Source: Nitrospirota bacterium (GTDB taxonomy: Bacteria > Nitrospirota > JACRHJ01). Taken from it: 64,000 nt of DNA. A model generated the notes under the pieces. It saw nothing but the letters and a program-made list of their open reading frames with translations. It was not told where the DNA came from and did no database searches. Shown here in pieces: positions 1-64,000 of the stretch (positions within the stretch are counted from its first letter, which is position 1; each line of letters opens with the position of its first letter). Position numbers and translations under genes: made by a program. The stretch covers positions 96,001 to 160,000 of the forward strand of contig CAVTDB010000026.1 in the NCBI GenBank assembly GCA_963733375.1, read 5' to 3'.

Positions 1-56
1 CGAATATCATAAGGAAACGATCCAGCCATATTACCCTGGTGCTGGGCGACGAATAG
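1..56 (+). CDS. rplV: 50S ribosomal protein L22, 3' end (partial)
   Basis: Frame from position 3 reads NIIRKRSSHITLVLGDE*, the L22 C-terminal motif; lies directly upstream of rpsC. Confidence 0.9.
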   Translation, partial: NIIRKRSSHITLVLGDE

Positions 57-85
57 GGCGATAAAGAATAATCGGAGGTGAACGT

Positions 86-895
86 TTGGGCCACAAAGTC
101 CATCCAATCGGTTACAGGTTAGGCGTCAACAAGACCTGGAGCTCGAGGTGGTACGCCAAGAAGGAATATGGCGAATACCTGCACGAAGACTTAAAGCTCC
201 GCAAGGTCGTGAAGGCCAAGCTCTATCACGCCGGGGTCGGCAAGATCGACATCGAGCGCGCGGGCAGCAGGATAAAGGTCAACATCCATACCGCCCGCCC
301 CGGAATCATCATTGGCAAAAAAGGCGCCGAGGTGGACAAGCTCAAAAAAGAGCTCGAGGAGCAGACGGGCAAACAGGTCTATATAAATATAATGGAGATA
401 AGGAAGCCCGAGATGGACGCCCAGCTCGTGGCGGAGAATATCGCCCTCCAGCTTGAGCGCAGGATAGCCTTCAGGCGCGCGATGAAGAAGTCGGTCACCT
501 CTTCGCTCCGGTTCGGCGCCCAGGGCATAAAGATAGCCTGCGCCGGCCGCCTGGCGGGAGCCGAGATAGCGCGCTCCGAATGGTACAGGGAGGGCAGGGT
601 GCCCCTTCACACCATAAGGGCGGACATAGACTATGGTTTCGCCGAAGCCAAGACCACTTACGGACAGATAGGTGTCAAGGTCTGGATATACAAAGGCGAC
701 ATCCTGGGCGCAAGCCGCGGTATAAGCGGTCTTAAAGACGATGCGGCCGCAGTGAACGAAAGAAGGCGGCGAAAAATAAAGGGAGCTTTCAATGTTAGCG
801 CCGAAGAAAGTCAAGTACAGAAAAAAGCAAAAAGGCAACATGAACGGGAAGGCCTGGCGGGGCGGCGAGATAAGCTTCGGCGAGTTCGGCCTTAA
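86..895 (+). CDS. rpsC: 30S ribosomal protein S3 (3' end probably extended by an indel; true stop likely near 780-795)
   Basis: [31 protein letters not shown]; TTG start after GGAGG. Confidence 0.97.
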
Positions 896-1211
896 GGTCC
901 TCGAGCCGGGGTGGGTGACAAGCGCCCAGATAGAGGCCGCCCGTATCGCCATGACCCGCCACGTGAAGAGGGGCGGCAAGATCTGGATCAGGATTTTTCC
1001 GGATAAGCCGATAACCAAGAAACCCGCCGAGACCAGGATGGGCAAGGGCAAGGGCGCCCCGGAGTACTGGGTTTCGGTCGTGAAGCCGGGCCGTATAATA
1101 TACGAGATGGCAGGGGTGCCGGAAGAAGTGGCAAGGGAGGCGCTCCGGCTTGCCGCGCATAAGCTTCCGCTTGCGACCCGGTTCGTATCCAGGGAAGGAG
1201 GACTGCTGTGA
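792..1211 (+). CDS. rplP: 50S ribosomal protein L16
   Basis: [28 protein letters not shown]. Confidence 0.98.
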
Positions 1212-1402
1212 AGGCATCCGAGATAAAAGACCTTTCACCGGAGGAGCTTAAATCAAAGCTTTCCGACCTGGACAAGGAGCGTTTCAACCTGCGCTTCCAA
1301 CTGGCGATGGGCGACATTGAGAACCCCATTCGCATCCGGGACGTAAAAAGGGACATCGCGCGGATAAAGACCGTTCTTAAAGAGAAGGAGATTGGGGGCT
1401 AA
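1208..1402 (+). CDS. rpmC: 50S ribosomal protein L29
   Basis: FNLRFQ...[16 protein letters not shown]; S10 operon order. Confidence 0.96.
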
Positions 1403-1420
1403 CCCCCGGAGGATAAGGCT

Positions 1421-1670
1421 GATGGCCGAAAAGAAGACATTCATTGGTGAAGTCGTAAGCGACAAGATGGACAAGACAGTCGTCGTCAAGGTCACGCGGA
1501 GAGTACCGCACCCGGTCTATAAGAAGATCGTGAGCCGGGTCTCCCGCTTGAAGGCCCATGATGAAAAGAACGAGTGCGCGGTGGGCGACACCGTCAGGGT
1601 GGCCGAGACCAGGCCGCTTTCCAAGGACAAGCGATTCATAGTCCTAGAGGTAATAGAGAAGGCCGGGTAA
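1421..1670 (+). CDS. rpsQ: 30S ribosomal protein S17
   Basis: [27 protein letters not shown]. Confidence 0.97.
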
Positions 1671-1693
1671 GGCCTGAGAGGGAGAGGTTAACC

Positions 1694-2062
1694 ATGGTCC
1701 AGGTCCAGACGATGCTGGATGTTGCGGATAATTCCGGCGCCAAAAAAGTAATGTGCATCAAGGTGCTCGGGGGGACAAGAAAGCGCTACGCCACGGTCGG
1801 GGACATCATCATCGTCGCCGTAAAGGAAGCTATCCCCGAGGGAACCGCCAAGAAGGGCAAAGTGGCCAAAGCGGTGGTTGTGAGGACTTCCAAGGAAGTC
1901 CGCAGAAGCGACGGCTCATACATCAAGTTCGACAAGAACGCCGCAGTCTTAATTAATAACCAGAGGGAGCCCGTTGGCACCCGCATATTCGGCCCCGTCG
2001 CCAGGGAACTGCGTTGGAAGAATTTCATGAAGATAATTTCACTGGCGCCGGAAGTCCTTTAA
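1694..2062 (+). CDS. rplN: 50S ribosomal protein L14
   Basis: [36 protein letters not shown]. Confidence 0.98.
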
Positions 2063-2075
2063 GGGAGTCTACGAG

Positions 2076-2396
2076 ATGGGCGTGAACATAAAGAAAAATG
2101 ATACGGTGATGGTTATCGCCGGCAAGGAAAAGGGCAAGAGCGGAAGGGTTTACCGGGTCATGCCGAAGGACGACCGCCTGTTGGTGGAAAAGCTGAACGT
2201 GGTCAAGAGGCATACGCGCCCGAGCTCAACCAACAGGGAGGGGGGCATAATAGAGAAGGAAGCTCCCCTGCACATTTCCAACGTAATGATCGTCTGTCCC
2301 AAGTGCGGTAAAACCACCAGGGTCTCCCACAGCTTCGAGGGCGAAAAGAAAGTCCGCGTTTGCAAGAAGTGCGGCAGCCCCATGGACAAGGTTTAA
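2076..2396 (+). CDS. rplX: 50S ribosomal protein L24
   Basis: KOW-like [26 protein letters not shown]. Confidence 0.97.
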
Positions 2397-2413
2397 CGGA
2401 GGGTTTTAGTCAA

Positions 2414-2956
2414 ATGGCGGCAAGGCTCAAGGATAAATACGAAAAAGAGGTACTACCGGTCCTGATGAAGGACTTCGGGTACAAGAACGTCATGCAGGTC
2501 CCCAAGGTATTGAAGGTAGTGGTAAACGTGGGCCTGGGCGAGGCGATACAGAACCCGAAGCTGATGGACGGGGCGGTGAAGGAATTAGGCGACATAACCG
2601 GCCAGAAGGCGGTCGTGAAAAAGGCCAAGAAATCCATCGCCGCGTTCAAGCTCCGCGAAGGGATGGCTGTCGGATGCATGGTCACGCTCCGCCGCGACCG
2701 CATGTGGGAGTTCCTTGACAGGCTCCTGAACGTTGCGCTTCCCCGCATACGCGATTTCAAGGGCGTGTCCGGCAAGGCCTTCGACGGCAGGGGCAACTAC
2801 ACCCTCGGCCTTAAGGAGCAGTTCATATTTCCGGAGATCGACTACGATAAGGTGGAGATGGTCCACGGGATGGATATCGCCATCGTGACCAGCGCAAAGA
2901 CCGACGAGGAGGGCAAGGCGCTCCTCCGCCACATTGGGATGCCTTTCAGAAACTAA
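2414..2956 (+). CDS. rplE: 50S ribosomal protein L5
   Basis: [29 protein letters not shown]. Confidence 0.98.
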
Positions 2957-2972
2957 GAGTGAGGGTAAAAAG

Positions 2973-3158
2973 TTGGCAAAGAAATCTCTCATAGCCAAGC
3001 AGAAACTTGAGCCGAAGTTCTCGACCCGCGGATATAACCGCTGCAAGATATGCGGCAGGCCCAGGGGCTTTCTTCGGAAGTTCGAGATGTGCAGGATATG
3101 CTTCCGGGAGCTCTCCTTAAAGGGCGAGATACCGGGAGTAATAAAGGCGAGCTGGTAG
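2973..3158 (+). CDS. rpsN: 30S ribosomal protein S14, zinc-binding short type
   Basis: TTG start; [10 protein letters not shown]...MCRICFRE...PGVIKASW. Confidence 0.96.
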
Positions 3159-3254
3159 AGACCCCGGGGGGCTGGGGGCGGCGGGACAACCTGCGCGCCT
3201 GATAACGGCCAATGACGGGTGTCTTATCAAATATCGAAAAAGGAGCAATGGAAG

Positions 3255-3653
3255 ATGGGAATGACGGACCCGATTGCAGACATGCTGACCAGGATCAGAA
3301 ACGCCAACCTGGCGAAACAGGAGAAGGTGGATATACCTTCATCCAACCTGAAACTGGAACTGGCCCGCGTCCTGAAGGAAGAGGGATACATAAAGAACTT
3401 TAAGCTCCTCAAGGACCGCAAGCAGGGGATAGTCCGGGTCTATATGAAATACAGCCCCGAGGAGTTCAGGGTCATCAACGGCCTCAAGAGGGTGAGCCGG
3501 CCCGGGAACCGCGTCTATGTCGGGGCCGAGGACATCCCCCGCGTGATGGGCGGCCTGGGCGTCGCCATAATCTCCACCTCCAGAGGCGTCATGGTAGACC
3601 GGGTATCCAGGCAGAGGAACATCGGCGGCGAGATCATCTGCTACATCTGGTAA
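3255..3653 (+). CDS. rpsH: 30S ribosomal protein S8
   Basis: MTDPIADMLTRIRNA, SRPG, ISTSRG, GGEIIC. Confidence 0.98.
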   Translation: MGMTDPIADMLTRIRNANLAKQEKVDIPSSNLKLELARVLKEEGYIKNFKLLKDRKQGIVRVYMKYSPEEFRVINGLKRVSRPGNRVYVGAEDIPRVMGGLGVAIISTSRGVMVDRVSRQRNIGGEIICYIW

Positions 3654-3790
3654 ACCGGGCAGGGACATGTAACTGCCGGGCAGGAGATAGAGTGCGGCGT
3701 GAACCTACAGGAAGCCGGCCGCAGGCAGCTAAGAATTACTGGTGTTGCCTCTGTACTAAAGAATAATAGCGAATCCGTAAGGAGTAGAAA

Positions 3791-4327
3791 ATGTCCAGGA
3801 TAGGCAAAAAACCGGTGGAGATACCGGCGGGCGTGGAGGTAAAGCTTTCCGGCAACAGCCTCCGCGTGAAAGGCCCTAAAGGCGAGCTCTCCAGAGAGTT
3901 TCACCCGAAGATGGCGATACGCCAGGAGGGGACATCGATCGTGGTGGAGAGGGCTTCCGACCACAGGTTGGACCGTTCGCTCCACGGGCTGACCAGGACC
4001 CTTATAAGCAACATGGTCTCCGGCGTCACCAAGGGTTTCGAGAGGGTGCTGGAGATAAACGGCGTCGGATATAAGGCCGAGGTAAAAGGAAACATCCTCG
4101 TGCTGAACATGGGCTATTCGCATCCCGTCAACTTTGAACTCCCTAAGGGCGTCTCCGCAGCCGTCGAAAAGGCGACCACCATAAAGCTCTCCAGCATAGA
4201 CAAAGAGCTCGTGGGCCAGGTGGCCGCAAACGTCCGTGCGGTGAGGAAGCCGGAGCCTTACAAGGGCAAGGGTATAAAATACGCCGAAGAGACGATACTC
4301 CGCAAGGAAGGGAAAAAGGGTAAATAA
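3791..4327 (+). CDS. rplF: 50S ribosomal protein L6
   Basis: [24 protein letters not shown]. Confidence 0.98.
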
Positions 4328-4328
4328 C

Positions 4329-4697
4329 ATGGGCTCCACGAACAGCAGGCTCGCCGGAAGGCAAAGAAGGCGGAACAGGATCAGGAAAAAAGTGCATGGC
4401 ACGACGACGCGCCCAAGGCTGAACGTATTCCGGAGCGCCTCGAACATCTATGCGCAGGTTATAGACGACATGAACGGCGTCACGATAACCGCCGCGTCCA
4501 CGCTGGACAAGGACGTAAAAGACGGCCTTAAGTCCAGCGGCAACATCGACGCCGCGAAGAAGGTCGGGGCCGCCGTGGCGAAGAAGGCCATCGAGAAGGG
4601 CGTCAAGGACGTCGTGTTCGACAGGGGCGGCTACATATTTCACGGCAGGATTAAAGCCTTGGCCGACGCGGCGCGTGAAGCCGGTCTGAATTTCTGA
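4329..4697 (+). CDS. rplR: 50S ribosomal protein L18
   Basis: [22 protein letters not shown]. Confidence 0.97.
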
Positions 4698-4710
4698 AGG
4701 AGGAATTTAA

Positions 4711-5211
4711 TTGGATAAGTACGATGCCGAGGGCTCGGCTTTAAAGGACAAAGTCATCCACATAAACAGGGTGGCCAAAGTCGTCAAGGGCGGCCGGAGG
4801 TTCTCCTTTTCGGCGCTGGTCGTCGTCGGTGACGGCGCGGGCAGTGTCGGGATAGGCAAGGGGAAAGCCGTCGAAGTGCCGGTCGCGATACAGAAGGCGG
4901 TCGAGCGCGCAAAGAAGAGCATGGTAAAGATGGCGCTCAAGGAGACGACCATACCGCATGCGATACTGGGACATTTCGGTTCGGCTCAGGTCCTGCTGAA
5001 ACCTGCCTCTCCCGGTACAGGTCTTATCGCGGGCGGAGCGGTCCGTGCGATACTCGAGGTCGCGGGCATTCATAACATACTCTCCAAGTCCCTTGGCAGT
5101 TCCAATCCTCACAACGTGGCGAGGGCCACTCTTGAAGGACTGAAGCAGTTAAGGAGCGTGGAACAGGTCGCCAAGCTCCGCGGCAAGACCGTGGAAGAGA
5201 TAGCGTCTTAA
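4711..5211 (+). CDS. rpsE: 30S ribosomal protein S5
   Basis: [31 protein letters not shown]. Confidence 0.98.
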
Positions 5212-5271
5212 AGGGCAGCGAGTAGAAGCGGATAAGCGCGGCGTTTTAAAGCAGAGAGTCAGGAGGCCATG

Positions 5272-5461
5272 ATGGCTGGAAACATAAAGGTTAAATTGAC
5301 GAGGAGCCCGATAGGCCACCCGGAGAAGCACAGGAAGGTCCTGGTCGGACTTGGGGCTCACGAAAGTGAACAGCGTGGTGGTAAGGCAGGACACGCCCCA
5401 GATACGCGGGATGATAAACAAGGTCTCGCACATGGTTACAGTAATGGAAGAGGGGATCTGA
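5272..5461 (+). CDS. rpmD: 50S ribosomal protein L30 (extra G in the GGGG run near 5353, probable assembly error)
   Basis: [11 protein letters not shown]...LVGLG then, after a frame change, [27 protein letters not shown]; TGA overlaps the rplO ATG. Confidence 0.93.
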
Positions 5462-5907
5462 TGAAGATAGAAGAGCTGGCCCCAAATCCGGGGGCGAGAA
5501 AGAACAGGAAGAGGGTAGGCAGGGGCGCGGGTTCCGGCCACGGAAAGACCGCCACCAGAGGCGAAAAGGGACAGAAGTCCCGCGCCGGCGGCGCGAAAGG
5601 TCCTGGCTTCGAGGGCGGGCAGATGCCCCTTATCCGAAGAATACCGAAGCGCGGATTCACCAATATCTTCCGTAAGGAATACGCCCTGGTGAACCTCCGC
5701 GACATCGCGAATCTCGAGGGCGTGGACGTGATAGGCCCGGAGGCGCTTTTCGACCAGGGCATAATAAAGAAGCTCGGCGACGGGATAAAAGTCCTGGCCC
5801 ACGGCGAACTGACAAAGGCCGTGACCGTGCAGGCCCATAAATTTTCCAAGAGCGCCGTCCAGAAGATTGAAGCTGCCGGCGGACGGGCAGAGGTAATACA
5901 GCTTTGA
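5461..5907 (+). CDS. rplO: 50S ribosomal protein L15
   Basis: [29 protein letters not shown]. Confidence 0.97.
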
Positions 5908-7201
5908 TAGAAAGCTTCAAAAATGTCTTCAAGATACCGGAGCTGAAGAAGCGCATCGTCTTCACCCTTGCGCTCCTCGTGGTATACAGGATAGGCGGGC
6001 ACATCCCCACTCCGGGCATCAACGGCGAAGAGCTCTCCAAGTTCCTGCACGCGAACGCGGGCGCCTTGATGGGCTTTTTCGACATGTTCTCCGGCGGGGC
6101 CCTGTCAAGGGTGACGATCTTCGCGCTGGGCATAATGCCTTACATCAGCGCCTCGATCATCCTCCAGCTCCTCACCGTGGTCTTCCCGTATCTGGCCCAG
6201 CTCCAGAAGGAAGGGGAGCGGGGCAGGAAGAAGATCACCCAGTACACCCGCTACGGGACGGTCGGTATCTCCCTGGTGCAGTCGTTTATGATAGCGATAG
6301 GCCTGGAGGGGATGCAGGGCGGCGCGTTCATAGCGAATCCCGGCTGGGGCTTCCGGATAATGACCATGATTACGCTCACCTGCGGCACGTCGTTTATCAT
6401 GTGGCTGGGCGAGCAGATAACCGAGAGGGGCATCGGCAACGGAATATCGCTCATAATATTCGGGGGCATAGTCGCCAGGTTCCCCAACGCAATCATCGAT
6501 ACCTACAGGCTGTTCCGCGCCGACGAGCTCTCGCTCTTCACCGTGCTTATCATGGTCATTATAATGATAGCGGTCATCGGGGCGATAATATACATGGAGC
6601 GAGGCCAGCGGAGAATACCGGTACAATACGCCAAAAGGGTGGTTGGGTCCAGCGTGAGCGGCGGACAGAACACGCACATGCCGCTGAAGCTCAATACCGC
6701 CGGGGTTATCCCGCCGATATTCGCCTCATCCATACTGATGTTCCCGGCGACGCTGGCGGGCTTTTCCGACGCGGCTGGGTGGCCTCGATAAAAGAGCAGC
6801 TAAGCCGCGGGGCGCTGCTTTATACCGTGCTGTACGTCGGGATGATCGTATTCTTCGCCTTCTTCTACACGGCGGTCGTGTTCAACCCGGTTGACGTTGC
6901 GGACAACATGAAGAAGTACGGCGGGTTCATACCCGGGATAAGGCCGGGCAAGAACACGTCCGACTATATATACAAGGTGCTGAACAGGGTGACCTTCGGC
7001 GGAGCTATTTACCTCTCCGCGGTCTGCGTTCTGCCGGACATATTCTACAGGGCTTTTCACATAAGCTTCTATTTTGGCGGGACTTCTTTATTAATAGTGG
7101 TCGGGGTCGCCCTTGACACCGTTAGCCAGATTGAAACCCATTTAATCACCCGCCATTATGAGGGTTTCATGAAGGGCGTTCGCATCAAGGGAAGGAGATA
7201 A
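5904..7201 (+). CDS. secY: Preprotein translocase SecY (frameshift near 6775)
   Basis: [34 protein letters not shown]; second frame has FIPGIRPG and [12 protein letters not shown]. Confidence 0.97.
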
Positions 7202-7206
7202 CCATT

Positions 7207-7851
7207 ATGAGACTGATATTATTAGGCCCTCCGGGGGCAGGAAAAGGCACGCAGGCGAAAGACCTGGTACAGAAATATGGAATACCCCAGATATCGACCG
7301 GAGACATCCTCAGGAAGAATCTGGCGGATAAGACCCCGCTTGGGTTGGAAGCGAAAAAGTTCATGGACAAGGGCGAGCTCGTTCCGGATTCCGTGGTTGT
7401 GGGAATTGTGAAGGAGCGCCTGAAGGAAGATGACTGCAAGAAGGGCTATATCCTTGACGGCTTCCCCAGGACGGTCCCGCAGGCCGAGGCGCTTGACGCC
7501 GCGCTCGCGGATATGAAGACGCCCATAGACAAGGTGCTCTCTATCGAGGTGCCCGATTCCGAGCTGGTAAAAAGGCTTGGAGGACGCAGGACCTGCCGCA
7601 ATTGCCAGGCGGGCTATCATGTCGCTTTCAAGCCCTCGAAGAAGGAAGGCGTCTGCGACTCCTGCGGCGGCGAGCTCTACCAGAGGGACGACGACAAGGA
7701 AGAGGCGATAACGAACCGCCTGAAGGTGTATCAGGCCTCGACCTCGCCGCTTATTAATTATTACAAGGCCAAAGGCCTGCTTGCGGCGGTTGACGGCGTG
7801 GGCGGGATGAAAGATATCCTGGACAGGATGGTCCGGGCCCTCGAAGGATAG
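7207..7851 (+). CDS. adk: Adenylate kinase with Zn-lid
   Basis: GPPGAGKGTQ, LDGFPRT, CxxC...CxxC lid, QRDDD. Confidence 0.97.
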   Translation: MRLILLGPPGAGKGTQAKDLVQKYGIPQISTGDILRKNLADKTPLGLEAKKFMDKGELVPDSVVVGIVKERLKEDDCKKGYILDGFPRTVPQAEALDAALADMKTPIDKVLSIEVPDSELVKRLGGRRTCRNCQAGYHVAFKPSKKEGVCDSCGGELYQRDDDKEEAITNRLKVYQASTSPLINYYKAKGLLAAVDGVGGMKDILDRMVRALEG

Positions 7852-7853
7852 AC

Positions 7854-8601
7854 GTGATTATCCTGAAGTCTCCTTCCGAGGTGGAGAAGATGCGGGCGGC
7901 CTGCCGGATAGTGGCCGGGGCGCTTGCGGGGCTTCGGGAGATTATTACGCCCGGCATCACCACGGACAAGCTGGACTCCTTCGCCGAGGATTATATAAAA
8001 AAGCACGGCGGAAAGCCGGCATTCAAAGGCTACCTGGGATATCCCAAGAGCCTCTGCGCCTCCATAAACGAGGTGGTGGTGCATGGGATTCCGTCTGAGC
8101 CGGGCTCTTAAAGAAGGGGATATAATCGGACTGGACCTGGGGGCGGTGGTCGACGGGTATTTCGGAGACGCCGCCATAACAGTGCCGGTGGGCGAGATAT
8201 CGCCCGAGCTTAGAAAACTCATGGAAGTGACGGAGCAGTCGCTTTACAAGGGTATAGAAAAAGCTCTTCCCGGCAACCGCGTCTCGGACATCTCCTTTGC
8301 TGTCCAGAGCTTCGCCGAGTCCTTCGGGTATTCGGTAGTGCGCGAGTTTGTCGGGCACGGCATCGGCAGGGCTCTTCACGAAGAGCCGCAAGTTCCGAAC
8401 TTCGGCCCTCCGGGGCAGGGACCCAGGCTTAAGGCCGGCGCGACGCTGGCGATCGAGCCGATGATAAATATGGGGAAGTCCGGCACGGTGGTCATGAAAG
8501 ACGGCTGGACCGCCGTAACGATTGACGGGATGCCTTCGGCTCATTTCGAGCATACGATAGCGGTTACCGAAGACGGGCCGGTAATATTGACAGTGGCATA
8601 A
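7854..8601 (+). CDS. map: Methionine aminopeptidase type I (frameshift near 8090)
   Basis: [32 protein letters not shown]. Confidence 0.96.
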
Positions 8602-8609
8602 AGGAACCT

Positions 8610-8828
8610 ATGGCCAAGGAAGACGCGATTGAAGTACAGGGAAAAATCCTGGAGACCCTGCCGAATGCGATGTTCCGGGTGGAACTCGACAACAAGCACG
8701 TCGTACTCGCGCACATTTCCGGAAAAATGAGGATGCACTTTATCAAGATACTCCCAGGGGACAGGGTTACCGTAGAGCTTTCCCCGTATGACTTGACCAG
8801 GGGCAGGATAACGTACAGGTTCAAATAA
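8610..8828 (+). CDS. infA: Translation initiation factor IF-1
   Basis: [28 protein letters not shown]. Confidence 0.98.
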
Positions 8829-8840
8829 GAGGGTTCAATC

Positions 8841-8954
8841 ATGAAAGTTCGTTCATCGGTAAAAAAGATCTGCGACAAGTGCAAGATCATAAAAAGGAAG
8901 GGCACCGTCCGGGTCATCTGCGTGAACCCGAGACACAAACAGCGGCAGGGTTAA
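8841..8954 (+). CDS. rpmJ: 50S ribosomal protein L36
   Basis: Read manually (below ORF-track cutoff): [37 protein letters not shown]. Confidence 0.97.
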
Positions 8955-8976
8955 TCCCCGGCCCAAGGAGGAAGCA

Positions 8977-9354
8977 TTGGCAAGGATTGCAGGCGTAGAC
9001 CTACCAAGAGAGAAAAGGATTGAGATAGGCCTTACCTATATCTTCGGGATAGGACGCGCCTCTTCGCAGAAGATTCTGGCGGAGGCGGGGGTCAGCCCGG
9101 ACACGAGGGTTAAGGACCTCACCGATGCAGAGGTTAACCGCCTCAGGGAAGTCATCGACAGGTCCTTCAAGGTGGAAGGCGACCTCCGTCGGGACCGCAC
9201 CATGGCCATCAAAAGGCTCATGGACATCGGCTGCTACAGGGGACTGCGCCACAGGCGGGGGATGCCCGTCAGGGGCCAGAGGACCAAGACGAACGCGCGC
9301 ACCCGCAAGGGGCCGAAACGCACCGTCGCTGGCAAGAAAAAGGCCGTTAAGTAA
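8977..9354 (+). CDS. rpsM: 30S ribosomal protein S13
   Basis: [32 protein letters not shown]. Confidence 0.98.
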
Positions 9355-9448
9355 AATCCGTTAAGGCCGGACGGTTAAAAGTTTTTGGCGTTACCTTTTT
9401 ACTAAAAAGGTGACGGTTTAAAGGTTAAGTAAAAATTACGGAGGTAAA

Positions 9449-9838
9449 ATGGCTGGACCGAAGAGAAGTGGTCCGAAGAAGGAGAAGAAGAACATCCCGA
9501 CCGGGGTGGCTCATATCACTGCCTCCTTCAACAACACTATCGTGACCATAACCGACCAGAACGGCAACGTCGTATGCTGGTCGAGCGCGGGCAACCAGGG
9601 TTTCAAAGGCTCCAGGAAGAGCACCCCTTTTGCCGCCCAGATGGCCTCGGAAAACGCCGGCAAAAAGGCGATGGACCAGGGCATGAGGATCGTCGAAGTC
9701 TGGGTGAAGGGGCCGGGTTCCGGCCGGGAATCAGCTATACGGGCCCTTCAGTCCGCGGGGCTGGATATTTCGGCGATACGGGACGTGACGCCGATACCGC
9801 ACAACGGGTGCCGACCGCCCAAAAGGCGAAGGGTTTAA
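9449..9838 (+). CDS. rpsK: 30S ribosomal protein S11
   Basis: [33 protein letters not shown]. Confidence 0.98.
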
Positions 9839-9924
9839 CATAATTTCGGGGGCGGCATACAAGCCGGCCCCTGCAAAAAATCGTAGTGGAGGACCCTCGT
9901 GTCCTCCCGCACAGGAGGAAAACC

Positions 9925-10552
9925 TTGGCAAGATATACCGGTCCTGTCTGCAGACAGTGCAGGAGAGAGACCATCAAGCTCTTTTTAAAAGGAGACCGCT
10001 GCTTCACCGAGAAATGCTCGGTCGAGCGCAGGACGTACGCCCCCGGCCAGCATGGCCAGGGCCGGGCGAAGGTCTCGGACTATGGCGTGCAGCTCCGCGA
10101 GAAGCAGAAAGTCCGCCGTATTTACGGCGTCCTGGAACAGCAGTTCAGGGGCTACTACGTCAAGGCCGCCCGCATGAAGGGCGTGACCGGCGAGAACCTG
10201 CTGCAGCTCCTTGAGAGAAGGCTGGATAACGTCATATTCAGGCTCGGCTTCGGCGCCTCCCGCAAGGAAGCGAGGATCATGGTTTCCCACGGGCATTTCG
10301 CGATCAACGGCAAGAGGGTGAACATCCCCTCCTATATCGTGAGGGCCGGGGACGAGGTCGCGCTCAGGGAGAAGAGCAAGAGCGGCTGCAGGTTCCAGGA
10401 GTTGGCTACGGCGATGGACAGAAAAGGCCTGCCGGGCTGGCTGGAGCTGGACAAGCAGAACCTGAAAGGCAAAAGTGCTGTCCATGCCCTCGAGAGAGGA
10501 CATCGCACTGCCGATAAATGAGAACCTCATAGTCGAGCTTTACTCGAAATAA
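9925..10552 (+). CDS. rpsD: 30S ribosomal protein S4 (indels in the 3' part)
   Basis: TTG start [28 protein letters not shown]; final frame ends [12 protein letters not shown]. Confidence 0.96.
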
Positions 10553-10628
10553 AGAAGGACAGGTTAGGGGCAATAAGGCTCCCGGCCTCCTTTTAGAGTT
10601 TTAAAGAGAAACCGACAAGGAGAGGTTA

Positions 10629-11639
10629 ATGACAATGAAGCTAAAGGGATTCCAGATCCCCAAAAAGCTGGAGTTCGAGGCGGACTCGCTTACGAACACC
10701 TACGGCAAGTTCAGCGCGGAACCGTTCGAGCGGGGCTTCGGCACCACCATCGGAAATTCGCTCCGGAGGGTGCTGCTCTCCTCGCTGGAGGGCGCGGCCG
10801 TTACTTCCATCAGGATAGAGGGCGTGCTGCACGAGTTCTCTTCTATCCCGGGGGTGGTCGAGGACGTTACGGATATAATACTGAATATAAAGAAACTCCG
10901 TTTCAAGATGCATACCGACAAGCCGAAGACCATCAGCATCGACGTCGAAGGCCCCGGCGCGGTTTACGGCTCGCATATTGACACGGACGCGGATATCGAG
11001 GTCTTGACGCCGGACCTCCTGATAGCGACGCTGGATAAGGACGCCCGCTTCACTATCGAGATGACCGTGAAGAAGGGCAGGGGCTATGTCCCCTCCGAGA
11101 GGAACAAAGAGCCGGACATGCCGATTGGCGTAATCCCGGTGGACTCCATCTTTTCGCCTATCCAGAGGGTCAACTACTGGGTGGAGAGCGCACGCGTCGG
11201 CCAGGAAACCGATTACGACAAGCTGATAATGGAAGTGATGACTGATGGGAGCGTCCGGCCGGACGACGCCGTCGCCTATGCCGCGAAGATACTCAAGGAC
11301 CACCTGGGCATCTTCATCAACTTCGAGGAAGAGGGCGAGATAATAGAGGCGGAGGCAGAGGAGGTGGAGGACAAGTTCAACGAGAACCTGCTCAGAAGCG
11401 TTAACGAGCTGGAACTCTCCGTCCGTTCCGCGAACTGCCTTAAGAACGCGAACATAAAGACGATTGCGGACCTGGTCCAGAAGTCCGAGGGCGAGATGCT
11501 GAAGACCAAGAACTTCGGCAGGAAGTCCTTAAACGAAATAAAGGAGATCCTCACGGAGATGGGGCTTTCCTTCGGCATGAAAATAGACAACGAGAAACTC
11601 AAGGCGTACGAAAAGTCGCTGCAGAAAACCGGCGTATAA
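10629..11639 (+). CDS. rpoA: RNA polymerase alpha subunit
   Basis: [42 protein letters not shown]. Confidence 0.98.
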
Positions 11640-11659
11640 AAGGGAAGGGATAATATCTC

Positions 11660-12259
11660 ATGCGACACAGGCTTGCGGGTAGACAGTTCGGAAGGAATTC
11701 GAGCCACAGGAAGGCTCTTTTCAGAAATCTCGTGACTTCGCTGCTCGAGCACGGGCATATCGAGACGACCGAGGCGAAGGCCAAGGAACTCCAGGGCATC
11801 GCCGACAAGATGATCACGCTGGGCAAGAAGGGCGACCTCTCCGCGAAGAGGATGGCGCTCTCCTATATCATGAGCAGGGATGTGGTCGCCAAGCTGTTCG
11901 ACGAGATAGCGCCGCGCTCGGCCGACCGTGCCGGCGGGTACACCAGGGTCATGAAAACCCGCGTGCGCCTGGGCGACTCCGCCCCGATGGCGATAATCGA
12001 GCTGGTGGACAAAGAAGGCGCCCCCGCCCCGAAGCCGAAGCCTAAGAAAGAAGCCCCGAAAGCCGCACCGGCCCCGGCAGAAGTATCCACCGCGGAGAAG
12101 CCGAAGAAGGCCAACAAGGCGGAGGCCGCCCCGGCCACGGAGGCCGCGCCAGCCGCGGAAGCCGCACCGGCAGAGGTCGTAAGCGCCGAAACCGTAGAGA
12201 AGGCGGAGACCGAGACCCCGGCCCCGGAAGCGGCTGAAGAGAAGAAAGCCGAAGAATAA
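11660..12259 (+). CDS. rplQ: 50S ribosomal protein L17 with an Ala/Glu/Pro/Lys-rich C-terminal extension
   Basis: MRHR...[32 protein letters not shown]. Confidence 0.97.
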
Positions 12260-12278
12260 ATCAGACAGCAGAAAAATC

Positions 12279-12309
12279 AAAAGCCCCCGTGAAAACGGGG
12301 GCTTTTTTT
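12279..12309. terminator. Intrinsic terminator, likely bidirectional
   Basis: AAAAGCCCCCG-TGAAAA-CGGGGGCTTTT plus a T run, between convergent genes. Confidence 0.85.
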
Positions 12310-12319
12310 ATGGGTCGAT

Positions 12320-12889
12320 CTAAAGCTTACGGGACTCAAAATTGTTCTGCCCGAAAAGGGCCTGCCACTCGTCGAACCTTTTTAACTGCTCCTCGCCGTA
12401 ACTTGCAATCATCTTACGGACGGCAGGGAGCGGCTTCTCTTCCGCAAGTCTGCTCGGTATCTTGGAGAAGAATTTGTCCGCCCAGCAGATTATCTTCTCC
12501 TCCAGCGTCACGGGTATCATGTCCCGCTCCGGCAGGGGAAGCCGATGTTTCTTTATGTCTTCCACCGACAAGCCCGCGCCCACATGCCGCTCGCAAACCA
12601 GCGCGTGCCGTGGATAACCTTCCTCCTCCAGCAGCACCCGCCCCAGGTAGCCGTGCTCGATATAATGCATGGGCCCGATGCAGCCGATCTTCGGCGCATG
12701 GACCTTGAATATCGCGATGTCATGCAGGAGGGAGGCTTCCTCAATGAACTGCATGTCGGGGTTTAAATCTTTTACCCGCTCCGCTGCCTTGAGCGCAAGG
12801 GCCGATACAGCCCTGCTGTGCGTGAGGAGATAGCTGTAGGTGCTGGAGTCGGTGAAGTAATATTTTCCAAGCAGTTTATATGGGTCCAT
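12320..12889 (-). CDS. HD-domain phosphohydrolase
   Basis: THS..V, LLHDIA, HGYLG, ERHVG, WADKF. Confidence 0.8.
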   Translation of the reverse strand: MDPYKLLGKYYFTDSSTYSYLLTHSRAVSALALKAAERVKDLNPDMQFIEEASLLHDIAIFKVHAPKIGCIGPMHYIEHGYLGRVLLEEEGYPRHALVCERHVGAGLSVEDIKKHRLPLPERDMIPVTLEEKIICWADKFFSKIPSRLAEEKPLPAVRKMIASYGEEQLKRFDEWQALFGQNNFESRKL

Positions 12890-12912
12890 GGGTTGATTTC
12901 CTTTAGGTATGA

Positions 12913-13399
12913 TTAAAGCTTTACAATCTCCGCTTTCAGGTCGTCATTTACCGTAATGACTGCGTATGAGTTCAAGGCTGCATGAATTTTGTCGGTGGGG
13001 CTTCCGGGGTTGACCAGCAGGACATTATCGCGCCTCTCGACATTCGCTCTGTGCGAATGCCCGTATACGATGCAGTCCACCTTGTCGTCTCTGAATTTTT
13101 TGACGACCCTGTCTTCCAGGTCCCGGACGCTGCCCCCGCCGTGTATGAGGCCAATTTTAAATTTCCCGGCCTGGATTATCTTTTTCTCGGGGAGGTGTTT
13201 CGAGAACGTCCCAGCCGTCCATATTCCCCGCCACCGCTTCGACCGGCGCATAAGCCTTCAGTTCGTCGATGACATCCAGGGAGGTTATGTCTCCGGCGTG
13301 GAGGATAAGGTCCGCGCCGCCGAGCGCCTCAAGAAGTGCGGCCGGAAGTGCGTTGCTCCCTTTTTCGATGTGGGTGTCGGATATGCAGACGATATTCAT
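12913..13399 (-). CDS. Metallophosphoesterase, YfcE/MJ0936 family (frameshift near 13180)
   Basis: ISDTH, HAGD, AGNMD, IHG, GHSH, NPGS across two frames. Confidence 0.85.
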
Positions 13400-14677
13400 A
13401 ACGAATCACAGGGACTGCATGATGACGTGCGGGTTTTCAGCTCTTCCACAAGCCGCTCGAATTTCACGTCCGACTGCTCGCGGGTCTTCATGTCACGGAG
13501 TATCGCCGCGCCTTTCGCAACCTCGTCCTCGCCGATTATGACGGTGAACGAGGCCCCGGAGCGGTCGGCCTTCTTCATCTGGTTCTTCAGGCCGCCCGGA
13601 GAGTAATCGCGCTCGGCGGAAACGCCGGCCTTCCTTAGACCCGTCCGCGAGCTTCTGCCCTATCCTTGCGGCCTCATCGCCAATTGCCGCGATGTATACC
13701 TTCGGGGGCGCAACGTTCGCGTCCGTTTCCGGGAGCATCATCAGCAGCCGCTCGACTCCGAGGGCGAAACCAATCCCCGGGGTAGGCGGGCCGCCTACTT
13801 CTTCCACAAGCCCGTCATATCTTCCCCCCGCGGCTACCGCGTTCTGCGCGCCCTTCTTGTCCACGGCTATCATCTCGAACGTGGTGCGGGAATAGTAATC
13901 GAGCCCGCGTACCATCCTGGGGTCTATGACATAATTAATACCCAGGTCGGCCAGGCCCTGCTTCACGGCTTCAAAATGCGTCCGGCATCCGTCGTCCAAG
14001 TATTCCGACATCATCGGCGCATCGGCAGTGGCGGTCTTGCAGTGTTCGGACTTGCAGTCAAGCGCCCGCAACGGGTTAGTCTCGATGCGCCTCTGGCAAT
14101 CAGGGCAGAGGAGGCTAAGCCTCTTTAGCAGGAAGGACTTAAGGGCGGCCTTGTATGCCGCCCTGCAATCCTTGCACCCGAGAGAATTTATATGCAGTTC
14201 GACTCCCTGCACCTTCAGCCGGTTGAATAACTCGACCAGCACCGCCAGCACGTCCACGTCAATACCTGGCTCCGATACCCCCAGCGCCTCCACGCCGACC
14301 TGGTGGAACTGCCGCAGCCGCCCGGCCTGCGGGCGTTCCCGGCGGAACATCGGTCCAATGTAATATACCTTCGTTACCGGCTGGGAGGCAAAAAGCTTAT
14401 GTTCCACGAATGCGCGCACGACTCCCGCCGTGCCTTCGGGCCGCAGTGTTATCTCGTCGCCGCCCTGGTCCTTGAATGCGTACATCTCCTTCTCCACAAT
14501 ATCGGAGGTCGCGCCGATACTCCGCGCGAAGAGGACGGTATGCTCGATTATCGGCGTGCGGATTTCGGAGAAGCCGTAGTCGGAAAAAAGTTTTCTTACG
14601 GAATTTTCCAGGTACTGCCACTTGGGCGAGTCCGCCGGAAGGATGTCTTTAACCCCTTTTATGGCCTGAGTAAGCAT
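13396..14677 (-). CDS. hisS: Histidine--tRNA ligase (frameshifts near the C-terminus)
   Basis: LRPEGTA, FRRERPQAGR..QFHQ, VRGLDYY, AGGRYDGL, GFALGVER. Confidence 0.96.
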
Positions 14678-14720
14678 GAGGGAAATATTAAAACATCGCG
14701 AGGAAATTGTAAAGCTTAAA

Positions 14721-17024
14721 TCAGGAATTTAAGGCCGCGGCGATTGCCGCCTGGCCGAGTGAGACGCAGGCGTCGTTGGCCGGGACCTTGCTGTGGGTGA
14801 TGACGCTGAAGCCGTCAGCCTTAAGCTTATCCAGTGCCGACTCGAAAAGCAGCGCGTTCTGGAAGACGCCGCCTGTGAGGACGACGCGGCTTATCTCCGT
14901 CTGGCGCCTCGCTTTCTCGCATATTTTGAGTACCGCTTCCGATATGGTATTATGGAAGCGCTTTGCAATCGTCTGGGCGGGCACTCCGTTTCTTATATCA
15001 TTGACCATTGCCTCGAAAAGCGGGACGGCGCGAATAACGGCCGGGGCGGCCCCTTCGATTGAAAGGTGATAAATCCCCTGGTCGTCCGATTTATCCGCGG
15101 CCATCTCGAGCGCTATCGCCGCCTCGCCCTCAAAAGTTATCCTGTCCTTTATGCCGAGAAGCGCGGATACGGCGTCAAAATATCTGCCCATGCCGCAGGA
15201 GAGGGGCGAGTTCACTTTTTTGCGGACCATTATCGAGACCGTATCGGCGTCATTCCCATACTGCTCGCCCCGAAGCTCGCGGAATATTTTTATGCCGTCA
15301 TCGCCGAAGGCGCTTATTAAAAATGATAACGCTACTCCTCCAGGGCTCAAGCACCGCCTTGTCTGCCCCGGGGAGCGGAACATAATCAAACCGTGCAAAC
15401 CGCTCAAAACCTTTCAGGTCCGCTATCAGGAATTCGCTACCCCAGGTGAGGCCGTCCGTGCCGTGGCCCGTGCCGTCGAACGCGACGCCGATAACCCTTT
15501 CCGTCACGCCGTTCTCCGCCATGCAGGCGGCGACGTGCGCGTGATGGTGCTGGACGGGTACGAGTTTTTTGTCCCCGCCGGTATCGTAGTCCAGCGCAAA
15601 CCGGGTACTTAAATAATCCGGGTGCAGGTCGTGGGCGATTATGTGCGGGTCGGCCTTGAACGTGCGCCTTAGGTTCCAGAGGGTTTCCTCGAAAAAGTTC
15701 ATCGCCTCGAAATTACCGAGGTCGCCGATGTGCTGGCTCATTATGGCGTAGGGGCCCTTTGTTATGCAGGATGTATTTTTCAGCTCCCCGCCGACAGCCA
15801 GTATCTCCGGCATCTCCCGGCCCAGGTCGAACGCACCCGGCACGTATCCACGCGCCCGCCGTATCAGCCTTGGTATTCCCGCGACTACCCGCGCCACGGA
15901 GTCGTCCACCCGCATGTATATCTCCCTGTCGTGCAGAAGGAACGAGTCCGCGAGCCCGGAAAGTTTTTCCAGGGCCTCGTCGTCGTCTGTCACGATAGGT
16001 TCTTCGGACAAATTTCCAGAGGTCATCACAAGCGCTTGTGGGGAGATTATCTTCGCCGGCTTTCGGGTGGTTGAAGAGGAGGCTATGGAGCGGAGTATAG
16101 GGCAGCATAAAACCGAGGTACGCGTTACCCGGCGCCACCTGCGGCGGATAGAAGCACCTCCGCCTCCGGTTTCTTCCGCAGCAGGACTATCGGCGCCTGG
16201 ACGGCTGTCAAAAGATGTTCTTCGACTTCATTTATAAAGCAATATTTATTTATTTGAGAGAGGTCCCGTGCCATCAGGGCGAAGGGTTTTAAATTTTTTC
16301 GCTTTCTTTCCCGGAGTGTATTTACCGCATAACCGTTGGACGCATCGCAGACGAGCTGAAATCCACCCAACCCTTTAACCGCCACGATTTTGCCGTCGGC
16401 TATATCCTTTATCGCCTTTACCAGGGCATCATCGCCGCTGACATCCGGCCCTTGGCCCCTGTATGTAATTCGGGGCCCGCATTCGGCGCAGGCGATTGGC
16501 TGAGCGTGGAAGCGGCGGTCAAGCGGGTCTTCATATTCTTTGAGGCAACCCTGGCACATCCCGAACTTTTTCATCGTCGTCAGGGGCCGGTCGTAGGGTA
16601 CGCCTTTTATTATCGAGTAGCGGGGGCCGCAGTTGGTGCAGTTAGTGAAGGGATAGAGATAGCGGCGCCTGTCGGAAGGGTCGTATATTTCGCGGAGGCA
16701 GTCCGGACAGACGGCGATATCGGGAGACACCAGCGAAAATTCATTTTCGGCCAGTTCGGAAAGTTTTATCTCGAACCGCTCATAACCGGCGAGAGGAAGC
16801 TCCTGGGATTCAACCGTTTCTATTTTCGCCAGGGGAGGGAGGCTGCCGAGAAGGGCGTCCTGGAAATTTTCCGCGCCTTCGCCCTCGACTTCTATCACGA
16901 CACCTTTCGAGGTGTTAAAAACGAAGCCTTTCAGTCCGAGCCTGGCGGCGAGTTTAAAAACATGGGGGCGAAATCCTACTCCCTGGACGATGCCGGTTAT
17001 GGATATTTTAAATCGTCTGGCCAT
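14721..17024 (-). CDS. hypF: [NiFe]-hydrogenase maturation carbamoyltransferase HypF (several frameshifts)
   Basis: GIVQGVGFRP, two Zn fingers (CPDC...CTNCGPRY; CQGC...HAQPIAC), KGLGG, QHHHAH, DGTG, TGGVFQN, PAND. Confidence 0.94.
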
Positions 17025-17674
17025 CAGCGGCGGGAGACGTTCTCGCGAAGCCAGCCGTACCAGGCATCAATTCCCTCGCCGGTGCGGCATGAGAGCGGGA
17101 ATATGGAAAGGGAGGGATTTATTGTAAGAGAGTCCGCCGTCGCCTTATCCAAATTAAAGTTCGTGTATGGTATAAGGTCTATTTTATTTATAATGAGCGA
17201 GCGGGACTCGTGCCACATGAGAGGGTACTTCAGCGGCTTGTCGTCTCCTTCCGCAGTCGATAGCAGCATGACCTTGCAGTCCTCGCCGACATTGAATTCC
17301 GCCGGGCACACTAAGTTGCCGACGTTCTCCACGATGAGCAGGTCCAGCCCGGCCAGGTCGAACTCTTCCAGCGCGCTTTTTATCATGCTCCCGTCCAGGT
17401 GGCACATGTTGCCGGTATTTATCTGGACTACAGGCACGCCGATTTTTTCGATCCTGTCGGCGTCCGCGGTTGTAGCGACGTCCCCCTCTATTACTCCTAT
17501 GCTCATCTCGTCCTTGAGCGCGGCGAGAGTTTTCTCAAGCAAGGTAGTCTTGCCAGCCCCCGGAGAAGACATCAGGTTTATCACGAACACGCCGTTCTTT
17601 TTGAAAAGCTCGCGGTTTTCCGCCGCTATTCTTTCGTTCGCGCTTAATATGTCCGCGACCACTTTTACTTTCAT
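17024..17674 (-). CDS. hypB: Hydrogenase nickel incorporation GTPase HypB
   Basis: SSPGAGKTT, IEGD, CHLD, ENVGNLVCPA, EGDDKP.KYP, NKID. Confidence 0.96.
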   Translation of the reverse strand: MKVKVVADILSANERIAAENRELFKKNGVFVINLMSSPGAGKTTLLEKTLAALKDEMSIGVIEGDVATTADADRIEKIGVPVVQINTGNMCHLDGSMIKSALEEFDLAGLDLLIVENVGNLVCPAEFNVGEDCKVMLLSTAEGDDKPLKYPLMWHESRSLIINKIDLIPYTNFNLDKATADSLTINPSLSIFPLSCRTGEGIDAWYGWLRENVSRR

Positions 17675-18019
17675 TATGCCTCCAGGTCTATTTCCTCAAT
17701 CAGCATTTCTCTGCCGGAAATTATCTCTATCTCGGGGCTGTCGCAGCGCTTGCATGAGAACGCGTAGCCGACCACATGGAATTCATTTCCGCAGGAGCGG
17801 CATCTTGCGGTAAGCGGCACGTCGATTACGGTAAGCTTTGCCCCTTCCGCGAGCGTCCCTTTCATTACTATCTCGAAAGCGAACCTGAAGGGCATCCTCC
17901 ACCACCCCGGCCATCTCGCCGATCTTCAGCGTCACCTGGTTTATGCGAGAGGCCTTGTTCTTCGCGGCTTCTTCCAGGAGTACGTCCAGGATGCTCTCGC
18001 AGATCGATACTTCGTGCAT
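17674..18019 (-). CDS. hypA: Hydrogenase nickel metallochaperone HypA (frameshift near 17895)
   Basis: MHEVSI N-terminus, CRSC...CKRC Zn site, SGREM. Confidence 0.93.
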
Positions 18020-18029
18020 TTATTTTTGT

Positions 18030-18869
18030 CTATAAGTTGGAGTATTTATATAAAAGCTCTATATCGTCGGCCACCTGCTTCGTCTCGCCCCGGATGGATT
18101 TTTCTTTAATCGTGAACTCGAAGATGTAGTTGCGGCTGGGAAGCTCGGAGAGGTCGAAATTGGTCTGAAGGGCCGCTTTGTTGAAATATATCGTGTTGTA
18201 AGGCGATTCTTTTTCGCGGCTGTCCATTATGCAGATTTCGCCTATCTGCTTCTGGAATTTCATAAAGCCGAAGTTGTCGTCCTGCTTGTAGAAATAGCAT
18301 GTACCCCGCACCCTGGACCCTACCTCGCCCCACTGGGACCGGTCTCTTCTGTCCTTCACCGGGAGAAGGTCCGGGATTAAATAGCCGGACATGAACATAT
18401 CGCACTCGCGCCTTAAGTCCTGAGAAACGTTATCGAAGGAAATAACCTCCACCCGGCACCCTTTGTTCTGGAGCGCCCGGACCACCTGCACGAAATCGCC
18501 GTCGCCGGTAGCCAGTATCACCCTCTCCAGGTTCTCCGACTGAAGGAGCGCGTCCACCGCCATGTCCAGGTCCGCATTCGCCTTCCCGAACTCGGTGCCG
18601 TCCTCGTTCGTGTACCACTTTACTTCCTTTTCGATTACCTTAAACCCGTTGTCGCGGATGGAAGAGAAGAATTTATTGATGTTATTGCTGTATTCGCCGT
18701 CACTCCCTGCGCGGCGCTTGTCGAAGGAGACGTAAGCGTTCAGGCGGATGGGTTCCGCATTCCCGCGGCAGGCAAAATTGCGGAGGATCTCATACCTCAT
18801 CCCGAACCCGCCGTTTCGCCGGATGTTCTCATTGTCAACAAATACACCGACTTTAAAAAATGAAGACAT
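18030..18869 (-). CDS. NYN (LabA/DUF88, PIN-like) domain protein with a C-terminal OB/cold-shock-like region
   Basis: VFVDNENI, KANADLDMAVD, LATGDGDF, GCRVEV; C-terminal 'GTCYFYKQDDNFGFM...IYF...FEF'. Confidence 0.8.
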   Translation of the reverse strand: MSSFFKVGVFVDNENIRRNGGFGMRYEILRNFACRGNAEPIRLNAYVSFDKRRAGSDGEYSNNINKFFSSIRDNGFKVIEKEVKWYTNEDGTEFGKANADLDMAVDALLQSENLERVILATGDGDFVQVVRALQNKGCRVEVISFDNVSQDLRRECDMFMSGYLIPDLLPVKDRRDRSQWGEVGSRVRGTCYFYKQDDNFGFMKFQKQIGEICIMDSREKESPYNTIYFNKAALQTNFDLSELPSRNYIFEFTIKEKSIRGETKQVADDIELLYKYSNL

Positions 18870-19034
18870 TATTTTCCTTATCGTAAATAGTATTAAAAAA
18901 TAATTGTAACATAACAGTGAGTTGTGGCAACAGTTTTTTTGCTTAAAAAAGCCAAATGGAAGTATGCGCAGTCAAGATTTCGAAACGAACGCTTTGTTGT
19001 TGAAGCGCGCCTTTAATAAGAGTAAAATAACGCA

Positions 19035-20511
19035 ATGCGTTTATTCGAGAAATTTCGTCTCCTGCCCGGGAAGATTTTGAATAACTGGGTCTGGCTGCTT
19101 ACGTGCATACTGCTCATCGCGGGGGCTATCCGGTTCTTTACCATGGGCGGTTATCCTCTTTTCGATAATACCGAATCCAGATATGCCGAAATAGCGAGGA
19201 AGATGGTAGAGACCCATATATGGGTCATGCCGCAGTACCACTATGGCGTCCCGTTCTGGGCGAAGCCGCCGCTGTCCACCTGGTCCTCGGCCGTCACCAT
19301 GGAGATCTTCGGCATAAACGAGTTTGCGGTAAGGTTGTCCTCCTTTATCTTCTCCCTTGGAATCTTCTGGCTGGTCTATGACATTGGCGATGAAAAAAGA
19401 CGGCCGGGGTTATGCCCTTAGTTCCTCAGTCGTCCTGTGGACGACCCCGGTTTTCTTTATCATAAGCGGCGGCGTCATGACGGACCCCTCTCTGGCGTTT
19501 GCCACGACGCTGGCAATGGCGGCATTCTGGAACGCGGCCTCTGGCACGGGCGGAAGGCGCGCCTGGGGTTATGCCTTTTTTGCAGCGCTGGGCATCGGTC
19601 TCCTGGCCAAGGGGCCCGTCGCCATCGTCCTGACAATGCTCCCGATAGGGGTCTGGGTATTATGGAAGAAAAAATGGAGCGAGGTCCGTCATAGCTTTCC
19701 GTGGTTTACAGGCAGCCTTTTGATGCTGGCCATCGCGGTGCCCTGGTATATCGCCGCGGAAATTTACTCGCCGGGCTTCCTCAAGTATTTCCTTATCGGC
19801 GAACACGTTATGCGGTTTATCGACAGCGGGTGGCACGGAGACAAGTATGGCTATGCGCATTCCCATATCCGGGGCACTGTCTGGCTGTACTGGCTGGCCG
19901 CGACATTTCCCTGGTGCGTCATCTTCATGAAGGCGCTCTTTAGCGATAAGTCAAAGGCGTCCGGCATCGTTAGTGACGGCTGGAGGTCGTACCTGATGCT
20001 CTGGGCTTTGACTCCCATGGTTTTTTTTACGCTGGCGGGCAATATCTTATGGACATACGTCCTGCCGGGCATCCCCGCGTTTGCGCTCCTTTTAGGAGAA
20101 ATAATCAACGAGCGGGCCGGTGAAAAAAAGGTAAGGCGTCAGGTCCTGGCGGCGGGCCTGCTGCTCCCGGTACTTTTCCTGGGAGTCGTGCTGTTCGCAA
20201 AACCTCTCAAGGTAGTGAAATGCCAGAAGGAAGTCGTGGAGGGATATTACCATGACCGCCCCAGTCCCGCAAGTCAGCTGGTATATCTTTTCAATAAGCC
20301 ATATTCGGCCGAGTTTTATTCAAATGGCAAGGCAATTCAAGCACTGAATCTAAAAACCGCCAAAACATACCTGCAAGTCGGAGCGCCTACCTTCTTTGTC
20401 ATCCAGGAAGGGCAGATGCTGCCGGAATACCTGAAGACCCGTCTTAGTTTTGTCCATGAATATGGAAAGTTCCAGCTCATGGAAGAAAAAACTTCTAACC
20501 AGCCGTCTTAA
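19035..20511 (+). CDS. ArnT/PMT-like (GT-C) membrane glycosyltransferase (frameshift near 19385)
   Basis: DNTESRYAEIARKM, FWAKPPL, FAVRL, GLLAKGPVA, PWY, YVLP. Confidence 0.85.
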
Positions 20512-20525
20512 GTACCCTTTTTCCC

Positions 20526-20552
20526 TGTAACTATATCCACCATTAAACCGTC
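20526..20552 (+). promoter_or_regulatory. Putative ECF-sigma promoter
   Basis: TGTAAC-17 nt-CGTC upstream of an operon that encodes an ECF sigma factor. Confidence 0.5.
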
Positions 20553-20594
20553 TATCATATTAACGGATAGATGGGGAGGAGAAAAGAGGGCGTT

Positions 20595-21872
20595 ATGAAA
20601 AGGCTGTATTTAGCGATACTTACGGTCTCTATGTTTCTTAGTTATACCGGCATCTTGCCGATTGCCGGTGAGTTATGCGCCGGATACCAAATCAGCGCCC
20701 TCCGTAGGCCAGCAGGTCATAAGAGAGGGCGATTATGCGGTTGAGCTGGTCCAGGCGCTGAAAATCGGCCCGCAACAGGGAGAGGCGGATGCGGAAACTG
20801 CTCTTGCCGCCCTCGGTATAACCCCTCAAAGCGGCTGGATTTCCGATTTTCCGGTCACTCCGGATATTATAGCGGACATCCAGGCGTCCATTGACGCAGC
20901 CGCCGACGCGGGTAAACTGCCGATAGGTAAAGCCGCTGCGGACCAGGCGTTCGTTGCCCTGAATACTGAAATTGGCATTGAGGTTACGCCGGCCGCGGAG
21001 GCGGGCCCGGAGGGCAATTATGCCGAGGACGAGGCATATACAGAGCCTACCGTAATAGAAAACTATTACTCCGACGAAGGACCGCCCGTTGTAACATATT
21101 ACGCGCCGCCACCCGATTACGCGTACCTGTACGCATGGGACCCGTTCCCGTTCTGGTGCGGTGGCTTCTGGTTCCCTGGTTACTACGTCCTTAACGATTT
21201 CGACTTCGCGTTCTTCGGCTATGGCCACTACGGCTATGGCCACCACGGGTTCTTCGGCAGGAGCGATTTCCGGTTCTACAGGAATCACCATGAGTTCTGG
21301 CATGGGAACAGGCAGTTAAGCAACCATGTCATCGACCCTGTTACAAGGCGTGCCGTGGCAATTGACCCGATCTCCAGGCGCCCATTCACCAGGACAGCTT
21401 TTCGTCCGGTAGGGGCCAGGTCTTTCGATCCTGTTGCCAGAACCGCAGGGCATGGACAGCGGTTTATCGGCAATGCCGGCGTCAGGAACGGCAGCAGGCA
21501 ATTCAGCAGGTCTTTTAACAGGACGAGCGCCGCGAATATAGTAAACAGGAGCACGGGCCGTTTAGGCACGGCTACATTCGGCAGGAGTGCCGGACAAGCC
21601 ACGGCTTCCGCAGGAATGATATATCCGGCGGTACGCAGTTCCGAGGGTACAACAGGCCGTCCGGGAGCTTCAACAGGCCGTCGTATAACCGGTCGTTTAG
21701 CCGGCCCGCAATGAGCGGAGGCAGATCGTTCAGCGCACCGAGCAGGTCGTTCAGTGGCGGCGGCGTAGCTCAGTGGCGGCGGTGGACGTGGCTACAGTGG
21801 CGGCGGCGGCGGTGGCCGTGGCGGCGGTGGAGGCGCGTAGTTGGTGGCGGCGGTTTTGGCGGCAGGCGGTGA
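20595..21872 (+). CDS. Secreted protein with Tyr/Pro/Trp-rich middle and Gly/Arg-rich tail (frameshifted)
   Basis: MKRLYLAILTVSMF signal-like start; PPVVTYYAPPPDYAYLYAW..PFWCGGFWFPGY; tail ending GGGGFGGRR*. Confidence 0.65.
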
Positions 21873-21903
21873 TTCAAGGAGATGAAAGCGTTATAATAAA
21901 GTA

Positions 21904-22470
21904 ATGAGCATCTCCTTAGAGGAACTGACCGACGAGAGTCTTGTGGAGGCGGCAAAATCCGGCGGGGACGAGGCATTTGCCGAGCTCGTCCGGAGGCATA
22001 AGCGCAAGGTTTTGCGCCTTGCCTCCCGGTTCGCCGGAGACAGGGGTGAGCTGGACGATATTTCCCAGGACATCTTCATAAAGATTTACCGGAACCTGGG
22101 CGGATATAGAAGAGAGGCGCCTTTCGAACATTGGCTGACACGGGTCGCGGTGAGCGCCTGCTACGATTTCTTACGGAAAAAGAAGAAGGGCAGCCGCGAC
22201 ATACCGCTGGAGGACGTGGAATACAGCCTTAGCATACCGGCGGATGAAGAGAAGAATTTCGAGGCCTTGCAGGCCAAAGAAATACTGGACAAGGCGCTTG
22301 TGAAGCTGAAGCCTAAAGAGCGGGTTATTATTACGCTGCTGGAACTGGAAGAGAGGTCCATAAAGGACGTGGCGGTTATTACGGGGTTATCCGAGGCAAA
22401 CATAAAAGTCCGGGCGTTTCGCGCGCGGAAGGCGCTGAAGAAAATCCTTGGGGTTAACGAAGAGGCATAA
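21904..22470 (+). CDS. ECF RNA polymerase sigma factor
   Basis: AFAELVRRH, DDISQDIF, FEHWLTRVAV, region 4 SIKDVAVITGLSEANIKVRAFRAR. Confidence 0.92.
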   Translation: MSISLEELTDESLVEAAKSGGDEAFAELVRRHKRKVLRLASRFAGDRGELDDISQDIFIKIYRNLGGYRREAPFEHWLTRVAVSACYDFLRKKKKGSRDIPLEDVEYSLSIPADEEKNFEALQAKEILDKALVKLKPKERVIITLLELEERSIKDVAVITGLSEANIKVRAFRARKALKKILGVNEEA

Positions 22471-22472
22471 AC

Positions 22473-22760
22473 ATGAAAAACAAAATGGACGAGCTTTTTA
22501 AACTGGCGCGGACCGTGGAGCCGGATATATACCACGTCGAGAGGGGGCTTGAGACGCGGGTCCTGGCGAGGCTCCGGGCGGAGCATGAATCCCTGGCCGT
22601 CTGGTTTACCTGGACATGGAGGCTCGTGCCAATTTTCGCGGTTTTAGTCATGGCGCTGGGAGGATGGTATTATTCATTTTCTCCTAATATCGACATGCGC
22701 ACCGCCATCACGGCTAATTACGAGCAGTCTATGCACCTGAGCAGCCTTATGGGAGACTGA
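22473..22760 (+). CDS. Putative membrane anti-sigma factor
   Basis: Directly after the ECF gene; LETRVLARL followed by a single TM segment. Confidence 0.6.
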   Translation: MKNKMDELFKLARTVEPDIYHVERGLETRVLARLRAEHESLAVWFTWTWRLVPIFAVLVMALGGWYYSFSPNIDMRTAITANYEQSMHLSSLMGD

Positions 22761-22762
22761 AG

Positions 22763-23140
22763 ATGAAAAAATGGAAGGTGGTCATAGGTATTATCGCCGT
22801 ATTCATACTTGGCGCTGTAGCCGGCGGAGTAATCAGTCATGCGGCATGCTGGAACAGGCCGCATTGGGGCGAAATTCATCCGAGGGAACAAGTAGTCAGG
22901 AGGCTCTCACGGAAGCTCCATTTAGACGCGGACCAGAAAGCGCAGGTCGAGGTAATAGTGAACGACGCGCACAACCAGATGCGCGAGATGCGCAGGGAGA
23001 CCCAGCCCAAGATTGATTCGATAATGGGAAATGCACAGCAGAAGATACGTGCAATCCTCCGTCCGGACCAGAAAGCGGAGTTCGAGAAGCTCATAGCCAG
23101 ATGGAAAGCGCAGCGGGAGAAGTTGCAGGAGAAAGATTAG
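22763..23140 (+). CDS. Spy/CpxP/ZraP-like periplasmic helical protein
   Basis: N-terminal TM, then LHLDADQ and ILRPDQ (LTxxQ-like motifs). Confidence 0.7.
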   Translation: MKKWKVVIGIIAVFILGAVAGGVISHAACWNRPHWGEIHPREQVVRRLSRKLHLDADQKAQVEVIVNDAHNQMREMRRETQPKIDSIMGNAQQKIRAILRPDQKAEFEKLIARWKAQREKLQEKD

Positions 23141-23178
23141 AGCGAAATTCATCGGGTCAGGAAGGTCCTACAGGGCGG

Positions 23179-24540
23179 ATGAAGACCATTTCGATAAATC
23201 CCTACACGGAAGAAATAGTTGCGGAGTATCGGCATATGACGCCGGATGAGGTGGACGGGGAAGTCAAAAAATCCCGCCGATCTTTTTCGCTATGGTCGAA
23301 TCTTTCGGTTGCCGGGCGGATAGCGTATATCGGGAAGCTTGCTGACAATCTCCGGGCGGATAAGCGAAAATATGCTGAAATCATAACCCGCGAGATGGGG
23401 AAGCCTATCCGGGAATCGGTCGCGGAGATAGAGAAATGCGCCTTAGCCTGCGATTATTACGCCCAGAATGCTGAAAAATTTCTGGAGCCGGAAAAGGTAT
23501 CTGCCGAGGGCAAAAGTTATATCCTTTTCCAGCCGCTCGGCATCGTGCTTGGGATTATGCCGTGGAATTTCCCGTTCTGGCAGGTGTTCCGGTTTGCAAT
23601 CCCCGCGCTCGCCGCAGGGAACGTCGTGCTTCTCAAGCACGCATCTAACGTCCCGGCCTGCGCGCTCGCGATAGAGGAGGCGTTTTTAAAGGCGGGTTTC
23701 CCGGAGAATGTATTCAAAACTTTGATTATAGGCGCGGCAGCCGCCCTTAAGTTAATCGAGGACGACAAGGTGGACGCCGTCTCGCTGACAGGGAGCACGA
23801 AGGCGGGAGAAGAGGTCGCGGCGGCCGCGGGAAGACGTATAAAGAAAGTCGTGCTTGAGCTCGGAGGTTCGGACCCGTTTATCGTCCTGGATGACGCCGA
23901 TATTGCCGCGAGCGCCGGGATGGCTGTAAAAGCCAGGATGGTCAATGCGGGACAGAGCTGTATCGCGGCCAAAAGGTTCATCGTGATGGAGAGTGTGGCG
24001 GACGAATTTAAAAAGTTATTCCTCGCGCGGCTTATGGAACTGAAGGTGGGCGATCCGATGGACGAGACGACGGATATCGGTCCTGTCGCCAAGAGAGAGG
24101 TCCTGGATACGCTGAATGAACAGCTAAGCGACGCCAAGGCGAAAGGAGCGGAAATCCACCGGGCCGGGCATATATTTGACAGGGGGCTGTTTTTCCTTCC
24201 ATGCGCCGTCTTTAATCCGACAAAAGAGATGAGGATACTGACCGAAGAAGTCTTCGGCCCGATAGCCCCGGTCATTACGGTCAAGGATGAGGATGAGGCA
24301 ATCCGGGCCGCGAACGATACCGGGTTCGGTCTCGGTGCGTCGATCTGGAGCAGGGACCCTAAAAGAGCGGACCGGCTCGCCAGGCGGCTTGATGCCGGGT
24401 TTGTCGCGGTAAACGACATGGTAAAGTCAGACCCGAGGCTGCCGTTCGGAGGGATAAAGAAATCGGGCATCGGCAGGGAACTGTCGCATTACGGACTTAA
24501 GGAATTCGTGAATATCAAGACGGTGGCGATAAAGGAATAA
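23179..24540 (+). CDS. NAD(P)-dependent succinate-semialdehyde dehydrogenase family aldehyde dehydrogenase
   Basis: IMPWNFP, KHAS, LTGST, LELGGSDP, NAGQSCIA, EEVFGP, PFGGIKKSGIGRE. Confidence 0.9.
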   Translation: MKTISINPYTEEIVAEYRHMTPDEVDGEVKKSRRSFSLWSNLSVAGRIAYIGKLADNLRADKRKYAEIITREMGKPIRESVAEIEKCALACDYYAQNAEKFLEPEKVSAEGKSYILFQPLGIVLGIMPWNFPFWQVFRFAIPALAAGNVVLLKHASNVPACALAIEEAFLKAGFPENVFKTLIIGAAAALKLIEDDKVDAVSLTGSTKAGEEVAAAAGRRIKKVVLELGGSDPFIVLDDADIAASAGMAVKARMVNAGQSCIAAKRFIVMESVADEFKKLFLARLMELKVGDPMDETTDIGPVAKREVLDTLNEQLSDAKAKGAEIHRAGHIFDRGLFFLPCAVFNPTKEMRILTEEVFGPIAPVITVKDEDEAIRAANDTGFGLGASIWSRDPKRADRLARRLDAGFVAVNDMVKSDPRLPFGGIKKSGIGRELSHYGLKEFVNIKTVAIKE

Positions 24541-24574
24541 AAAAAGGGGCCGCTTTCGCAGCCCCTTTTATTTT
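24541..24574. terminator. Intrinsic terminator between convergent genes
   Basis: AAAAGGGGC...GCCCCTTTT hairpin. Confidence 0.7.
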
Positions 24575-24592
24575 GTCAGGCCCAGATTGGAC

Positions 24593-24803
24593 TCATGCCG
24601 CTTTTTTGTGATGCGCCATAAAGTCGCTGTATTCCTTCTCCGCTTTAACCTTGTCGTAGCCGTATCTCTTTTGCAGGATCCCAACGAATTTGGTGGCCGA
24701 ACCTTCGATTGCGGTCAGATCGTCATCGGTTAATTTGACCCCATTTCTCCTTAACCGAACCCTTGATCTCCTTCCAGGTCCCTTTAAAGATGTCCTCGTA
24801 CAT
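24593..24803 (-). CDS. CsbD-family stress protein (one indel)
   Basis: MYEDIFKGTWKEIKG..KEKW.KLTDDDL..IEG...GILQKRYGY; AAGGAG RBS. Confidence 0.85.
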
Positions 24804-24877
24804 ATGTTACTCCTTACATAAAGGTTCATTTATATCACCACTATATTATTATAATATTTCAGCAGATTACTGTCAAA

Positions 24878-25999
24878 TTATGAAGCGGATAATAGCCTTA
24901 TTTTAACCTGACAGGAGCATTCCGGGCGGCGAAGATGTGGTCTGACCAGAAACGTCTTGATGCCAAAAGACTTAGAACTCCATATAGCGATCCGAGACCG
25001 TGACTGATGTGAAGCAGTGCAAAGACCGGGGGCATGGCCAGTAAGAGTTTCGGGTCTTTCCTGTCCCGGCTTATCTTGAAGGAAAAATAAAGGGCGGCTG
25101 AAATATATGAGCATGAAATTGCCGACAGCAGCCAAGCAAAGACCGGGGAAAATATAGAGAGGGATATTGAAGTAATAAGGGAGGTTACAAAAATAAGCGG
25201 GATAAGATGTCTGACGGAAACAGGTTTTACTTTGCTCTCCTTCAAGGGAACTGAAGATGGAAAATCCATTACCGAAATTGTGCAGGAGGAAGGATTTTAT
25301 ATCCGTGCGGGCATAATATTGGCAGACGATATCCGGTGCAAGCAGGATATGCCCGCCGGATGCTCTTAACCTGCAGTTCAACTCCATATCCTGGTGTTTG
25401 ACAAGCTTTTCATTGAAAAGCCCGATCCGATCAAATACCTCTTTTTTATAGCAACCTCCAAACACGGTATCGACGAATACAGGTTCTTTGGTCCCCGACC
25501 TGAACATTGAATTGCCTACGCCAAACTTATGCGATAATGCCTGCGCTATGGCCTTGCCTATAAGCGTATTGTCTCTTGGCACGGTGACCATCACGCCTCC
25601 GACGTTGTCCACGGCATACTTTTCAAGATATTGAACGCATTTAGTAATATAGTCGCTGGCGTAAGTCGCATGCATGCCCATTATTATTATAATTTCGCCG
25701 CGGGCATTTTTAATTCCGAGGTTGAATGCGCAGGGCGTTGTCCTCTTTGTATTCTCAACCATCTTTATAAATTGATATTGGCTGGTATATCCGGCCAGGA
25801 TTTCTCTCGTGCCGTCCTCGCTCATCCCGTCAACTACAAGCACTTCCAGCCTGTCCTTCGGAAAGTCGGAAGAAATTATAGAATCTAAACAGCCTGCAAT
25901 AAATTTTTCTTCGTTCCGGCAGGGCAGGATAACGGTAACGAAGGGGGCGGTGCCGGGCGTTACCGCGGCTCCCTCATCAATAGACCTGTATCTGGTCAA
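24878..25999 (-). CDS. GT2 glycosyltransferase, ExoA-like (C-terminal frameshift)
   Basis: VILPCRNEE, VVDGMSEDGT, FGGCYK, HQDMELN; alternative frame gives TM tail LHISHGLG. Confidence 0.88.
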   Translation of the reverse strand: MTRYRSIDEGAAVTPGTAPFVTVILPCRNEEKFIAGCLDSIISSDFPKDRLEVLVVDGMSEDGTREILAGYTSQYQFIKMVENTKRTTPCAFNLGIKNARGEIIIIMGMHATYASDYITKCVQYLEKYAVDNVGGVMVTVPRDNTLIGKAIAQALSHKFGVGNSMFRSGTKEPVFVDTVFGGCYKKEVFDRIGLFNEKLVKHQDMELNCRLRASGGHILLAPDIVCQYYARTDIKSFLLHNFGNGFSIFSSLEGEQSKTCFRQTSYPAYFCNLPYYFNIPLYIFPGLCLAAVGNFMLIYFSRPLFFLQDKPGQERPETLTGHAPGLCTASHQSRSRIAIWSSKSFGIKTFLVRPHLRRPECSCQVKIRLLSAS

Positions 26000-26020
26000 T
26001 GTGTCCAGTGGTCACCCCCT

Positions 26021-27031
26021 TTAATTGGCACTGCGGGCGTAAGCCGACAGCATTCCGCGCAACTTCTGTTTTGTTCTGACAATCTTCCGGTAGGCTTCCC
26101 TGCCCAGCCTGGCGGCGCTGTTATAGCTTTTTGCATACCTGTACACAAGCACCTTGCGGGCACCGTATTTCTCCTTATACTTTCCTCCGCCGCACATGTC
26201 CAGTTGGGTCATCCCTCTTTTTGCGAAGATGGTCATCGCCGTCCAGTATAAAAGCTCGTTGGGGTACAGGCCTTGGTATTCCCTATAGGAGGCCGCGCCG
26301 AACAAATAAGCACATCGGTTGTCAAAAGGCAACAGGGCGGACGCTATGACCTTGTCTTCATGCTTTACCCGAAGAACAATTATCGAGCCTGGATGGAGTC
26401 TATTAAACAGGCTCCTTACGCGCCCGACGGGATAAGTCGGGACAAGCTTTTGCTTGGCGAATACGTCGATGAGTTGGGAGTAGTAATCATCGATAGCGGC
26501 GGGGCAGTCGCATGCCTCGACAACAAGGTTGTTGCTTGTCCCCTTGCGGATATTCTGCCTGCACCTCCTCTCGAGGTTCCGCTGCATCTGGTCTTCATCC
26601 GCGCATAAAGGGACGACATAGGTGACCCCCTCCTGAACGCTGTATCCATGGCGGCGCATCAGGTCGGGCGGCATGGACGGGCTGCAAAGCTCGACGTGGT
26701 TGATCTTAATGGCTTTGCAGGTCCAGTCAAGCGCTGTCATGAATTTCTCAAAATCAAATCCTTCGTTCACCACCGGGCCCATGTAATCCGTAGTCCAGCC
26801 TGGCAATGGGCTCCCCAATATCCTCAGCGGGCCTTTCTTAACGACAAGCCCGACAAAGTAACCGATGGTCTGGTGATTTTCGATTATCCTGAACTTAAGT
26901 GTCTTTGCACCCTGGGTCTCTTCGATGAACCTCAGCCAGCCCGATTGATGAAAGAGGCATTTGGTGTCAAAGGCTTCTATCGCCTCATCCCATCCCTCTG
27001 GAGTCACGTCAGTGATGAGTTCAAGTTCCAT
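26021..27031 (-). CDS. FemAB-like GNAT protein (Acetyltransf_6/CelD-BcsL type)
   Basis: WDE...LFHQSGWL, RQNIRKG, PNELLYW, DMCGG..YKEKYGA; GGAGG RBS. Confidence 0.75.
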   Translation of the reverse strand: MELELITDVTPEGWDEAIEAFDTKCLFHQSGWLRFIEETQGAKTLKFRIIENHQTIGYFVGLVVKKGPLRILGSPLPGWTTDYMGPVVNEGFDFEKFMTALDWTCKAIKINHVELCSPSMPPDLMRRHGYSVQEGVTYVVPLCADEDQMQRNLERRCRQNIRKGTSNNLVVEACDCPAAIDDYYSQLIDVFAKQKLVPTYPVGRVRSLFNRLHPGSIIVLRVKHEDKVIASALLPFDNRCAYLFGAASYREYQGLYPNELLYWTAMTIFAKRGMTQLDMCGGGKYKEKYGARKVLVYRYAKSYNSAARLGREAYRKIVRTKQKLRGMLSAYARSAN

Positions 27032-27039
27032 TATAGGAC

Positions 27040-27399
27040 CTCCGGATTTTACAGCTGTCTGGCAATCTTGTATCCTCCGTCCCCGCACTGCTGGGCCTGC
27101 CAGCCGCACGTTTCCTGAAATTTTCCGGCAATCATGAGATAGTCGGAGCCCACATGTTCCTCGACCTTTGAACACCCCCTGTCCTTCAGGACGTTCGAAC
27201 AGTTGAAGATACAGGCTCGCCTGGCGTTAGCCAGACTGCTGGGATCCCAGGAGAAAAACGGGAGGTGGGGATTGTCCTCCTATTTTAATTGATATCCCTT
27301 TCATTCCTGATTAAGGCTTACAGCGCGCCTTTATATAAGCTCCAGCACCCCGTCAATATCCGCCGAAATCGCCGGCCCTATTATTATGTCTTCTTTCAT
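27040..27399 (-). pseudogene. Possible degenerate GNAT gene remnant
   Basis: ATG at 27399 reads MKEDIIIGPAISADIDGVLELI, then several in-frame stops and EDNPH; resembles a GNAT N-terminus. Confidence 0.3.
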
Positions 27400-27416
27400 G
27401 TTTCCATTCCTTGCGG

Positions 27417-28346
27417 TTAAGCGTGAGACAATTTCGCCAAAAGCCATTTCATCTCCATGCCGACTCTCTCCCGGAATGGCCTGGTTTCCCTTGATTGCTT
27501 GGTTTCAAGATAATCGAGCAGTGTCGAGACGGGGACAAACCAACCGTTGCGCTTCGAGAGCTCCGTCAGCAGCTTTTCTGTTTGCGGGTTTACCTTTCCT
27601 GATTCGACGAATCCGCACGCAAAATGCGTGTACATAATGCAAACCCCGCCCTCCTGTTCGAGTTTGTCCTGGTTCCGGGACGCGATCAGCCGGTTGAAGC
27701 TATTCACTTCCGGGCCATCGCAGGAGGAAAACCAGTATTTGACGAAGGGCCTCTTCGGGTCTTTGTAAGGCATGGTCGGATTAACCCGGAGCAGGTTGAT
27801 TTCCGGGAACACAAGGTTTCTCACATACTTGATCCGGCTCCGACAAATATCTCCCCAGAAATAAGGGGATGATGGGTTATCTCCTTCGAAAACAAGTCGC
27901 TTTCCGGCAAGTTTTTTCATAATCTTATAGATGGCGCCGACAAACGGCAGGTCGAGCCTCTCGCGACCCCAGTAAATGTTTTCACTATTATATGAATGAT
28001 TGGCATGGACCTGCGGATAATAACCCACCAGATCCCTGAAAGTTTCGAGGGCGGATATGGTAGTTTCCCTTCTGCTCGAACAATTCGAGGCGTTGTGGAA
28101 CGCTATTTCGAACCCTTTTTCCTGCAGCCACTTTATAAACCGCGCATACCCCTCATCCGCCAGCGTATCGGAGCCGTAGAAGCGGTCTTTAGTATCACGT
28201 CCGGGAAAAACCCATACGCTCTTGGTCGTCGCCATGCCAAGTCTTGAAAGCAGTTCATAGATCGGCTTGACGTTTTCCACGGTTGCGTGATCCGTATCGT
28301 CGAATATAGTAAAGGCGAACTTTTTACCTTCAGGGAATTCAAGCAT
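27417..28346 (-). CDS. Polysaccharide deacetylase-like (NodB-fold) protein
   Basis: FAFTIFDDTD, GFEIAFH, HANH, IMYTHF, GWFVPVSTLLD. Confidence 0.7.
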   Translation of the reverse strand: MLEFPEGKKFAFTIFDDTDHATVENVKPIYELLSRLGMATTKSVWVFPGRDTKDRFYGSDTLADEGYARFIKWLQEKGFEIAFHNASNCSSRRETTISALETFRDLVGYYPQVHANHSYNSENIYWGRERLDLPFVGAIYKIMKKLAGKRLVFEGDNPSSPYFWGDICRSRIKYVRNLVFPEINLLRVNPTMPYKDPKRPFVKYWFSSCDGPEVNSFNRLIASRNQDKLEQEGGVCIMYTHFACGFVESGKVNPQTEKLLTELSKRNGWFVPVSTLLDYLETKQSRETRPFRERVGMEMKWLLAKLSHA

Positions 28347-28359
28347 GGGGCAGCCCCTT

Positions 28360-29502
28360 TTATGAATTTGATAATTTAGCGTCGCCTGTCCTTGCTTTAC
28401 CCAAAATGCGGCTGTAAAGCCCAATCAGCTTACCGGCTTCAATTTCCCAGTTGTACTTTTCCATTACCGCTTTCCTGCCGTTTTCTCCCATACGCCTTGC
28501 GGCCTCCGGGTTGTCGATGAAATACGTTATCTTCCTGGCTATCTCAACGGGATCGGTTGAGTCGACCGTAAGTCCGCAGTCCTCGCGCTCAATTATCCTC
28601 TTCAGGTTGGGGAGGGCCGAACCCAGCACGGGAATGCCGCTGCCCATATACTCAAAAAGCTTGACCGTGCCCTCGCCCGCCAGCATGTAGGCCGGGACAG
28701 GCTGAAGCAATACAAGCCCCAGGTCGCACTCGGGCAGCAGACTCAACACCTCCTGCCATGGCCTATAGCCGCGATAATCTACCCTCTCATACCCCTTCAT
28801 CTCCTCGGCCTTCCGCCTGTCTTCAGGGGATAGCTCGCCCAACAGTATCAGCCTGGCCGGTCTTTCGACATGCTCCATGGCCTCTACCATCTTGAAGAGG
28901 CCCCTGTCGGCTATAATTCCACCCGCATAAACGCATTTGAACTCGCCCCCGGACTTCTTCGTCCTGACCGGGTTAACCGGCCTGCCTGGAAAATTGCTCA
29001 CCATCACGGCCCGTCCCTTGAACTTGGCTTCAATGACCTTGTCTACAACTACCACACCGTTGAAAATCCTGGATGACAGCGTTTCGAAGAAGTCAAAAAC
29101 ATTGGCTATCAGTTTTCTCAATCCCCAGTACCCCGGCTGTCTCGACATAAAATTCTGCTTGTTGTACTCGTGCACGTCGTAGATCACGCGGTTGCCCAGG
29201 AGCTTGAGCAAAAGCCCTGCAGGCAGAAGCTCCGGATCATGGAAATGGTAAACGTCGGCCTTTTCCCGAAGCGAGGCCTTGAAGGCAAGGGGCGCTGTGA
29301 TGAGAGCCCGGCGGAACAGACTTTCAAAACCTGGCACTGCCCTGACTGTTATCCCGTCCAGCACCTCGTCGGCCGTATGCGGCGCGACGAAGACGACTTC
29401 ATAGCCGGCCTTCAAGAGGCTCTTTGCCTCTTTTTCGAACACCCTTCCTTCATAAGGAGGATGTCCCGAAGACAATATGCATACTTTGGCTTTTGCTTTC
29501 AT
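28360..29502 (-). CDS. GT4 glycosyltransferase
   Basis: YHFHDPEL, YDVHE, KLFEYM..GIPV, MGENGRKAV..KYNW. Confidence 0.9.
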   Translation of the reverse strand: MKAKAKVCILSSGHPPYEGRVFEKEAKSLLKAGYEVVFVAPHTADEVLDGITVRAVPGFESLFRRALITAPLAFKASLREKADVYHFHDPELLPAGLLLKLLGNRVIYDVHEYNKQNFMSRQPGYWGLRKLIANVFDFFETLSSRIFNGVVVVDKVIEAKFKGRAVMVSNFPGRPVNPVRTKKSGGEFKCVYAGGIIADRGLFKMVEAMEHVERPARLILLGELSPEDRRKAEEMKGYERVDYRGYRPWQEVLSLLPECDLGLVLLQPVPAYMLAGEGTVKLFEYMGSGIPVLGSALPNLKRIIEREDCGLTVDSTDPVEIARKITYFIDNPEAARRMGENGRKAVMEKYNWEIEAGKLIGLYSRILGKARTGDAKLSNS

Positions 29503-29531
29503 ACTCCCGCTGGATTCCTTTTAAAAGCTCA

Positions 29532-30945
29532 CTATTTTCCGGTTGCCGGGTTTTCGGCACCCTTTACTTCACTAAGCTCTATTTTGCGGTTCAGCGCGTA
29601 TATAATTCCTATCGCAGAAAAAAGCTCTCTATGATCGTTTATGTCGCCCGACTTCAGGGCGTTAAGTAACATGAAGATGAAAATCGACAAGATGGTAACG
29701 GCCGTATAATAGTTCTCACCGATTGCCCTCTTTACCAGGGAGTAGGCCTTGCTGAAACTCCAGTAAAGGAGCAGCAAAAGCGAAGTCAAGCCGAATATAC
29801 CGATTTCAGACCCCACTTCCAGAAGGATGTTGTGGGGATATTCTCCTCTGACGGCGTCGACCCCCTTATAAAAAACCGAGAAACCGCCGGCACCCAGCCC
29901 TGCGATTAAATATTGCGGTGTGGACATCGCATTAAGGGCCGCTTTTGCCATATAAATCCTTTCCATCACCGACGCCCCGCCGCCCACGTCGTTTAATACG
30001 TCCAGCCTGTAAGTCATCCTAGCAAACTCCTGATAGGTATAACCGAAATATCCCACCGCAACCAGGAATACCAGCACAGTCCATATCCTTATCTTGCCGC
30101 GCTCTCTGCGTTTCTGCCTTAACAGGAAGGGGATTGCGACCAGGGTTGCGACCAAGGCGAAAAGCGGACCCCGGGCCCCGGATACCATTAGCCCGTAAAT
30201 GGCTGCCGGACAGATCGCCGCGATGTAAAAAATACGTCTTATAACGGACCGGTCCTTCATGAAAAAATAAAAGAAAACTATAATAAAAGTCGTAGCCATG
30301 GACCGGCCTATCGACAGGTATTGGTCACCAAGAGCGCCTATTGCGACTTCCGAATCGAGGTTAAGCGCTCCGTTTTGTATGATGTCATATAACATTACTC
30401 CGGTTAAGATAATGTATATAATAAGGAAGTTCCTGAATTTTTTCGAGAAATCAGCATCTTCCGATTCTTGAAAAACATAGTACGGGGCAAAAAAGGCGAG
30501 GGTTGTGAGAGAGACAAACCTGGTCAGCTTTTCGGTGCCGTAGACCGGGGCGATGGTATACAGGAGACTGATTCCCGCCAGAAGGGAAAAGACCAGAAAG
30601 GGAAGATACATCCTGGAGGGGGGCGCCGCAAGCTTGATCCGTTTCTGATTTATCCCCCACAATATGCCTACGATAGTCAAAGCGCCGAAAAAAACGGTTG
30701 CGTCCAGATGCGCAAACTGGAGGCGAGGGTCGCCCTTGTAATCGCCCGACGTTCAGGAACAGCGCATATATGACCTCGGGATGCTTTAATGTCAACGCGA
30801 TGAAGAGAACCGCCACGCCAGTCAACAGGCTGAACTTGACTGGAAACTCTGAGGTCAGCACTGCAATCAGTGGGACCATCAGCATCAGAGTTATGAGTGC
30901 CATGGTCCTGAACCCCTGCTCTTGTGAAAGCGCTTTTACATTCAT
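29532..30945 (-). CDS. Wzy/O-antigen ligase-like polymerase (frameshift near 30700-30750)
   Basis: Multi-TM; SGARGP, ERI, GLGAGGF, YPHNILLE...E.GIFG. Confidence 0.8.
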
Positions 30946-32220
30946 TGCCTGAAGCTCCATTTCAGGTTCAATCCGTAAGATGGATAATGAAACCTTGATG
31001 GTCAAGAAGCAGAGCAACAACATCCCCAGCATGAAGGACAGGGGAATGCCGGTAAGGGTAAAGTGGCCCGCTTTTACCACAAAGTATGCAACGGCGGAAA
31101 CGAACAGGGCTCTGTAAATGTTGCCTGCATTAACAGCCTTGACATTTGCCGCGTCGATAGAACTCCTGAGCGCTATATACAAAGCGTTCGGCACTGCGGC
31201 CAGTATCGCGAGCCTTACGATGCCGGCCGCTTCATCAAACTGCGGTCCCAGCCAGTAATGCACCAGATATTTTGCAGACAGGTACAATGCGGCCGTCACT
31301 CCAATGGACGTTATGGCCGTATATTTAATTATCCTTTGAAGAATGATCCGCGCCTCGTCATGCTTTCCTTCGGAAAGGATTGTGCTCATCTTCGGCAGCG
31401 TGATAAGGCCTACCGGTTGGAAAATGGCCCCCACCATAGAGACCATGCTTACTCCGAACGCGACGAAGCCCGCCTCCTTTATCCCAAACAGGTTTGCCGT
31501 CAGGAATGCCGGCAGCGCCAGCATGCCTGCCATGCTGATATCACCCGGCACCCGCGCCAGGCCATATCTCAGAAGCTCTTTCGTCGAGGAAATTAAATTT
31601 AGTTTTCCCAGGTGAGGGATGACGACCACTGACTATAGGCAACGAAAAAACAAAGGAGACCAGGAACATGCCAGCCGTGGTTATCTCCAGCGCGGTTTTT
31701 ACCGAACTGGCGATCAGAAGGGCGCCGCCAGCGGCACGATGCCTATGAAAATGCTGATGATATTTGCCGCCACGAATCTTCCGTTGCCCCTGTAAAACGA
31801 GTAAACAAGGGAACTGCACCATATAACTCTCAGCCGAGAAAGGAAAATGATCCGTACATATTCTTCATAGCCCGGCTTGCCGAAAACAGCTCTTCCAATC
31901 AAGCCCGGCATAAGGTTGATGATCGCAAGCACCAAGGCCGAAAAAAGCAGGACGCTCCCGTAGCCCGCGATAATATAAGAAGCCTGTTCTCTGCCATCAC
32001 CTCCTTTTGCGGAAGAGATTGCAATATATCTCGCCAGGCCGACACCGAGACCCATGATAAGGACCGGTTCCATGAAGCTTGATGCCCGCCGTACAAGAGC
32101 ATAAATCCCGAAGCCCTCGGGACCGAGCGACTTTGCGGCCAGTTTGTAAACCAGGATGCCGCAGAGGAAGCTAAAGGCATAACTTATAAAGGTAATTATA
32201 AGGTCTTTTTTCATACTCAT
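30942..32220 (-). CDS. Wzx/MOP-family oligosaccharide flippase (frameshifted)
   Basis: LGPEGFGIYAL, GLGVGLARY, ELLRYG, LPKMS, WLGPQF. Confidence 0.8.
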
Positions 32221-32414
32221 CCTCTTACTTATTCAGAAGCGTGGATTGTCGAGAGCAAAAACCTTGATGAAGGCTTAGAACGGGCTTAGAACTTTAAAAA
32301 ACGATTTCTCGGTGGCTTCGGATGGTAGAAATGCTTTAATAAATATAACACCGGACAACTATTTGTCAACTACGGCAGGAATGGGTTTTAATTAAGAATT
32401 AAGGATTAGATCCC

Positions 32415-32451
32415 AAAAAAAAGGGGGTTGGGCAATAGCCCAACCCCTTTT
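32415..32451 (-). terminator. Intrinsic terminator after the long NHL protein gene
   Basis: A run then GGGGTTGGGC-AATA-GCCCAACCCC. Confidence 0.75.
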
Positions 32452-32476
32452 AATCTAAGGTTACCCGTCAGAGATG

Positions 32477-35400
32477 TTAGTACGCTCCTATGTCATATGA
32501 CGGTCCGGGGGACATTATTAAATTTGTAAGTTAACTGGCTTATTGGCGTCCCCGCGCCAATCGCAGGGCTTCCGGCATTCAGCCGGTAATTCCCGATGAA
32601 GAGCTTACATAGGAAGGGTTTGCGCTGATCGAATGCTGCTCGTTAGCGGATGTTGGCCTCTGTACTGCGCAAGGGAATAGTTCGATCCATTCCACTGGAT
32701 ATCGGTCGCGTTGCCGTACCAGAGATTATAGTCGCCAGCGATCTTGGGTGTAATCAAACGAGCCGACCCTCATGCCCCACTGACTGCAATTGCTGATGAT
32801 ATTGTTTTTCATCGTGAGGTTGACACTCCCACCGGATCGTTCTGCCCGGCTTGGCCGAAATCAAGGCCGTAATGGCATTCTGTCTATGGTGTTGTTATAG
32901 CATCAACTAGTTTTGCCCGTCGTCGCCGAACAAAATCCCGAAATTGCAAGTTTGTTATAACGTTGTTGTAAATCAACGGCCATTTACGTCTGGGGCCGTG
33001 CCAGCCCTGGATGCCCCAGCTCGCAATGTGCTAATCAGGTTGTTCCGGATCGTTATGTTCGAGTAGATGCCATGATATAGATACCTGGTCCTGGCTATGT
33101 ATTAGTACCTATGTCGCAATCGAGAACGCAGTTTTGAATCGTAATGTTCGATGCGTTGCCGCCGCCCCAATCAGAAACTATATTGCCGTCAACACTGTAG
33201 TGCTGTATGGTCATTCCATCAAGGACTATGACCCTGAATTTTCAAAAACCACAAAAACACCCGGCAGACACACATGTCCCGTCAAAAACCGGCGTCTCGC
33301 CAGGATAGGCCTTGAAGGTAATCGGGGCAGTCGCCGTGCCGGATGGCGAGTACCAGTTCAGACCATTGTGCCCAAGCCCCCTGCCCCGTGTAAGTCCCGC
33401 CGCGGGCATAAAGGGTGTCTCCGGCCTTTAATTGCTTGCTTGCGTATGGCCAGCGTCTTCCACGGCGAGCTTATCGTCCCGCTGTTACTGTCCGAACCGG
33501 TCGGGAGACATGTAATAGGAGTTGCCCGTCGAGACGGTGGCCGCCGCCAGGGTGTAAGCGTCCGAATTCGTGGTGGTAGCGCCTGAACTGTCCTTAACGG
33601 TAACTTTGACGGTATTGCTGCCCGCCATGGCGCTGGTCGTGGCCCAGTTCCAGGAACTGGAAGTGCCATAGGCCTGCGTCACCACAAATGTGCCGCTGGT
33701 GTCAGGCCCGCTCCTGGAGAACTGGTACTGGTAGCCCCCGCTGCCGCCCGAAGCGGTTGAAGTGCATGTAACCGTCGTGCCGGCAGTCGCCGTAGTGGGA
33801 CTGACAGCAAGGCCGTCCGAGAGGGGAGGCGGCGTTGATGCTGGATAAAGTATATGCAACGGAAACGGTCGCCGTAGCACCTGTGCTGTCTTTTACGCTG
33901 ACAGATATGGTGTTGCTGCCCGCCATCGCGCTGGTCGTGGCCCAGTTCCAGGTATTAGAGGTGCCGTAGGCCTGAACCACAATGGATGACCCGCCGGTGT
34001 CCGGGCCGGTGCGAGAGAACTGGTACTGGTAACTGCCGGACCCGCCGGTTGCCGCGGCGGTCCAGGTGACAGATGCGCCCGCAGTCGCCGGTGACCGGGT
34101 TGGCCGTAAGCGAATTTACCGCTATCGGTGTATTGCTTACCGTGTAGGCCGGGAGCCGTGCTTGAGACCTGGCCCGTGCCGTCGGAATTCCTCACTCCGA
34201 CCGTTATCGTGTCGCTCCCGACCATTGCGCTGGTGGGAGTCCAGGTCCATGTCCTTGGACGTCCCCCAGGCTTGGGCCACCACGGCCGTCCCGCCGGTGT
34301 CCGGGCCGGTGCGTGAGAACTGGTACTGGTATGTGCCGCGTACCGCCGGAGGCTGACGCCGTCCAGGTTACCGGAGTCCCCACCGTAACAGGGACTTGGC
34401 ACGCTCGGGGTTATGGAGCCGATGACGATGGCCGTGACCACCTGCGCTATGGTATATGTCACTGATTTCGAGACCGTCCCGGAGCCGTCCGAGTTTCTGA
34501 CGCTGACCATGATGGTGTTTGTGCCTGCCATTGAAGATGTGGTGGCCCAGTTCCACGAACTGGAACTGCCCCAGCCCTGCGCTACCACGTAGGCTCCGCT
34601 CGTGTCAGGGCCCATCCTGGAGAACTGGTACTGGTATGTGCCGCTCCCGCCCGTGGCTGACGCCGTCCAGGTGACGGATGCGCCAGCCGTCGCAGGGCTT
34701 GCAACTGATGGTACCAACGAGTTTACCACAATAGCCGGAACTGTGGCCGGACTTACGGTATAGGCCGGGGCCGTGCTTGTGACCTGGCCCGTGCCGTCGG
34801 AATTCCTCACTCCGACCGTTATCGTGTCGCTCCCGACCATTGCGCTGGTGGGAGTCCAGGTCCATGTCTTTGCCGTCCCCCATGCCTGCGCCACCACGGC
34901 CGTCCCGCCGGTATCCGGGCCGGTGCGTGAGAACTGGTACTGGTATGTGCCGCGTTCCGCCCGTGGCCGACGCCGTCCAGGTTACGGAAGTGCCAACCGT
35001 CTCAGGGCTTGCAACTGATGGTGCCAACGAGTTTACCACAATGGCCGGAACAGTGGCCGGACTTACGGTATAGGCCGGGGCCGTGCTTGAAACCTCGCCC
35101 GTGCCGTCGGAATTTTTGACGTAAACCGATATCGTGTTGCTGCCCGCCATCGCCGAAGTCGTCGTCCAGGACCAGGTATTGGAAGTCCCGTATGCCTTCG
35201 CCACTACGGCCGTACCGCCGGTGTCCGGGCCGGTGCGCATGAACTGGTACTGGTATGTGCCGCTCCCGCCGGTGGCTGACGCCGTCCAGGTGACGGTGTT
35301 GCCCGCCACGGCCGAAGATACGCTTGGCGTTATGGAGCTTATAGTGATGGCCGAGGCGGCCCCCACGGTATAAGTTTTAGACTTGGAGCCTTTACCTTTC

Positions 35401-37369
35401 GAATTGGTCGATATGCCCGCCGCGGCCGTCGTAATGGACGAATCCATGACGTTGACTAAAATGCTGTTGGTGCCGACCGATGAACTACCGATGTCCCAGT
35501 TCCAGTTGTTCGAATTGCCCCAGTCCTGGACTAAAGCGTAAGCTCCCGCCGTGTCCGGACCCTTCCGGAGGAACTGGTATTTATAATTGCCGCTGCCGCC
35601 GGCGGCGGCGGCGGTCCATGTTACAGCCTGTCCCGGAACTGCGGCCGGCAGGCTTGGAGCAAGGTCATTTACAGTTACCGGTACGTTAGCTGTTACATTT
35701 ATGCCTGTCCCGGGCATTTCAACGTTTCCTGCCTTATCTGTAGCCCTTGTCATGATGGTGTAGGACCCATCCTGGGGCGGAGTCCAGCTGTAGCTCCATT
35801 GTGAGGCGCCCTTTGCCGTGTTCCAGGTCGTACCGCCGTCTGTGGATACTTCCACCTGGTCACGCCGCCAACCTTTCCGTCGGCCGCAACGCCATTCACT
35901 GCGACTGTGGAACCCGTAAGCCTCGCGCCGTTTTTCGGATGCGTTATTTTCGAGCCCGGCGGGGCAAGCCTGACGACATTCACGTATGAGCAACTGATTA
36001 TGGTCTCATGCGCGCCGCTCGAATCCGTCGCGCGGCTCATTATCAGATATGCGCCATTTGTCGCCGGTGTCCATTTATAGTTCCATGTTGTCGTGCCGCT
36101 GGCCGTATCCCCAGGTCGTCCCGCCGTCTGTCGATACTTCCACGAAAGAGACGCCGTCCGCGGCCGAAGCCGTGCCGGTGACGGTGAGACCGGAGCTGCC
36201 GGCAAATGCCTTGCCAGCGGTTACAGGCGAAGTTATTGTCGAGACCGGTAAGGCGTATGACGGCCCCTCGATCATCCTGATGCGGTTGTTCTTGCTGTCG
36301 GCTACGAATATATTGCCCTTTGAATCCGTAGTGAGGCCAAACGGGTAGCGAAGTCCGGCATTGCCCGCGGCAGCGCCGTCGCCGGAAAATCCGGCAACCC
36401 CGGTCCCGGCCATAGTGTTTATCGTGCCGGAGGTATTGACTACCCTGACGCTCTGGTTGTACCAATCAGAAATATATACATTTCCGGCGGCGTCAACCGA
36501 GACGCCGGAAGGATGGTTAAGCGAGGCGGATATGGCATGTACCTCCGTCACCGGATAAGCCAGGCAGTGCCGTCGCCCGCCAGCGTCGTTATCCCGCCGT
36601 CCGAGCTGACAACCCTGACGCGCTGGTTATAACAGTCGGCGATGTAAAGTTTGCCCGCCGCGTCCAGGGCAATGCCCACAGGCCTGTTAAGCTTCGCCGA
36701 AATGGCGGGGCCGCCGTCTCCGGAAAAACCCGCCGCGCCCGTCCCGGCGACGGTCTTTATTATGCCCGTCGCATCTATCATCCGGATGCGGTTGTTGCCG
36801 GTATCCGATACGTATATATTCCCCTTGGAGTCCACCGCTACGCCTTCGGCTTGCTTTATGGCCGCCGAGACAGCCGGCCCGCCGTCGCCTGAGAAACGGG
36901 CGGCGCCGGTCCCTGCAACGGTAGTTATAATGCCGGATGCGCTTATCTTCCTGATGCGGTTGTTGCTCATGTCCGCGAAAAACACGTTCCCGGCGCTATC
37001 GACGGCAATGCCCGAAGGGTTCTTCAGCTTTGCGAGTATGGCGGAGCCGCCGTCGCCTGAATAACCCGCGGCGCCAACGCCCGCGATGGTCGATATCTTG
37101 CCGGTGGCGTCAATTTTCCTGATGCGCTGGTTGGCCCTGTCCGAGACGTAGAGGTTGCCCGCGGCGTCAGACGCCACGCAGCTCGGGGCACTTAGCCGGG
37201 CCGCAGTAGCCTGGCCCCCGTCGCCTGAGAAACCTGCGTTGCCAAGACCTGCATAAGTGTGGATATCGCCGGAAGATGCGAATGCCTCTTGCGAGGCGAA
37301 TATGAGAAGCGGGAGTAGAAGGATGAATACATAGAAATTGAAAAGCTTGGAACTCTTTTGCAGACCCAT
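32477..37369 (-). CDS. Large secreted protein: signal peptide, NHL beta-propeller, two Ig-like domains, seven ~100-aa beta-rich repeats, DUF1565/right-handed beta-helix, C-terminal DIGAY (many indels)
   Basis: (G)FSGDGGPA/P.G.AVD..GN.Y..D..N.RIR repeats; VEVSTDGG.TW; YYMSP.GSDSNSGTISSPWKT; SPAIGAG; SYDIGAY*. Confidence 0.8.
33540..35690 (-). repeat. Seven ~300-330 bp intragenic repeats
   Basis: GAACTGGTA core (YQF) at 33719, 34017, 34317, 34622, 34931, 35241 and 35571; peptide VTWTASATGGSGTYQYQF.RTGPDT.G. Confidence 0.85.
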
Positions 37370-37530
37370 TTTTTTTCCTCCGTGTTGCTTGAGGGCAAAG
37401 CACTTTAAGAACTGTTCCAACATACTCTGATGCGGTTTTTTTATCAAATTAATTGTTTTTAATTAATCCATATTAATCAAACAGTTAGCGGTAATGGTCT
37501 TAGGCGGCGCGTGGAGCATATACGTAAGCA

Positions 37531-37562
37531 TAAAAAAGCCCGCAACTTCACGTTGCGGGCTT
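37531..37562 (-). terminator. Hairpin terminator between the two paralogs
   Basis: AAAAAAGCCCGCAAC-TTCAC-GTTGCGGGCTT. Confidence 0.7.
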
Positions 37563-37587
37563 AGAGATTTTGGAAGTTTATTCAACT

Positions 37588-37618
37588 AAAAAAAGGGGTT
37601 GGACATAGCCCAACCCCC
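37588..37618 (-). terminator. Intrinsic terminator after the short NHL protein gene
   Basis: A run then GGGGTTGG...CCAACCCC; near copy of the hairpin at 32415. Confidence 0.65.
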
Positions 37619-37636
37619 ATCGCTTCCGTTCCTTTC

Positions 37637-40424
37637 CTAATAAGCGCCTATGTCCCAGGATGTACGGGTAGCGCCGGTTATATTGGTATTGAACAGCGTC
37701 TGCGGCGTCCCCGCGCCAATCGCAGGGCTACCGGCATTCAGCCGGTAATTCGATCGAGCTTACAAAGGAGGGGTTCGCGCCAATTGAATGCGCGTCGTTA
37801 GCGGTGTTGGCCTTGATACTGCGCAAGGGAATAGTTCGAACCTTTCCACTGGACATCGGTCGCGTTACCGTACCAGAGATTATAGTCGCCGGCGATCTGG
37901 CGTGTAATCAAACGACCCGACCCGCATGCCCCACTGACGCAGTTGCTGATGATATTGTTTTTCATCGTGAGGTTGACTACTCCCACAGGATTGTTCTGCC
38001 CGGCTTGGCTGAAATCAAGGCCGTATTGCGTTGCTGTCTATGGTATTGTTGTAAATCCCGTATGTTTTGCCCGTCATCGCCTAACAAAATCCCGAAATTG
38101 CAATTTGTTATAATGTTGTTGTAAATCAACAACCCATTTACGTTGGGGCCATGCCAGCCCTGGATGCCACAGCTCGCAATGTGCTGAATCAGGTTGTTTC
38201 GGATTGTTATGTTTGCAGTAGATGCCATGATATAGATACCCTGGTCCTGGCTTGTATTAGTACCTATGTGCTCGAGAACGCAGTTTTGAATCGTGATGTT
38301 CGTTGCATTGGTGTAAAAAATCAATGCCGTCAACACTGTAGTTCTGTATGGTGATTCCATCAAGGATTATGTACCCTGAATTTTCAAAAACGCACAAAGA
38401 CACCCGGCAGACACACCTGTCCCGTCAAAAATCGGCGTCTCTCCAGGATAGGCCTTGATGGTTATCGGGGCGGATGCGTGCCAGATGCGAGAGCATAGAC
38501 CATTGCAAGACCCTTGTCCCGTGTAAGTTCCGCCACGGACATAAAGGGTGTCGCCTGCTTTCAGGGCCGCCGCTCCGTGGGCTAGCGTCTTCCACGGCGA
38601 GCTTATCGTCCCGCTGTTGCTGTCCGAACCGGTCGGAGCTATGTAATAGGAGTTGCCCGTCGAGGTGGGGCTAGGGGTCGGGGTCGGGGTCGGAGTCGGA
38701 GTCGGGGTCGGAGAGGTGCCGCCAGTTGCCGACAGGCTGACGGTGACATTTATGCCTGTGCCGGGCGTTTCAACGTTTCCTGCCTTATCCGTAGCCCTTG
38801 TCATGATGGTGTAGGACCCATCCTGGGGCGGAGTCCAGCTGTAGCTCCATTGTGAGGCGCCCTTCGCCGTATTCCAGGTCGTCCCGCCGTCTGTGGATAC
38901 TTCCACCTTGGCCAAGCCGCAACCCTTTCCGTGGGCCGCAACGCCATTCACTGCGACTTTGGAAGCCGTAAGCCTCGCGCCGTTTTTCGGATGCGTTATT
39001 TTCGAGCCCGGCGGGGCAAGCCTGACGAGTACGTTCACGTATGAGCAACTGATTATGGTCTCATGCGCGCCGCTCGAATCCGTCGCACGGCTCATTATCA
39101 GATATGCGCCATCTGTCGTCGGGCTCCATTTATAGCTCCATGTTGCCGTGCCGCTGGCCGTACCCCAGGTAGCCCCGCCGTCTGTCGATACTTCCACGAA
39201 AGAGACGCCGCCCGCGGCCGAAGCCGTGCCGGTGACGGCGAGACCTGAGCTGCCGGCAAATATCTTGCCAGCGGTTACAGGCGAAGTTATTGTCGAGACC
39301 GGTAAGGCGTATGACGGCCCCTCGATCATCCTGATGCGGTTGTTCTTGCTGTCGGCTACGAATATATTGCCCTTTGAATCCGTAGTGAGGCCAAACGGGT
39401 AGCGAAGTCCGGCATTGCCCGCGGCAGCGCCGTCGCCGGAAAATCCGGCAACCCCGGTCCCGGCCAGAGTGTTTATCGTGCCGGAGGTATTGACTACCCT
39501 GACGCCCTGGTTGTGCCAGTCGGCTATATATACAGTTCCCGCGGCGGTAACCGACACGCCTGAAGGAAATCTAAGCGAGGCGGACATGGCATGTCCTCCG
39601 TCACCGGATAAGCCAGGCGTGCCGTCGCCCGCCAGCGTCGTTATCCCGCCGTCCGAGCTGACAACCCTGACGCGCTGGTTATAACAGTCGGCGATGTAAA
39701 GTTTGCCCGCCGCGTCCAGGGCAATGCCCACAGGCTTGTTAAGCTTCGCCGAAATGGCGGGGCCGCCGTCTCCGGAAAAACCCGCCGCGCCCGTCCCGGC
39801 GACGGTCTTTATTATGCCCGTCGCATCTATCATCCTGATGCGGTTGTTGCCGGTATCCGATACGTATATATCCCCTTTGGAGTCCACCGCTACGCCTTCG
39901 GCATGGTTTATGGCCGCCGAGACAGCCGGCCCGCCGTCGCCTGAGAAACGGGCGGCGCCGGTCCCTGCAACGGTAGTTATAATGCCGGATGCGCTTATCT
40001 TCCTGATGCGGTTGTTGCTCATGTCCGCGAAAAACACGTTCCCGGCGCTATCGACGGCAATGCCCGAAGGGTTTTTCAGCTTTGCGAGTATGGCGGAGCC
40101 GCCGTCGCCTGAATAACCCGCGGCGCCAACGCCCGCGATGGTCGATATCTTGCCGGTGGCGTCTATTTTCCTGATGCGCTGGTTGGCCCTGTCCGAGATG
40201 TAGAGGTTGCCCGCGGCATCAGACGCCACGCAGCTCGGGGCACTTAGCCGGGCCGCAGTAGCCTGGCCCCCGTCGCCTGAGAAACCTGCGTTGCCAAGAC
40301 CTGCATAAGTGTGGATATCGCCGGAGGATGCGAATGCCTCTTGCGAGGCGAATATGAGAAGCGGGAGTAGAAGGATGAATACATAGAAATTAAAAAGCTT
40401 GTAATTTTTTTTCAGACCCATCAT
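37637..40424 (-). CDS. Secreted paralog: NHL beta-propeller, two Ig-like domains, Pro-Thr linker, DUF1565/beta-helix, DIGAY (frameshifts in the 3' third)
   Basis: Nearly identical to 35700-37369; PTPTPTPTPTPTP linker; YYIAPTGSDSNSGTISSPWKT, GDTLYVRGGTY, AYPGETPIFDG; SWDIGAY*. Confidence 0.85.
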
Positions 40425-40662
40425 TTTTGATTCCTCCGTGCTGTTTGGGGGTAATTCCCTTTCAGAACTGCCCCAAGATACGCTGGAGCGGGCCATGAAT
40501 CAAATTAAAAGTCTTTAATTAATCTTTATTAATCAAAGGTTAGCAGTAATGGTCTGTTAAAGAAATGGTTTTGGGTGGTAAGGAAAGCATGAAAAAGCTT
40601 TAAAAGCGGGCGCCTCGAACGATAAGTACATAGTTGTTTTTGTGTAGCGGCAATCACTGCCG

Positions 40663-40872
40663 TCATTGCATTTTTTCCTGCGTCATATCCTCCTTTCTTT
40701 CATCCTGCTTTAAGTGATATCCAAGATAGAAAGGACATATTCTGCATAAAACAGTAGTGCAGTACTCTCTTAGCTGGAAGTTACTGGGGCAGTACGATTC
40801 ATTCACTGTGCAACAGTGGTATGCAACCCTTTTTGACAGATGCGGACATCTTGTTTTAGGCATATTTAGCAC
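40663..40872 (-). CDS. Small Cys-rich protein of unknown function
   Basis: RCPHL...HCC...YCPSNFQLREYC...CRICPFY; GAGGGG upstream. Confidence 0.55.
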   Translation of the reverse strand: MLNMPKTRCPHLSKRVAYHCCTVNESYCPSNFQLREYCTTVLCRICPFYLGYHLKQDERKEDMTQEKMQ

Positions 40873-41126
40873 CCCTCGCTGTTTAACCTTTTTTAAATAT
40901 GAGGGCTGATAGACTACTCTCTAGACGGTACGTGACGCGCTGAAGTTACAAAAAAAGCGAAACTATGGGAAACGTATTCAGTTTCAGGGAAGTCTTCAGG
41001 CAAAACGGCGGAAAATGCAGGTGCGGCTGAAACTCCCAGTAACAATTTCAAATTAGGTAAGTGATGGATTTATCCCATCAAGGAGTAGATACCCGTATGT
41101 TATGCTTAATTGAGGCAAAAGGGTAT

Positions 41127-41155
41127 TTGCAATAATAAGGTTGACGCGGTAATCT
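41127..41155 (+). promoter_or_regulatory. Possible sigma70 promoter of the DUF5132-ATPase-metK operon
   Basis: TTGCAA-17 nt-TAATCT. Confidence 0.3.
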
Positions 41156-41196
41156 TTAAATAATGCTGTCGGTTAATCTAATAAAGGGAGGCTGTT

Positions 41197-41487
41197 ATGG
41201 CGGGGTTGGGTGATATATTCAAGGGCAATATCGTTACTGCCGTAGTGATTGGGGTGGGTGCAATAATACTTGCGCCGGTGGCGGCCCGCGCGGCCAAACC
41301 GCTCGCCAAGGCCGCGTTAAAGGGCGGGCTGATTGCCTTTGAGAAGGGCAAGGAGGCGTTTCACGAGGTGAGCGAGGTGGTCGAGGACCTGGTGGCAGAG
41401 GTCAAGGCGGAGATGGAGAAGGAGGAGGCGAAGGAAACCCTTGAATCCATTGTCGCTGAAGGGGGAGAGATTACAAGTGCCTCCTAA
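41197..41487 (+). CDS. DUF5132-like small Gly-rich membrane-associated protein
   Basis: IGVGAIILAP...KPLAKAALKGG...E..EDLVAEVKAE; GGGAGG RBS. Confidence 0.75.
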   Translation: MAGLGDIFKGNIVTAVVIGVGAIILAPVAARAAKPLAKAALKGGLIAFEKGKEAFHEVSEVVEDLVAEVKAEMEKEEAKETLESIVAEGGEITSAS

Positions 41488-42004
41488 AGCCGGGCCGGAA
41501 GCGCCGTCGGCCTATATAAGCCATGCGACAAAAGGAAGGGTGCGGTTCAAGATACCTTCCAAGAAGGGCAACGCCCGTTTCTTTGCAAATATCAAGGACG
41601 TTCTTGAAAAAAATACCAGGGTCGCGGGTGTTGAAGTCAATCCCGTGACCGGCAGCGCCCTTGTCACCCACAATGCCGACATGGATTCCATAATCAAGCT
41701 CGCGGAGTCGAACAAGTTCTTCAAGCTCGAAAAGCGCGGACGGCGGCATGTATCCAACAACGTGGTAGAGAGCTTCAAGAGCCTGGACAATACGTTGAAA
41801 TCCGCGACGGACGGAGAGCTTGACCTGCCCACCGCGTCATTCCTGACGCTGGCGGGAGTCGGGATATATGAAATTGCGAAAGGCAATTTCGCCGCGCCCG
41901 CATGGTATACCGCATTCTGGTATGCGCTCAACATATTCCTGAAGGCAAGGCCTGACGCCAATGAAATCGAAAGAGAGCTTGTTCCACTTGGCGTTATCGA
42001 ATAA
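41477..42004 (+). CDS. HMA2/CoBaHMA-like domain protein with a C-terminal hydrophobic segment
   Basis: SHATKGRVRFKIP...VEVNPVTGSALVTH with no CxxC; tail LAGVGIYEI..GNFAAPAWYTAFWYA. Confidence 0.75.
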   Translation: MPPKAGPEAPSAYISHATKGRVRFKIPSKKGNARFFANIKDVLEKNTRVAGVEVNPVTGSALVTHNADMDSIIKLAESNKFFKLEKRGRRHVSNNVVESFKSLDNTLKSATDGELDLPTASFLTLAGVGIYEIAKGNFAAPAWYTAFWYALNIFLKARPDANEIERELVPLGVIE

Positions 42005-42016
42005 TGCAAGGGCAAT

Positions 42017-45000
42017 GTGGTACAGCCTATACATACTGCGGTCAGAGGGAGAGCACGGTATAAGGTAAAAGGACTTTACCACTCCGAATCCCTCAAAACA
42101 GATATCGAAAAGGGCCTCTTTAATGAGGCTCGTGTAATTTCTTTTTCCGTCAACATCCTGACCGGAAACGTCCTTGTATTTTTTCCTCCCGAAGAATCCA
42201 GCTCCGTAATAGCCTCACTGCTCAAATCCATTGTAGACAGCTACATAAAAAAACTTCAGGAATCCGGCCCGCCAGCCAGGACGGTAACCTCACCCGCAAA
42301 GGCAAAAGCTGAGCTTCGGGAAAAGTTCAAGAGAATCAGGCCGTCATGAAGAACAGGACGCGGCGCACTGGCATCTTATCAGTTCCGAAGACGCCCTCAA
42401 TCTCACACGCTCTCAGGCAGGCTACGGCCTCACGTCCGAGGCCGCGGCGGATAAGCTCAGGAAATTCGGACCGAACCTCCTGCCGGAGGCTGTAAAGCGC
42501 TCCGGCCTTGAGATATTCGCGGAACAGTTCAAATCGATTCCGGTTGCGCTTCTGGGTGTAGCCGCGGGCCTTTCAATCTTTACGGGAGGCATATCCGACG
42601 CGGTCCTTATCGCGGGCGTGGTCCTCATCAACGCCGCAATCGGTTATGTCACTGAAACCCAGGCCGAAAAAACCATCAGTTCGTTGAAAACCCTGGTCAG
42701 GCCTTACGCGACTGTCTTAAGAGACGGCTTGCCGACAGAACTGGATGCCAAAGACGTGGTGCCGGGCGACGTCATTATCCTGAAACCCGGCAGTTACGTG
42801 GCTGCGGACTCAAGGCTTATAGAGGCCGATTTTCTCACCGTCGACGAGTCGGCCCTCACCGGCGAGAGCATGCCGGTGACAAAGAATACCGAGACGCTGG
42901 TAAAGCTGGACGTGCCCCTTGCGGACAGATTGAATATGGCTTATATGGGGACTCTTGTAATCGGGGGACAGGGCTATGCCGTGGTCGTCGCCACAGGCGA
43001 GTTCACCGAAATAGGCAGGATTCAGACGATGATGGGGGAAGCCCAGTCGCCGGAGACTCCCATGGAGAGACAGCTCCGGGTAATGGGCGGACAGTTAGTC
43101 GTCATAAGCGGGGGCGTGTGCGCCGTCGTGTTCATAATCGGCCTGTTACGGGGATATGGGTTCCTGCAGATGCTGCAGTCGTCGATATCCCTTGCCGTGG
43201 CCGCGGTCCCCGAGGGCCTGCCCACGATCGCGACTACGACCCTTGCGCTCGGGATAAGGAAGATGCGAAGGCATAACGTGCTTATCCGGCATCTGGAAGC
43301 GGTGGAAACCCTGGGTTCAGTCCAGACCATCTCGTTCGACAAGACCGGCACGATCACGATGAACAGGATGACCGTGGTGGAGGTTTACGCAGGCGGCATA
43401 AGGTTAAAGATATCAGACGGCAAATTCATCTCGGATGCGGACAGAGTGAATCCCTATGCGATGAAAGAGCTGCTGATGCTGCTGCACGTATCGGTCATAT
43501 GCAATGAGACCAAAATAGACTTCAAAGACGGCGAATACGAGCTTCGAGGCTCGCCCACGGAAATCGCGCTGATTAACCTGGCTATAAACGCTGGCATAGA
43601 CGTAGTGGAACTAAGGGCAAGGCACCCCATCCGAAAGATAAGCCATCGCTCGGAGAGCCGCAACTACATGAGCACCATGCACGGGGCGAAGGGCGGCGGC
43701 AAAATTTTCGCGGTAAAGGGAAGCCCGTCGGAAGTCCTTGCGATGTGCAAGTGGCATATGAAGGGCGGGCAGACGCTTCAACTTACCGAGGATGACAGGC
43801 AGGAGATATTCACGGAAAACGAGAGGATGGCCGGCGCTTCCATGAGGATGCTGGGTGCGGCTTTCAATTATTCCGGTGAAAACGGCAATGGGCTGATATG
43901 GCTGGGCCTTATCGGCATGGCGGACCCCGTTAGGAAGGGACTCAAGAACCTTATGGCCGGTTTTCACCAGGCCGGCATCGATACGATAATGATAACGGGC
44001 GACCAGAGCCCTACCGCGTTTGCAATCGGCAAGGAGCTGAACCTGAGCCAGGACAAGCAACTCGAAATACTGGATTCGACGCATCTTGCCGATATGGACA
44101 AGGAAGTCCTGCGGGCGCTCGCCGCGAGGGTGCATGTTTACGCCAGGGTAAGTCCGGCGCATAAGCTCCAGATAGTCAGGGCATTGCAGGAATCCGGGAA
44201 GGTGGTCGCCATGACGGGCGACGGAATAAACGACGGCCCGGCGCTGAAGGCGGCGGACATCGGGATTGCGCTTGGGCATACCGGGACGGACGTAGCCAGG
44301 GAAGTGGCGGATATCGTCCTGGAAGACGATAACCTGGAGACGATGATAGTGGCGGTCAGCCATGGAAGGACAATATATAACAACATCCGCAAATCGGTCC
44401 ACTACCTGCTTGCCACCAACTTAAGCGAAATCAACGTAATGTTTCTTGCTATCGCGGGCGGCCTGGGCCAGCCCCTGAGCGCGATACAGCTCCTTTGGAT
44501 AAACCTCCTTTCGGATATCTTCCCCGGGCTTGCGCTGGCGCTCGAACTGCCCGAGCCGGACGTTCTGTCCCGGCCGCCCAGGGACCCGCACGAGCCGATA
44601 ATAAAGCGCTCTGACTTTAAAAGGATCGCTTTTGAGTCGGCGCTTTTGTCCGGCGGGGCGCTTGGGGCTTATGGATACGGAATAGCGAGGTATGGGATGG
44701 GGGCAAAGGCAAACACGATGGCGTTTACGACCCTGACGACCGCCCAGCTGGTGCACGCAATAAGCTGCCGCTCAGAGACGGAAAGCATCTTCGGCAAGGA
44801 AAAGATGCCGCCGAACCCTTATCTCAACACGGCGCTCGGGGTTTCTCTCGCCTTGCAGGTTCTGACCCTGGCGATACCGGGTTTAAGGAGGCTCCTTGGA
44901 ATTACGACGATCGGGTTTGCCGACGCGGCCGTTATCGGCGCCGGCTCCATACTGCCATTTCTGATAAACGAGGCGACGAAGAGTAAACCTTCGGAAAAAG

Positions 45001-45122
45001 CTGATCGCGAAAAAAGCGCCTCCGCGCTTGAAAGCACCGTACCTTCAACCGAACGGGAGACGAACGGATATGAGAAAGAATTTCATGTTTACCTCGGAGT
45101 CGGTAACGGAAGGACACCCTGA
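42017..45122 (+). CDS. P2A (Ca2+-type) P-type ATPase with an N-terminal HMA2-like domain (frameshifts at about 42300-42430)
   Basis: IHTAVRGRARYKV...NILTGNVLV; DESALTGES, AVAAVPEGLP, DKTGT, KGSP, MITGD, TGDGINDGPAL, ATNLSE, LWINLLSD. Confidence 0.9.
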
Positions 45123-46260
45123 CAAACTTTGCGACCTTATAGCCGACGGTATCGTGGACCACTTCCTCCAGCAGGACCCGCTCTCCAAGGTGGTCGCCGA
45201 GTGCGCGGTTTCCACGTCCATCGTATTCATCGCGGCGAGGTTCGCTTCCACGGCCATTGTGGATTTTCCGGCGGTTGCGAGACAGATAATAGACCAGGTA
45301 GGCTATGATCAGCCGGCCTTTAACGCGAAGACGTGCAGCATACTTACAAGCCTGAGGGAGCTTCCGGAGAAAGAGCGCCCGGCCGTGGACGAGAAGGACA
45401 TGTCGGATGAGGAGATCGAGGCGATGCCGGCAAGAAACCAGGTCACGGTCTTCGGTTATGCCTGCGATCAGACATCGGTATTGATGCCGCTCCCGATATG
45501 GCTCGCGCACAAGCTGGCCAGGCGGCTTACGATGGTGAGGCTGACGAAGACGCTTCCCTACCTCTGCCCGGACGGAAAGACCCAGGTGGGGGTGGAGTAC
45601 AGGGATTTTAAGCCGCACCGGATACACAGCATAACGATAGTCGCGAGCCAGGACAAAACCGGCGTGCCCGTCCTTAAAAACCTGCACGAAGAAATAAAGG
45701 GGGCGGTGATCGACGAGGTCTTCAAGGACGAGAGAATAAAACCGGACGACAAGACACATATATTCGTGAACCCGAGGGGGCAGTTGATAGTGGGCGGCCC
45801 CTCCGTGCATTCCGGCCTTACGGGCAGGAAAAACGCCATCGACACTTACGGCGAATATTCGAGGCAAAGCGGCGCGGCGCTCTCCGGCAAGGACCCGTCG
45901 AGGATTGACAGAGTCGGGGCCTATGCCGCGCGGCATGCGGCAAAGACAGTGGTCGCGGCGGGGCTTGCAACGGAGTGCGAGGTCCAGTTGAGCTATTCAA
46001 TCAACCTCTCAAGGCCGGTGAGCGTGCAGGTGGAGACGTTCGGCACCGGCAAAATTGGCGATGAGGAGATAGCCTCGATGCTGGAGAAAAATTTCGATTT
46101 CAGGCTAGCCGGAATAATAAAAAAGTTCAACCTGAGGCACCTGCCGTCTTTAATCAAGGGAGGCTTTTACAGGAAGCTTGCCGCATACGGCCATATGGGC
46201 AGGATGGACATGGGACTGCCCTGGGAAGTAACGGAAAAGATATCCGCGTTCAGGAGGTAG
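45070..46260 (+). CDS. Divergent S-adenosylmethionine synthetase (MetK) paralog
   Basis: FTSESVTEGHPDK, PDGKTQV, GLTGRK..DTYG, SGKDP, AAYGH retained; GAGDQG and GGGAFSGKD signatures altered; GGAGA RBS. Confidence 0.88.
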   Translation: MRKNFMFTSESVTEGHPDKLCDLIADGIVDHFLQQDPLSKVVAECAVSTSIVFIAARFASTAIVDFPAVARQIIDQVGYDQPAFNAKTCSILTSLRELPEKERPAVDEKDMSDEEIEAMPARNQVTVFGYACDQTSVLMPLPIWLAHKLARRLTMVRLTKTLPYLCPDGKTQVGVEYRDFKPHRIHSITIVASQDKTGVPVLKNLHEEIKGAVIDEVFKDERIKPDDKTHIFVNPRGQLIVGGPSVHSGLTGRKNAIDTYGEYSRQSGAALSGKDPSRIDRVGAYAARHAAKTVVAAGLATECEVQLSYSINLSRPVSVQVETFGTGKIGDEEIASMLEKNFDFRLAGIIKKFNLRHLPSLIKGGFYRKLAAYGHMGRMDMGLPWEVTEKISAFRR

Positions 46261-46261
46261 C

Positions 46262-46495
46262 ATGCTGAATTATCTTTATGACGACGAGGCGGAACGGCAG
46301 ATACACCTGCACGCTATGCAAATACTCTGCAAGGAGATAATACTCCCGGAGGAGGAAATAAGGGAATTGTACGAGCGGGAACTGGAAAGACTGAAGGGAA
46401 CCGCGAGGGTCAAGGATTTTCTGGTCGTGCTCGTCTGCAGGGCCGTGAGAGACACCCTGCGCAGGCACCGGGAAAATGAGGAGTTGGCCTCATGA
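46262..46495 (+). CDS. DUF3562-like small helical protein
   Basis: EEIRELYEREL..LK..ARVKDFL.VLV.R.VR; starts 1 nt after the metK-like stop. Confidence 0.65.
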   Translation: MLNYLYDDEAERQIHLHAMQILCKEIILPEEEIRELYERELERLKGTARVKDFLVVLVCRAVRDTLRRHRENEELAS

Positions 46496-46498
46496 CCC

Positions 46499-47359
46499 TC
46501 ACCCGGCCCCGTCTTTTTCTCCGTCTTTCGGTGTCACGTTTTTCATTAAAAAATCCACGATAACAGCCGCCGTCAGGGCCAGTATCAAGAGCCCCGCCGC
46601 AGTCATGATGCTGTTCAGCAGGTCGGGGCCGAACACCAGGACCAAACCAAGGCCGAACATCATGAAGCCGGAAACCAGGTTCAAAAACTTTCCCTGGCGG
46701 GCCTGCGTCTTTTTTGTCCCCAGGCTTACCGCGAAGATAAGGACAATGGCCGCGAGCGGTATGACATAGACGATGCAGTAAAGAAGAAGATAGGAGTAAT
46801 AATCGACCGTGGAGAGCTTGAACAGGGTCAGGCCCCTTGTGAATATCAGCGGGAACCCCAGCGAGCTGACCATCTCATAGACGTTTACGGCTATGGCAAG
46901 AAGGCTTGCGCCCGCTATCATCGGGACCGTGCGTTTTGAGTGCAGGAGCCCTTTAATCCTGGATATTACGGTATTGCCGGGTTTGTCGGAGTTTAAAAAA
47001 TTTTCTCCGTCACCATCCGTGAAATAGCTCCTTACATTCAGGCCGCCCACTATAACCGCGGCTATGCCTGCCGACATCGTTATTATCCTTAAGTGGCCGA
47101 CAAAAAGGAATACGTTCAGCCATGCGGCTATGAAGATGAAGTAGATTAAACCCGAGAATAAAACGAAGGTCCCGCCGATAAGGAGCATCCTGCTTCTCGA
47201 CCGCTCACTTATCAGCAGGCCCAGGAGAAACGAGAGGACGAAAAAAGCGACTGGGTTAACGCTGTCCAGCGCTGCGAGTATTACCGTAAACAAAGCTGGG
47301 GAGATTGATGAAGGATCAACCTTCCCCAGCAAAGGCAGGATTAATAAGGCATTGGACAT
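46499..47359 (-). CDS. CcdA/DsbD-beta-like multi-pass membrane protein lacking the redox cysteines
   Basis: LDSVNPVAFFVLSFLL, SRSRML..GG.FV, NVYEMVSSLGFP, YY.YL.LY..VYVIPL, LNLVSG.MM.GLG. Confidence 0.6.
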   Translation of the reverse strand: MSNALLILPLLGKVDPSSISPALFTVILAALDSVNPVAFFVLSFLLGLLISERSRSRMLLIGGTFVLFSGLIYFIFIAAWLNVFLFVGHLRIITMSAGIAAVIVGGLNVRSYFTDGDGENFLNSDKPGNTVISRIKGLLHSKRTVPMIAGASLLAIAVNVYEMVSSLGFPLIFTRGLTLFKLSTVDYYSYLLLYCIVYVIPLAAIVLIFAVSLGTKKTQARQGKFLNLVSGFMMFGLGLVLVFGPDLLNSIMTAAGLLILALTAAVIVDFLMKNVTPKDGEKDGAG

Positions 47360-48038
47360 TACCTGCTTTTCTTCCTCGCTTTTGCATGCTCTTCCGCGCC
47401 TCGGCCTCAGCCGGTTCCGCTTCTTCCGCCGCCGTCTTCCAACAGCCCTCTTCGGAAGCGCCGCGCTGGCTACATCTTTCAAGCCGCCCACCACGCCGAT
47501 AAGGACATCTTTCACGGTGGCCACGGCGGCATTTCCGATGGAGCCCGCCGCCTCAACGGCGCCGCCTACCGCGGAAACCGCGACTTCTTCGAGATTGCCG
47601 CCCACTTCCTTCGCGGCCTCGATTATCCCGTCTACCGCGCCCTTTGCCACAATAGCGACATCCGCGCCGACTTCGGCGGCGCCCTTAACGGCGCCTCTTG
47701 CGGTCTGGCTTGCGGCCGTGACAACGTCTCCGCTGATATCGCTTATCCCCATCACGGCGCCTTTAGCGACGCTTCTCGTGCTGTTGATAAGGTTCGCGCC
47801 CACTTCCTCGGAGGCCTGTATAGCCCCTTTCAGGACATCCGCCGTCACGTTCACGGCCTGGTCCGTCACCGTGCCCGTGGCCTTGATGGTATTTGAAACC
47901 GTATCGCGCACAAGACGTCACTATCTCGGCCTCTATCTCATTCAGCCCCTGCAGGCTTGAAGTTATCTCACCTTTTACGGTAGTACCTGCTTTTCCTATC
48001 GACATGCCGGGATGTTCCAACGCTTCTTCCTTAGCCAT
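47359..48038 (-). CDS. Ala/Gly/Val-rich protein with 22-aa amphipathic repeats (frameshifts near 47915 and 47400-47440)
   Basis: MAKEEALEH start after GGAGG; repeats such as VLKGAIQASEEVGANL / VAKGAVMGISDISGDV / TARGAVKGAAEVGADV; probable TAA overlaps the next ATG. Confidence 0.7.
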
Positions 48039-48153
48039 AAAGCCCTCCGTAGTTAAATGTACCATTTAAGTATAGCATTCCCGGAAAACTCATAACCCAT
48101 TGTCCCGCAGTGATTTTCATTACTTACCTATCATCAGGTAAGTATCGGTCAAT

Positions 48154-48444
48154 TCATACGACCTGCCTGAGCCTTTCGGCGTATGTGCCGCTTTTTACCA
48201 GGATTTCTCTCTTTATCTCGGCTAAAGTAACTATGACCTCGTCTATTTCCTCCGGCGCCAGGATGACCGTATCGTTTGTCTCCGTCGGACATTCGCCCGT
48301 ATTGCAGAGGTAGAGGTGTTTTTCACCCCGTACGCCAAAAAGAAGCGTCGTTCCCGATTTCAGCGGGATCATTTTTTTACCGTCTTTTAAGGCCACTATC
48401 ATTTTATCATCTCCTTTTCCGCTATAGACAGAAGCCAGACTCAA
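48154..48444 (-). CDS. Hypothetical protein
   Basis: Open frame in operon orientation; GGAGA upstream of an internal ATG; no recognised family. Confidence 0.45.
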   Translation of the reverse strand: MSLASVYSGKGDDKMIVALKDGKKMIPLKSGTTLLFGVRGEKHLYLCNTGECPTETNDTVILAPEEIDEVIVTLAEIKREILVKSGTYAERLRQVV

Positions 48445-48609
48445 CCATACGGAGGTGATGTTACCACTTTATTGTTACAACCTTATTGTGTCTAAAAGAA
48501 TTTATTGTTAAGCAGAGGAACTGAACTGGTATGAAACTGGAAAAATACTACACTCTCCGCTTGAGCGGCAATGGCAGGACCGGCAGCGGTTATTTAAACT
48601 TGTTTTCTC

Positions 48610-48981
48610 TTACAGCAGTACGCTTAAAAGTGAAAGCGCGGAGCCCTCGAAGACCAGATCGACCGCGACGCCGAAGACAGCCTTGCTAACGGCGCGGCCG
48701 GCCTTATGGGCCGCCTGGTGCACGTACTGGTCGTTGGTTACAGCCTTTGAATAATCGAAATAACCTTTTTTTGCCATTTCGGAAACTATGGCTTTGTGCG
48801 TCACGGAGATGGGGTCGTAATTGATGACGATGCTGCCGGTAACGGTGTTGGTAGCGACGGCGGTAACTCCGTCAATGGAGCTTATCTCACCTTCGATCCT
48901 TGCAGCCATCAACTCCTTGCCCTTGATGACCGGGGTCTTGACTCTGAGCCTGCCAGGTACATTGTGCATGTAATAGCTCAA
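48610..48981 (-). CDS. Stand-alone HMA2/CoBaHMA-like protein
   Basis: MSYYMHNVPGRLRVKTP...IDGVTAVATNTVTGSIVINYDP; amphipathic C-terminus; GGAGG RBS. Confidence 0.8.
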   Translation of the reverse strand: MSYYMHNVPGRLRVKTPVIKGKELMAARIEGEISSIDGVTAVATNTVTGSIVINYDPISVTHKAIVSEMAKKGYFDYSKAVTNDQYVHQAAHKAGRAVSKAVFGVAVDLVFEGSALSLLSVLL

Positions 48982-49286
48982 ATCTCACCTCCCTTGATTT
49001 TTATATACGTCCTGCAAACCGGATATCCGGAGCATCGGAACCTCCAGAAAACGTCCTCCCTCCGGTATATGTGCATATGTTTGCCGCAGACGGGACATAA
49101 AGGTTTGTGGTTTATAACAGGTCTTTTGCTCCCCAGGGTAAACTGTTTGTTGCATATCAGACACAGATACCGCTGTTTTTCCCGTGAAGTGTGCCCGTAC
49201 CTGTAAATTGCTTCGCTTCCGCATGAAGGGCATTCAATTTCCCCGGTCCATCCTTGGGCGGCTTTGTCATGCCTACAGTTATACAA
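48978..49286 (-). CDS. Double zinc-ribbon protein (IS1 InsA-like ribbon plus topoisomerase C4-like ribbon); start uncertain
   Basis: CPSCGS..IYRYG....KQRYLCLICNKQF and CPVCGK.M...RCSGYPVC; stop overlaps the HMA2 ATG. Confidence 0.7.
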   Translation of the reverse strand: MYNCRHDKAAQGWTGEIECPSCGSEAIYRYGHTSREKQRYLCLICNKQFTLGSKRPVINHKPLCPVCGKHMHIYRREDVFWRFRCSGYPVCRTYIKIKGGEI

Positions 49287-49332
49287 TATTTAAATTACAG
49301 GGTAATTAACGAATTGTTAAGATTTGGTTACA
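49278..49332 (-). promoter_or_regulatory. Pho-box-like (OmpR/PhoB family) direct repeats plus -10 element
   Basis: Minus strand TGTAAC, CTTAAC, GTTAAT, TGTAAT at 49327, 49316, 49305, 49294 (11-bp period), then TATAAC 10 nt downstream. Confidence 0.6.
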
Positions 49333-49401
49333 GTCGAAATCAGAGGGGAATTTATATGGTTTGCCGAAATCAGGGGGGCCTTTATAAAGACCCCCATTGT
49401 G

Positions 49402-49803
49402 TCAACTTTTAGCTTTGGCCGCCTTGGTAGCCACTTTTTTTGCCGGTTTAGGCCGGGATACCGTCTCTTCCTTGCGCGGCGCCGCTTTCTTTATGGCCGC
49501 CTTCGCGGAAGACACATGCCGCGCCACCGTTCCTCCCACGCCTGCCCCGGCTGCCGCGGCTAAGAGAGGCTCGTCGGCTGCGGCGTGACGTTCGGATTTT
49601 ATTTCCGCCACCAGGTCGCCGACCACTTCGCCGACGTCATGGTACGCCTCCCTGCCTTTATCATACGCGACCAGCCCTCCTTTTATGGCCATCTTCACGA
49701 CCGGCTTCGCCACCCTGGCGATAATCGGCACGAATATGATGCCCCCGACGCCTATCGCCAGCGCCGTCACTATGTTCCCTTTGAACAGGTCATCAATTCC
49801 CAT
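49402..49803 (-). CDS. Second DUF5132-like protein with a Lys/Ala-rich basic tail
   Basis: FKGNIVTALAIGVGGIIFVP..KPVVK.AIKGG...DLVAEIKSE is paralogous to 41197; tail KAAIKKAAP...PKPAKKVATKAAKAKS. Confidence 0.78.
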   Translation of the reverse strand: MGIDDLFKGNIVTALAIGVGGIIFVPIIARVAKPVVKMAIKGGLVAYDKGREAYHDVGEVVGDLVAEIKSERHAAADEPLLAAAAGAGVGGTVARHVSSAKAAIKKAAPRKEETVSRPKPAKKVATKAAKAKS

Positions 49804-49874
49804 GACCCCACCTCCGCTGAAATCCTGTTATTCAAATTTGCCTCTATTATTTAATTATAGCAAATTCGATGAAG

Positions 49875-50261
49875 TTATATACCCAGGAATTCAGCGACCT
49901 TGCTCCTTAATTCGTAAAGGTTGCCTTTGCATATATAACCCCGCAGCCCATGTTCCGCGGCCGATTTGCGCAGGCTGTCTTCGTCGTTCGACGAAAGAAA
50001 AGCTACCGGGATGTCTTTGCAGGACATGGTGTTTTTTATTACTTGCGCGAGCGATTCGCCCGAGAGTGCGGGCATGTTTATATCGATCAGGATAAGGTCC
50101 GGCCGCAGGTCCTTTATTACATTCGTGGAGCCTAAGGCCTGGCTGTGGGTATGCGCTTCGTAACCCTCGTTTTCCATGATCTCTTTTGTCGTCAGAAGAA
50201 GTCTCTCGTCGTCATCGATTATCAATATTTTTTTCTTTTTCTTTTCCATTTCCATTTCCAT
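49875..50261 (-). CDS. Single-domain response regulator (receiver only)
   Basis: ILIIDDD, PDLILIDINMP, FLSS, GYICK. Confidence 0.88.
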   Translation of the reverse strand: MEMEMEKKKKKILIIDDDERLLLTTKEIMENEGYEAHTHSQALGSTNVIKDLRPDLILIDINMPALSGESLAQVIKNTMSCKDIPVAFLSSNDEDSLRKSAAEHGLRGYICKGNLYELRSKVAEFLGI

Positions 50262-51435
50262 TTCCGTTTCCGTTCTCCATTAAGTCAAGTGGAAGGCTGA
50301 TTTCAAACTTCGTGCCTTCTCCGAAGGTACTGCTGATAGAGATATCGCCTCCAAGCAGGTCAACCAGGTGCTTCGTTATGGTGAGGCCAAGCCCCGTCCC
50401 TTCATGCCTCTTCGTATGCGCGTCCTCAAGCTGGGTGAATGCCGTGAAAAGTCTTTTTAGGTCTTCCTCTCTTATGCCTATGCCGGTATCCCGGACTGAA
50501 ACGAGGAACCTGCCTTCTTCCTTACGCGCCTCAAGGATGATCCTTCCTTCATCCGTGAACTTTGCCGCGTTGCTCATGAGGTTCGTCAGTATCTGGCGGA
50601 GCTTGACCCGGTCCGTATAAATACTGAACGGACTTCCTATTACGTGGACCTCCACGGAAACGGCTTTTTTCCCGAGAAGCACGCGGGTGGTATCCGCGAC
50701 TTCTTTCAATACCGGGGCCGGGTCGAATAATTCAGGGATGACTTCCATCCGGCCCGCCTCGACCTTCGACAGGTCGAGTATGTTGGTAATAATAGCGCGC
50801 AGGCCAAGGGCGCTTGACGAGAGCAGGTCCAGCCGGTCCGTCAGCTGGTCGATGTATCCCTTATCGCATGATATCTTCATCAACTCGGCCAGGCCTATGA
50901 TGGCGTTGACCGGAGCCCTCAGTTCATGAGTCACGTTGGCGATGAACTGGGATTTGATGTTGTTGACCTTCTCCAGTTCCTTCGCCTTGGCGTTGGCCAG
51001 TTCCTTCTGCATGATGCTGTTGGCCAGGGCGTTGCTCTGCTCTATGACTATCCTTTTTATGGAGAGAAGCCCGATGAACTTATCGTCGTCATCGACGACC
51101 ACTATATCGTCATAGACGTCCTGGAACGGCCTGCAAAGCGCCCTGTCGAGCGTTTCGTCTATGCCGCGCGACATATTGATCGACAGGGGCTCTTTATCGG
51201 CTATGGTAAAAATCGGCTTCCGCTCGTGAAGCTCGAAACCGAACCTTCTAAACAGCGTGAAAAGCAACTTGTTCCTCGTAACGAGGCCGACGGGTTTACC
51301 CATATCCACGATGGCGAGCGCGTCGAGATGCTTCTCCTGAAAGAACCTTTCAGCCACTTCTTTTACGCGCATATCGGGAAAGATATGCTCTGTTGAAGTG
51401 ATAAGCTCTCCGATAGGAGTTATAGTCTCTTCCAT
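50212..51435 (-). CDS. Cytoplasmic histidine kinase with an N-terminal CBS pair
   Basis: CBS (KPVGLVTR; FIGLLS), H box THELRAP, NLMSNAAKF, DTGIGI, GTGLGL; no TM. Confidence 0.9.
   Translation of the reverse strand: MEETITPIGELITSTEHIFPDMRVKEVAERFFQEKHLDALAIVDMGKPVGLVTRNKLLFTLFRRFGFELHERKPIFTIADKEPLSINMSRGIDETLDRALCRPFQDVYDDIVVVDDDDKFIGLLSIKRIVIEQSNALANSIMQKELANAKAKELEKVNNIKSQFIANVTHELRAPVNAIIGLAELMKISCDKGYIDQLTDRLDLLSSSALGLRAIITNILDLSKVEAGRMEVIPELFDPAPVLKEVADTTRVLLGKKAVSVEVHVIGSPFSIYTDRVKLRQILTNLMSNAAKFTDEGRIILEARKEEGRFLVSVRDTGIGIREEDLKRLFTAFTQLEDAHTKRHEGTGLGLTITKHLVDLLGGDISISSTFGEGTKFEISLPLDLMENGNGNGNGNGKEKEKNIDNR
50243..50272. repeat. (TTTCCR)5 hexamer microsatellite
   Basis: TTTCCA x3 then TTTCCG x2 in the kinase/regulator overlap. 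Confidence 0.8.
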
Positions 51436-51454
51436 GATTTTCCTGTTCATACGG

Positions 51455-52244
51455 CTAATATGCGAACCATTTATCGAGGCTGTACAGGCCGGACACAACG
51501 CTTTCGCGGCTCTTTGCGGAGAGGTAGTTTCTGCTGACGGACCCTTTTTTTGCACTGACATCAGATTTTATCGCCCGGCTGAAATAAAGGAATGACTTTA
51601 TCCTCCGGACGCCCAGCAGGCTCCAGAGGTGAGGGAGGAGGGTCATTTCTCCGTACCAGGGTATCTCCGCCTTCTTGTCGCCGGAATAATATTTGATGCT
51701 GACGGGGATGACAGCAATGCCGGAGCGCGCGGGCGCCTCAAACAACATCCTCTTGAAATCCCCCGTCCCGCTGCCGTCGGTCGTGGTGCCTTCAGGGAAC
51801 GTAACCACGTTTACCCCGTGCGACAGCGCCGTCTCCACGTCCGACAGCGATTTCCACGATGCGAGCGCCGAGCGCCGGTCTATGAATACCGTCCCGGCGA
51901 GCCGCGCCATCCAGCCTATCAGCGGCCAGGACCGCACCTCCATCTTCGATACGAAAACCGACGGGGAGAGGCTCGCCATCACTAAAATGTCGATATAGCT
52001 GACGTGATTGCAGACGGTAAAACCGGTATTTTGCACCCTGTGCCCGGTGGAGCCTACGTCTATTCCCAGTATCAGCGCAGACGGCCCTGGCCCAGACCAT
52101 GCATCCGAATGCTGAAAATTTTGCCTTAAGCCTTGCATCAAAAATGAGGATAAGACGCCCCGCCTGGACGGGCGGCAGCATCAAGGCTGTCCAAAGGACC
52201 AGGAGCAATAGTCTTATTAGCCTGAGCGGAAAACGGCTGTCCAT
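51455..52244 (-). CDS. olsA: PlsC-family acyltransferase, probable lyso-ornithine lipid O-acyltransferase (frameshift near 52080)
   Basis: NHVSYID, FIDR, FPEGTT; coupled to olsB. Confidence 0.75.
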
Positions 52245-53011
52245 CAGAAGTACCTGTTCCTGTAGCGGTTAATAAGGCGCTCGCGGTCGAGCAGGATTAA
52301 GAAGTCCGAAACGCCGAACGCGCCGTCGAATGCCGGCTCTCCGCAGATGCGCGCGCCAAGTTTGAGATAGGCGAGCAGCAGGGGCGGGACATGTTCAAGC
52401 ACCGTGCCCCTGTCAAAGTCGGCATGCGCGTCGAAACCCGGGACGTTTGCCAGAGGAAAGGTCCGGAATTCGGAGTCGGCCAGGTAAGACTTTTTGAAAT
52501 ATGCATATGCGTTGCTTATGACCTTCGGGTTTATGGTGTGGATGCTCCCGCATCCGAAGACGTACTTTATATCGTGCTCCAGTATATACTTCGCCACCCC
52601 GGACCACATGAGGTTAAGTACGGCCGAGCCCCGGTAATCCTTGTGCACGCATGCCCGGCCCAGTTCCAGTTTTTCTCCCTGATGCCTGAAAATATTCCGC
52701 AGGTCGAACTCGTTCTCCGAATAAAAACCGACCCCCGCGTCGGCCCTCTTTCCGGTCATCATCCGGTACGTGCCGACGACCATGTCACGGGATGAGTCCA
52801 CGACCATTATATGGTCGCAGTGCCTGTCGTAAACATCCCTGTCCAGGCCGGTCGCAAACGACGAGGCGAGCCCTTCGTTCAGTTCGAGGTTGAAGACTTC
52901 GAACCGGAGCCTCAGGACCGACTCCATCTCTTCCTCAGTGACCGCCTTCTTCAGTACCAGCGCGGACTGCGCTTTCTCCATTACCGTATTAAAACTCATC
53001 GATACCTCCAT
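52244..53011 (-). CDS. olsB: GNAT ornithine N-acyltransferase
   Basis: RLRFEVF..E, DRD.YD..CDH, VGTYR, GFYSENEF, ELGRACVH..YR, FGC.S, PPLL.AYL.LGA. Confidence 0.82.
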   Translation of the reverse strand: MEVSMSFNTVMEKAQSALVLKKAVTEEEMESVLRLRFEVFNLELNEGLASSFATGLDRDVYDRHCDHIMVVDSSRDMVVGTYRMMTGKRADAGVGFYSENEFDLRNIFRHQGEKLELGRACVHKDYRGSAVLNLMWSGVAKYILEHDIKYVFGCGSIHTINPKVISNAYAYFKKSYLADSEFRTFPLANVPGFDAHADFDRGTVLEHVPPLLLAYLKLGARICGEPAFDGAFGVSDFLILLDRERLINRYRNRYF

Positions 53012-53042
53012 ATAGAATAATCACCGAGAGTAATATGCGGGA

Positions 53043-53160
53043 ATCATAATGCCGGAACGTTACAGGTTTATTAAGGAGGCGTTAAGATTTCTAAGGGGCG
53101 TGAAACTTAACAGAGCTTTAACAATTCATTAATCAACCGGTCACTAAATGAGAGTATAAC
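53043..53160. promoter_or_regulatory. Divergent Pho-box-like promoters
   Basis: Minus: CTTAAC/CTTAAT/TGTAAC (53081, 53070, 53059) plus TATGAT; plus: CTTAAC/TTTAAC/ATTAAT/GGTCAC (53106, 53117, 53128, 53139) plus TATAAC; 11-bp period, 10 nt to each -10. Confidence 0.65.
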
Positions 53161-53166
53161 GGACGC

Positions 53167-53661
53167 ATGGAGACAATAAGCGTAGCCTCTTTAGGACTGG
53201 GAGTCGCCTTTAGCCTCGGCTTGTCCTATTTCTTTTTCTATGTCGCCTATCCGTTCATCATCTGGAAACTCGGGTTGATAGAAGGCGGCATAACGATGAC
53301 CTGTTTCTCACCCATATTCAGCTATATGGGCATAACGTTCTACGACAGGTCGGGCAGGGATTGGTTCGGCATCGAGGCAATAAAGGAAAAACTGAGCGGG
53401 CTGAAGGGGAAGAGCAGGATAGGCAGGCTCATAGCGGCACAGGTAAAGAGGGGCGGCCCTTTGACGCTGGTCATAATGTCGATAAAATTCGACCCGTTCG
53501 TCACCACGGTCTACCTGAGGCATGGCCACAGGAAGTTCAAGGGCCTGGCCTTCCGGGACTGGATAATATTCTTTTCGAGCGCGGCCATAGGAAACGGATA
53601 TTGGATTTTCATCATGTTCGGAGGCGGGACGCTGCTTAAATACCTGGGGCATTATTTTTAG
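53167..53661 (+). CDS. Uncharacterised membrane protein
   Basis: Several hydrophobic segments; FYD.SGRDWFGIE and FDPFVTTVYLRHG. Confidence 0.65.
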   Translation: METISVASLGLGVAFSLGLSYFFFYVAYPFIIWKLGLIEGGITMTCFSPIFSYMGITFYDRSGRDWFGIEAIKEKLSGLKGKSRIGRLIAAQVKRGGPLTLVIMSIKFDPFVTTVYLRHGHRKFKGLAFRDWIIFFSSAAIGNGYWIFIMFGGGTLLKYLGHYF

Positions 53662-53723
53662 CCCGATATGCCGCCCATTAACGAGGCGAGGGGGCGGCGA
53701 CGCCCAAGGTGTTGACTGACCGC

Positions 53724-53754
53724 AAAAAAAAGGGGTTGCGATGTGCAACCCCTT
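53724..53754 (-). terminator. Intrinsic terminator
   Basis: A run then AAGGGGTTGC-GATGT-GCAACCCCTT. Confidence 0.75.
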
Positions 53755-53769
53755 GCGTTTTGTTCAAGC

Positions 53770-54462
53770 TTAATCCTTCATAGAACGCCTTTCAATCATG
53801 GCACATATCCGTCCGCCTTTAGACGGCACGGAGCCTGAGATAAGTATGTCCGCAGGGCTCACGGCTTTTCCGTAATATTTGGCGTTATATTCCCCTTTCG
53901 CCGCCACAATCCCGCCTTCAACAGTCAGGCCCGCAAAGGCGCCCTTGGCCCTTACGAAAGCGATGAAAGCTGCGGCCGGCAAAGGAGATGCCTCACCCGC
54001 CGCGCCGGCGCCGACCGGTCCGGCGGCGATCGAAGCGTCCGCACCGAGCTTGAACTGGGGCGAAAGCATCGCATTGACTGCCTCGTCAGTCATGGCGAGG
54101 ATTACAACCTCCGCCTTCTCGGCGCCTATCTGAAGACCGTAGGTGACGGAACCCATGCCGTAAAATGCCGGGCCCCTGCACTCGCCGGTCTTAGGGTCTG
54201 TAGAGAAATAGACGCCGCTGCCGCCCGAGCCGCCGAGGATCAATCCCGCCTTTACCAGGCTCGGAACTATCAATACCCCTTTCGCCTTGGGCAACTCTTT
54301 TCTAAACCAGGTCATTTCAGGGGCTTTTTGAAAATCCCTGAGGGTTATCTGCGCCTGGTCAACCAATATCTGCTGCTCGTTCGGCTCCGATGCATACGCC
54401 GGAAACGAAAAGCCGACGGCCAGCATTGCTACACCTAAAGAGGCTAGTGATAATCCTTTCAT
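53770..54462 (-). CDS. Secreted Ysc84/SYLF lipid-binding domain protein
   Basis: Signal peptide; AKGVLIVP...KAG.ILGG.GG.G, GLQIG, LGADASIAAGPVG, KGAFAG. Confidence 0.85.
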   Translation of the reverse strand: MKGLSLASLGVAMLAVGFSFPAYASEPNEQQILVDQAQITLRDFQKAPEMTWFRKELPKAKGVLIVPSLVKAGLILGGSGGSGVYFSTDPKTGECRGPAFYGMGSVTYGLQIGAEKAEVVILAMTDEAVNAMLSPQFKLGADASIAAGPVGAGAAGEASPLPAAAFIAFVRAKGAFAGLTVEGGIVAAKGEYNAKYYGKAVSPADILISGSVPSKGGRICAMIERRSMKD

Positions 54463-54603
54463 GGTCGCCTCCGTCATAGAATCCTTATTGCTAATCACTC
54501 CTAATAGTATAGCACTTTTTTAAAGTGCTTGCTTAGTGTGGTCGGCGGTGAAATTTGTAAAGTAGCTCACTCGCCCCTGTGTTTTTGTTCGCCCGCGCCC
54601 CCT

Positions 54604-55427
54604 TCACCTGGTGCGCGTCCCTGCTCCTTTTTCTGCCCGCGCGGCTGTTGAGCTTTCTCCTGAGGCTGTCTCTGTGCCGCTGAACTTTCTCCTGAGGTTG
54701 TCTCTGCTGCTGCTGGACCTGAGTGTCTCTGCTGCGGCTGCTCTCTGCTGCTGTTGTGGCTCTCTCCTGAGGTTGTCTCTGTTGCTGCTGAACTTTCTCC
54801 TGAGGTTGTCTCTGCGGCTGCTGAATTTCTCCTGAGGTTGTCTCTGTTGCTGCTGAGCTTTCCCCTGAGGTTGTTTCTGCTGCCGCTGAACCTCAGGCCT
54901 CTGTTGATATTGCTGTTGCCTTTGTTGTCTTAGTTCCTGTCTCTGTTGTTGTGGTCGAGGTTGATAGCTCTGGACGCCCCAGGTTCCTTGCCTTTCCCAA
55001 TGTCGATCATTTTGCCAGCTCTTCCAGTTCTGTTGAAGTCGTTGGTAAGGAATCCGTTCATAGTTCCACCGGTGCCCGTACCAATTATGGTCTCTGTAGT
55101 ATCCTCTCCAACCCGGGTCTACATCAAAATAAAAACTTGGAACATTGTTATAATAACCCCAGCCCCGGTTATAATAATGTGAGCGATACCAACGACCTTC
55201 CCATAGACGCCACCACCAACCATTCCAGAAAAACAGGTCTACATCAATATCAGGAGCAACGTAAACATCATTCGTATCAGGCATCACTATCACATCTGGT
55301 GGTGCGGCAAATACGATGGGCGGCGGCAGAGGAATACTGATACGTTATATTTACATCCTGCCATCGTTGGAATAGGAACTACAATTATCAACGCCAAAAG
55401 CAATGTTCCAAAAAATAACTTTTTCAT
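54604..55427 (-). CDS. Secreted protein with a Trp/Tyr-rich domain and Gln-rich repeat tail (frameshifted)
   Basis: MKKLFFGTLLLAL start; PPPIVFAAPPDVIV; FFWNGWWWRLWEGRWY; repeated QQQ(Q)RQPQE. Confidence 0.7.
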
Positions 55428-55430
55428 TTT

Positions 55431-55460
55431 GTTGCCTCCTTTAAAGTTGCCTCCTTTAAA
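55431..55460. repeat. Exact 15-bp tandem duplication containing the RBS
   Basis: GTTGCCTCCTTTAAA x2 (AAAGGAGG on the minus strand). Confidence 0.85.
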
Positions 55461-55480
55461 CTTCACGGTCTTTTCGCCCT

Positions 55481-55702
55481 TCAGCCTTTCCTGCCTCCCG
55501 CAACTAACAGCGCGACGCCGCCCGCGAGCGCAATAGCGCCCACGATCGGAGTCAGCGGGATCGTTTTAGTCGTATCAGCCGTCAGATGGATCGGCCCGAT
55601 ATCTACGACTTTCTCTCTGCTCGTGTAGGTAATGCCTTGATACGCCAAGGACGCGATCCCTACAACAATGAGGAGGATGCCTATCATCGTATATGCTTTC
55701 AT
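55481..55702 (-). CDS. DUF3185-like small two-TM membrane protein
   Basis: IGILLIVVGIASLAYQGITYT.REKVVDIGP...KTIPL.PIVG. Confidence 0.75.
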   Translation of the reverse strand: MKAYTMIGILLIVVGIASLAYQGITYTSREKVVDIGPIHLTADTTKTIPLTPIVGAIALAGGVALLVAGGRKG

Positions 55703-55810
55703 TTCACTCCTTTTTTGAGCGGTCCACAAATGTGGAGCCAGAAACAAACAAGGCCGCGTAAAACGGCCTTGCCTGTAGGCAAACAGTGGACCCCGCCATC
55801 TCGTTACCCT

Positions 55811-55975
55811 TTAATGCCTGTCCTGGTCGTAGTCGCCCCGGTCGCCGCGGTCGTGCATCTCACCATGCTCATGGTCCCGGCCCCTTTCGTCCTCGTGTCG
55901 ATCATGCCAAAAACATCCGGAAAACATAACCGTCGCTAACAGAACGGCAATCAACCCCAGCAATGTACGTTTCAT
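55811..55975 (-). CDS. Small His/Asp/Arg-rich lipoprotein
   Basis: MKRTLLGLIAVLLATVMFSG-C lipobox; GGAGG RBS. Confidence 0.65.
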   Translation of the reverse strand: MKRTLLGLIAVLLATVMFSGCFWHDRHEDERGRDHEHGEMHDRGDRGDYDQDRH

Positions 55976-56188
55976 CTCGCCCTTCCTCCAGTAATAATTA
56001 ACGCCTAACGAAATTAATAACCTATTATAAAATATACTAAAAACTCCATCTTCCGTCAAATTTCCGGACTACGGCCACTGTCTGAAGAGCTCACGTGCAC
56101 GGATGTTCAAAAATCTCCGGCAACAAAAAAAGCCCGCAAATCACCGCTGCGTGCTTCCGTGGTTTTGGCTGAGATTAGCAGAGAATTT

Positions 56189-57764
56189 TCAGAGGGTTTT
56201 TGGATTAACCGGAAGGAATAACCTGAACGTGCTGCCCTTGCCGGGCTCGCTCTCCACCTCGACACGGCCGCCGTGCGCTTCAGCGGCGGCCTTTACAATA
56301 GCGAGCCCGAGGCCGCTGCCTTTAACCCTTGCGGTTTTTTTAGAGCGGTAATATTTTTCAAATACGGCTTTCTGCTCGCTGGGGGTTATTCCCTTCCCCG
56401 TATCCGTCACGGAAATTATTATAAAATCCTTGCCGTCAAAAACCCCGCTTTAAGAGTGATTGTCCCGGGGCCGGTGGTGTAATTAACCGCATTGTGAAGC
56501 AGGTTCAAGACTGCCCGCTCGATTAACTTGGAATCCACCGTTGCTTCCGGCAGGCCGTCGGATATTTCTATTTTTAAATCGAGCTTCTTTTTTTGTGCGG
56601 CATTTTCAATTTCCGAGCAGGCATCCCGCAGGAGGGCGGCTATATCGGTTGGAGCGGGATTTAGAACAACTTTCGCGGATTCCATTTTCGAGATAGCCAG
56701 AAAGTTTTCAATCAGGTGGTTAATCCGCTCGCCGCTTCTCATTATCGCGGCAACCATCTCGTTTGTGTCGGCGTCATATTTATCGGCCTTGGCCATCATA
56801 AGCTCGGAATAACCCAGTATGCTGGTAAGAGGGCTTTTCACGTCATGCGTAACCATTGCGTAAAAATCGGCCTTCTGCTTTTCCATCTCTTTTCTATCCG
56901 AAATGTCGCTGATGACCATGGCGGTCCGCACTCTGCCGCCCTCCCGACAGCGTAAACGATGAAGCTTCCCCCTCAAACAATGGGCCGTCGCTTCGGTTCA
57001 GCGTCAGTTTTCACCCTGGAAGCATTCGGGCTTGCATGACAGGACTCCCTTTTCATGCGGCTGTACTATATCGCTCCTTCAAAGCGTGCCGCATATTTCT
57101 TTCTCGGGCCTGAACAGCTTCCAGGCGGCGTCTTGATGGCGATCAACTTTCCTGCTGAAATAAGATCATTTCGTCCAGATTGCTCTCGAAAACCCGCGGA
57201 AACGCTCCGCGCTCTGCAGCAGTATCCCTCTGTGCGCTTCGCGCAGATTTTCAAAGAAATTACGGTACTTACTAAGTTCCTCATCGAAACGCTTGCGCTC
57301 GGCGATTTCGGCTTGCAGCCGCGCGTTCAACTTTTCCGAGCGTTTCCATAAGTTCATGCTGCCGCACCGCGGAAAGCATCAGCTCCTGGTTCATCGCGGC
57401 GGCCTGCTCGCGGAACCGCGCGTCCCCGGTCTTATCCGTCACCAGGACCACGACGCCTGCCTGGCGTCCCCCCCCGCCCGGGACCGCCCACATCGCATAA
57501 GACCAGCGTGCCTCGCATTCTTCAGGCTTGCCCGTGCTGTACACCCGGTCGAGGACGGGTAGGCATGCCTCCGCCTCGGGCACGGCCTGGGCGAAGTGGA
57601 TCCCGGCCATCTCTTCGCACTTCTTCCCGATCAGGCGGCAGAAGGCGGGGTTGACATACCTCACGATATGCCCGTCCCCTTCCACGGCGGCCATGGGCAG
57701 GGGCGAGTACTTAAAGAGCTAGTTCGGGCATCGAGTCCTCCGCACGGGCATTTTTTGCGCCCAT
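56189..57764 (-). CDS. PAS-domain histidine kinase (several frameshifts)
   Basis: VRYVNPAFC PAS, THDVKSPL H box, NLLHNAVNY, DTGKGI, GSGLGL. Confidence 0.8.
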
Positions 57765-57773
57765 GATATTTGC

Positions 57774-59288
57774 CTATTTCTTGCCGGCAGGCTTATCCGG
57801 GGCCTGTCTTTTGGGGCTACCGTCAAGCGGCTCCGGGATCCCGGTGGTCAAGGCCCGGTAGCCTTTGAGGCGGGGGCCTATGATGACCAGCCCCTCGGCC
57901 GGTGATCTCATATTCGCGGATGTCGTTGCTGTGATTGCCGCCCCGCATCTTGACGACGATCATGATCTTGCGAAGCTGGCCCTCGATCTCCACGTAACGA
58001 AGCCGGATGATATCGTCGGTGAGAAACGAGATGGAGTAGGAACTGAAGGCAACTCGGTAAAGGACTCCGTCGTCTCGACCGTGCTCAAGATGGTAACGCC
58101 GGCCCCGGTCAAAGCGCCGATCATGCGGTAGAGCGATTCGCGGAAGTCGTCGCGGAAGCCGGGGGCCAGCGCCATCTCGAAACCCGCCAGCGAATCGATC
58201 ACCAGGCGCTTGGCGCCGGTCTTCTGACCGCGTCGAGGATCTCCTGCATGGTCTCGTCCACCGAGAGGTCGAGGGGACGGAGGTAGAGGATATCGAGCTT
58301 GCCGTCTTTCTGCGGCGTTTCCAAGTCCAGGCCGAAGCTATCGGCCCGCGCCGTATACTCCTGCGGGCGTTCTTCGAAGACGGCCACGATGCCCGGCTCC
58401 CCCTGCCGCAAACCTTCGGCGATGAACTGGGTCGCCAGGACCGATTTCCCCGTTCCCGAGGGGCCTGCCATCAGGAGGCTGTCGCCTTCGGGGATTCCGC
58501 CGCCCAGCATCTCGTCCAAGTCCGGCGATGCCGATGGAAAGGCGCTTCCGGGCGGCCTTTTTCTCTTTTCTTCCGGTCAGGCCGAGGGTGCGCGGGAAGG
58601 CCTGCATCCCGGCATCGGTAATGCGGAAGGTGTGCAGGCCCGGGCACGGACGCCTGCCCGCGGAGTTTCATGATCTGCAGCTTGCGCACGATGGAATTCC
58701 GCTCCACGCTCTGGTAGAGCCAGAAGAGGCCATCGGCGACGGTGAACACGGGGTTGTCGCGCATTTCCGCCTCGGCGTACTCCCCGACCAGGAAAGTCGT
58801 GGCCTGCCAACTGGTCAGGTGCAGGGCCAGCCGCTGGACGAAGCCCTGCAGTTCCATTTCGCTTGCGCCTGCCCGCGCCTTGCGCACCACGGTGCGAAAG
58901 GAGTCCACGACGACGATGCCGGGGCTGGCCGCCTCGACCTCTCTGGAGATCTCGTCCAGGACCGCGCTCAAGTCCTTCTCCAGCACGACCTGGCTCAGGT
59001 TGATAAAACGGATGGCGCTGTTCAGCTTGGCATGGTCGAAGAACGTATACTGCTGCTGGTAGCGCAGCATCTTGAGGGCGGGTTCGCCCAGGACGGTGAA
59101 ATAGAGCGCGGGGCGCTCCGGGGTGGCATTGGCGAAGACGAATTGGTGCGCGAGCGTGGTCTTTCCGCATCCCGGGGCGCCCGCGATGATGTTGAAAGAG
59201 TATTCCGGGAGGCCGCCGCCCAGGATCTCGTCAGGCCCGGGACCCCGGTCGGCAGCTTGCGGATATTCACCTTGCCTTGTTCGTTCAT
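57774..59288 (-). CDS. KaiC-like double-domain RecA-family ATPase (several frameshifts)
   Basis: TGVPGL, GAPGCGKT, VVDS, KLRG; second domain GPSGTGKS, FEE, IDSL, ISFLTDDII, KMRG. Confidence 0.85.
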
Positions 59289-59722
59289 GGCTTCTCCGTT
59301 TCAGAACCGGTACCATCGAATGGCGCATCCGGCCACACGTCGCGCACCAGTTGCATCGTCAAACCTATACCTATAAAGGTGGCGAGCAGCCCGAGCAACT
59401 CCGTCACGAGCGCGACTTCGCCCTCCGCGGCTTTGTCCGTGTGCCGCTCCGGATTGACGGGGCCCGGCACCTCTAAAGACCCGTCTTCCTTGACCTGCAC
59501 GGAGGCAAGCGAGGGGACTGCCACCTTTGCCAGCGCCAGGGCGCGGGAAACGAGGGCTTTGTACCCGGCGACTCCCGCAAGCGTGGCCAGGGGCTTGCGC
59601 AACTTCTCACAGACGCAAACGCACACCGCCGCTTTAGCTGTTGCCTCGGAGGGATTGACCTCGCATCGCTCGTGAGCGAGCAGCCAGCGGGCCAGATTTT
59701 GCATCTCGGAAAAATCGTTCAT
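59285..59722 (-). CDS. Small helical protein coupled to the KaiC-like ATPase
   Basis: EKLR..L..LAG..GY.AL..RAL.LA...P.L; LL.TFIG..LT..LV..VWP; TGA overlaps the KaiC-like ATG. Confidence 0.65.
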   Translation of the reverse strand: MNDFSEMQNLARWLLAHERCEVNPSEATAKAAVCVCVCEKLRKPLATLAGVAGYKALVSRALALAKVAVPSLASVQVKEDGSLEVPGPVNPERHTDKAAEGEVALVTELLGLLATFIGIGLTMQLVRDVWPDAPFDGTGSETEKP

Positions 59723-59939
59723 TTTAATAATATATGGTATAAGCATAAAACATTCAAGGCGATTTCAAATTTTATAAGTATCATAATCATTTTCCGTCCC
59801 TTCTCGGTCTCTTCGTCAACAACGGGCAAGACGTACTCTTTAGATTTTTAATTCTGCTATAATAGTAAAAAATACTCTTTCTCTTCCAAAACGAGCCGTT
59901 CGTTCGGCCTTTTATATCCCGAAAAGCCCCGAATAAAAC

Positions 59940-60517
59940 ATGAATACGAAACGATGTGCCTGGGTCAGCATGGACGATCCGCTGATGGTCCAGTATCACG
60001 ATCACGAATGGGGTGTGCCAGTCCACGACGACCGCAAACACTTTGAGTTCCTGGTGCTCGAAGGGGCGCAGGCCGGACTCAGTTGGTCGATCGTGCTCAA
60101 AAAACGGGAAGGTTATCGCCGTGCCTTCAGCCAGTTCGATCCTGAAAAAGTGGCGCGATATACCGAAAGCGAATTCAGAAGCTCACATTGGACCCGGCGA
60201 TCATTCGAAACCGGATGAAAATCGAAGCCGCGGTACGCAACGCGCGGGCGTTTCTCGCAATTCAGGAAGAGTTCGGAAGTTTTGACGCCTATTGCTGGCG
60301 GTTCGTCGATGGACGGCCCAAGCTGAACCGGTGGAAGGCATACGGGAGATTCCGGCGACCTCGCCCGAATCCGACGCGTTCAGCAAGGACCTCAAGCGGC
60401 GCGGATTTCGGCTTCGTCGGTCCTACCATCATTTATGCGCACATGCAGGCGGTCGGCATGGTGAACGATCACCTCGTCGAGTGTTTCCGATATCGAGAGA
60501 TTCGGCAACTTAACTGA
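59940..60517 (+). CDS. tag: DNA-3-methyladenine glycosylase I (frameshifted)
   Basis: RCAW, YHDHEWG, LEGAQAGLSW, IIRNR.KI, FVGPT, QAVGMVNDH..C. Confidence 0.92.
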
Positions 60518-60522
60518 CGGAT

Positions 60523-61437
60523 ATGATTTCAAAATCGCGCTATTTATCACGAAACTTTGTAATCGCCCTCGTCATTCTTTCAGCCACCCTGACTGGCTGC
60601 CTCGGGATGATCGAGGGAGTAAGAAGCCGCAAGATACTGGCGGAGGAGAAATCCCTGCCAAGGGACAGCGCCGGCATCCTCATTGGGGCCGAACCATTCT
60701 CTTTTCCGCTGGAAGGGAGTGAGCGGGCGGTACTCTTAATACACGGCTTCGGAGGCACGCCGTTTGACCTTAAGCCCCTCGGCGAGTATCTGTCTGAAAA
60801 TGGTATAGCGGCATACGGAGTGCTCCTTCCCGGGTTCGGGACATCCGAACTCGACCTCGAAAAGACTAATTGGCGGCAGTGGGCGGCAGCGCCGGAGAAG
60901 GTCCTCGACACCCTTACGGCACGGTATAAAAAGGTTTACATAGCCGGGTTTTCGATGGGCGGCTCCATAGCGCTGCACCTTGCCGCCAAGCACAAGGTGG
61001 CTGGAGTCATACTTCTTGCGCCTTGCATTTACATTAACGGACAGAGCAGACTGATAACCCCGGAGTATTCAATAAAGCATCTCGCGCAGTTCATGATGAC
61101 GGACTATATTATTAACGACAAGATGAGGGCGTTCGATTTCAGCGCCATGAAGGACCGGCCGTATTACCACCTCTTCCCGATCAAAAGCCTTAAGGAGCTT
61201 GTTGGACTCGAAGAGACGGCTCGTGGAGAGGTTGGAGCGGTCGAGGAGCCTGTGATAATAATTCAGTCCGTAAACGACCACACAGTGGATAAGTCCGGAC
61301 CGGCATACCTGATCTCTCACCTGCCCCGCAAAGACGCCGAGGTTTTCTGGGTAGAGCGCTCGATGCACCTCCTTGCCCTTGACGCCGAACGGGACCGGGT
61401 ATTTAAGAAAACCCGTGAATTCATACTCAGTCATTAG
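60523..61437 (+). CDS. Alpha/beta hydrolase (carboxylesterase-like), probable lipoprotein
   Basis: LTG-C lipobox, IHGFGG, GFSMGG, D and H of the triad (NDHTV, SMH). Confidence 0.85.
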   Translation: MISKSRYLSRNFVIALVILSATLTGCLGMIEGVRSRKILAEEKSLPRDSAGILIGAEPFSFPLEGSERAVLLIHGFGGTPFDLKPLGEYLSENGIAAYGVLLPGFGTSELDLEKTNWRQWAAAPEKVLDTLTARYKKVYIAGFSMGGSIALHLAAKHKVAGVILLAPCIYINGQSRLITPEYSIKHLAQFMMTDYIINDKMRAFDFSAMKDRPYYHLFPIKSLKELVGLEETARGEVGAVEEPVIIIQSVNDHTVDKSGPAYLISHLPRKDAEVFWVERSMHLLALDAERDRVFKKTREFILSH

Positions 61438-61459
61438 TCTGTAGTTCAACCCTGTGCAG

Positions 61460-62915
61460 CTACAGCCCTATCTCTCCCTCCACCTTGCCCATATCGAATA
61501 CCGGCAGCTTCGGCGCGTCCTTGCCGAGGAGTTCGTTTACGACGGACTGCGGCGCGCTTCGGTAGCGGACCTCGACTTGATAACTGAGCGGGCCTGCCGC
61601 ATCCTCTGGGATGACGAAGCTGTACTCCGCTATGTCATAGCCCTTGGGCCGGATGCGCCTGTCGAGCAGTATCTCGCTCGCCTCCGGCAGGAAAGACGTC
61701 GCCTCCGGCTTCTGGCTCGGCTTGCCGAGGACGGTATGGTATATTACCGCGCCCGGTTTGATAGTCCCTTTCTCATCTAAGTCCCGGAGCGGGATATCAC
61801 CCTTTTCTTGCTGTCCATGACTGTGACGTCCACCCACATCTCGCGCACGAAAGTGAGGCCAGTAGGGAGGTAGTGCCCCGCGCCGGAGTTCGTCACCTTT
61901 ACCGGCATACGGTAGAGGGTCCCCTTCTGCGCCTTCGGCTCGCCGATGAATTCGACCGTGCAGGAGTGGCTGAGACGCTGCTCGGCCATTTTGTCCTGAG
62001 GGTGATAACCCAAGAGAGCAGTGACGGCAAGGTTCCCGCCGACGAAGTAATGCTGCCAGATATGCGGTCGCTGTTTTCCGCCCATGGCTTCCGGCGCGGC
62101 ATAACCCGGCAGGTTCGGCCTTACGGTGCTGCCCGTCGAGGGGTACTCCGGCGTCTGACGCATATGGCAGTCTTGGCAGGTTACGGTCGTGGCGGGGTCG
62201 CCCGTGTTATACGGCCCGGTGCGCCACTCCGAGTACGTGTTTTCAATGGCCATTATATTATGCGCATGGTTACGTCGTGGCACATCCCGCATAGCTCCGA
62301 GCGGGTGTGCAGCTCGGAGTATTCAGTGCTGTGGAAGGAGGACACCGCGTCCTTGAACGGCCCGTACTTGGTCCCGGGATTCGCGTTGGCCGCGTCCCCG
62401 GGGCTTAGTATGAAAGCGCCGTTGCCTATGCCCGCGGACTTGGAGACACTGTGGCAGAAGTCGCACTGCACCCCGGCGGCCTCGATGTCGGGCAATTTTT
62501 TGTCGGCCTTGTACCTGTTAAGGTCATCCGCCAAATAGCCCACCGGCGTGTGGCAGCGCGAGCACATGGCAACCTCGGACTTCTCCTGGCCGCTTGAAGC
62601 CTTGCTCACGTATTCGAAATAGACGGCGCGAAATACCGGGTCGGTCCACGCATTAGCCATCATCGAGCCCTTCCACTGGCCGAATATGTCGGCATGACAG
62701 CCGGAGCATACCTCTGGCGAGTAGAACTGCCCGGCTTTGTGCGAGCCCGGCATGTCAGGCACTGTCCAATCCATGTTTGAAGGAGCCGTCGCCTTCGGCA
62801 GTACCCAGATGGGCGTCGCTTTAGGGTGCTCCTTCGCCCAGTCGGCATAGTCCTCGGCAAATGCGGGCATGGCCTGAAGCAAAAGCAATAATATGATGGC
62901 TGCAGCTTTATTCAC
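61460..62915 (-). CDS. Secreted multiheme cytochrome c with five CxxCH motifs (frameshifts near 62270 and 61790)
   Basis: Signal peptide; CSGCH, CSRCH, CDFCH, CGMCH, CQDCH; N.GAGHYLPTG. Confidence 0.85.
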
Positions 62916-63063
62916 TATGGCCTCCTATCAAATAAAAACCTTTTAAAATGCCTACTTAAATAAACCATCGTTAAGTCCGGTTGTCAATGAGCCACGGGGT
63001 TATTTTGTTGCCGGCATGCGGGTAGGGCCCCCAAAAACCCATTTTGAGCCGTTTTGGGAAACG

Positions 63064-63098
63064 AAAAAGGGGTTGCGCGTAACGCGCAACCCCTTTTT
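63064..63098. terminator. Terminator of the tRNA operon
   Basis: AAAAAGGGGTTGCGCG-TAA-CGCGCAACCCCTTTTT. Confidence 0.88.
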
Positions 63099-63103
63099 AA
63101 ATA

Positions 63104-63179
<76 letters not shown>

Positions 63180-63262
63180 ATAAATTTAAATTTTGATGAC
63201 CCGCGGATTAAGAAATGAGCAGGATGCTACAGTATAACTAATATCTGCACCCGGAAAAATTT

Positions 63263-63338
63263 TGGTGCGCCTGGAGGGAGTCGAACTCCCGACCACGGAT
63301 TCGGAGGCCGATGCTCTATCCAGCTGAGCTACAGGCGC
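63263..63338 (-). tRNA. tRNA-Arg(CCG), anticodon stem imperfect as assembled
   Basis: GCGCCTGTAGCTCAGCTGGATAGAGC...CT-CCG-AA...GTTCGACTC...CCA. Confidence 0.75.
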
Positions 63339-63411
63339 ATCTATTTCGGATTGCGGATTAGGCCTGTTTCAAGATTTCAATCCACATTTTGAAATCCGCA
63401 TTCCGGTTTCC

Positions 63412-63488
<77 letters not shown>

Positions 63489-63546
63489 ATGTCAAGCCTC
63501 AAAAACATCAGAGACGGCCAGATCGGCCGTCTCTACGATAAAAAAA

Positions 63547-63623
63547 TGGGGTGAGCGACGGGGCTTGAACCCGCGGCCACCAGGGCCACAACCTGGTGCT
63601 CTACCAACTGAGCTACGCCCACC
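63547..63623 (-). tRNA. tRNA-His(GTG) with encoded G-1
   Basis: GGTGGGCGTAGCTCAGTTGG...TT-GTG-GC...GTTCAAGC...CCCCA. Confidence 0.95.
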
Positions 63624-63739
63624 ATGAAATTTAAGATTATGGATTTACCTTAGAATGAGGATTTTAAGAATTTAGTGTGACACGGATGTCAAGCTATACA
63701 ATCCCATCCACGATCCTGAACGTTCTGCATTATGATTAT

Positions 63740-63816
63740 TGGCGCGCCTGAAGGGATTCGAACCCCTGACCCACAGCTTAGAAGGCTGTTGCTCTATCCA
63801 CCTGAGCTACAGGCGC
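63740..63816 (-). tRNA. tRNA-Arg(TCT)
   Basis: GCGCCTGTAGCTCAGGTGGATAGAGC...CT-TCT-AA...GTTCGAATC...CCA. Confidence 0.95.
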
Positions 63817-63861
63817 CCGGCTGGGACCGTTTGGCTTCGCCGACCAGTTTCCGTAGTTAAA

Positions 63862-63938
63862 TGGTCGGGGCGAGAGGATTTGAACCTCCGGCTTTCTGCT
63901 CCCAAAGCAGACGCGCTACCGGGCTGCGCCACGCCCCG
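63862..63938 (-). tRNA. tRNA-Pro(TGG)
   Basis: CGGGGCGTGGCGCAGCCCGGTAGCGC...TT-TGG-GA...GTTCAAATC...CCA. Confidence 0.95.
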
Positions 63939-63951
63939 CTCAGAATGCAAA

Positions 63952-63980
63952 TTTATACACCAGCTATTGAATAATGTCAA
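63952..63980 (-). promoter_or_regulatory. Sigma70 promoter of the tRNA operon
   Basis: TTGACA-17 nt-TATAAA. Confidence 0.8.
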
Positions 63981-64000
63981 CAGTTTTTGCACTGTAAAAA

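What the first reader, a model, noticed from the sequence alone, without database searches (positions are those of the whole stretch)
41197..49803. Candidate new organelle or mineral-storage system: ferrosome-like accessory genes around a Ca2+-type pump and a repurposed MetK
Seen: two convergent gene runs. Plus strand: DUF5132-like, HMA2+TM, HMA2-P2A ATPase, divergent MetK, DUF3562-like, with overlapping or near-abutting ORFs. Minus strand: DUF5132-like with basic tail, double Zn ribbon, HMA2, hypothetical, 22-mer amphipathic protein, Cys-less CcdA-like protein. Three HMA-like domains share H...GR.R.K and N..TG(S/N) and lack CxxC. Established: ferrosome (fez) clusters pair a P1B-6 ATPase (FezB) with small GxxxG proteins and HMA-like proteins; cyanobacterial calcyanin combines a basic Cys-less HMA-like domain (CoBaHMA) with glycine zippers and is associated with intracellular CaCO3. 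Inference: a similar membrane-compartment toolkit coupled instead to a P2A pump, possibly forming a Ca (or Mn)/phosphate compartment, with a MetK-fold enzyme doing non-canonical chemistry. I know of no description of this combination.
Basis: partly seen in the sequence, partly recalled or inferred. Interest (0 to 1): 0.9.

Follow-up and report, generated by a model that had tools for sequence, protein, structure and literature searches.

The report
Conserved calcium-pump and MetK-like gene module
A calcium-type ion pump, an altered copy of the enzyme that normally makes S-adenosylmethionine, and several small membrane proteins form a gene set kept together in many bacterial phyla, and it is a strong untested candidate for building calcium-rich storage granules inside cells.

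Summary

What the tools added:
- **Pump gene split.** A 2-nt gap near 42336 splits the HMA_2-pump gene only in this assembly. Relatives read through.
- **Fused ORF.** The "22-mer protein" and the "CcdA-like protein" form one 470-aa ORF here.
- **Co-occurrence.** In 401 sampled genomes of the window's phylum, 54 carry the MetK paralog and 52 the pump ortholog; 51 carry both.
- **Adjacency.** Across 104 other loci from at least seven phyla, cyanobacteria included, the pump sits directly upstream of the paralog in 100. The other 4 are cut by contig ends. None of 26 canonical-MetK loci has it.
- **The paralog's active site.** It keeps the triphosphate/Mg residues but has rebuilt the methionine site: E55R, D238H, K269R.
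- **Accessory genes.** DUF5132 plus CoBaHMA proteins match the published neighbourhood of ccyA in Microcystis better than they match ferrosome clusters. Ferrosome clusters share only the CoBaHMA domain.
- **Phosphate link.** Phosphate-starvation genes flank 30 of 105 loci.

An organelle or mineral store is plausible but untested. I found no description of the module in print.

The parts
40663..40872 (-). Small Cys-rich protein (69 aa, CPHL...C...YC...CPF pattern), divergent from the operon start. Peripheral member.
   Evidence: It clusters with similar small ORFs just upstream of the module in 11 of 104 other loci. No Pfam family.
41197..41487 (+). DUF5132 protein (96 aa): N-terminal membrane segment followed by a long helix.
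   Evidence: Pfam PF17195, 48.6 bits. Hydrophobic segment at residues 12-30. A DUF5132 homolog was detected in 76 of 104 loci by tblastn.
41441..42004 (+). CoBaHMA (Pfam HMA_2) domain plus C-terminal helical hairpin (187 aa from the TTG; true start uncertain).
   Evidence: PF19991, 65 bits, covering profile positions 10-153 of 154. AF2 model pLDDT 85: extra N-terminal strand, beta-alpha-beta-beta-alpha core, then helices 84-102, 109-126 and 133-149. Best natural fold matches are HMA domains at weak E of 0.01-0.1. Homolog found in 71 of 104 loci.
42017..42349 (+). N-terminal CoBaHMA domain and linker of the pump, in frame 2. It ends at a stop created by the frameshift.
   Evidence: PF19991, 24.2 bits, below cut-off. 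Continuous with the ATPase in P0001 and in 110 of 120 listed homologs that carry PF19991. The motif H..GR.R.K is present.
42294..45122 (+). P2-type (SPCA/LMCA1-like) cation ATPase body in frame 0. No ATG, GTG or TTG start before 42618, so it depends on the upstream CoBaHMA ORF. The frameshift lies at about 42336.
   Evidence: Pfam Cation_ATPase_N, E1-E2_ATPase, Hydrolase, Cation_ATPase and Cation_ATPase_C. Best PDB matches: human SPCA1 at 507 bits and Listeria LMCA1 at 470 bits. Best NCBIfam model is PMR1-type at 630 bits, below its 798 cut-off. Frameshift evidence.
45070..46260 (+). MetK paralog (396 aa) with a rebuilt methionine site. Always directly downstream of the pump.
   Evidence: Three MetK Pfam domains. 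TIGR01034, 375.8 bits, above its cut-off. 44% identical to the genome's own canonical MetK at C26:476117-477235. Residue table.
46262..46495 (+). DUF3562 small protein (77 aa).
   Evidence: PF12085, 39.5 bits. NCBIfam three-helix-bundle dimerisation domain, 33.1 bits. Found in 31 of 104 loci.
47447..47911 (-). 22-residue-repeat helical protein domain (residues 1-155 of the 470-aa ORF). A separate 157-189-aa gene between the CoBaHMA-hairpin gene and the pump in most other loci.
   Evidence: tblastn matches cover only residues 1 to about 155. Homolog lengths. Repeat period 22. AF2 model all-helical, pLDDT 73. Weak Pfam Senescence in 32 of 47 members and Phasin_2 in 14 of 47. Found in 59 of 104 loci.
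46499..47359 (-). Six-segment membrane domain (residues 185-470 of the same ORF), a distant DsbD/CcdA-like protein without the NPC cysteine. Specific to this genus within the module.
   Evidence: Relatives P0121 and P0122 (92% and 89% identity) are stand-alone 286-aa proteins that start at the internal Met. More distant relatives are fused to glutaredoxin. One weak hit carries PF02683. NPV here versus NPC in P0125. No Pfam match of its own. No homolog in other module loci.
48154..48444 (-). Hypothetical protein of 96 aa.
   Evidence: No Pfam or NCBIfam family. A tblastn match was found only in the same-genus locus L008.
48610..48981 (-). Small CoBaHMA protein with a C-terminal membrane anchor (123 aa).
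   Evidence: PF19991, 49.4 bits, and PF00403, 31 bits. Hydrophobic segment at 105-123. Found in 74 of 104 loci, usually convergent with the operon.
48978..49286 (-). Double zinc-ribbon protein (102 aa, four CxxC pairs).
   Evidence: Several Zn-ribbon Pfam and NCBIfam models. Found in 46 of 104 loci.
49402..49803 (-). Second DUF5132 protein with an Ala/Lys-rich basic tail (133 aa).
   Evidence: PF17195, 40.2 bits. Hydrophobic segment at 7-25.
49875..51561 (-). Receiver-only response regulator (49875-50261) and CBS-domain histidine kinase (50212-51561). Probable regulators.
   Evidence: Pfam Response_reg; HisKA, HATPase_c and CBS. A homolog of one or both lies in 32 of 104 loci.
51455..53011 (-). 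PlsC-type acyltransferase (51455-52141) and GNAT protein resembling ornithine-lipid OlsB (52244-53011). Context only, not core.
   Evidence: Pfam Acyltransferase, 83 bits; Acetyltransf_5, 108.7 bits. A representative of the same cluster scores best with OlsB models, 166 bits, below their cut-off of 350. OlsB-like genes lie in 9 of 105 loci, window included.

Best explanation
The window holds one copy of a conserved, horizontally spread gene module.

Core, shown:
- A P2-type cation pump of the SPCA/LMCA1 kind, fused at its N-terminus to a CoBaHMA domain. CoBaHMA is an HMA-like fold with a basic surface and no metal-binding cysteines.
- Directly downstream, a MetK-derived enzyme.

Usual companions, shown:
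- A DUF5132 membrane protein.
- A CoBaHMA protein with a helical hairpin.
- A tail-anchored CoBaHMA protein.
- A protein built of 22-residue helical repeats.
- A zinc-ribbon protein.

Proposed mechanism, inferred:
1. The pump uses ATP to move Ca2+, or a similar divalent cation, out of the cytoplasm across a specialised membrane.
2. The small membrane and repeat proteins shape or coat that membrane.
3. The basic CoBaHMA domains tie pump activity to an anionic partner, either lipid or polyphosphate.
4. The cation ends up stored with phosphate, polyphosphate or carbonate.
5. The MetK-like enzyme has kept its triphosphate/Mg site but turned its methionine pocket from acidic to basic. It most likely binds or cleaves tri- or polyphosphate, or adenosylates an anionic acceptor. 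It no longer makes S-adenosylmethionine.

Shown: gene content, linkage, residue patterns. Inferred: the ion, the compartment, the enzyme's chemistry.
For: Linkage within the phylum:
- 54 of 401 sampled genomes carry a paralog at 61-100% identity and at least 524 bits. There is a clean gap to canonical MetK, at most 47% identity and 350 bits.
- 52 of 401 carry the pump ortholog at E <= 1e-200, and 51 of those 52 also carry the paralog. The exception, G045, has its pump at a contig end.
- Gene order A-B-G-pump-MetKp recurs in the 54 fetched loci.

Linkage beyond the phylum:
- Of the 80 loci kept from the genome-contig scan, 54 are H238-type. They come from Nitrospirota, Desulfobacterota, Binatia, Acidobacteriota, Gamma- and Alphaproteobacteria and Cyanobacteria (record titles).
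- 49 have the pump adjacent by a strict test. Of the other 5, four show an upstream pump hit that fails the strict test (three of them have the paralog at or near a contig end; L112 does not) and one begins at a contig start. 0 of 26 canonical loci have it.
- Over 104 distinct loci the pump is present in 100. The 4 misses have the paralog within 450 nt of a contig end.

Pump:
- Best solved relatives are SPCA1 and LMCA1.
- In 118 orthologs the motifs are near-invariant: PEGLP in M4, N..E in M5, N..SD in M6, Q..H in M8.

Enzyme:
- In 105 paralogs, R244, K245 and K265 are kept in 105 of 105, and D16 and K17 in all 102 readable sequences.
- D238 is H in 105 of 105 and K269 is R in 105 of 105. E55 is never E (R in 91). 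Q98 is never Q among the residues listed. G117 is R or K in 76.
- 28 canonical MetKs keep the standard residue at every one of these positions.

Accessory set:
- The same families surround ccyA in Microcystis and are co-expressed with it (passages).
- CoBaHMA on the pump plus CoBaHMA on small membrane proteins parallels fez loci.
- The repeat protein weakly resembles the Senescence and Phasin families. I recall both as droplet- or granule-surface proteins.

Phosphate link:
- PstS in 17 loci, PstC/A in 15, OlsB-like in 9, PhoH in 6, PsiE in 5. At least one lies in 30 of 105 loci, against 0 in the 26 control loci.

Field observations:
- Chlorogloeopsis fritschii PCC 6912, which carries the module, was reported with Ca- and P-rich inclusions (passages).
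- Nitrospirota are reported to make intracellular Ca carbonates whose genes are unknown (passages).
Against: - No experiment or expression data bears on this module. No RNA run held the stretch.
- As I recall, bacterial P2A-type pumps that have been studied export Ca2+ across the cell membrane, so a plain efflux role fits the pump alone.
- The pump misses NCBIfam's Ca-ATPase equivalog cut-offs (630 versus 798), so its ion is open.
- The Senescence and Phasin matches are weak. Fold search of the repeat protein gave only designed helical repeats at E >= 0.1.
- Phosphate-type neighbours are in under a third of loci. The control loci come from other phyla, so the contrast is crude.
- H238 invariance in the second set is partly circular, because H was in the search pattern. 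Only the 55 of 55 in the first set is free of this.
- H14 is N in 4 paralogs and K165 varies in 13 of 105. If the alignment is right there, this argues against one conserved adenosyl-transfer chemistry.
- In this very assembly the pump gene is frameshifted.
- The PCC 6912 and Nitrospirota inclusion reports are anecdotes, not associations that I tested.
Confidence: 0.45

Rival explanations
1. The module is a regulated cell-membrane export and homeostasis system for Ca2+ or Mn2+, not a storage compartment. The CoBaHMA domains sense anionic lipid content. The small proteins are regulators or assembly factors. The system is switched on during phosphate starvation and lipid remodelling, for example to expel Ca2+ released when polyphosphate is consumed. 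The MetK-like enzyme frees phosphate from tri- or polyphosphate.
For: - The pump's closest solved relatives include LMCA1, which I recall as a Listeria Ca2+ exporter.
- Pst, PhoH, PsiE and OlsB-like neighbours lie in 30 of 105 loci.
- A two-component system lies in 32 of 104 loci.
- CoBaHMA has been proposed to interact with anionic lipids (citing passages).
- The triphosphate site of the paralog is retained.
Against: - A simple exporter rarely needs five or more conserved accessory genes, among them a 22-residue-repeat helical protein and two kinds of membrane-anchored CoBaHMA proteins.
- The same accessory families sit beside the marker gene for intracellular Ca carbonate in Microcystis.
- Nothing here tests localisation either way.
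Confidence: 0.3
2. The cluster is a true ferrosome (fez) variant that stores iron. A P2-type pump has replaced FezB.
For: - CoBaHMA (HMA_2) domains with the motif H..GR.R.[KR] sit on P-type ATPases and in small neighbours in 9 of 10 fetched Desulfovibrionaceae loci. Each of those loci holds an ATPase with both P1B-6 motifs.
- The fez preprint describes an R-rich motif on FezB and an HMA plus two-TM FezC (passages).
Against: - The pump has PEGLP and the Cation_ATPase_N and C domains. It lacks D[YF]SCA and the P1B architecture.
- Its site residues are those of Ca2+ pumps.
- DUF5132 was found in 0 of 5 fez-bearing genomes, while the same search rang in the window's genome.
- No Feo, Fur or ferritin-like genes appeared among the recurrent neighbours.
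- The own genome shows HMA_2 only in this cluster, but it is only 81% complete.
Confidence: 0.05
3. The MetK paralog is an adenosyltransferase for a new anionic sulfur, selenium or other nucleophile. It would make a SAM-like cofactor that modifies a lipid or a protein of this membrane system. On this reading the pump link reflects supply of that product rather than phosphate chemistry.
For: - H14, D16, K17, D163 and K165 are kept in most paralogs, and the whole fold passes the MetK equivalog model.
- E55R and D238H swap the charges that, as I recall, hold the amino group of methionine. That change would suit an acceptor with an acid group.
Against: - F230, which as I recall stacks on adenine, is kept in only 61 of 105.
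- H14 is N in 4, and K165 varies in 13 of 105.
- No radical-SAM enzyme or methyltransferase recurs in the neighbourhoods.
Confidence: 0.15
4. The genes are neighbours by chance or by shared mobility and do not act together.
For: Distribution within the phylum is patchy, for example 0 of 76 in family f9 against 18 of 64 in f5. Identity across phyla is high, which indicates horizontal transfer.
Against: Pump and paralog are adjacent and co-oriented in 100 of 104 loci across at least seven phyla, with gaps of about -59 to +293 nt. They are never adjacent beside a canonical MetK. No transposase or integrase recurs in the neighbourhoods.
Confidence: 0.02

Closest known systems
ccyA (calcyanin) neighbourhood of Microcystis aeruginosa PCC 7806, linked to intracellular amorphous Ca carbonate (bioRxiv 10.1101/2024.07.07.602159; passages read)
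   Same: Two DUF5132 proteins, each a membrane segment plus a long helix. One CoBaHMA (Pfam HMA_2) domain fused to a helical hairpin. One further CoBaHMA protein. One Ca2+ transporter. All lie side by side, and several are co-expressed with ccyA.
   Different: - The transporter there is a Ca2+/H+ exchanger, not a P2-type ATPase.
- That account mentions no MetK paralog, no 22-residue-repeat protein and no zinc-ribbon protein.
- Calcyanin itself was not sought here, because I had no model or sequence for it.
- In Chlorogloeopsis fritschii PCC 6912 I saw no Ca2+/H+ exchanger gene, which is reported beside ccyA, within 10 kb of the module.
Ferrosome (fez) gene clusters: FezB P1B-6 ATPase, FezC, FezA (bioRxiv 10.1101/2020.01.10.902569; passages read)
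   Same: A P-type ATPase whose N-terminus carries the Arg-rich H..GR.R.K element, shown here to be Pfam HMA_2 in fez-type loci. A small protein with the same domain plus membrane helices. Further small hydrophobic proteins. The product there is a membrane-bound metal-phosphate granule.
   Different: - Pump class: P2 with PEGLP and Ca-site residues here, against P1B-6 with D[YF]SCA and HNxxT there.
- DUF5132 was not found in 5 of 5 fez-bearing genomes.
- No GxxxG in the DUF5132 segments here.
- No iron-homeostasis neighbours.
- fez clusters are not reported with a MetK paralog.
- The preprint's supplementary tables of Fez protein groups could not be read.
P2A-type Ca2+ pumps: human SPCA1, Listeria LMCA1, SERCA
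   Same: Domain order; DKTGT, TGES and PEGLP motifs; M5 N and E; M6 N and D.
   Different: - An N-terminal CoBaHMA domain of about 110 residues.
- Q where SPCA1 has D in M8.
- Scores fall below NCBIfam's equivalog cut-offs.
- Obligate linkage to a MetK paralog.
Methionine adenosyltransferase (MetK)
   Same: Three-domain fold. About 44-47% identity to canonical enzymes. Retained H14, D16, K17, E42, R244, K245, K265 and D271.
   Different: E55, Q98, G117, D118, G120, D238, G253, F262 and K269 are replaced in a family-wide pattern. There is an acidic insertion before the former GAGDQG motif, and the gating-loop region is not conserved. A canonical MetK is kept elsewhere in the same genomes.
Acidocalcisome-like polyphosphate bodies (recalled, not checked in any call)
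   Same: The idea of a membrane-bound Ca-polyphosphate store loaded by a Ca2+ pump.
   Different: No V-H+-PPase or VTC-like genes were seen. The resemblance is conceptual only.

Membership tests
Ferrosome (fez) cluster | A FezB-type P1B-6 ATPase with the D[YF]SCA and HNxxT transmembrane motifs | tested here: not met
   The pump is P2-type, with PEGLP and Cation_ATPase_N and C. The same motif scan did find DYSCA or DFSCA plus HNxxT in 9 of 10 Desulfovibrionaceae loci.
Ferrosome (fez) cluster | An Arg-rich N-terminal motif on the ATPase and on a FezC-like HMA plus membrane protein | tested here: met
   GRARYK on the pump, GRVRFK on the 187-aa protein and GRLRVK on the 123-aa protein. Pfam HMA_2 hits. 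The same domain occurs on ATPases and small neighbours in fez-type loci.
Ferrosome (fez) cluster | Small hydrophobic proteins with a GxxxG motif (FezA-like) | tested here: not met
   The DUF5132 membrane segments read IGVGAIIL and IGVGGIIF, with no GxxxG. DUF5132 was found in 0 of 5 fez-bearing genomes. Fez supplementary tables could not be read.
CoBaHMA domain (Pfam HMA_2, PF19991) | HMA-like ferredoxin fold with an extra N-terminal strand (beta0) | tested here: met
   AF2 model of the 187-aa protein, pLDDT 85: strands 3-10 and 13-17, helix 25-36, strands 41-47 and 52-57, helix 61-70. The top natural Foldseek matches are HMA domains, though with weak E of 0.01-0.1.
CoBaHMA domain (Pfam HMA_2, PF19991) | Conserved His before beta1, conserved basic residues in beta1 and beta2, and no CxxC | tested here: met
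   H, R and R are nearly invariant in 50 homologs. All three window domains have H..GR.R.K and no Cys. Definition taken from passages of PMC8890360.
CoBaHMA domain (Pfam HMA_2, PF19991) | Score above Pfam's gathering cut-off of 30 bits | tested here: met
   65 and 49.4 bits for two domains. The pump's own domain scores 24.2 bits as an isolated ORF, but 110 of 120 listed full-length homologs carry PF19991.
P2A-type Ca2+-ATPase (SERCA/SPCA/LMCA1) | P2 domain set and catalytic motifs (DKTGT, TGES, TGDGVND-like) | tested here: met
P2A-type Ca2+-ATPase (SERCA/SPCA/LMCA1) | Ca-site residues: E in M4, N and D in M6, and for site I, N and E in M5 | tested here: met
   The alignment to SPCA1 shows PEGLP and WIN..SD aligned. 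These are near-invariant in 118 orthologs. Which residues bind Ca2+ is recalled from the SERCA literature.
P2A-type Ca2+-ATPase (SERCA/SPCA/LMCA1) | Curated equivalog score (NCBIfam TIGR01522 or TIGR01116) | tested here: not met
   630 versus a cut-off of 798.3, and 542.6 versus 703.4. It is filed as P2-type. Ca2+ specificity is inferred.
P2A-type Ca2+-ATPase (SERCA/SPCA/LMCA1) | Ca2+-dependent ATP hydrolysis and transport | not testable with these tools
   Needs biochemistry.
Methionine adenosyltransferase (MetK) | Three-domain MetK fold and family score | tested here: met
   Pfam N, M and C domains. TIGR01034, 375.8 bits against a cut-off of 309.4.
Methionine adenosyltransferase (MetK) | Conserved residues of the methionine and K+ site (E55, Q98, D238; roles recalled) | tested here: not met
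   In 105 paralogs E55 is never E, Q98 is never Q among the residues listed, and D238 is H in 105 of 105. All 28 canonical sequences keep E, Q and D. It is therefore not filed as a working SAM synthetase.
Calcyanin (ccyA) locus for intracellular Ca carbonate | Presence of calcyanin with its triple glycine-zipper C-terminal domain | not tested
   No calcyanin sequence or model was available from any tool. The 22-residue-repeat protein was not compared with it.
Calcyanin (ccyA) locus for intracellular Ca carbonate | Accessory set: DUF5132, CoBaHMA-hairpin, CoBaHMA and a Ca2+ transporter | tested here: met
   compared with passages of the Microcystis preprint.

The most novel reading that the evidence does not exclude
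This module is the genetic toolkit for a widespread, so far unrecognised bacterial Ca2+ store: a membrane-bound Ca-polyphosphate or Ca-carbonate body.

- A CoBaHMA-gated P2 pump loads the cation.
- A MetK-derived enzyme with a new basic pocket does tri- or polyphosphate chemistry, or makes a new adenosylated anion, at the organelle surface.
- DUF5132, CoBaHMA-hairpin and 22-residue-repeat proteins build and coat the membrane.

It would account for Ca-rich inclusions in Nitrospirota, Desulfobacterota and cyanobacteria. It would also join ferrosomes and calcyanin granules into one CoBaHMA-based class of mineral organelles.
Probability: 0.3. Interest if true: 0.95.

Novelty: new variant of a known kind. 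Interest (0 to 1): 0.8.

Why it matters
- **An open question becomes testable.** Outside the calcyanin-carrying cyanobacteria and methanotrophs, the genes behind intracellular Ca-carbonate and Ca-rich phosphate inclusions are unknown. Passages of PMC12710302 list only generic permeases for Nitrospirota and never mention an ATPase. A tightly linked pump-plus-enzyme module that shares accessory families with the ccyA locus and with ferrosome loci gives a concrete target.
- **Cultured carriers exist.** The module occurs in cultured strains, named in record titles: Chlorogloeopsis fritschii PCC 6912, Rivularia sp. UHCC 0363, Vacuolonema LEGE 07170 and Methylocystis sp. L43.
- **A repurposed universal enzyme.** MetK is among the most conserved enzymes. 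A paralog family with an invariant D238H/K269R/F262L signature, always beside a pump, is a clear case of a universal enzyme turned to another use, with unknown chemistry.
- **A link between two literatures.** The Arg-rich motif of Fez proteins turns out to be the CoBaHMA/HMA_2 domain. No held paper contains both words.

Tried and rejected
- **Complex prediction.** Complex prediction (two MetK-paralog chains plus pump residues 1-135) was not available. No binding test was made.
- **ESM Atlas.** Closed for the membrane part of the 470-aa ORF.
- **Fold search of the repeat protein.** Only designed helical-repeat proteins, E >= 0.1 and TM about 0.4. No natural relative.
- **Fold search of the CoBaHMA-hairpin model.** HMA domains rank among the top hits, but no match reaches E <= 0.001.
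- **Membrane domain and 96-aa ORF.** Pfam at E up to 10 gave nothing meaningful for either.
- **Expression.** No RNA holder was listed for the stretch.
- **Read layout.** The best DNA holders held at most 0.28 of the sampled words. What was laid were contigs of ~95%-similar relatives from peat metagenomes, not this strain. The frameshift in this MAG therefore remains either a real lesion or an assembly error.
- **A spurious cluster.** A recurrent 118-aa ORF cluster (19 loci) turned out to be Ala-rich antisense reading of module genes and was dropped.
- **Other CoBaHMA loci.** Loci in a Geobacteraceae MAG and in C. fritschii PCC 6912 were fetched to look for P1B-6 pumps. None was found there. 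The Desulfovibrionaceae sample then gave them.
- **Limits of the counts.** Small accessory proteins were counted by tblastn with the window's own proteins, and many contigs are short, so those counts are lower bounds.
- **Literature.** Searches for a description of the module found nothing relevant:
  - ferrosome / FezB / DUF5132
  - CoBaHMA
  - DUF5132 / PF17195 / PF19991 / HMA_2
  - methionine adenosyltransferase / paralog / P-type ATPase / gene cluster
  - S-adenosylmethionine synthetase / second copy / divergent / calcium-transporting ATPase
  - ferrosome + CoBaHMA, 0 papers
- **Papers I could not read.** Gaschignard et al. 2024 (10.1002/prot.26668), which describes CoBaHMA architectures, is not held. 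It may already list CoBaHMA-P-type ATPase fusions.

Full report
**What is in the window**

The plus-strand run holds:
- a DUF5132 protein (41197-41487);
- a full-length HMA_2 protein (41441-42004);
- a short HMA_2 ORF (42017-42349);
- a P2-type cation ATPase ending at 45122;
- a MetK-fold protein (ATG at 45070, stop at 46260);
- a DUF3562 protein (46262-46495).

The converging minus-strand run holds:
- a DUF5132 protein with a basic tail (49402-49803);
- a double zinc-ribbon protein (48978-49286);
- a small HMA_2 protein with a C-terminal membrane anchor (48610-48981);
- a 96-aa ORF without family (48154-48444);
- a 470-aa ORF (46499-47911).

Further along the same strand come a receiver-only response regulator and a CBS-domain histidine kinase. 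After them lie a PlsC-type acyltransferase and an OlsB-like GNAT protein.

The three HMA-like domains have no cysteine and share H..GR.R.K and N..TG(S/N). [quoted passage not shown] The Microcystis preprint equates CoBaHMA with Pfam HMA_2.

**Two corrections**

*The pump gene is split.*
- The HMA_2 ORF is in frame 2 and the ATPase body in frame 0. Frame 0 has no ATG, GTG or TTG before 42618, well inside the pump.
- The closest database homolog, P0001 (92% identical), is a single 1035-aa protein. The junction reads KRIAGRHEEQ.
- The same-genus genome G010 reads through in frame.
- Contigs of ~95%-similar relatives in two peat runs, X1 and X4, carry two extra letters after 42336.
- So the fusion is the natural state, and this assembly has a 2-nt gap. 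Whether that is a real lesion or an assembly error I could not decide.

*The 470-aa ORF is two proteins elsewhere.*
- Residues 1-155 are six 22-residue repeats. In other genomes they match a separate 157-189-aa gene.
- Residues 185-470 match stand-alone 286-aa membrane proteins that start at the internal Met (P0121, 92% identical).
- More distant relatives of that part are fused to glutaredoxin, and one weak hit carries the DsbD domain. The usual NPC reads NPV here.
- This gene belongs to the module only in this genus.

**Is it a unit?**

The genome is a MAG of 2.39 Mb, 81% complete. It has a canonical MetK elsewhere, 44% identical to the paralog. HMA_2 and DUF5132 occur only in this cluster.

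Within the phylum, 401 genomes were searched. Record titles of matching loci name it Nitrospirota.
- The paralog query gave 55 places in 54 genomes at 61-100% identity and 524-892 bits. Nothing fell between those and canonical MetK, at most 47% and 350 bits.
- I fetched all 54 places outside the window. The pump lies directly upstream in 53. The one miss starts at a contig end.
- The usual order is: DUF5132, CoBaHMA-hairpin, 22-residue-repeat protein, CoBaHMA-pump, MetK paralog, sometimes DUF3562. The small CoBaHMA protein and the zinc-ribbon protein follow on the opposite strand, often with a kinase and regulator.
- The reverse query, the pump at E <= 1e-200, found 52 of 401 genomes. 51 of them have the paralog, and the exception has its pump at a contig edge.
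- Distribution is patchy by family: 18 of 64 in f5, 15 of 35 in f11, 0 of 76 in f9.

**Beyond the phylum**

A scan of one genome per prokaryotic species used a paralog alignment and the patterns GHPDKLCD and [SA]xHSGLTGRK.
- 54 are of the H238 type and 26 are ordinary MetK.
- By record title, the H238 type comes from Nitrospirota, Desulfobacterota (Syntrophobacteraceae, Desulfomonile, Desulfobacteraceae, Geobacteraceae, a Desulfovibrio), Binatia, Acidobacteriota, Gammaproteobacteria (Chromatiaceae), Alphaproteobacteria (Rhodoplanes, Rhodospirillales, Methylocystis sp. L43) and Cyanobacteria (Chlorogloeopsis fritschii PCC 6912, Rivularia, Crocosphaera, Vacuolonema, Richelia and others).
- The pump is adjacent and co-oriented in 49 by a strict test. 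Four of the other five show an upstream pump hit that fails the strict test (L083 and L103 near a contig end, L118 with a partial paralog match, L112 unexplained), and the fifth, L131, starts at a contig end. None of the 26 ordinary MetK loci has a pump.
- Four loci duplicated the first set and were removed. The combined count over 104 distinct loci is:

| Component | Loci of 104 |
|---|---|
| Pump | 100 |
| DUF5132 | 76 |
| Small CoBaHMA protein | 74 |
| CoBaHMA-hairpin | 71 |
| 22-residue-repeat protein | 59 |
| Zinc-ribbon protein | 46 |
| Kinase or regulator | 32 |
| DUF3562 | 31 |

Counts for the small proteins are lower bounds, because tblastn with one query is insensitive and many contigs are short.

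In C. fritschii the locus holds two DUF5132 genes, one of them fused to the hairpin part of HMA_2. A 1012-aa CoBaHMA-pump and the paralog follow.

**The pump**

- The best solved relatives are human SPCA1 (507 bits) and Listeria LMCA1 (470 bits), ahead of SERCA.
- The best NCBIfam model is the PMR1 type, below its equivalog cut-off.
- In 118 orthologs the ion-site motifs are almost invariant: VAAVPEGLP (M4), STN.SEI (M5), WINL.SD (M6) and GQLLHA (M8).
- Which of these residues bind Ca2+ I take from recalled SERCA and SPCA literature.
- This supports a working divalent-cation pump of the Ca2+ kind. It does not fix the ion.

**The MetK paralog**

I aligned the sequences against E. coli MetK (locus L062; literature numbering is gene numbering minus 1). 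One search compares 105 paralogs with 28 canonical sequences.

Kept in the paralogs:
- D16 and K17, 102 of 102 readable;
- E42, 103 of 103;
- R244, K245 and K265, 105 of 105;
- D271, 103 plus 2 with E;
- H14, 98 (N in 4);
- K165, 92 of 105.

Changed in the paralogs:
- E55 to R in 91, H in 5, M in 5, Q in 1 and K in 1, never E;
- Q98 to a variable, mostly hydrophobic residue;
- G117 to R or K in 76;
- D118 to N in 69;
- G120 to V or A in 101;
- D238 to H in 105 of 105;
- G253 to E in 83;
- F262 to L in 105 of 105;
- K269 to R in 105 of 105;
- F230 kept in only 61.

All 28 canonical sequences keep the standard residue at every one of these positions.

H238 was part of the search pattern for the second set. 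Only the 55 of 55 in the first set is an unbiased count.

As I recall the MetK literature, E55, Q98 and D238 hold the methionine, with D238 also part of the K+ site. H14, D16, K165, K245, K265 and D271 serve the triphosphate, the Mg ions and bond cleavage. On that reading the triphosphate half of the site is intact. The methionine half has gained several positive charges, and the adenine contact is relaxed.

I therefore infer a tri- or polyphosphate-binding or cleaving enzyme, or an adenosyltransferase for an anionic acceptor. I do not file it as a SAM synthetase.

**The accessory proteins**

- The CoBaHMA-hairpin protein models with pLDDT 85. It has an extra first strand, a ferredoxin-like core, then a long helix and a helical hairpin that carries a conserved W-Y..A.W-Y-A motif. 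Its best natural fold matches are HMA domains, with weak E-values.
- The repeat protein models as all-helical, pLDDT 73, with no natural solved relative.
- Pfam gives the repeat protein weak Senescence matches in 32 of 47 members (best 26.5 bits, just above cut-off) and Phasin_2 in 14 of 47. I recall both families as proteins that sit on lipid-droplet or storage-granule surfaces. This is a hint, not a membership.

**Comparison with ferrosomes**

Passages of the Grant and Komeili preprint define fez clusters by four features:
- a P1B-6 ATPase with D[YF]SCA and HNxxT;
- an Arg-rich N-terminal motif on FezB;
- FezC, an HMA domain plus two membrane helices;
- small GxxxG proteins.

What I found:
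- In a sample of 101 Desulfovibrionaceae genomes, 60 had HMA_2 matches.
- In 9 of 10 loci fetched around such matches there is an ATPase with both P1B-6 motifs. HMA_2 lies at the N-terminus of ATPases and in small neighbours there.
- So the Arg-rich motif is the CoBaHMA domain. No held paper contains both words.
- DUF5132 was found in 0 of 5 of these genomes, although the same search rings in the window's genome.
- The window's pump belongs to a different class.

The module is therefore not a fez cluster. It shares one design principle with it.

**Comparison with the calcyanin locus**

Passages of the Microcystis preprint place the following around ccyA:
- two DUF5132 proteins;
- a CoBaHMA-hairpin protein;
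- a second CoBaHMA protein;
- a Ca2+/H+ exchanger.

Several of these are co-expressed with ccyA. This is the same accessory set as here, with a different Ca2+ transporter.

Related reports:
- Passages of PMC12710302 report intracellular Ca carbonates in Nitrospirota with no specific genes. The word ATPase does not occur in its text.

These are leads, not tested associations.

**Phosphate context**

I clustered all ORFs of the module loci and named the recurrent neighbours. One search gives the counts:
- PstS in 17 loci, passing NCBIfam's equivalog cut-off;
- PstC/PstA in 15;
- OlsB-like GNAT in 9, the window included;
- PhoH in 6;
- PsiE in 5;
- a CDF transporter in 13;
- CorA in 7.

At least one phosphate-starvation-type gene lies in 30 of 105 loci. 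None lies in the 26 ordinary-MetK loci, 422 kb in total. That control comes from other phyla and is crude. In the window's own genome pstS and pstA lie on another contig.

**Verdict**

- The "ferrosome-like" label should be replaced by "CoBaHMA/DUF5132 module, closest to the ccyA neighbourhood".
- A Ca-type pump working with (poly)phosphate or carbonate storage on a specialised membrane is the best reading (0.45).
- Regulated envelope efflux is the main rival (0.3).
- I found no description of the pump-paralog pairing in the literature I could search.
- The one paper most likely to touch it, Gaschignard et al. 2024, is not held.

Noticed in passing
L153-L161 (Desulfovibrionaceae genomes G474, G426, G450, G417, G440, G422, G418, G458, G498): In fez-type loci the Pfam HMA_2 (CoBaHMA) domain sits at the N-terminus of P-type ATPases and in small neighbouring proteins. 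Many loci hold two or three ATPases, and in each of these nine loci one ATPase has both P1B-6 motifs. The 'R-rich motif' of the ferrosome literature therefore appears to be the CoBaHMA domain. No held paper contains both terms.
   Followed up: partly
G402 = Chlorogloeopsis fritschii PCC 6912, e.g. L148 (C1:5005000-5024900) and L149 (C1:6538000-6557900): This cyanobacterium has 18 HMA_2 matches. They include a block of multi-CoBaHMA proteins at about 5.011-5.017 Mb and three further CoBaHMA-fused P-type ATPases of 767, 779 and 937 aa.
   Followed up: no
window 40663-40872 (-) and, for a second family, L011:1153-1410, L014:12630-12839 and others: Two families of small Cys-rich proteins recur beside the module, in 11 and 10 of 104 loci: CPHL...C...YC...CPF and CPYLKG...C...C...C. 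Neither has a Pfam family. They may be metal-binding regulators.
   Followed up: partly
window 50186-50300: The end of the histidine kinase (...NGNGNGNGNGKEKEKN) and the start of the response regulator (MEMEMEKKKKK) overlap in a simple-sequence tract. It reads FPFPFPFPFPF in another frame. It might be a slippage-prone junction.
   Followed up: no
window 34608-40496 (-): A run of NHL-repeat / bacterial Ig-domain ORFs of 709, 128, 299, 158 and 462 aa looks like one or two very large surface proteins split into pieces. Together with the pump frameshift and the fragmented matches in same-genus genome G010, this suggests indel errors in these assemblies.
   Followed up: no
window 51455-53011 (-): A PlsC-type acyltransferase and an OlsB-like GNAT gene lie on the same strand right after the kinase and regulator. 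They may be an ornithine-lipid pair. OlsB-like genes recur in 9 of 105 module loci.
   Followed up: partly
G320:C30:6094-8883 and G397:C131:7296-9461: Second, more distant or partial copies of the pump occur in genomes that already have the module: 49% identity over a 958-aa ORF, and 61% over a 751-aa ORF. Their neighbours were not examined.
   Followed up: no
window 53773-54498 (-) and 58474-59328 (-): A Ysc84-domain protein and a KaiC-like ATPase lie downstream of the cluster. No link to the module was seen.
   Followed up: no
L124 (Methylocystis sp. L43) and L112 (Rhodospirillales MAG): These are the most divergent H238-type paralogs, 48-49% identical to the window's. They still have the pump upstream at 44% identity.
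   Followed up: no

Follow-up and report, generated by a model that had tools for sequence, protein, structure and literature searches.

The closest described relative of the protein discussed here is canonical MetK (EC 2.5.1.6), the product of a housekeeping gene and among the most conserved and most studied of enzymes. In the residue numbers of E. coli MetK, which are used throughout and were assigned by alignment to its sequence, H14, D163 and F230 serve C5'-O5' cleavage and adenosine binding. From motif position, we take human Glu70 to correspond to E. coli E55, Asp258 to D238 and Ser247 to position 227. To our knowledge, attack at C5' of ATP with departure of the whole tripolyphosphate is otherwise confined to the ATP:cob(I)alamin adenosyltransferases of the CobA and PduO types, whose folds are unrelated to that of MetK and which provide a precedent for a nucleophile other than methionine.

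In the portions of PMC6850014 used here, Glu70 and Asp258 bind the methionine amino group, Gln113 binds its carboxylate and Ser247 contacts adenine N1. The same portions describe mutants that bear directly on the present case. MAT-alpha1 Asp258Gly and Lys289Asn lose SAMe formation and keep phosphatase activity, E. coli gating-loop mutants have a kcat lowered more than 200-fold with tripolyphosphate hydrolysis unchanged, Ser114Ala leaves 2.5% of activity, and human MAT2A Q113A keeps 75.6%, so that a change at Q98 alone means little.

A second point of comparison is genomic. The neighbourhood of ccyA (calcyanin) in Microcystis aeruginosa PCC 7806 holds candidate genes for intracellular amorphous CaCO3 (bioRxiv 10.1101/2024.07.07.602159), and the passages of that preprint considered here bring together DUF5132 proteins, CoBaHMA (HMA_2) proteins and a Ca2+ transporter, as does the cluster at 40000..52000 of our window, by which we mean the whole 64,000-nt stretch of DNA analysed. 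The ccyA locus combines calcyanin with a Ca2+/H+ exchanger. Unlike what those passages describe, the window's cluster has a P-type pump and a MetK-like gene; the terms "adenosylmethionine", "metK" and "P-type" each occur 0 times in them.

Sequence, fold and active site of the MetK-like protein

45070..46260, plus strand: MetK-like paralog of 396 aa with a MetK fold, triphosphate/Mg/K ligands kept, an extended acidic loop, and methionine-binding residues replaced (R55, L98, P99, N118, H238, R269)

The translation is free of stops over its 396 residues and matches the three MetK Pfam domains (PF00438, PF02772 and PF02773; E = 1.2e-32, 1.3e-35 and 5.2e-54). It is 42% identical to E. coli MetK, and its AF2 model (pLDDT 94.9) aligns with solved MetK structures at TM 0.86-0.92 (Foldseek). 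A preliminary description of the locus had expected automatic pipelines to call the gene metK, and so it proves: the curated equivalog TIGR01034 scores 375.8 bits, above its cut-off of 309.4, and among the best 120 homologs listed, all at least 71% identical, every name given by the source is methionine adenosyltransferase or SAM synthetase.

With canonical MetK the protein shares the three-domain fold, the ligands for triphosphate, Mg and K, and D163, which binds the ribose; H14, D16, E42, D163, K165, R244, K245, K265 and D271 are all kept. It differs in its methionine ligands, in both MetK signatures (GAGDQG and GGGAFSGKD, each absent), in a longer acidic loop and in a C-terminal insertion. 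The replacements comprise E55R (VFIAARF vs VLVGGEI in E. coli), Q98L, D118N (PARNQV where E. coli has GAGDQG), R229Q/F230L, D238H (GGPSVHSG where E. coli has GGPMGDCG) and K269R, with SGAALSGKD in place of GGGAFSGKD. The preliminary description had listed these changes, and alignment to E. coli MetK bears out all of them together with their numbering and the intactness of the reading frame. Its retained D163 and K165 also stand, but not the PDGK motif for E. coli, which reads PDAK at 162-165. To the list can be added S99P, G54A, G120V and T227R. In addition, an acidic loop, longer by about 10 residues, takes the place of the gating loop, and seven extra residues (LPSLIKG) are inserted close to the C-terminus. 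The positions altered in the mutants of PMC6850014, as far as its portions used here go, are thus also altered naturally in this protein (D238, K269, S99 and the gating loop). Those mutants are disease or laboratory loss-of-function forms of SAM synthetase, whereas the changes seen here are fixed, reverse the charge in part, and are maintained across phyla in proteins of about 70% overall identity.

We favour, at a probability of roughly 40%, the reading that the MetK-like protein is a tripolyphosphatase-like triphosphate-processing enzyme which has lost SAM synthesis and works with the neighbouring pump. This reading is drawn from which residues are kept and from the mutant data in the portions of PMC6850014 used here. 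The half of the active site that binds and hydrolyses triphosphate with two Mg2+ and K+ is retained along with D163, while every acidic or polar group that holds methionine in MetK is replaced (positions 55, 98, 99, 118 and 238). The pocket has become more positive, K269R included, and the gating loop has given way to the longer acidic loop. SAM would then no longer be made at useful rates, and a triphosphate-bearing anion could be processed without methionine, for example tripolyphosphate or short-chain polyphosphate to PPi and Pi. The published mutants fit the earlier proposal of lost SAM synthesis with kept tripolyphosphatase, as far as those portions describe them; for the "pump-loaded compartment" that formed part of the same proposal, no evidence was found.

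A point counter to the tripolyphosphatase reading is the change from GGGAF to SGAAL in the glycine-rich phosphate loop. A decaying pseudogene was also considered and is ruled out by the intact ORF, by related peat-metagenome contigs that are free of indels within it, and by active-site residues fixed in 121/121 family sequences.

Other SAM synthetases in the same genomes

A canonical metK is present elsewhere in the same genome (G000:C26:476117-477235), 44% identical to the MetK-like gene and carrying GAGDQG, GGPQGDTG and GGGAFSGKD, so that the MetK-like protein is a paralog, as had been supposed, and not the housekeeping enzyme. Both forms occur in all five other genomes checked. Among 301 Nitrospirota genomes the paralog is found in 44. 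In 42 of these it is accompanied by another MetK of bacterial type and in one (G122) by an archaeal-type MAT, giving 43 of 44 with another SAM synthetase. In G157, which is 100% complete by markers and lies in 300 contigs, no other SAM synthetase was found, a result that counts against the tripolyphosphatase reading. Three of the 257 Nitrospirota genomes without the paralog likewise gave no metK match, which places this single miss within assembly noise. The MetK-like gene is an accessory copy beside a pump, not the cell's SAM synthetase.

These counts bear on the possibility that the protein is a genuine, specialised SAM synthetase isozyme expressed with the cluster, supplying SAM under phosphate limitation for example. 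Its TIGR01034 score, its intact fold and full set of phosphate ligands, the case of G157 and the activity kept by human MAT2A Q113A (in the portions of PMC6850014 used here) would all be accommodated. We nevertheless consider such an isozyme quite improbable, since E55, D118 and D238 are near-universal among canonical representatives (71/71, 70/71 and 71/71) and are all replaced in 121/121 members of the family, and since Asp258Gly, Ser114Ala and the gating-loop mutants lose most SAM synthesis according to the same portions of PMC6850014. Another SAM synthetase is moreover kept in nearly all paralog-bearing Nitrospirota genomes, and an isozyme would leave the linkage to the pump unexplained.

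Conservation and phylogeny of the family

R55, N118, H238, R269, S258 and L262 are fixed in all 121 close homologs, and P99 is found in 112 of them. The ligands are held equally tightly (H14, E42, D163, R244, K245, K265 and D271 in 121/121, D16 in 120/121, K165 in 119/121), and the family consensus reads xKNQVT and SGAALSGKD at the two signatures. This residue pattern is far beyond chance. The clade is further marked by the extended acidic loop (DExxLSDEEIE-like) and by a C-terminal LPSxxKGGF insertion, both present in the window protein, which departs from the clade pattern only at 227 (R, where 118/121 have D or E) and at 230 (L, where 113/121 retain F). The F230L/R229Q change is therefore lineage-specific and not family-wide, and the argument that the preliminary description had built on F230 falls away for most of the family.

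In a tree of 77 rows (a quick IQ-TREE search with SH-aLRT supports only and no bootstrap), 19 pump-linked rows, the window protein among them, form a single branch (SH-aLRT 94). This branch is nested in a 36-row superclade characterised by H238 and R269 (SH-aLRT 98), and all 41 canonical MetK rows fall on the opposite side. Judged by sequence, the MetK-like protein belongs to a clade of its own within the MetK fold, one that evolves slowly, is sister to canonical MetK and is defined by the very substitutions first noticed in the window. The clade is found in Nitrospirota, Desulfobacterota and Binatia and also in many cyanobacteria in culture; cultured carriers of the operon include Chlorogloeopsis fritschii PCC 6912, Nostoc, Fischerella and Hydrococcus. 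The wider superclade is variable at 55 (R/H/K/Q/S), 98 (L/M/F/Y/H/Q) and 118 (N/D/E/H/S/Q/V), and several of its members have lost K165 (to Q/S/T/A/G); both features are also counter to the tripolyphosphatase reading.

The conserved H14 and D163 and the mostly conserved F230 fit a nucleoside triphosphate at least as well as PPPi, which runs against the tripolyphosphatase reading and brings in a different one. The protein might still be a nucleosyl (adenosyl) transferase with a different nucleophile, cutting ATP or another NTP at C5'-O5' with release of PPPi. The acceptor would be an anionic non-amino-acid held by R55, H238 and R269, or else water, in which case an NTP would yield nucleoside and PPPi and then PPi and Pi. 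Such an enzyme would explain why the adenosine/C5' machinery seems to be maintained and not only the PPPi site, and why the pocket changes are charge reversals fixed in the family and not random decay; the D or E at 227 would hint at altered base recognition. The variability of 55, 98 and 118 across the superclade would be unexpected for one specific new acceptor, however, and the window protein is off-family at both base-contacting positions (R227, L230). No candidate gene for making an acceptor was found conserved in the cluster, nor were corrinoid genes found there. On balance we regard nucleosyl transfer as unlikely.

Association with a P2-type pump

42017..42349, plus strand: CoBaHMA (Pfam HMA_2) domain ORF, the pump N-terminus in relatives
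42288..45122, plus strand: P2-type P-type ATPase frame (Ca-type by best family matches), adjoining the MetK-like gene

The 3' end of the pump frame (45122) overlaps the start of the MetK-like gene (45070) by 53 nt on the same strand. A frame shift near 42336 separates the CoBaHMA ORF from the pump, and the pump frame has no ATG, GTG or TTG upstream of 42618. Elsewhere the arrangement is nearly invariant. A CoBaHMA-fused P2-type ATPase ends less than 400 nt upstream of the MetK-like gene in 75 of 76 genome loci, in agreement with the link to such ATPases raised at the outset, and among metagenome loci classified as H238-type a pump precedes the gene in 34 of 35, compared with 0 of 21 canonical metK loci. 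Estimated gaps between the two genes run from -49 to +351 nt (negative in 17/75), and pump identity tracks MetK-like identity with r = 0.80 over 115 loci. From gene order and these identities, the MetK-like protein is probably made together with, and co-evolving with, a P2-type cation pump that has an N-terminal CoBaHMA domain. Under the tripolyphosphatase reading it would be the soluble enzymatic partner of this pump when cells remodel their stores of phosphate and divalent cations.

The same linkage could reflect a subunit with little or no catalytic activity, which would use the former active site to sense a ligand (ATP, PPPi, polyphosphate or SAM) and would regulate the pump accordingly, perhaps through contact of the acidic loop with a basic CoBaHMA patch. 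Near-obligate adjacency, overlapping or short-gap junctions and correlated divergence would be expected of such a subunit, and the loss of K165 in some superclade members points the same way, as does L115, the sole locus without an upstream pump, where a 657-aa P-type-like protein without the phosphorylation and nucleotide domains lies directly downstream. Against it, the family keeps its metal and phosphate ligands invariant, a pattern typical of functioning enzymes, and no conserved fusion of pump and MetK-like protein exists; such a subunit strikes us as rather improbable. In the search for fusions, which returned 127 matches at E <= 1e-60 among longer proteins, only three join pump with MetK-like domains. 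All three are isolated sequences that lack the C-terminal membrane part of the pump, and two of them also miss part of the MetK N-terminus, so they were rejected as true fusions and read as deletions or assembly chimeras. A complex prediction for the MetK-like dimer with the pump CoBaHMA domain (residues 1-80), which asked whether the acidic loop binds the basic CoBaHMA patch, gave no answer (score 0.00, mark 0.32).

The pump-linked MetK-like family is apparently undescribed. Literature searches, whose coverage excluded the CoBaHMA paper (doi 10.1002/prot.26668), turned up no description of a pump-linked MetK paralog, and the main text of PMC7016017, on P2A ATPase neighbourhoods, contains 0 mentions of SAM synthetase.

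Gene neighbourhood and phosphate limitation

41197..41487, plus strand: DUF5132 small membrane protein, first gene of the plus-strand operon
41441..42004, plus strand: CoBaHMA (HMA_2) protein, 187 aa, with a hydrophobic C-terminal part
46499..47911, minus strand: 470-aa protein with N-terminal helical repeats and a C-terminal multi-pass membrane part
48610..48981, minus strand: CoBaHMA (HMA_2/HMA) protein, 123 aa
48978..49286, minus strand: double zinc-ribbon protein, 102 aa, first gene of a minus-strand sub-operon
49294..49331, minus strand: Pho-box-like array immediately 5' of the zinc-ribbon gene, made up of four KTNAY units phased at 11 bp
49402..49803, minus strand: second DUF5132 protein, 133 aa
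49875..50261, minus strand: receiver-only response regulator
50212..51561, minus strand: CBS-domain histidine kinase
51455..52141, minus strand: PlsC-type acyltransferase
52244..53011, minus strand: OlsB-type N-acyltransferase
53059..53085: Pho-box-like array upstream of the PlsC/OlsB-type gene pair

The window holds five Pho-box-like arrays against 0.25 expected. A similar array stands at the same place before the zinc-ribbon gene in 20 of 22 related loci, arrays of the same kind precede pstS genes in related loci, and pst or pho genes lie within 10 kb in five of the eight related loci scanned. The pump/MetK-like gene cluster is thus tied to phosphate-limitation genes. Upstream of the pump/MetK-like operon itself (40497-41196) no Pho-box-like array was found at up to one mismatch, nor before the same operon in the window's close relatives L003, L006 and L007, an observation that is counter to the tripolyphosphatase reading. 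A candidate picked by eye at about 41150-41178 was dropped, its spacing being 11 + 13 bp and its position too near the start codon.

Taken further, and doubtful as we hold this broader proposal to be, the MetK fold may have been recruited for a new, methionine-free cleavage of NTP or short polyphosphate, forming an obligate two-part machine with the CoBaHMA-tagged P2-type pump within a response to phosphate starvation that several phyla have in common. It could for instance couple the degradation of polyphosphate or nucleotide stores, or the making of PPPi and PPi, to handling of the Ca2+ and Mg2+ of those stores. If this were true, both the enzyme activity and the physiological system would be new. 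Thousands of database entries are probably mislabelled as SAM synthetase. A sister family of MetK at about 70% identity across phyla, in which a rebuilt substrate pocket goes with a constant P-type ATPase partner, suggests a reaction, and a partnership of pump and enzyme, as yet undescribed. The family also connects the poorly understood CoBaHMA and DUF5132 proteins, until now a topic only in work on the calcium-carbonate inclusions of cyanobacteria, with phosphate limitation. Because cultured strains carry the operon, these ideas are open to direct test.

Several of the neighbouring genes recur in their own right. In 28 of 80 genome loci a homolog of the 470-aa protein separates the HMA_2 gene from the pump. 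The PlsC-type and OlsB-type genes look like an ornithine-lipid gene pair, and the response regulator and CBS histidine kinase recur at 54-70% identity in four loci (L007, L009, L066 and L072).

A MetK-like family with an altered methionine site

The open reading frame at 45070..46260 (+), uninterrupted over 396 codons, encodes three Pfam S-adenosylmethionine synthetase domains (E 1.2e-32, 1.3e-35 and 5.2e-54). Among solved structures, its closest matches are ordinary SAM synthetases (7r3b the best, E 1.1e-93; E. coli 1fug, 8.4e-87), and a confident AlphaFold2 model (pLDDT 94.9; input of 83 aligned sequences) superposes on MetK structures with TM 0.86-0.92. Since the protein scores 375.8 bits against the NCBI curated metK equivalog model (cut-off 309.4), automatic annotation will name it metK, as the preliminary description anticipated.

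Alignment with E. coli MetK, taken from an annotated genome, showed that all residue numbers in that description were right. The window protein retains H14, D16, E42, D163, K165, R244, K245, K265 and D271, and is altered by E55R, Q98L, D118N, R229Q, F230L, D238H, K269R and the change of GGGAFSGKD to SGAALSGKD. To these we add S99P, G54A, G120V and T227R, an acidic loop about 10 residues longer in place of the MetK gating loop, and a seven-residue insertion close to the C-terminus.

These substitutions define a family of MetK-like proteins. A word-indexed search listed 120 clusters, each 71-95% identical to the window protein, and in the 121 family sequences (window protein included) R55, N118, H238, R269, S258 and L262 are invariant, as are H14, E42, D163, R244, K245, K265 and D271, with D16 in 120 and K165 in 119. 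Position 98 is L, M or F in 119/121 and position 99 is proline in 112/121; among 71 canonical MetK representatives, E55 and D238 occur in all and D118 in 70. The proposed loss of F230 is not family-wide, since F230 is kept in 113/121 sequences. D or E occupies position 227 in 118/121, and F230L and the arginine at 227 are peculiar to the window's own lineage. Both positions contact the base, and R227 and L230 are shared by at least one close relative (95% identical).

In a maximum likelihood tree of 77 rows (quick search, SH-aLRT support only), 19 pump-linked rows fall on a single branch (SH-aLRT 94), so that the fixed substitutions mark a clade. It is enclosed by a 36-row superclade (SH-aLRT 98) sharing H238, R269 and L262, and the 41 canonical rows all fall on the opposite side of the tree. 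Branch lengths are 0.06-0.31 inside the clade versus 0.17-1.13 for canonical representatives (E. coli outgroup 0.10), a comparison of the query's best matches with 50%-identity cluster representatives.

Possible biochemical function

From motif position, we take Glu70, Asp258, Gln113, Phe250, Lys289 and Ser114 of human MAT to correspond to E. coli E55, D238, Q98, F230, K269 and S99, positions that the family has altered naturally (F230 excepted in most members) while keeping the phosphate and metal ligands. According to one report (PMC6850014), methionine is held through its amino group by Glu70 and Asp258 and through its carboxylate by Gln113; Asp258 also touches ribose O3', and the adenine ring is stacked by Phe250. 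The same report describes Asp258Gly and Lys289Asn enzymes that lose SAM formation and retain phosphatase activity, E. coli gating-loop mutants with kcat down more than 200-fold and tripolyphosphate hydrolysis unchanged, and residual activities of 2.5% for Ser114Ala and 75.6% for Gln113Ala (PMC6850014). From the altered methionine-site positions and the retained phosphate and metal ligands we infer that the family makes no SAM at a useful rate and still handles a triphosphate.

The simplest reading is that these proteins hydrolyze tripolyphosphate or short polyphosphate, to which we would assign a probability of about 0.4. The conservation of H14, D163 and mostly F230 could equally be imagined to serve a nucleoside triphosphate substrate, the acceptor being either water or a new compound, although we regard this as unlikely. 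A search of full-text literature, whose coverage did not extend to the 2024 CoBaHMA paper, found no description of the MetK-like paralog.

Canonical SAM synthetases in the same genomes

The source genome, a Nitrospirota MAG of 2.39 Mb and 81% completeness, carries a second MetK at C26:476117-477235 with all canonical motifs (44% identical), and the window gene is therefore a paralog. Paralog and second MetK (45-50% identical) occur together in all five further genomes, four large cyanobacterial and one Nitrospiraceae. Among 301 Nitrospirota genomes the paralog is present in 44 (identity at least 61%), 42 of which have a second MetK match. Of the two that lack one, G122 has no bacterial-type canonical metK but encodes a SAM synthetase of archaeal type (PF01941, E 4e-162) at C46:3575-4762 (-), on the contig that carries the paralog and about 6 kb away from it. 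In the second, G157 (300 contigs), no other SAM synthetase was found. This counts against a function other than SAM synthesis and is the one genome favoring a specialized SAM synthetase, which, given the altered methionine site, we consider improbable; since 3 of 257 paralog-free Nitrospirota genomes show no metK whatever, the miss (1/44) is within assembly noise. The paralog is not the housekeeping SAM synthetase.

The cultured cyanobacterium Chlorogloeopsis fritschii PCC 6912 has two MetK-like copies (C1:5915663-5916844 and C1:1588339-1589529; 69% and 68% identical to the window protein) in addition to canonical metK.

Linkage to a P2-type ATPase

The MetK-like gene is directly preceded, on its own strand, by a P-type ATPase whose best family matches are calcium pumps of the PMR1 and SERCA types, neither of them reaching its equivalog cut-off. 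Scanning one genome per species gave at least 598 matched stretches, at least 560 of them confirmed relatives of the query, with canonical MetK not excluded. The best 80 of the confirmed stretches come from Nitrospirota, Desulfobacterota-type lineages, Binatia, one Chromatiales MAG and many cyanobacteria, including cultured Nostoc, Fischerella, Chlorogloeopsis fritschii PCC 6912, Hydrococcus and Anabaena; 79 have a pump homolog. Of the 76 loci with at least 1000 nt of upstream sequence, 75 have no more than 400 nt between the pump C-terminus and the MetK-like start, and the other has 427 nt; 17 of the estimated junctions in genome loci are overlaps. A CoBaHMA (Pfam HMA_2) domain with an invariant H...GRxR signature begins 69 of 73 listed pump ORFs.

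Metagenomes searched with divergent superclade members yielded 80 loci, of which 66 were full-length: 41 of the H238/R269 type (one with Q238) and 25 canonical. The pump is 5' of the gene in 34 of 35 H238-type loci with upstream sequence (within 400 nt in 32, at 555 and 1148 nt in two) and in 0/21 canonical loci, which bears out the suspected link between clade and P2-type ATPase. Linkage persists down to 45-49% identity with the window protein, and pump identity rises with MetK-like identity (r = 0.80, 115 loci). Such linkage would also suit a protein that senses a ligand and regulates the pump, a reading that we think distinctly unlikely.

The single H238-type locus without an upstream pump, L115 (MetK-like gene at L115:8001-9188), encodes directly 3', at L115:9530-11503 (+), a 657-aa P-type-like protein with Cation_ATPase_N, E1-E2 and Cation_ATPase_C domains and neither a HAD phosphorylation domain nor a nucleotide-binding domain. 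Judged by these domains, it is a P-type ATPase shell that lacks the part using ATP and has a MetK-like protein as its neighbor.

The window's pump is split into two frames that form one gene in relatives:

42017..42349 (+), CoBaHMA domain ORF
open from 42288 (+), pump frame, with no ATG/GTG/TTG before 42618

In the related locus L006, and in contigs from three peat-metagenome runs (90-99% alike), an additional 'TG' follows 42336 and gives a single pump ORF of about 1040 aa; L003 and L006 differ by a 3-nt gap in the junction region (window 42290-42350). Because the extra 'TG' restores one ORF, the break in the window is an assembly error or else a frameshift specific to this strain.

Phosphate context of the cluster

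The window cluster also contains two DUF5132 proteins, three further CoBaHMA ORFs, a repeat-plus-membrane protein, a zinc-ribbon protein, a CBS histidine kinase and a receiver-only regulator. Until now, DUF5132 and CoBaHMA proteins have been discussed beside ccyA, which marks the formation of intracellular calcium carbonate in Microcystis (bioRxiv 10.1101/2024.07.07.602159; PMC8890360).

In eight related loci scanned for phosphate genes (116/132 ORFs covered), pstSCAB or pstB-phoU-phoR-PHO4 lies within 10 kb in five, and PhoH, PsiE, an OlsF-like gene and a glycerophosphodiesterase are also present. A CorA-type Mg2+/Co2+ channel gene directly follows the MetK-like gene (gap 0-4 nt) in four of the eight, listed here; the window has no such gene in this position:

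L045:11207-12172
L063:11206-12072
L071:11206-12180
L072:11210-12196

Beyond the window's kinase gene is what looks like an ornithine-lipid (phosphorus-free lipid) gene pair, accompanied by Pho-box-like arrays (at least three KTNAY units in 11-bp phase):

51455..52141 (-), PlsC-type acyltransferase
52244..53011 (-), OlsB-type N-acyltransferase
53059..53085 (-), KTNAY array
53107..53144 (+), KTNAY array 5' of an unannotated 164-aa ORF, 53167..53661

The window holds five arrays (0.25 expected), located 5' of the zinc-ribbon sub-operon, the OlsB-like gene and a divergent ORF. Arrays precede pstS in L063, L071, L072 and L091, the zinc-ribbon gene in 20/22 loci, the first DUF5132 gene in 11/25 and the membrane-protein gene preceding the pump in 6/32 (background 0.028 per 350 bp); none precedes the pump/MetK-like operon in the window, L003, L006 or L007. 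This link to phosphate limitation suggests, as speculation, that MetK-like protein and pump may jointly handle phosphate stores and their bound divalent cations.

Large, secreted-looking NHL-repeat/Ig-domain proteins adjoin the cluster at 38367-40496 (-) and 36548-37447 (-); since their homologs were seen only in the two closest relatives, L003 and L006, they fall outside the conserved system.
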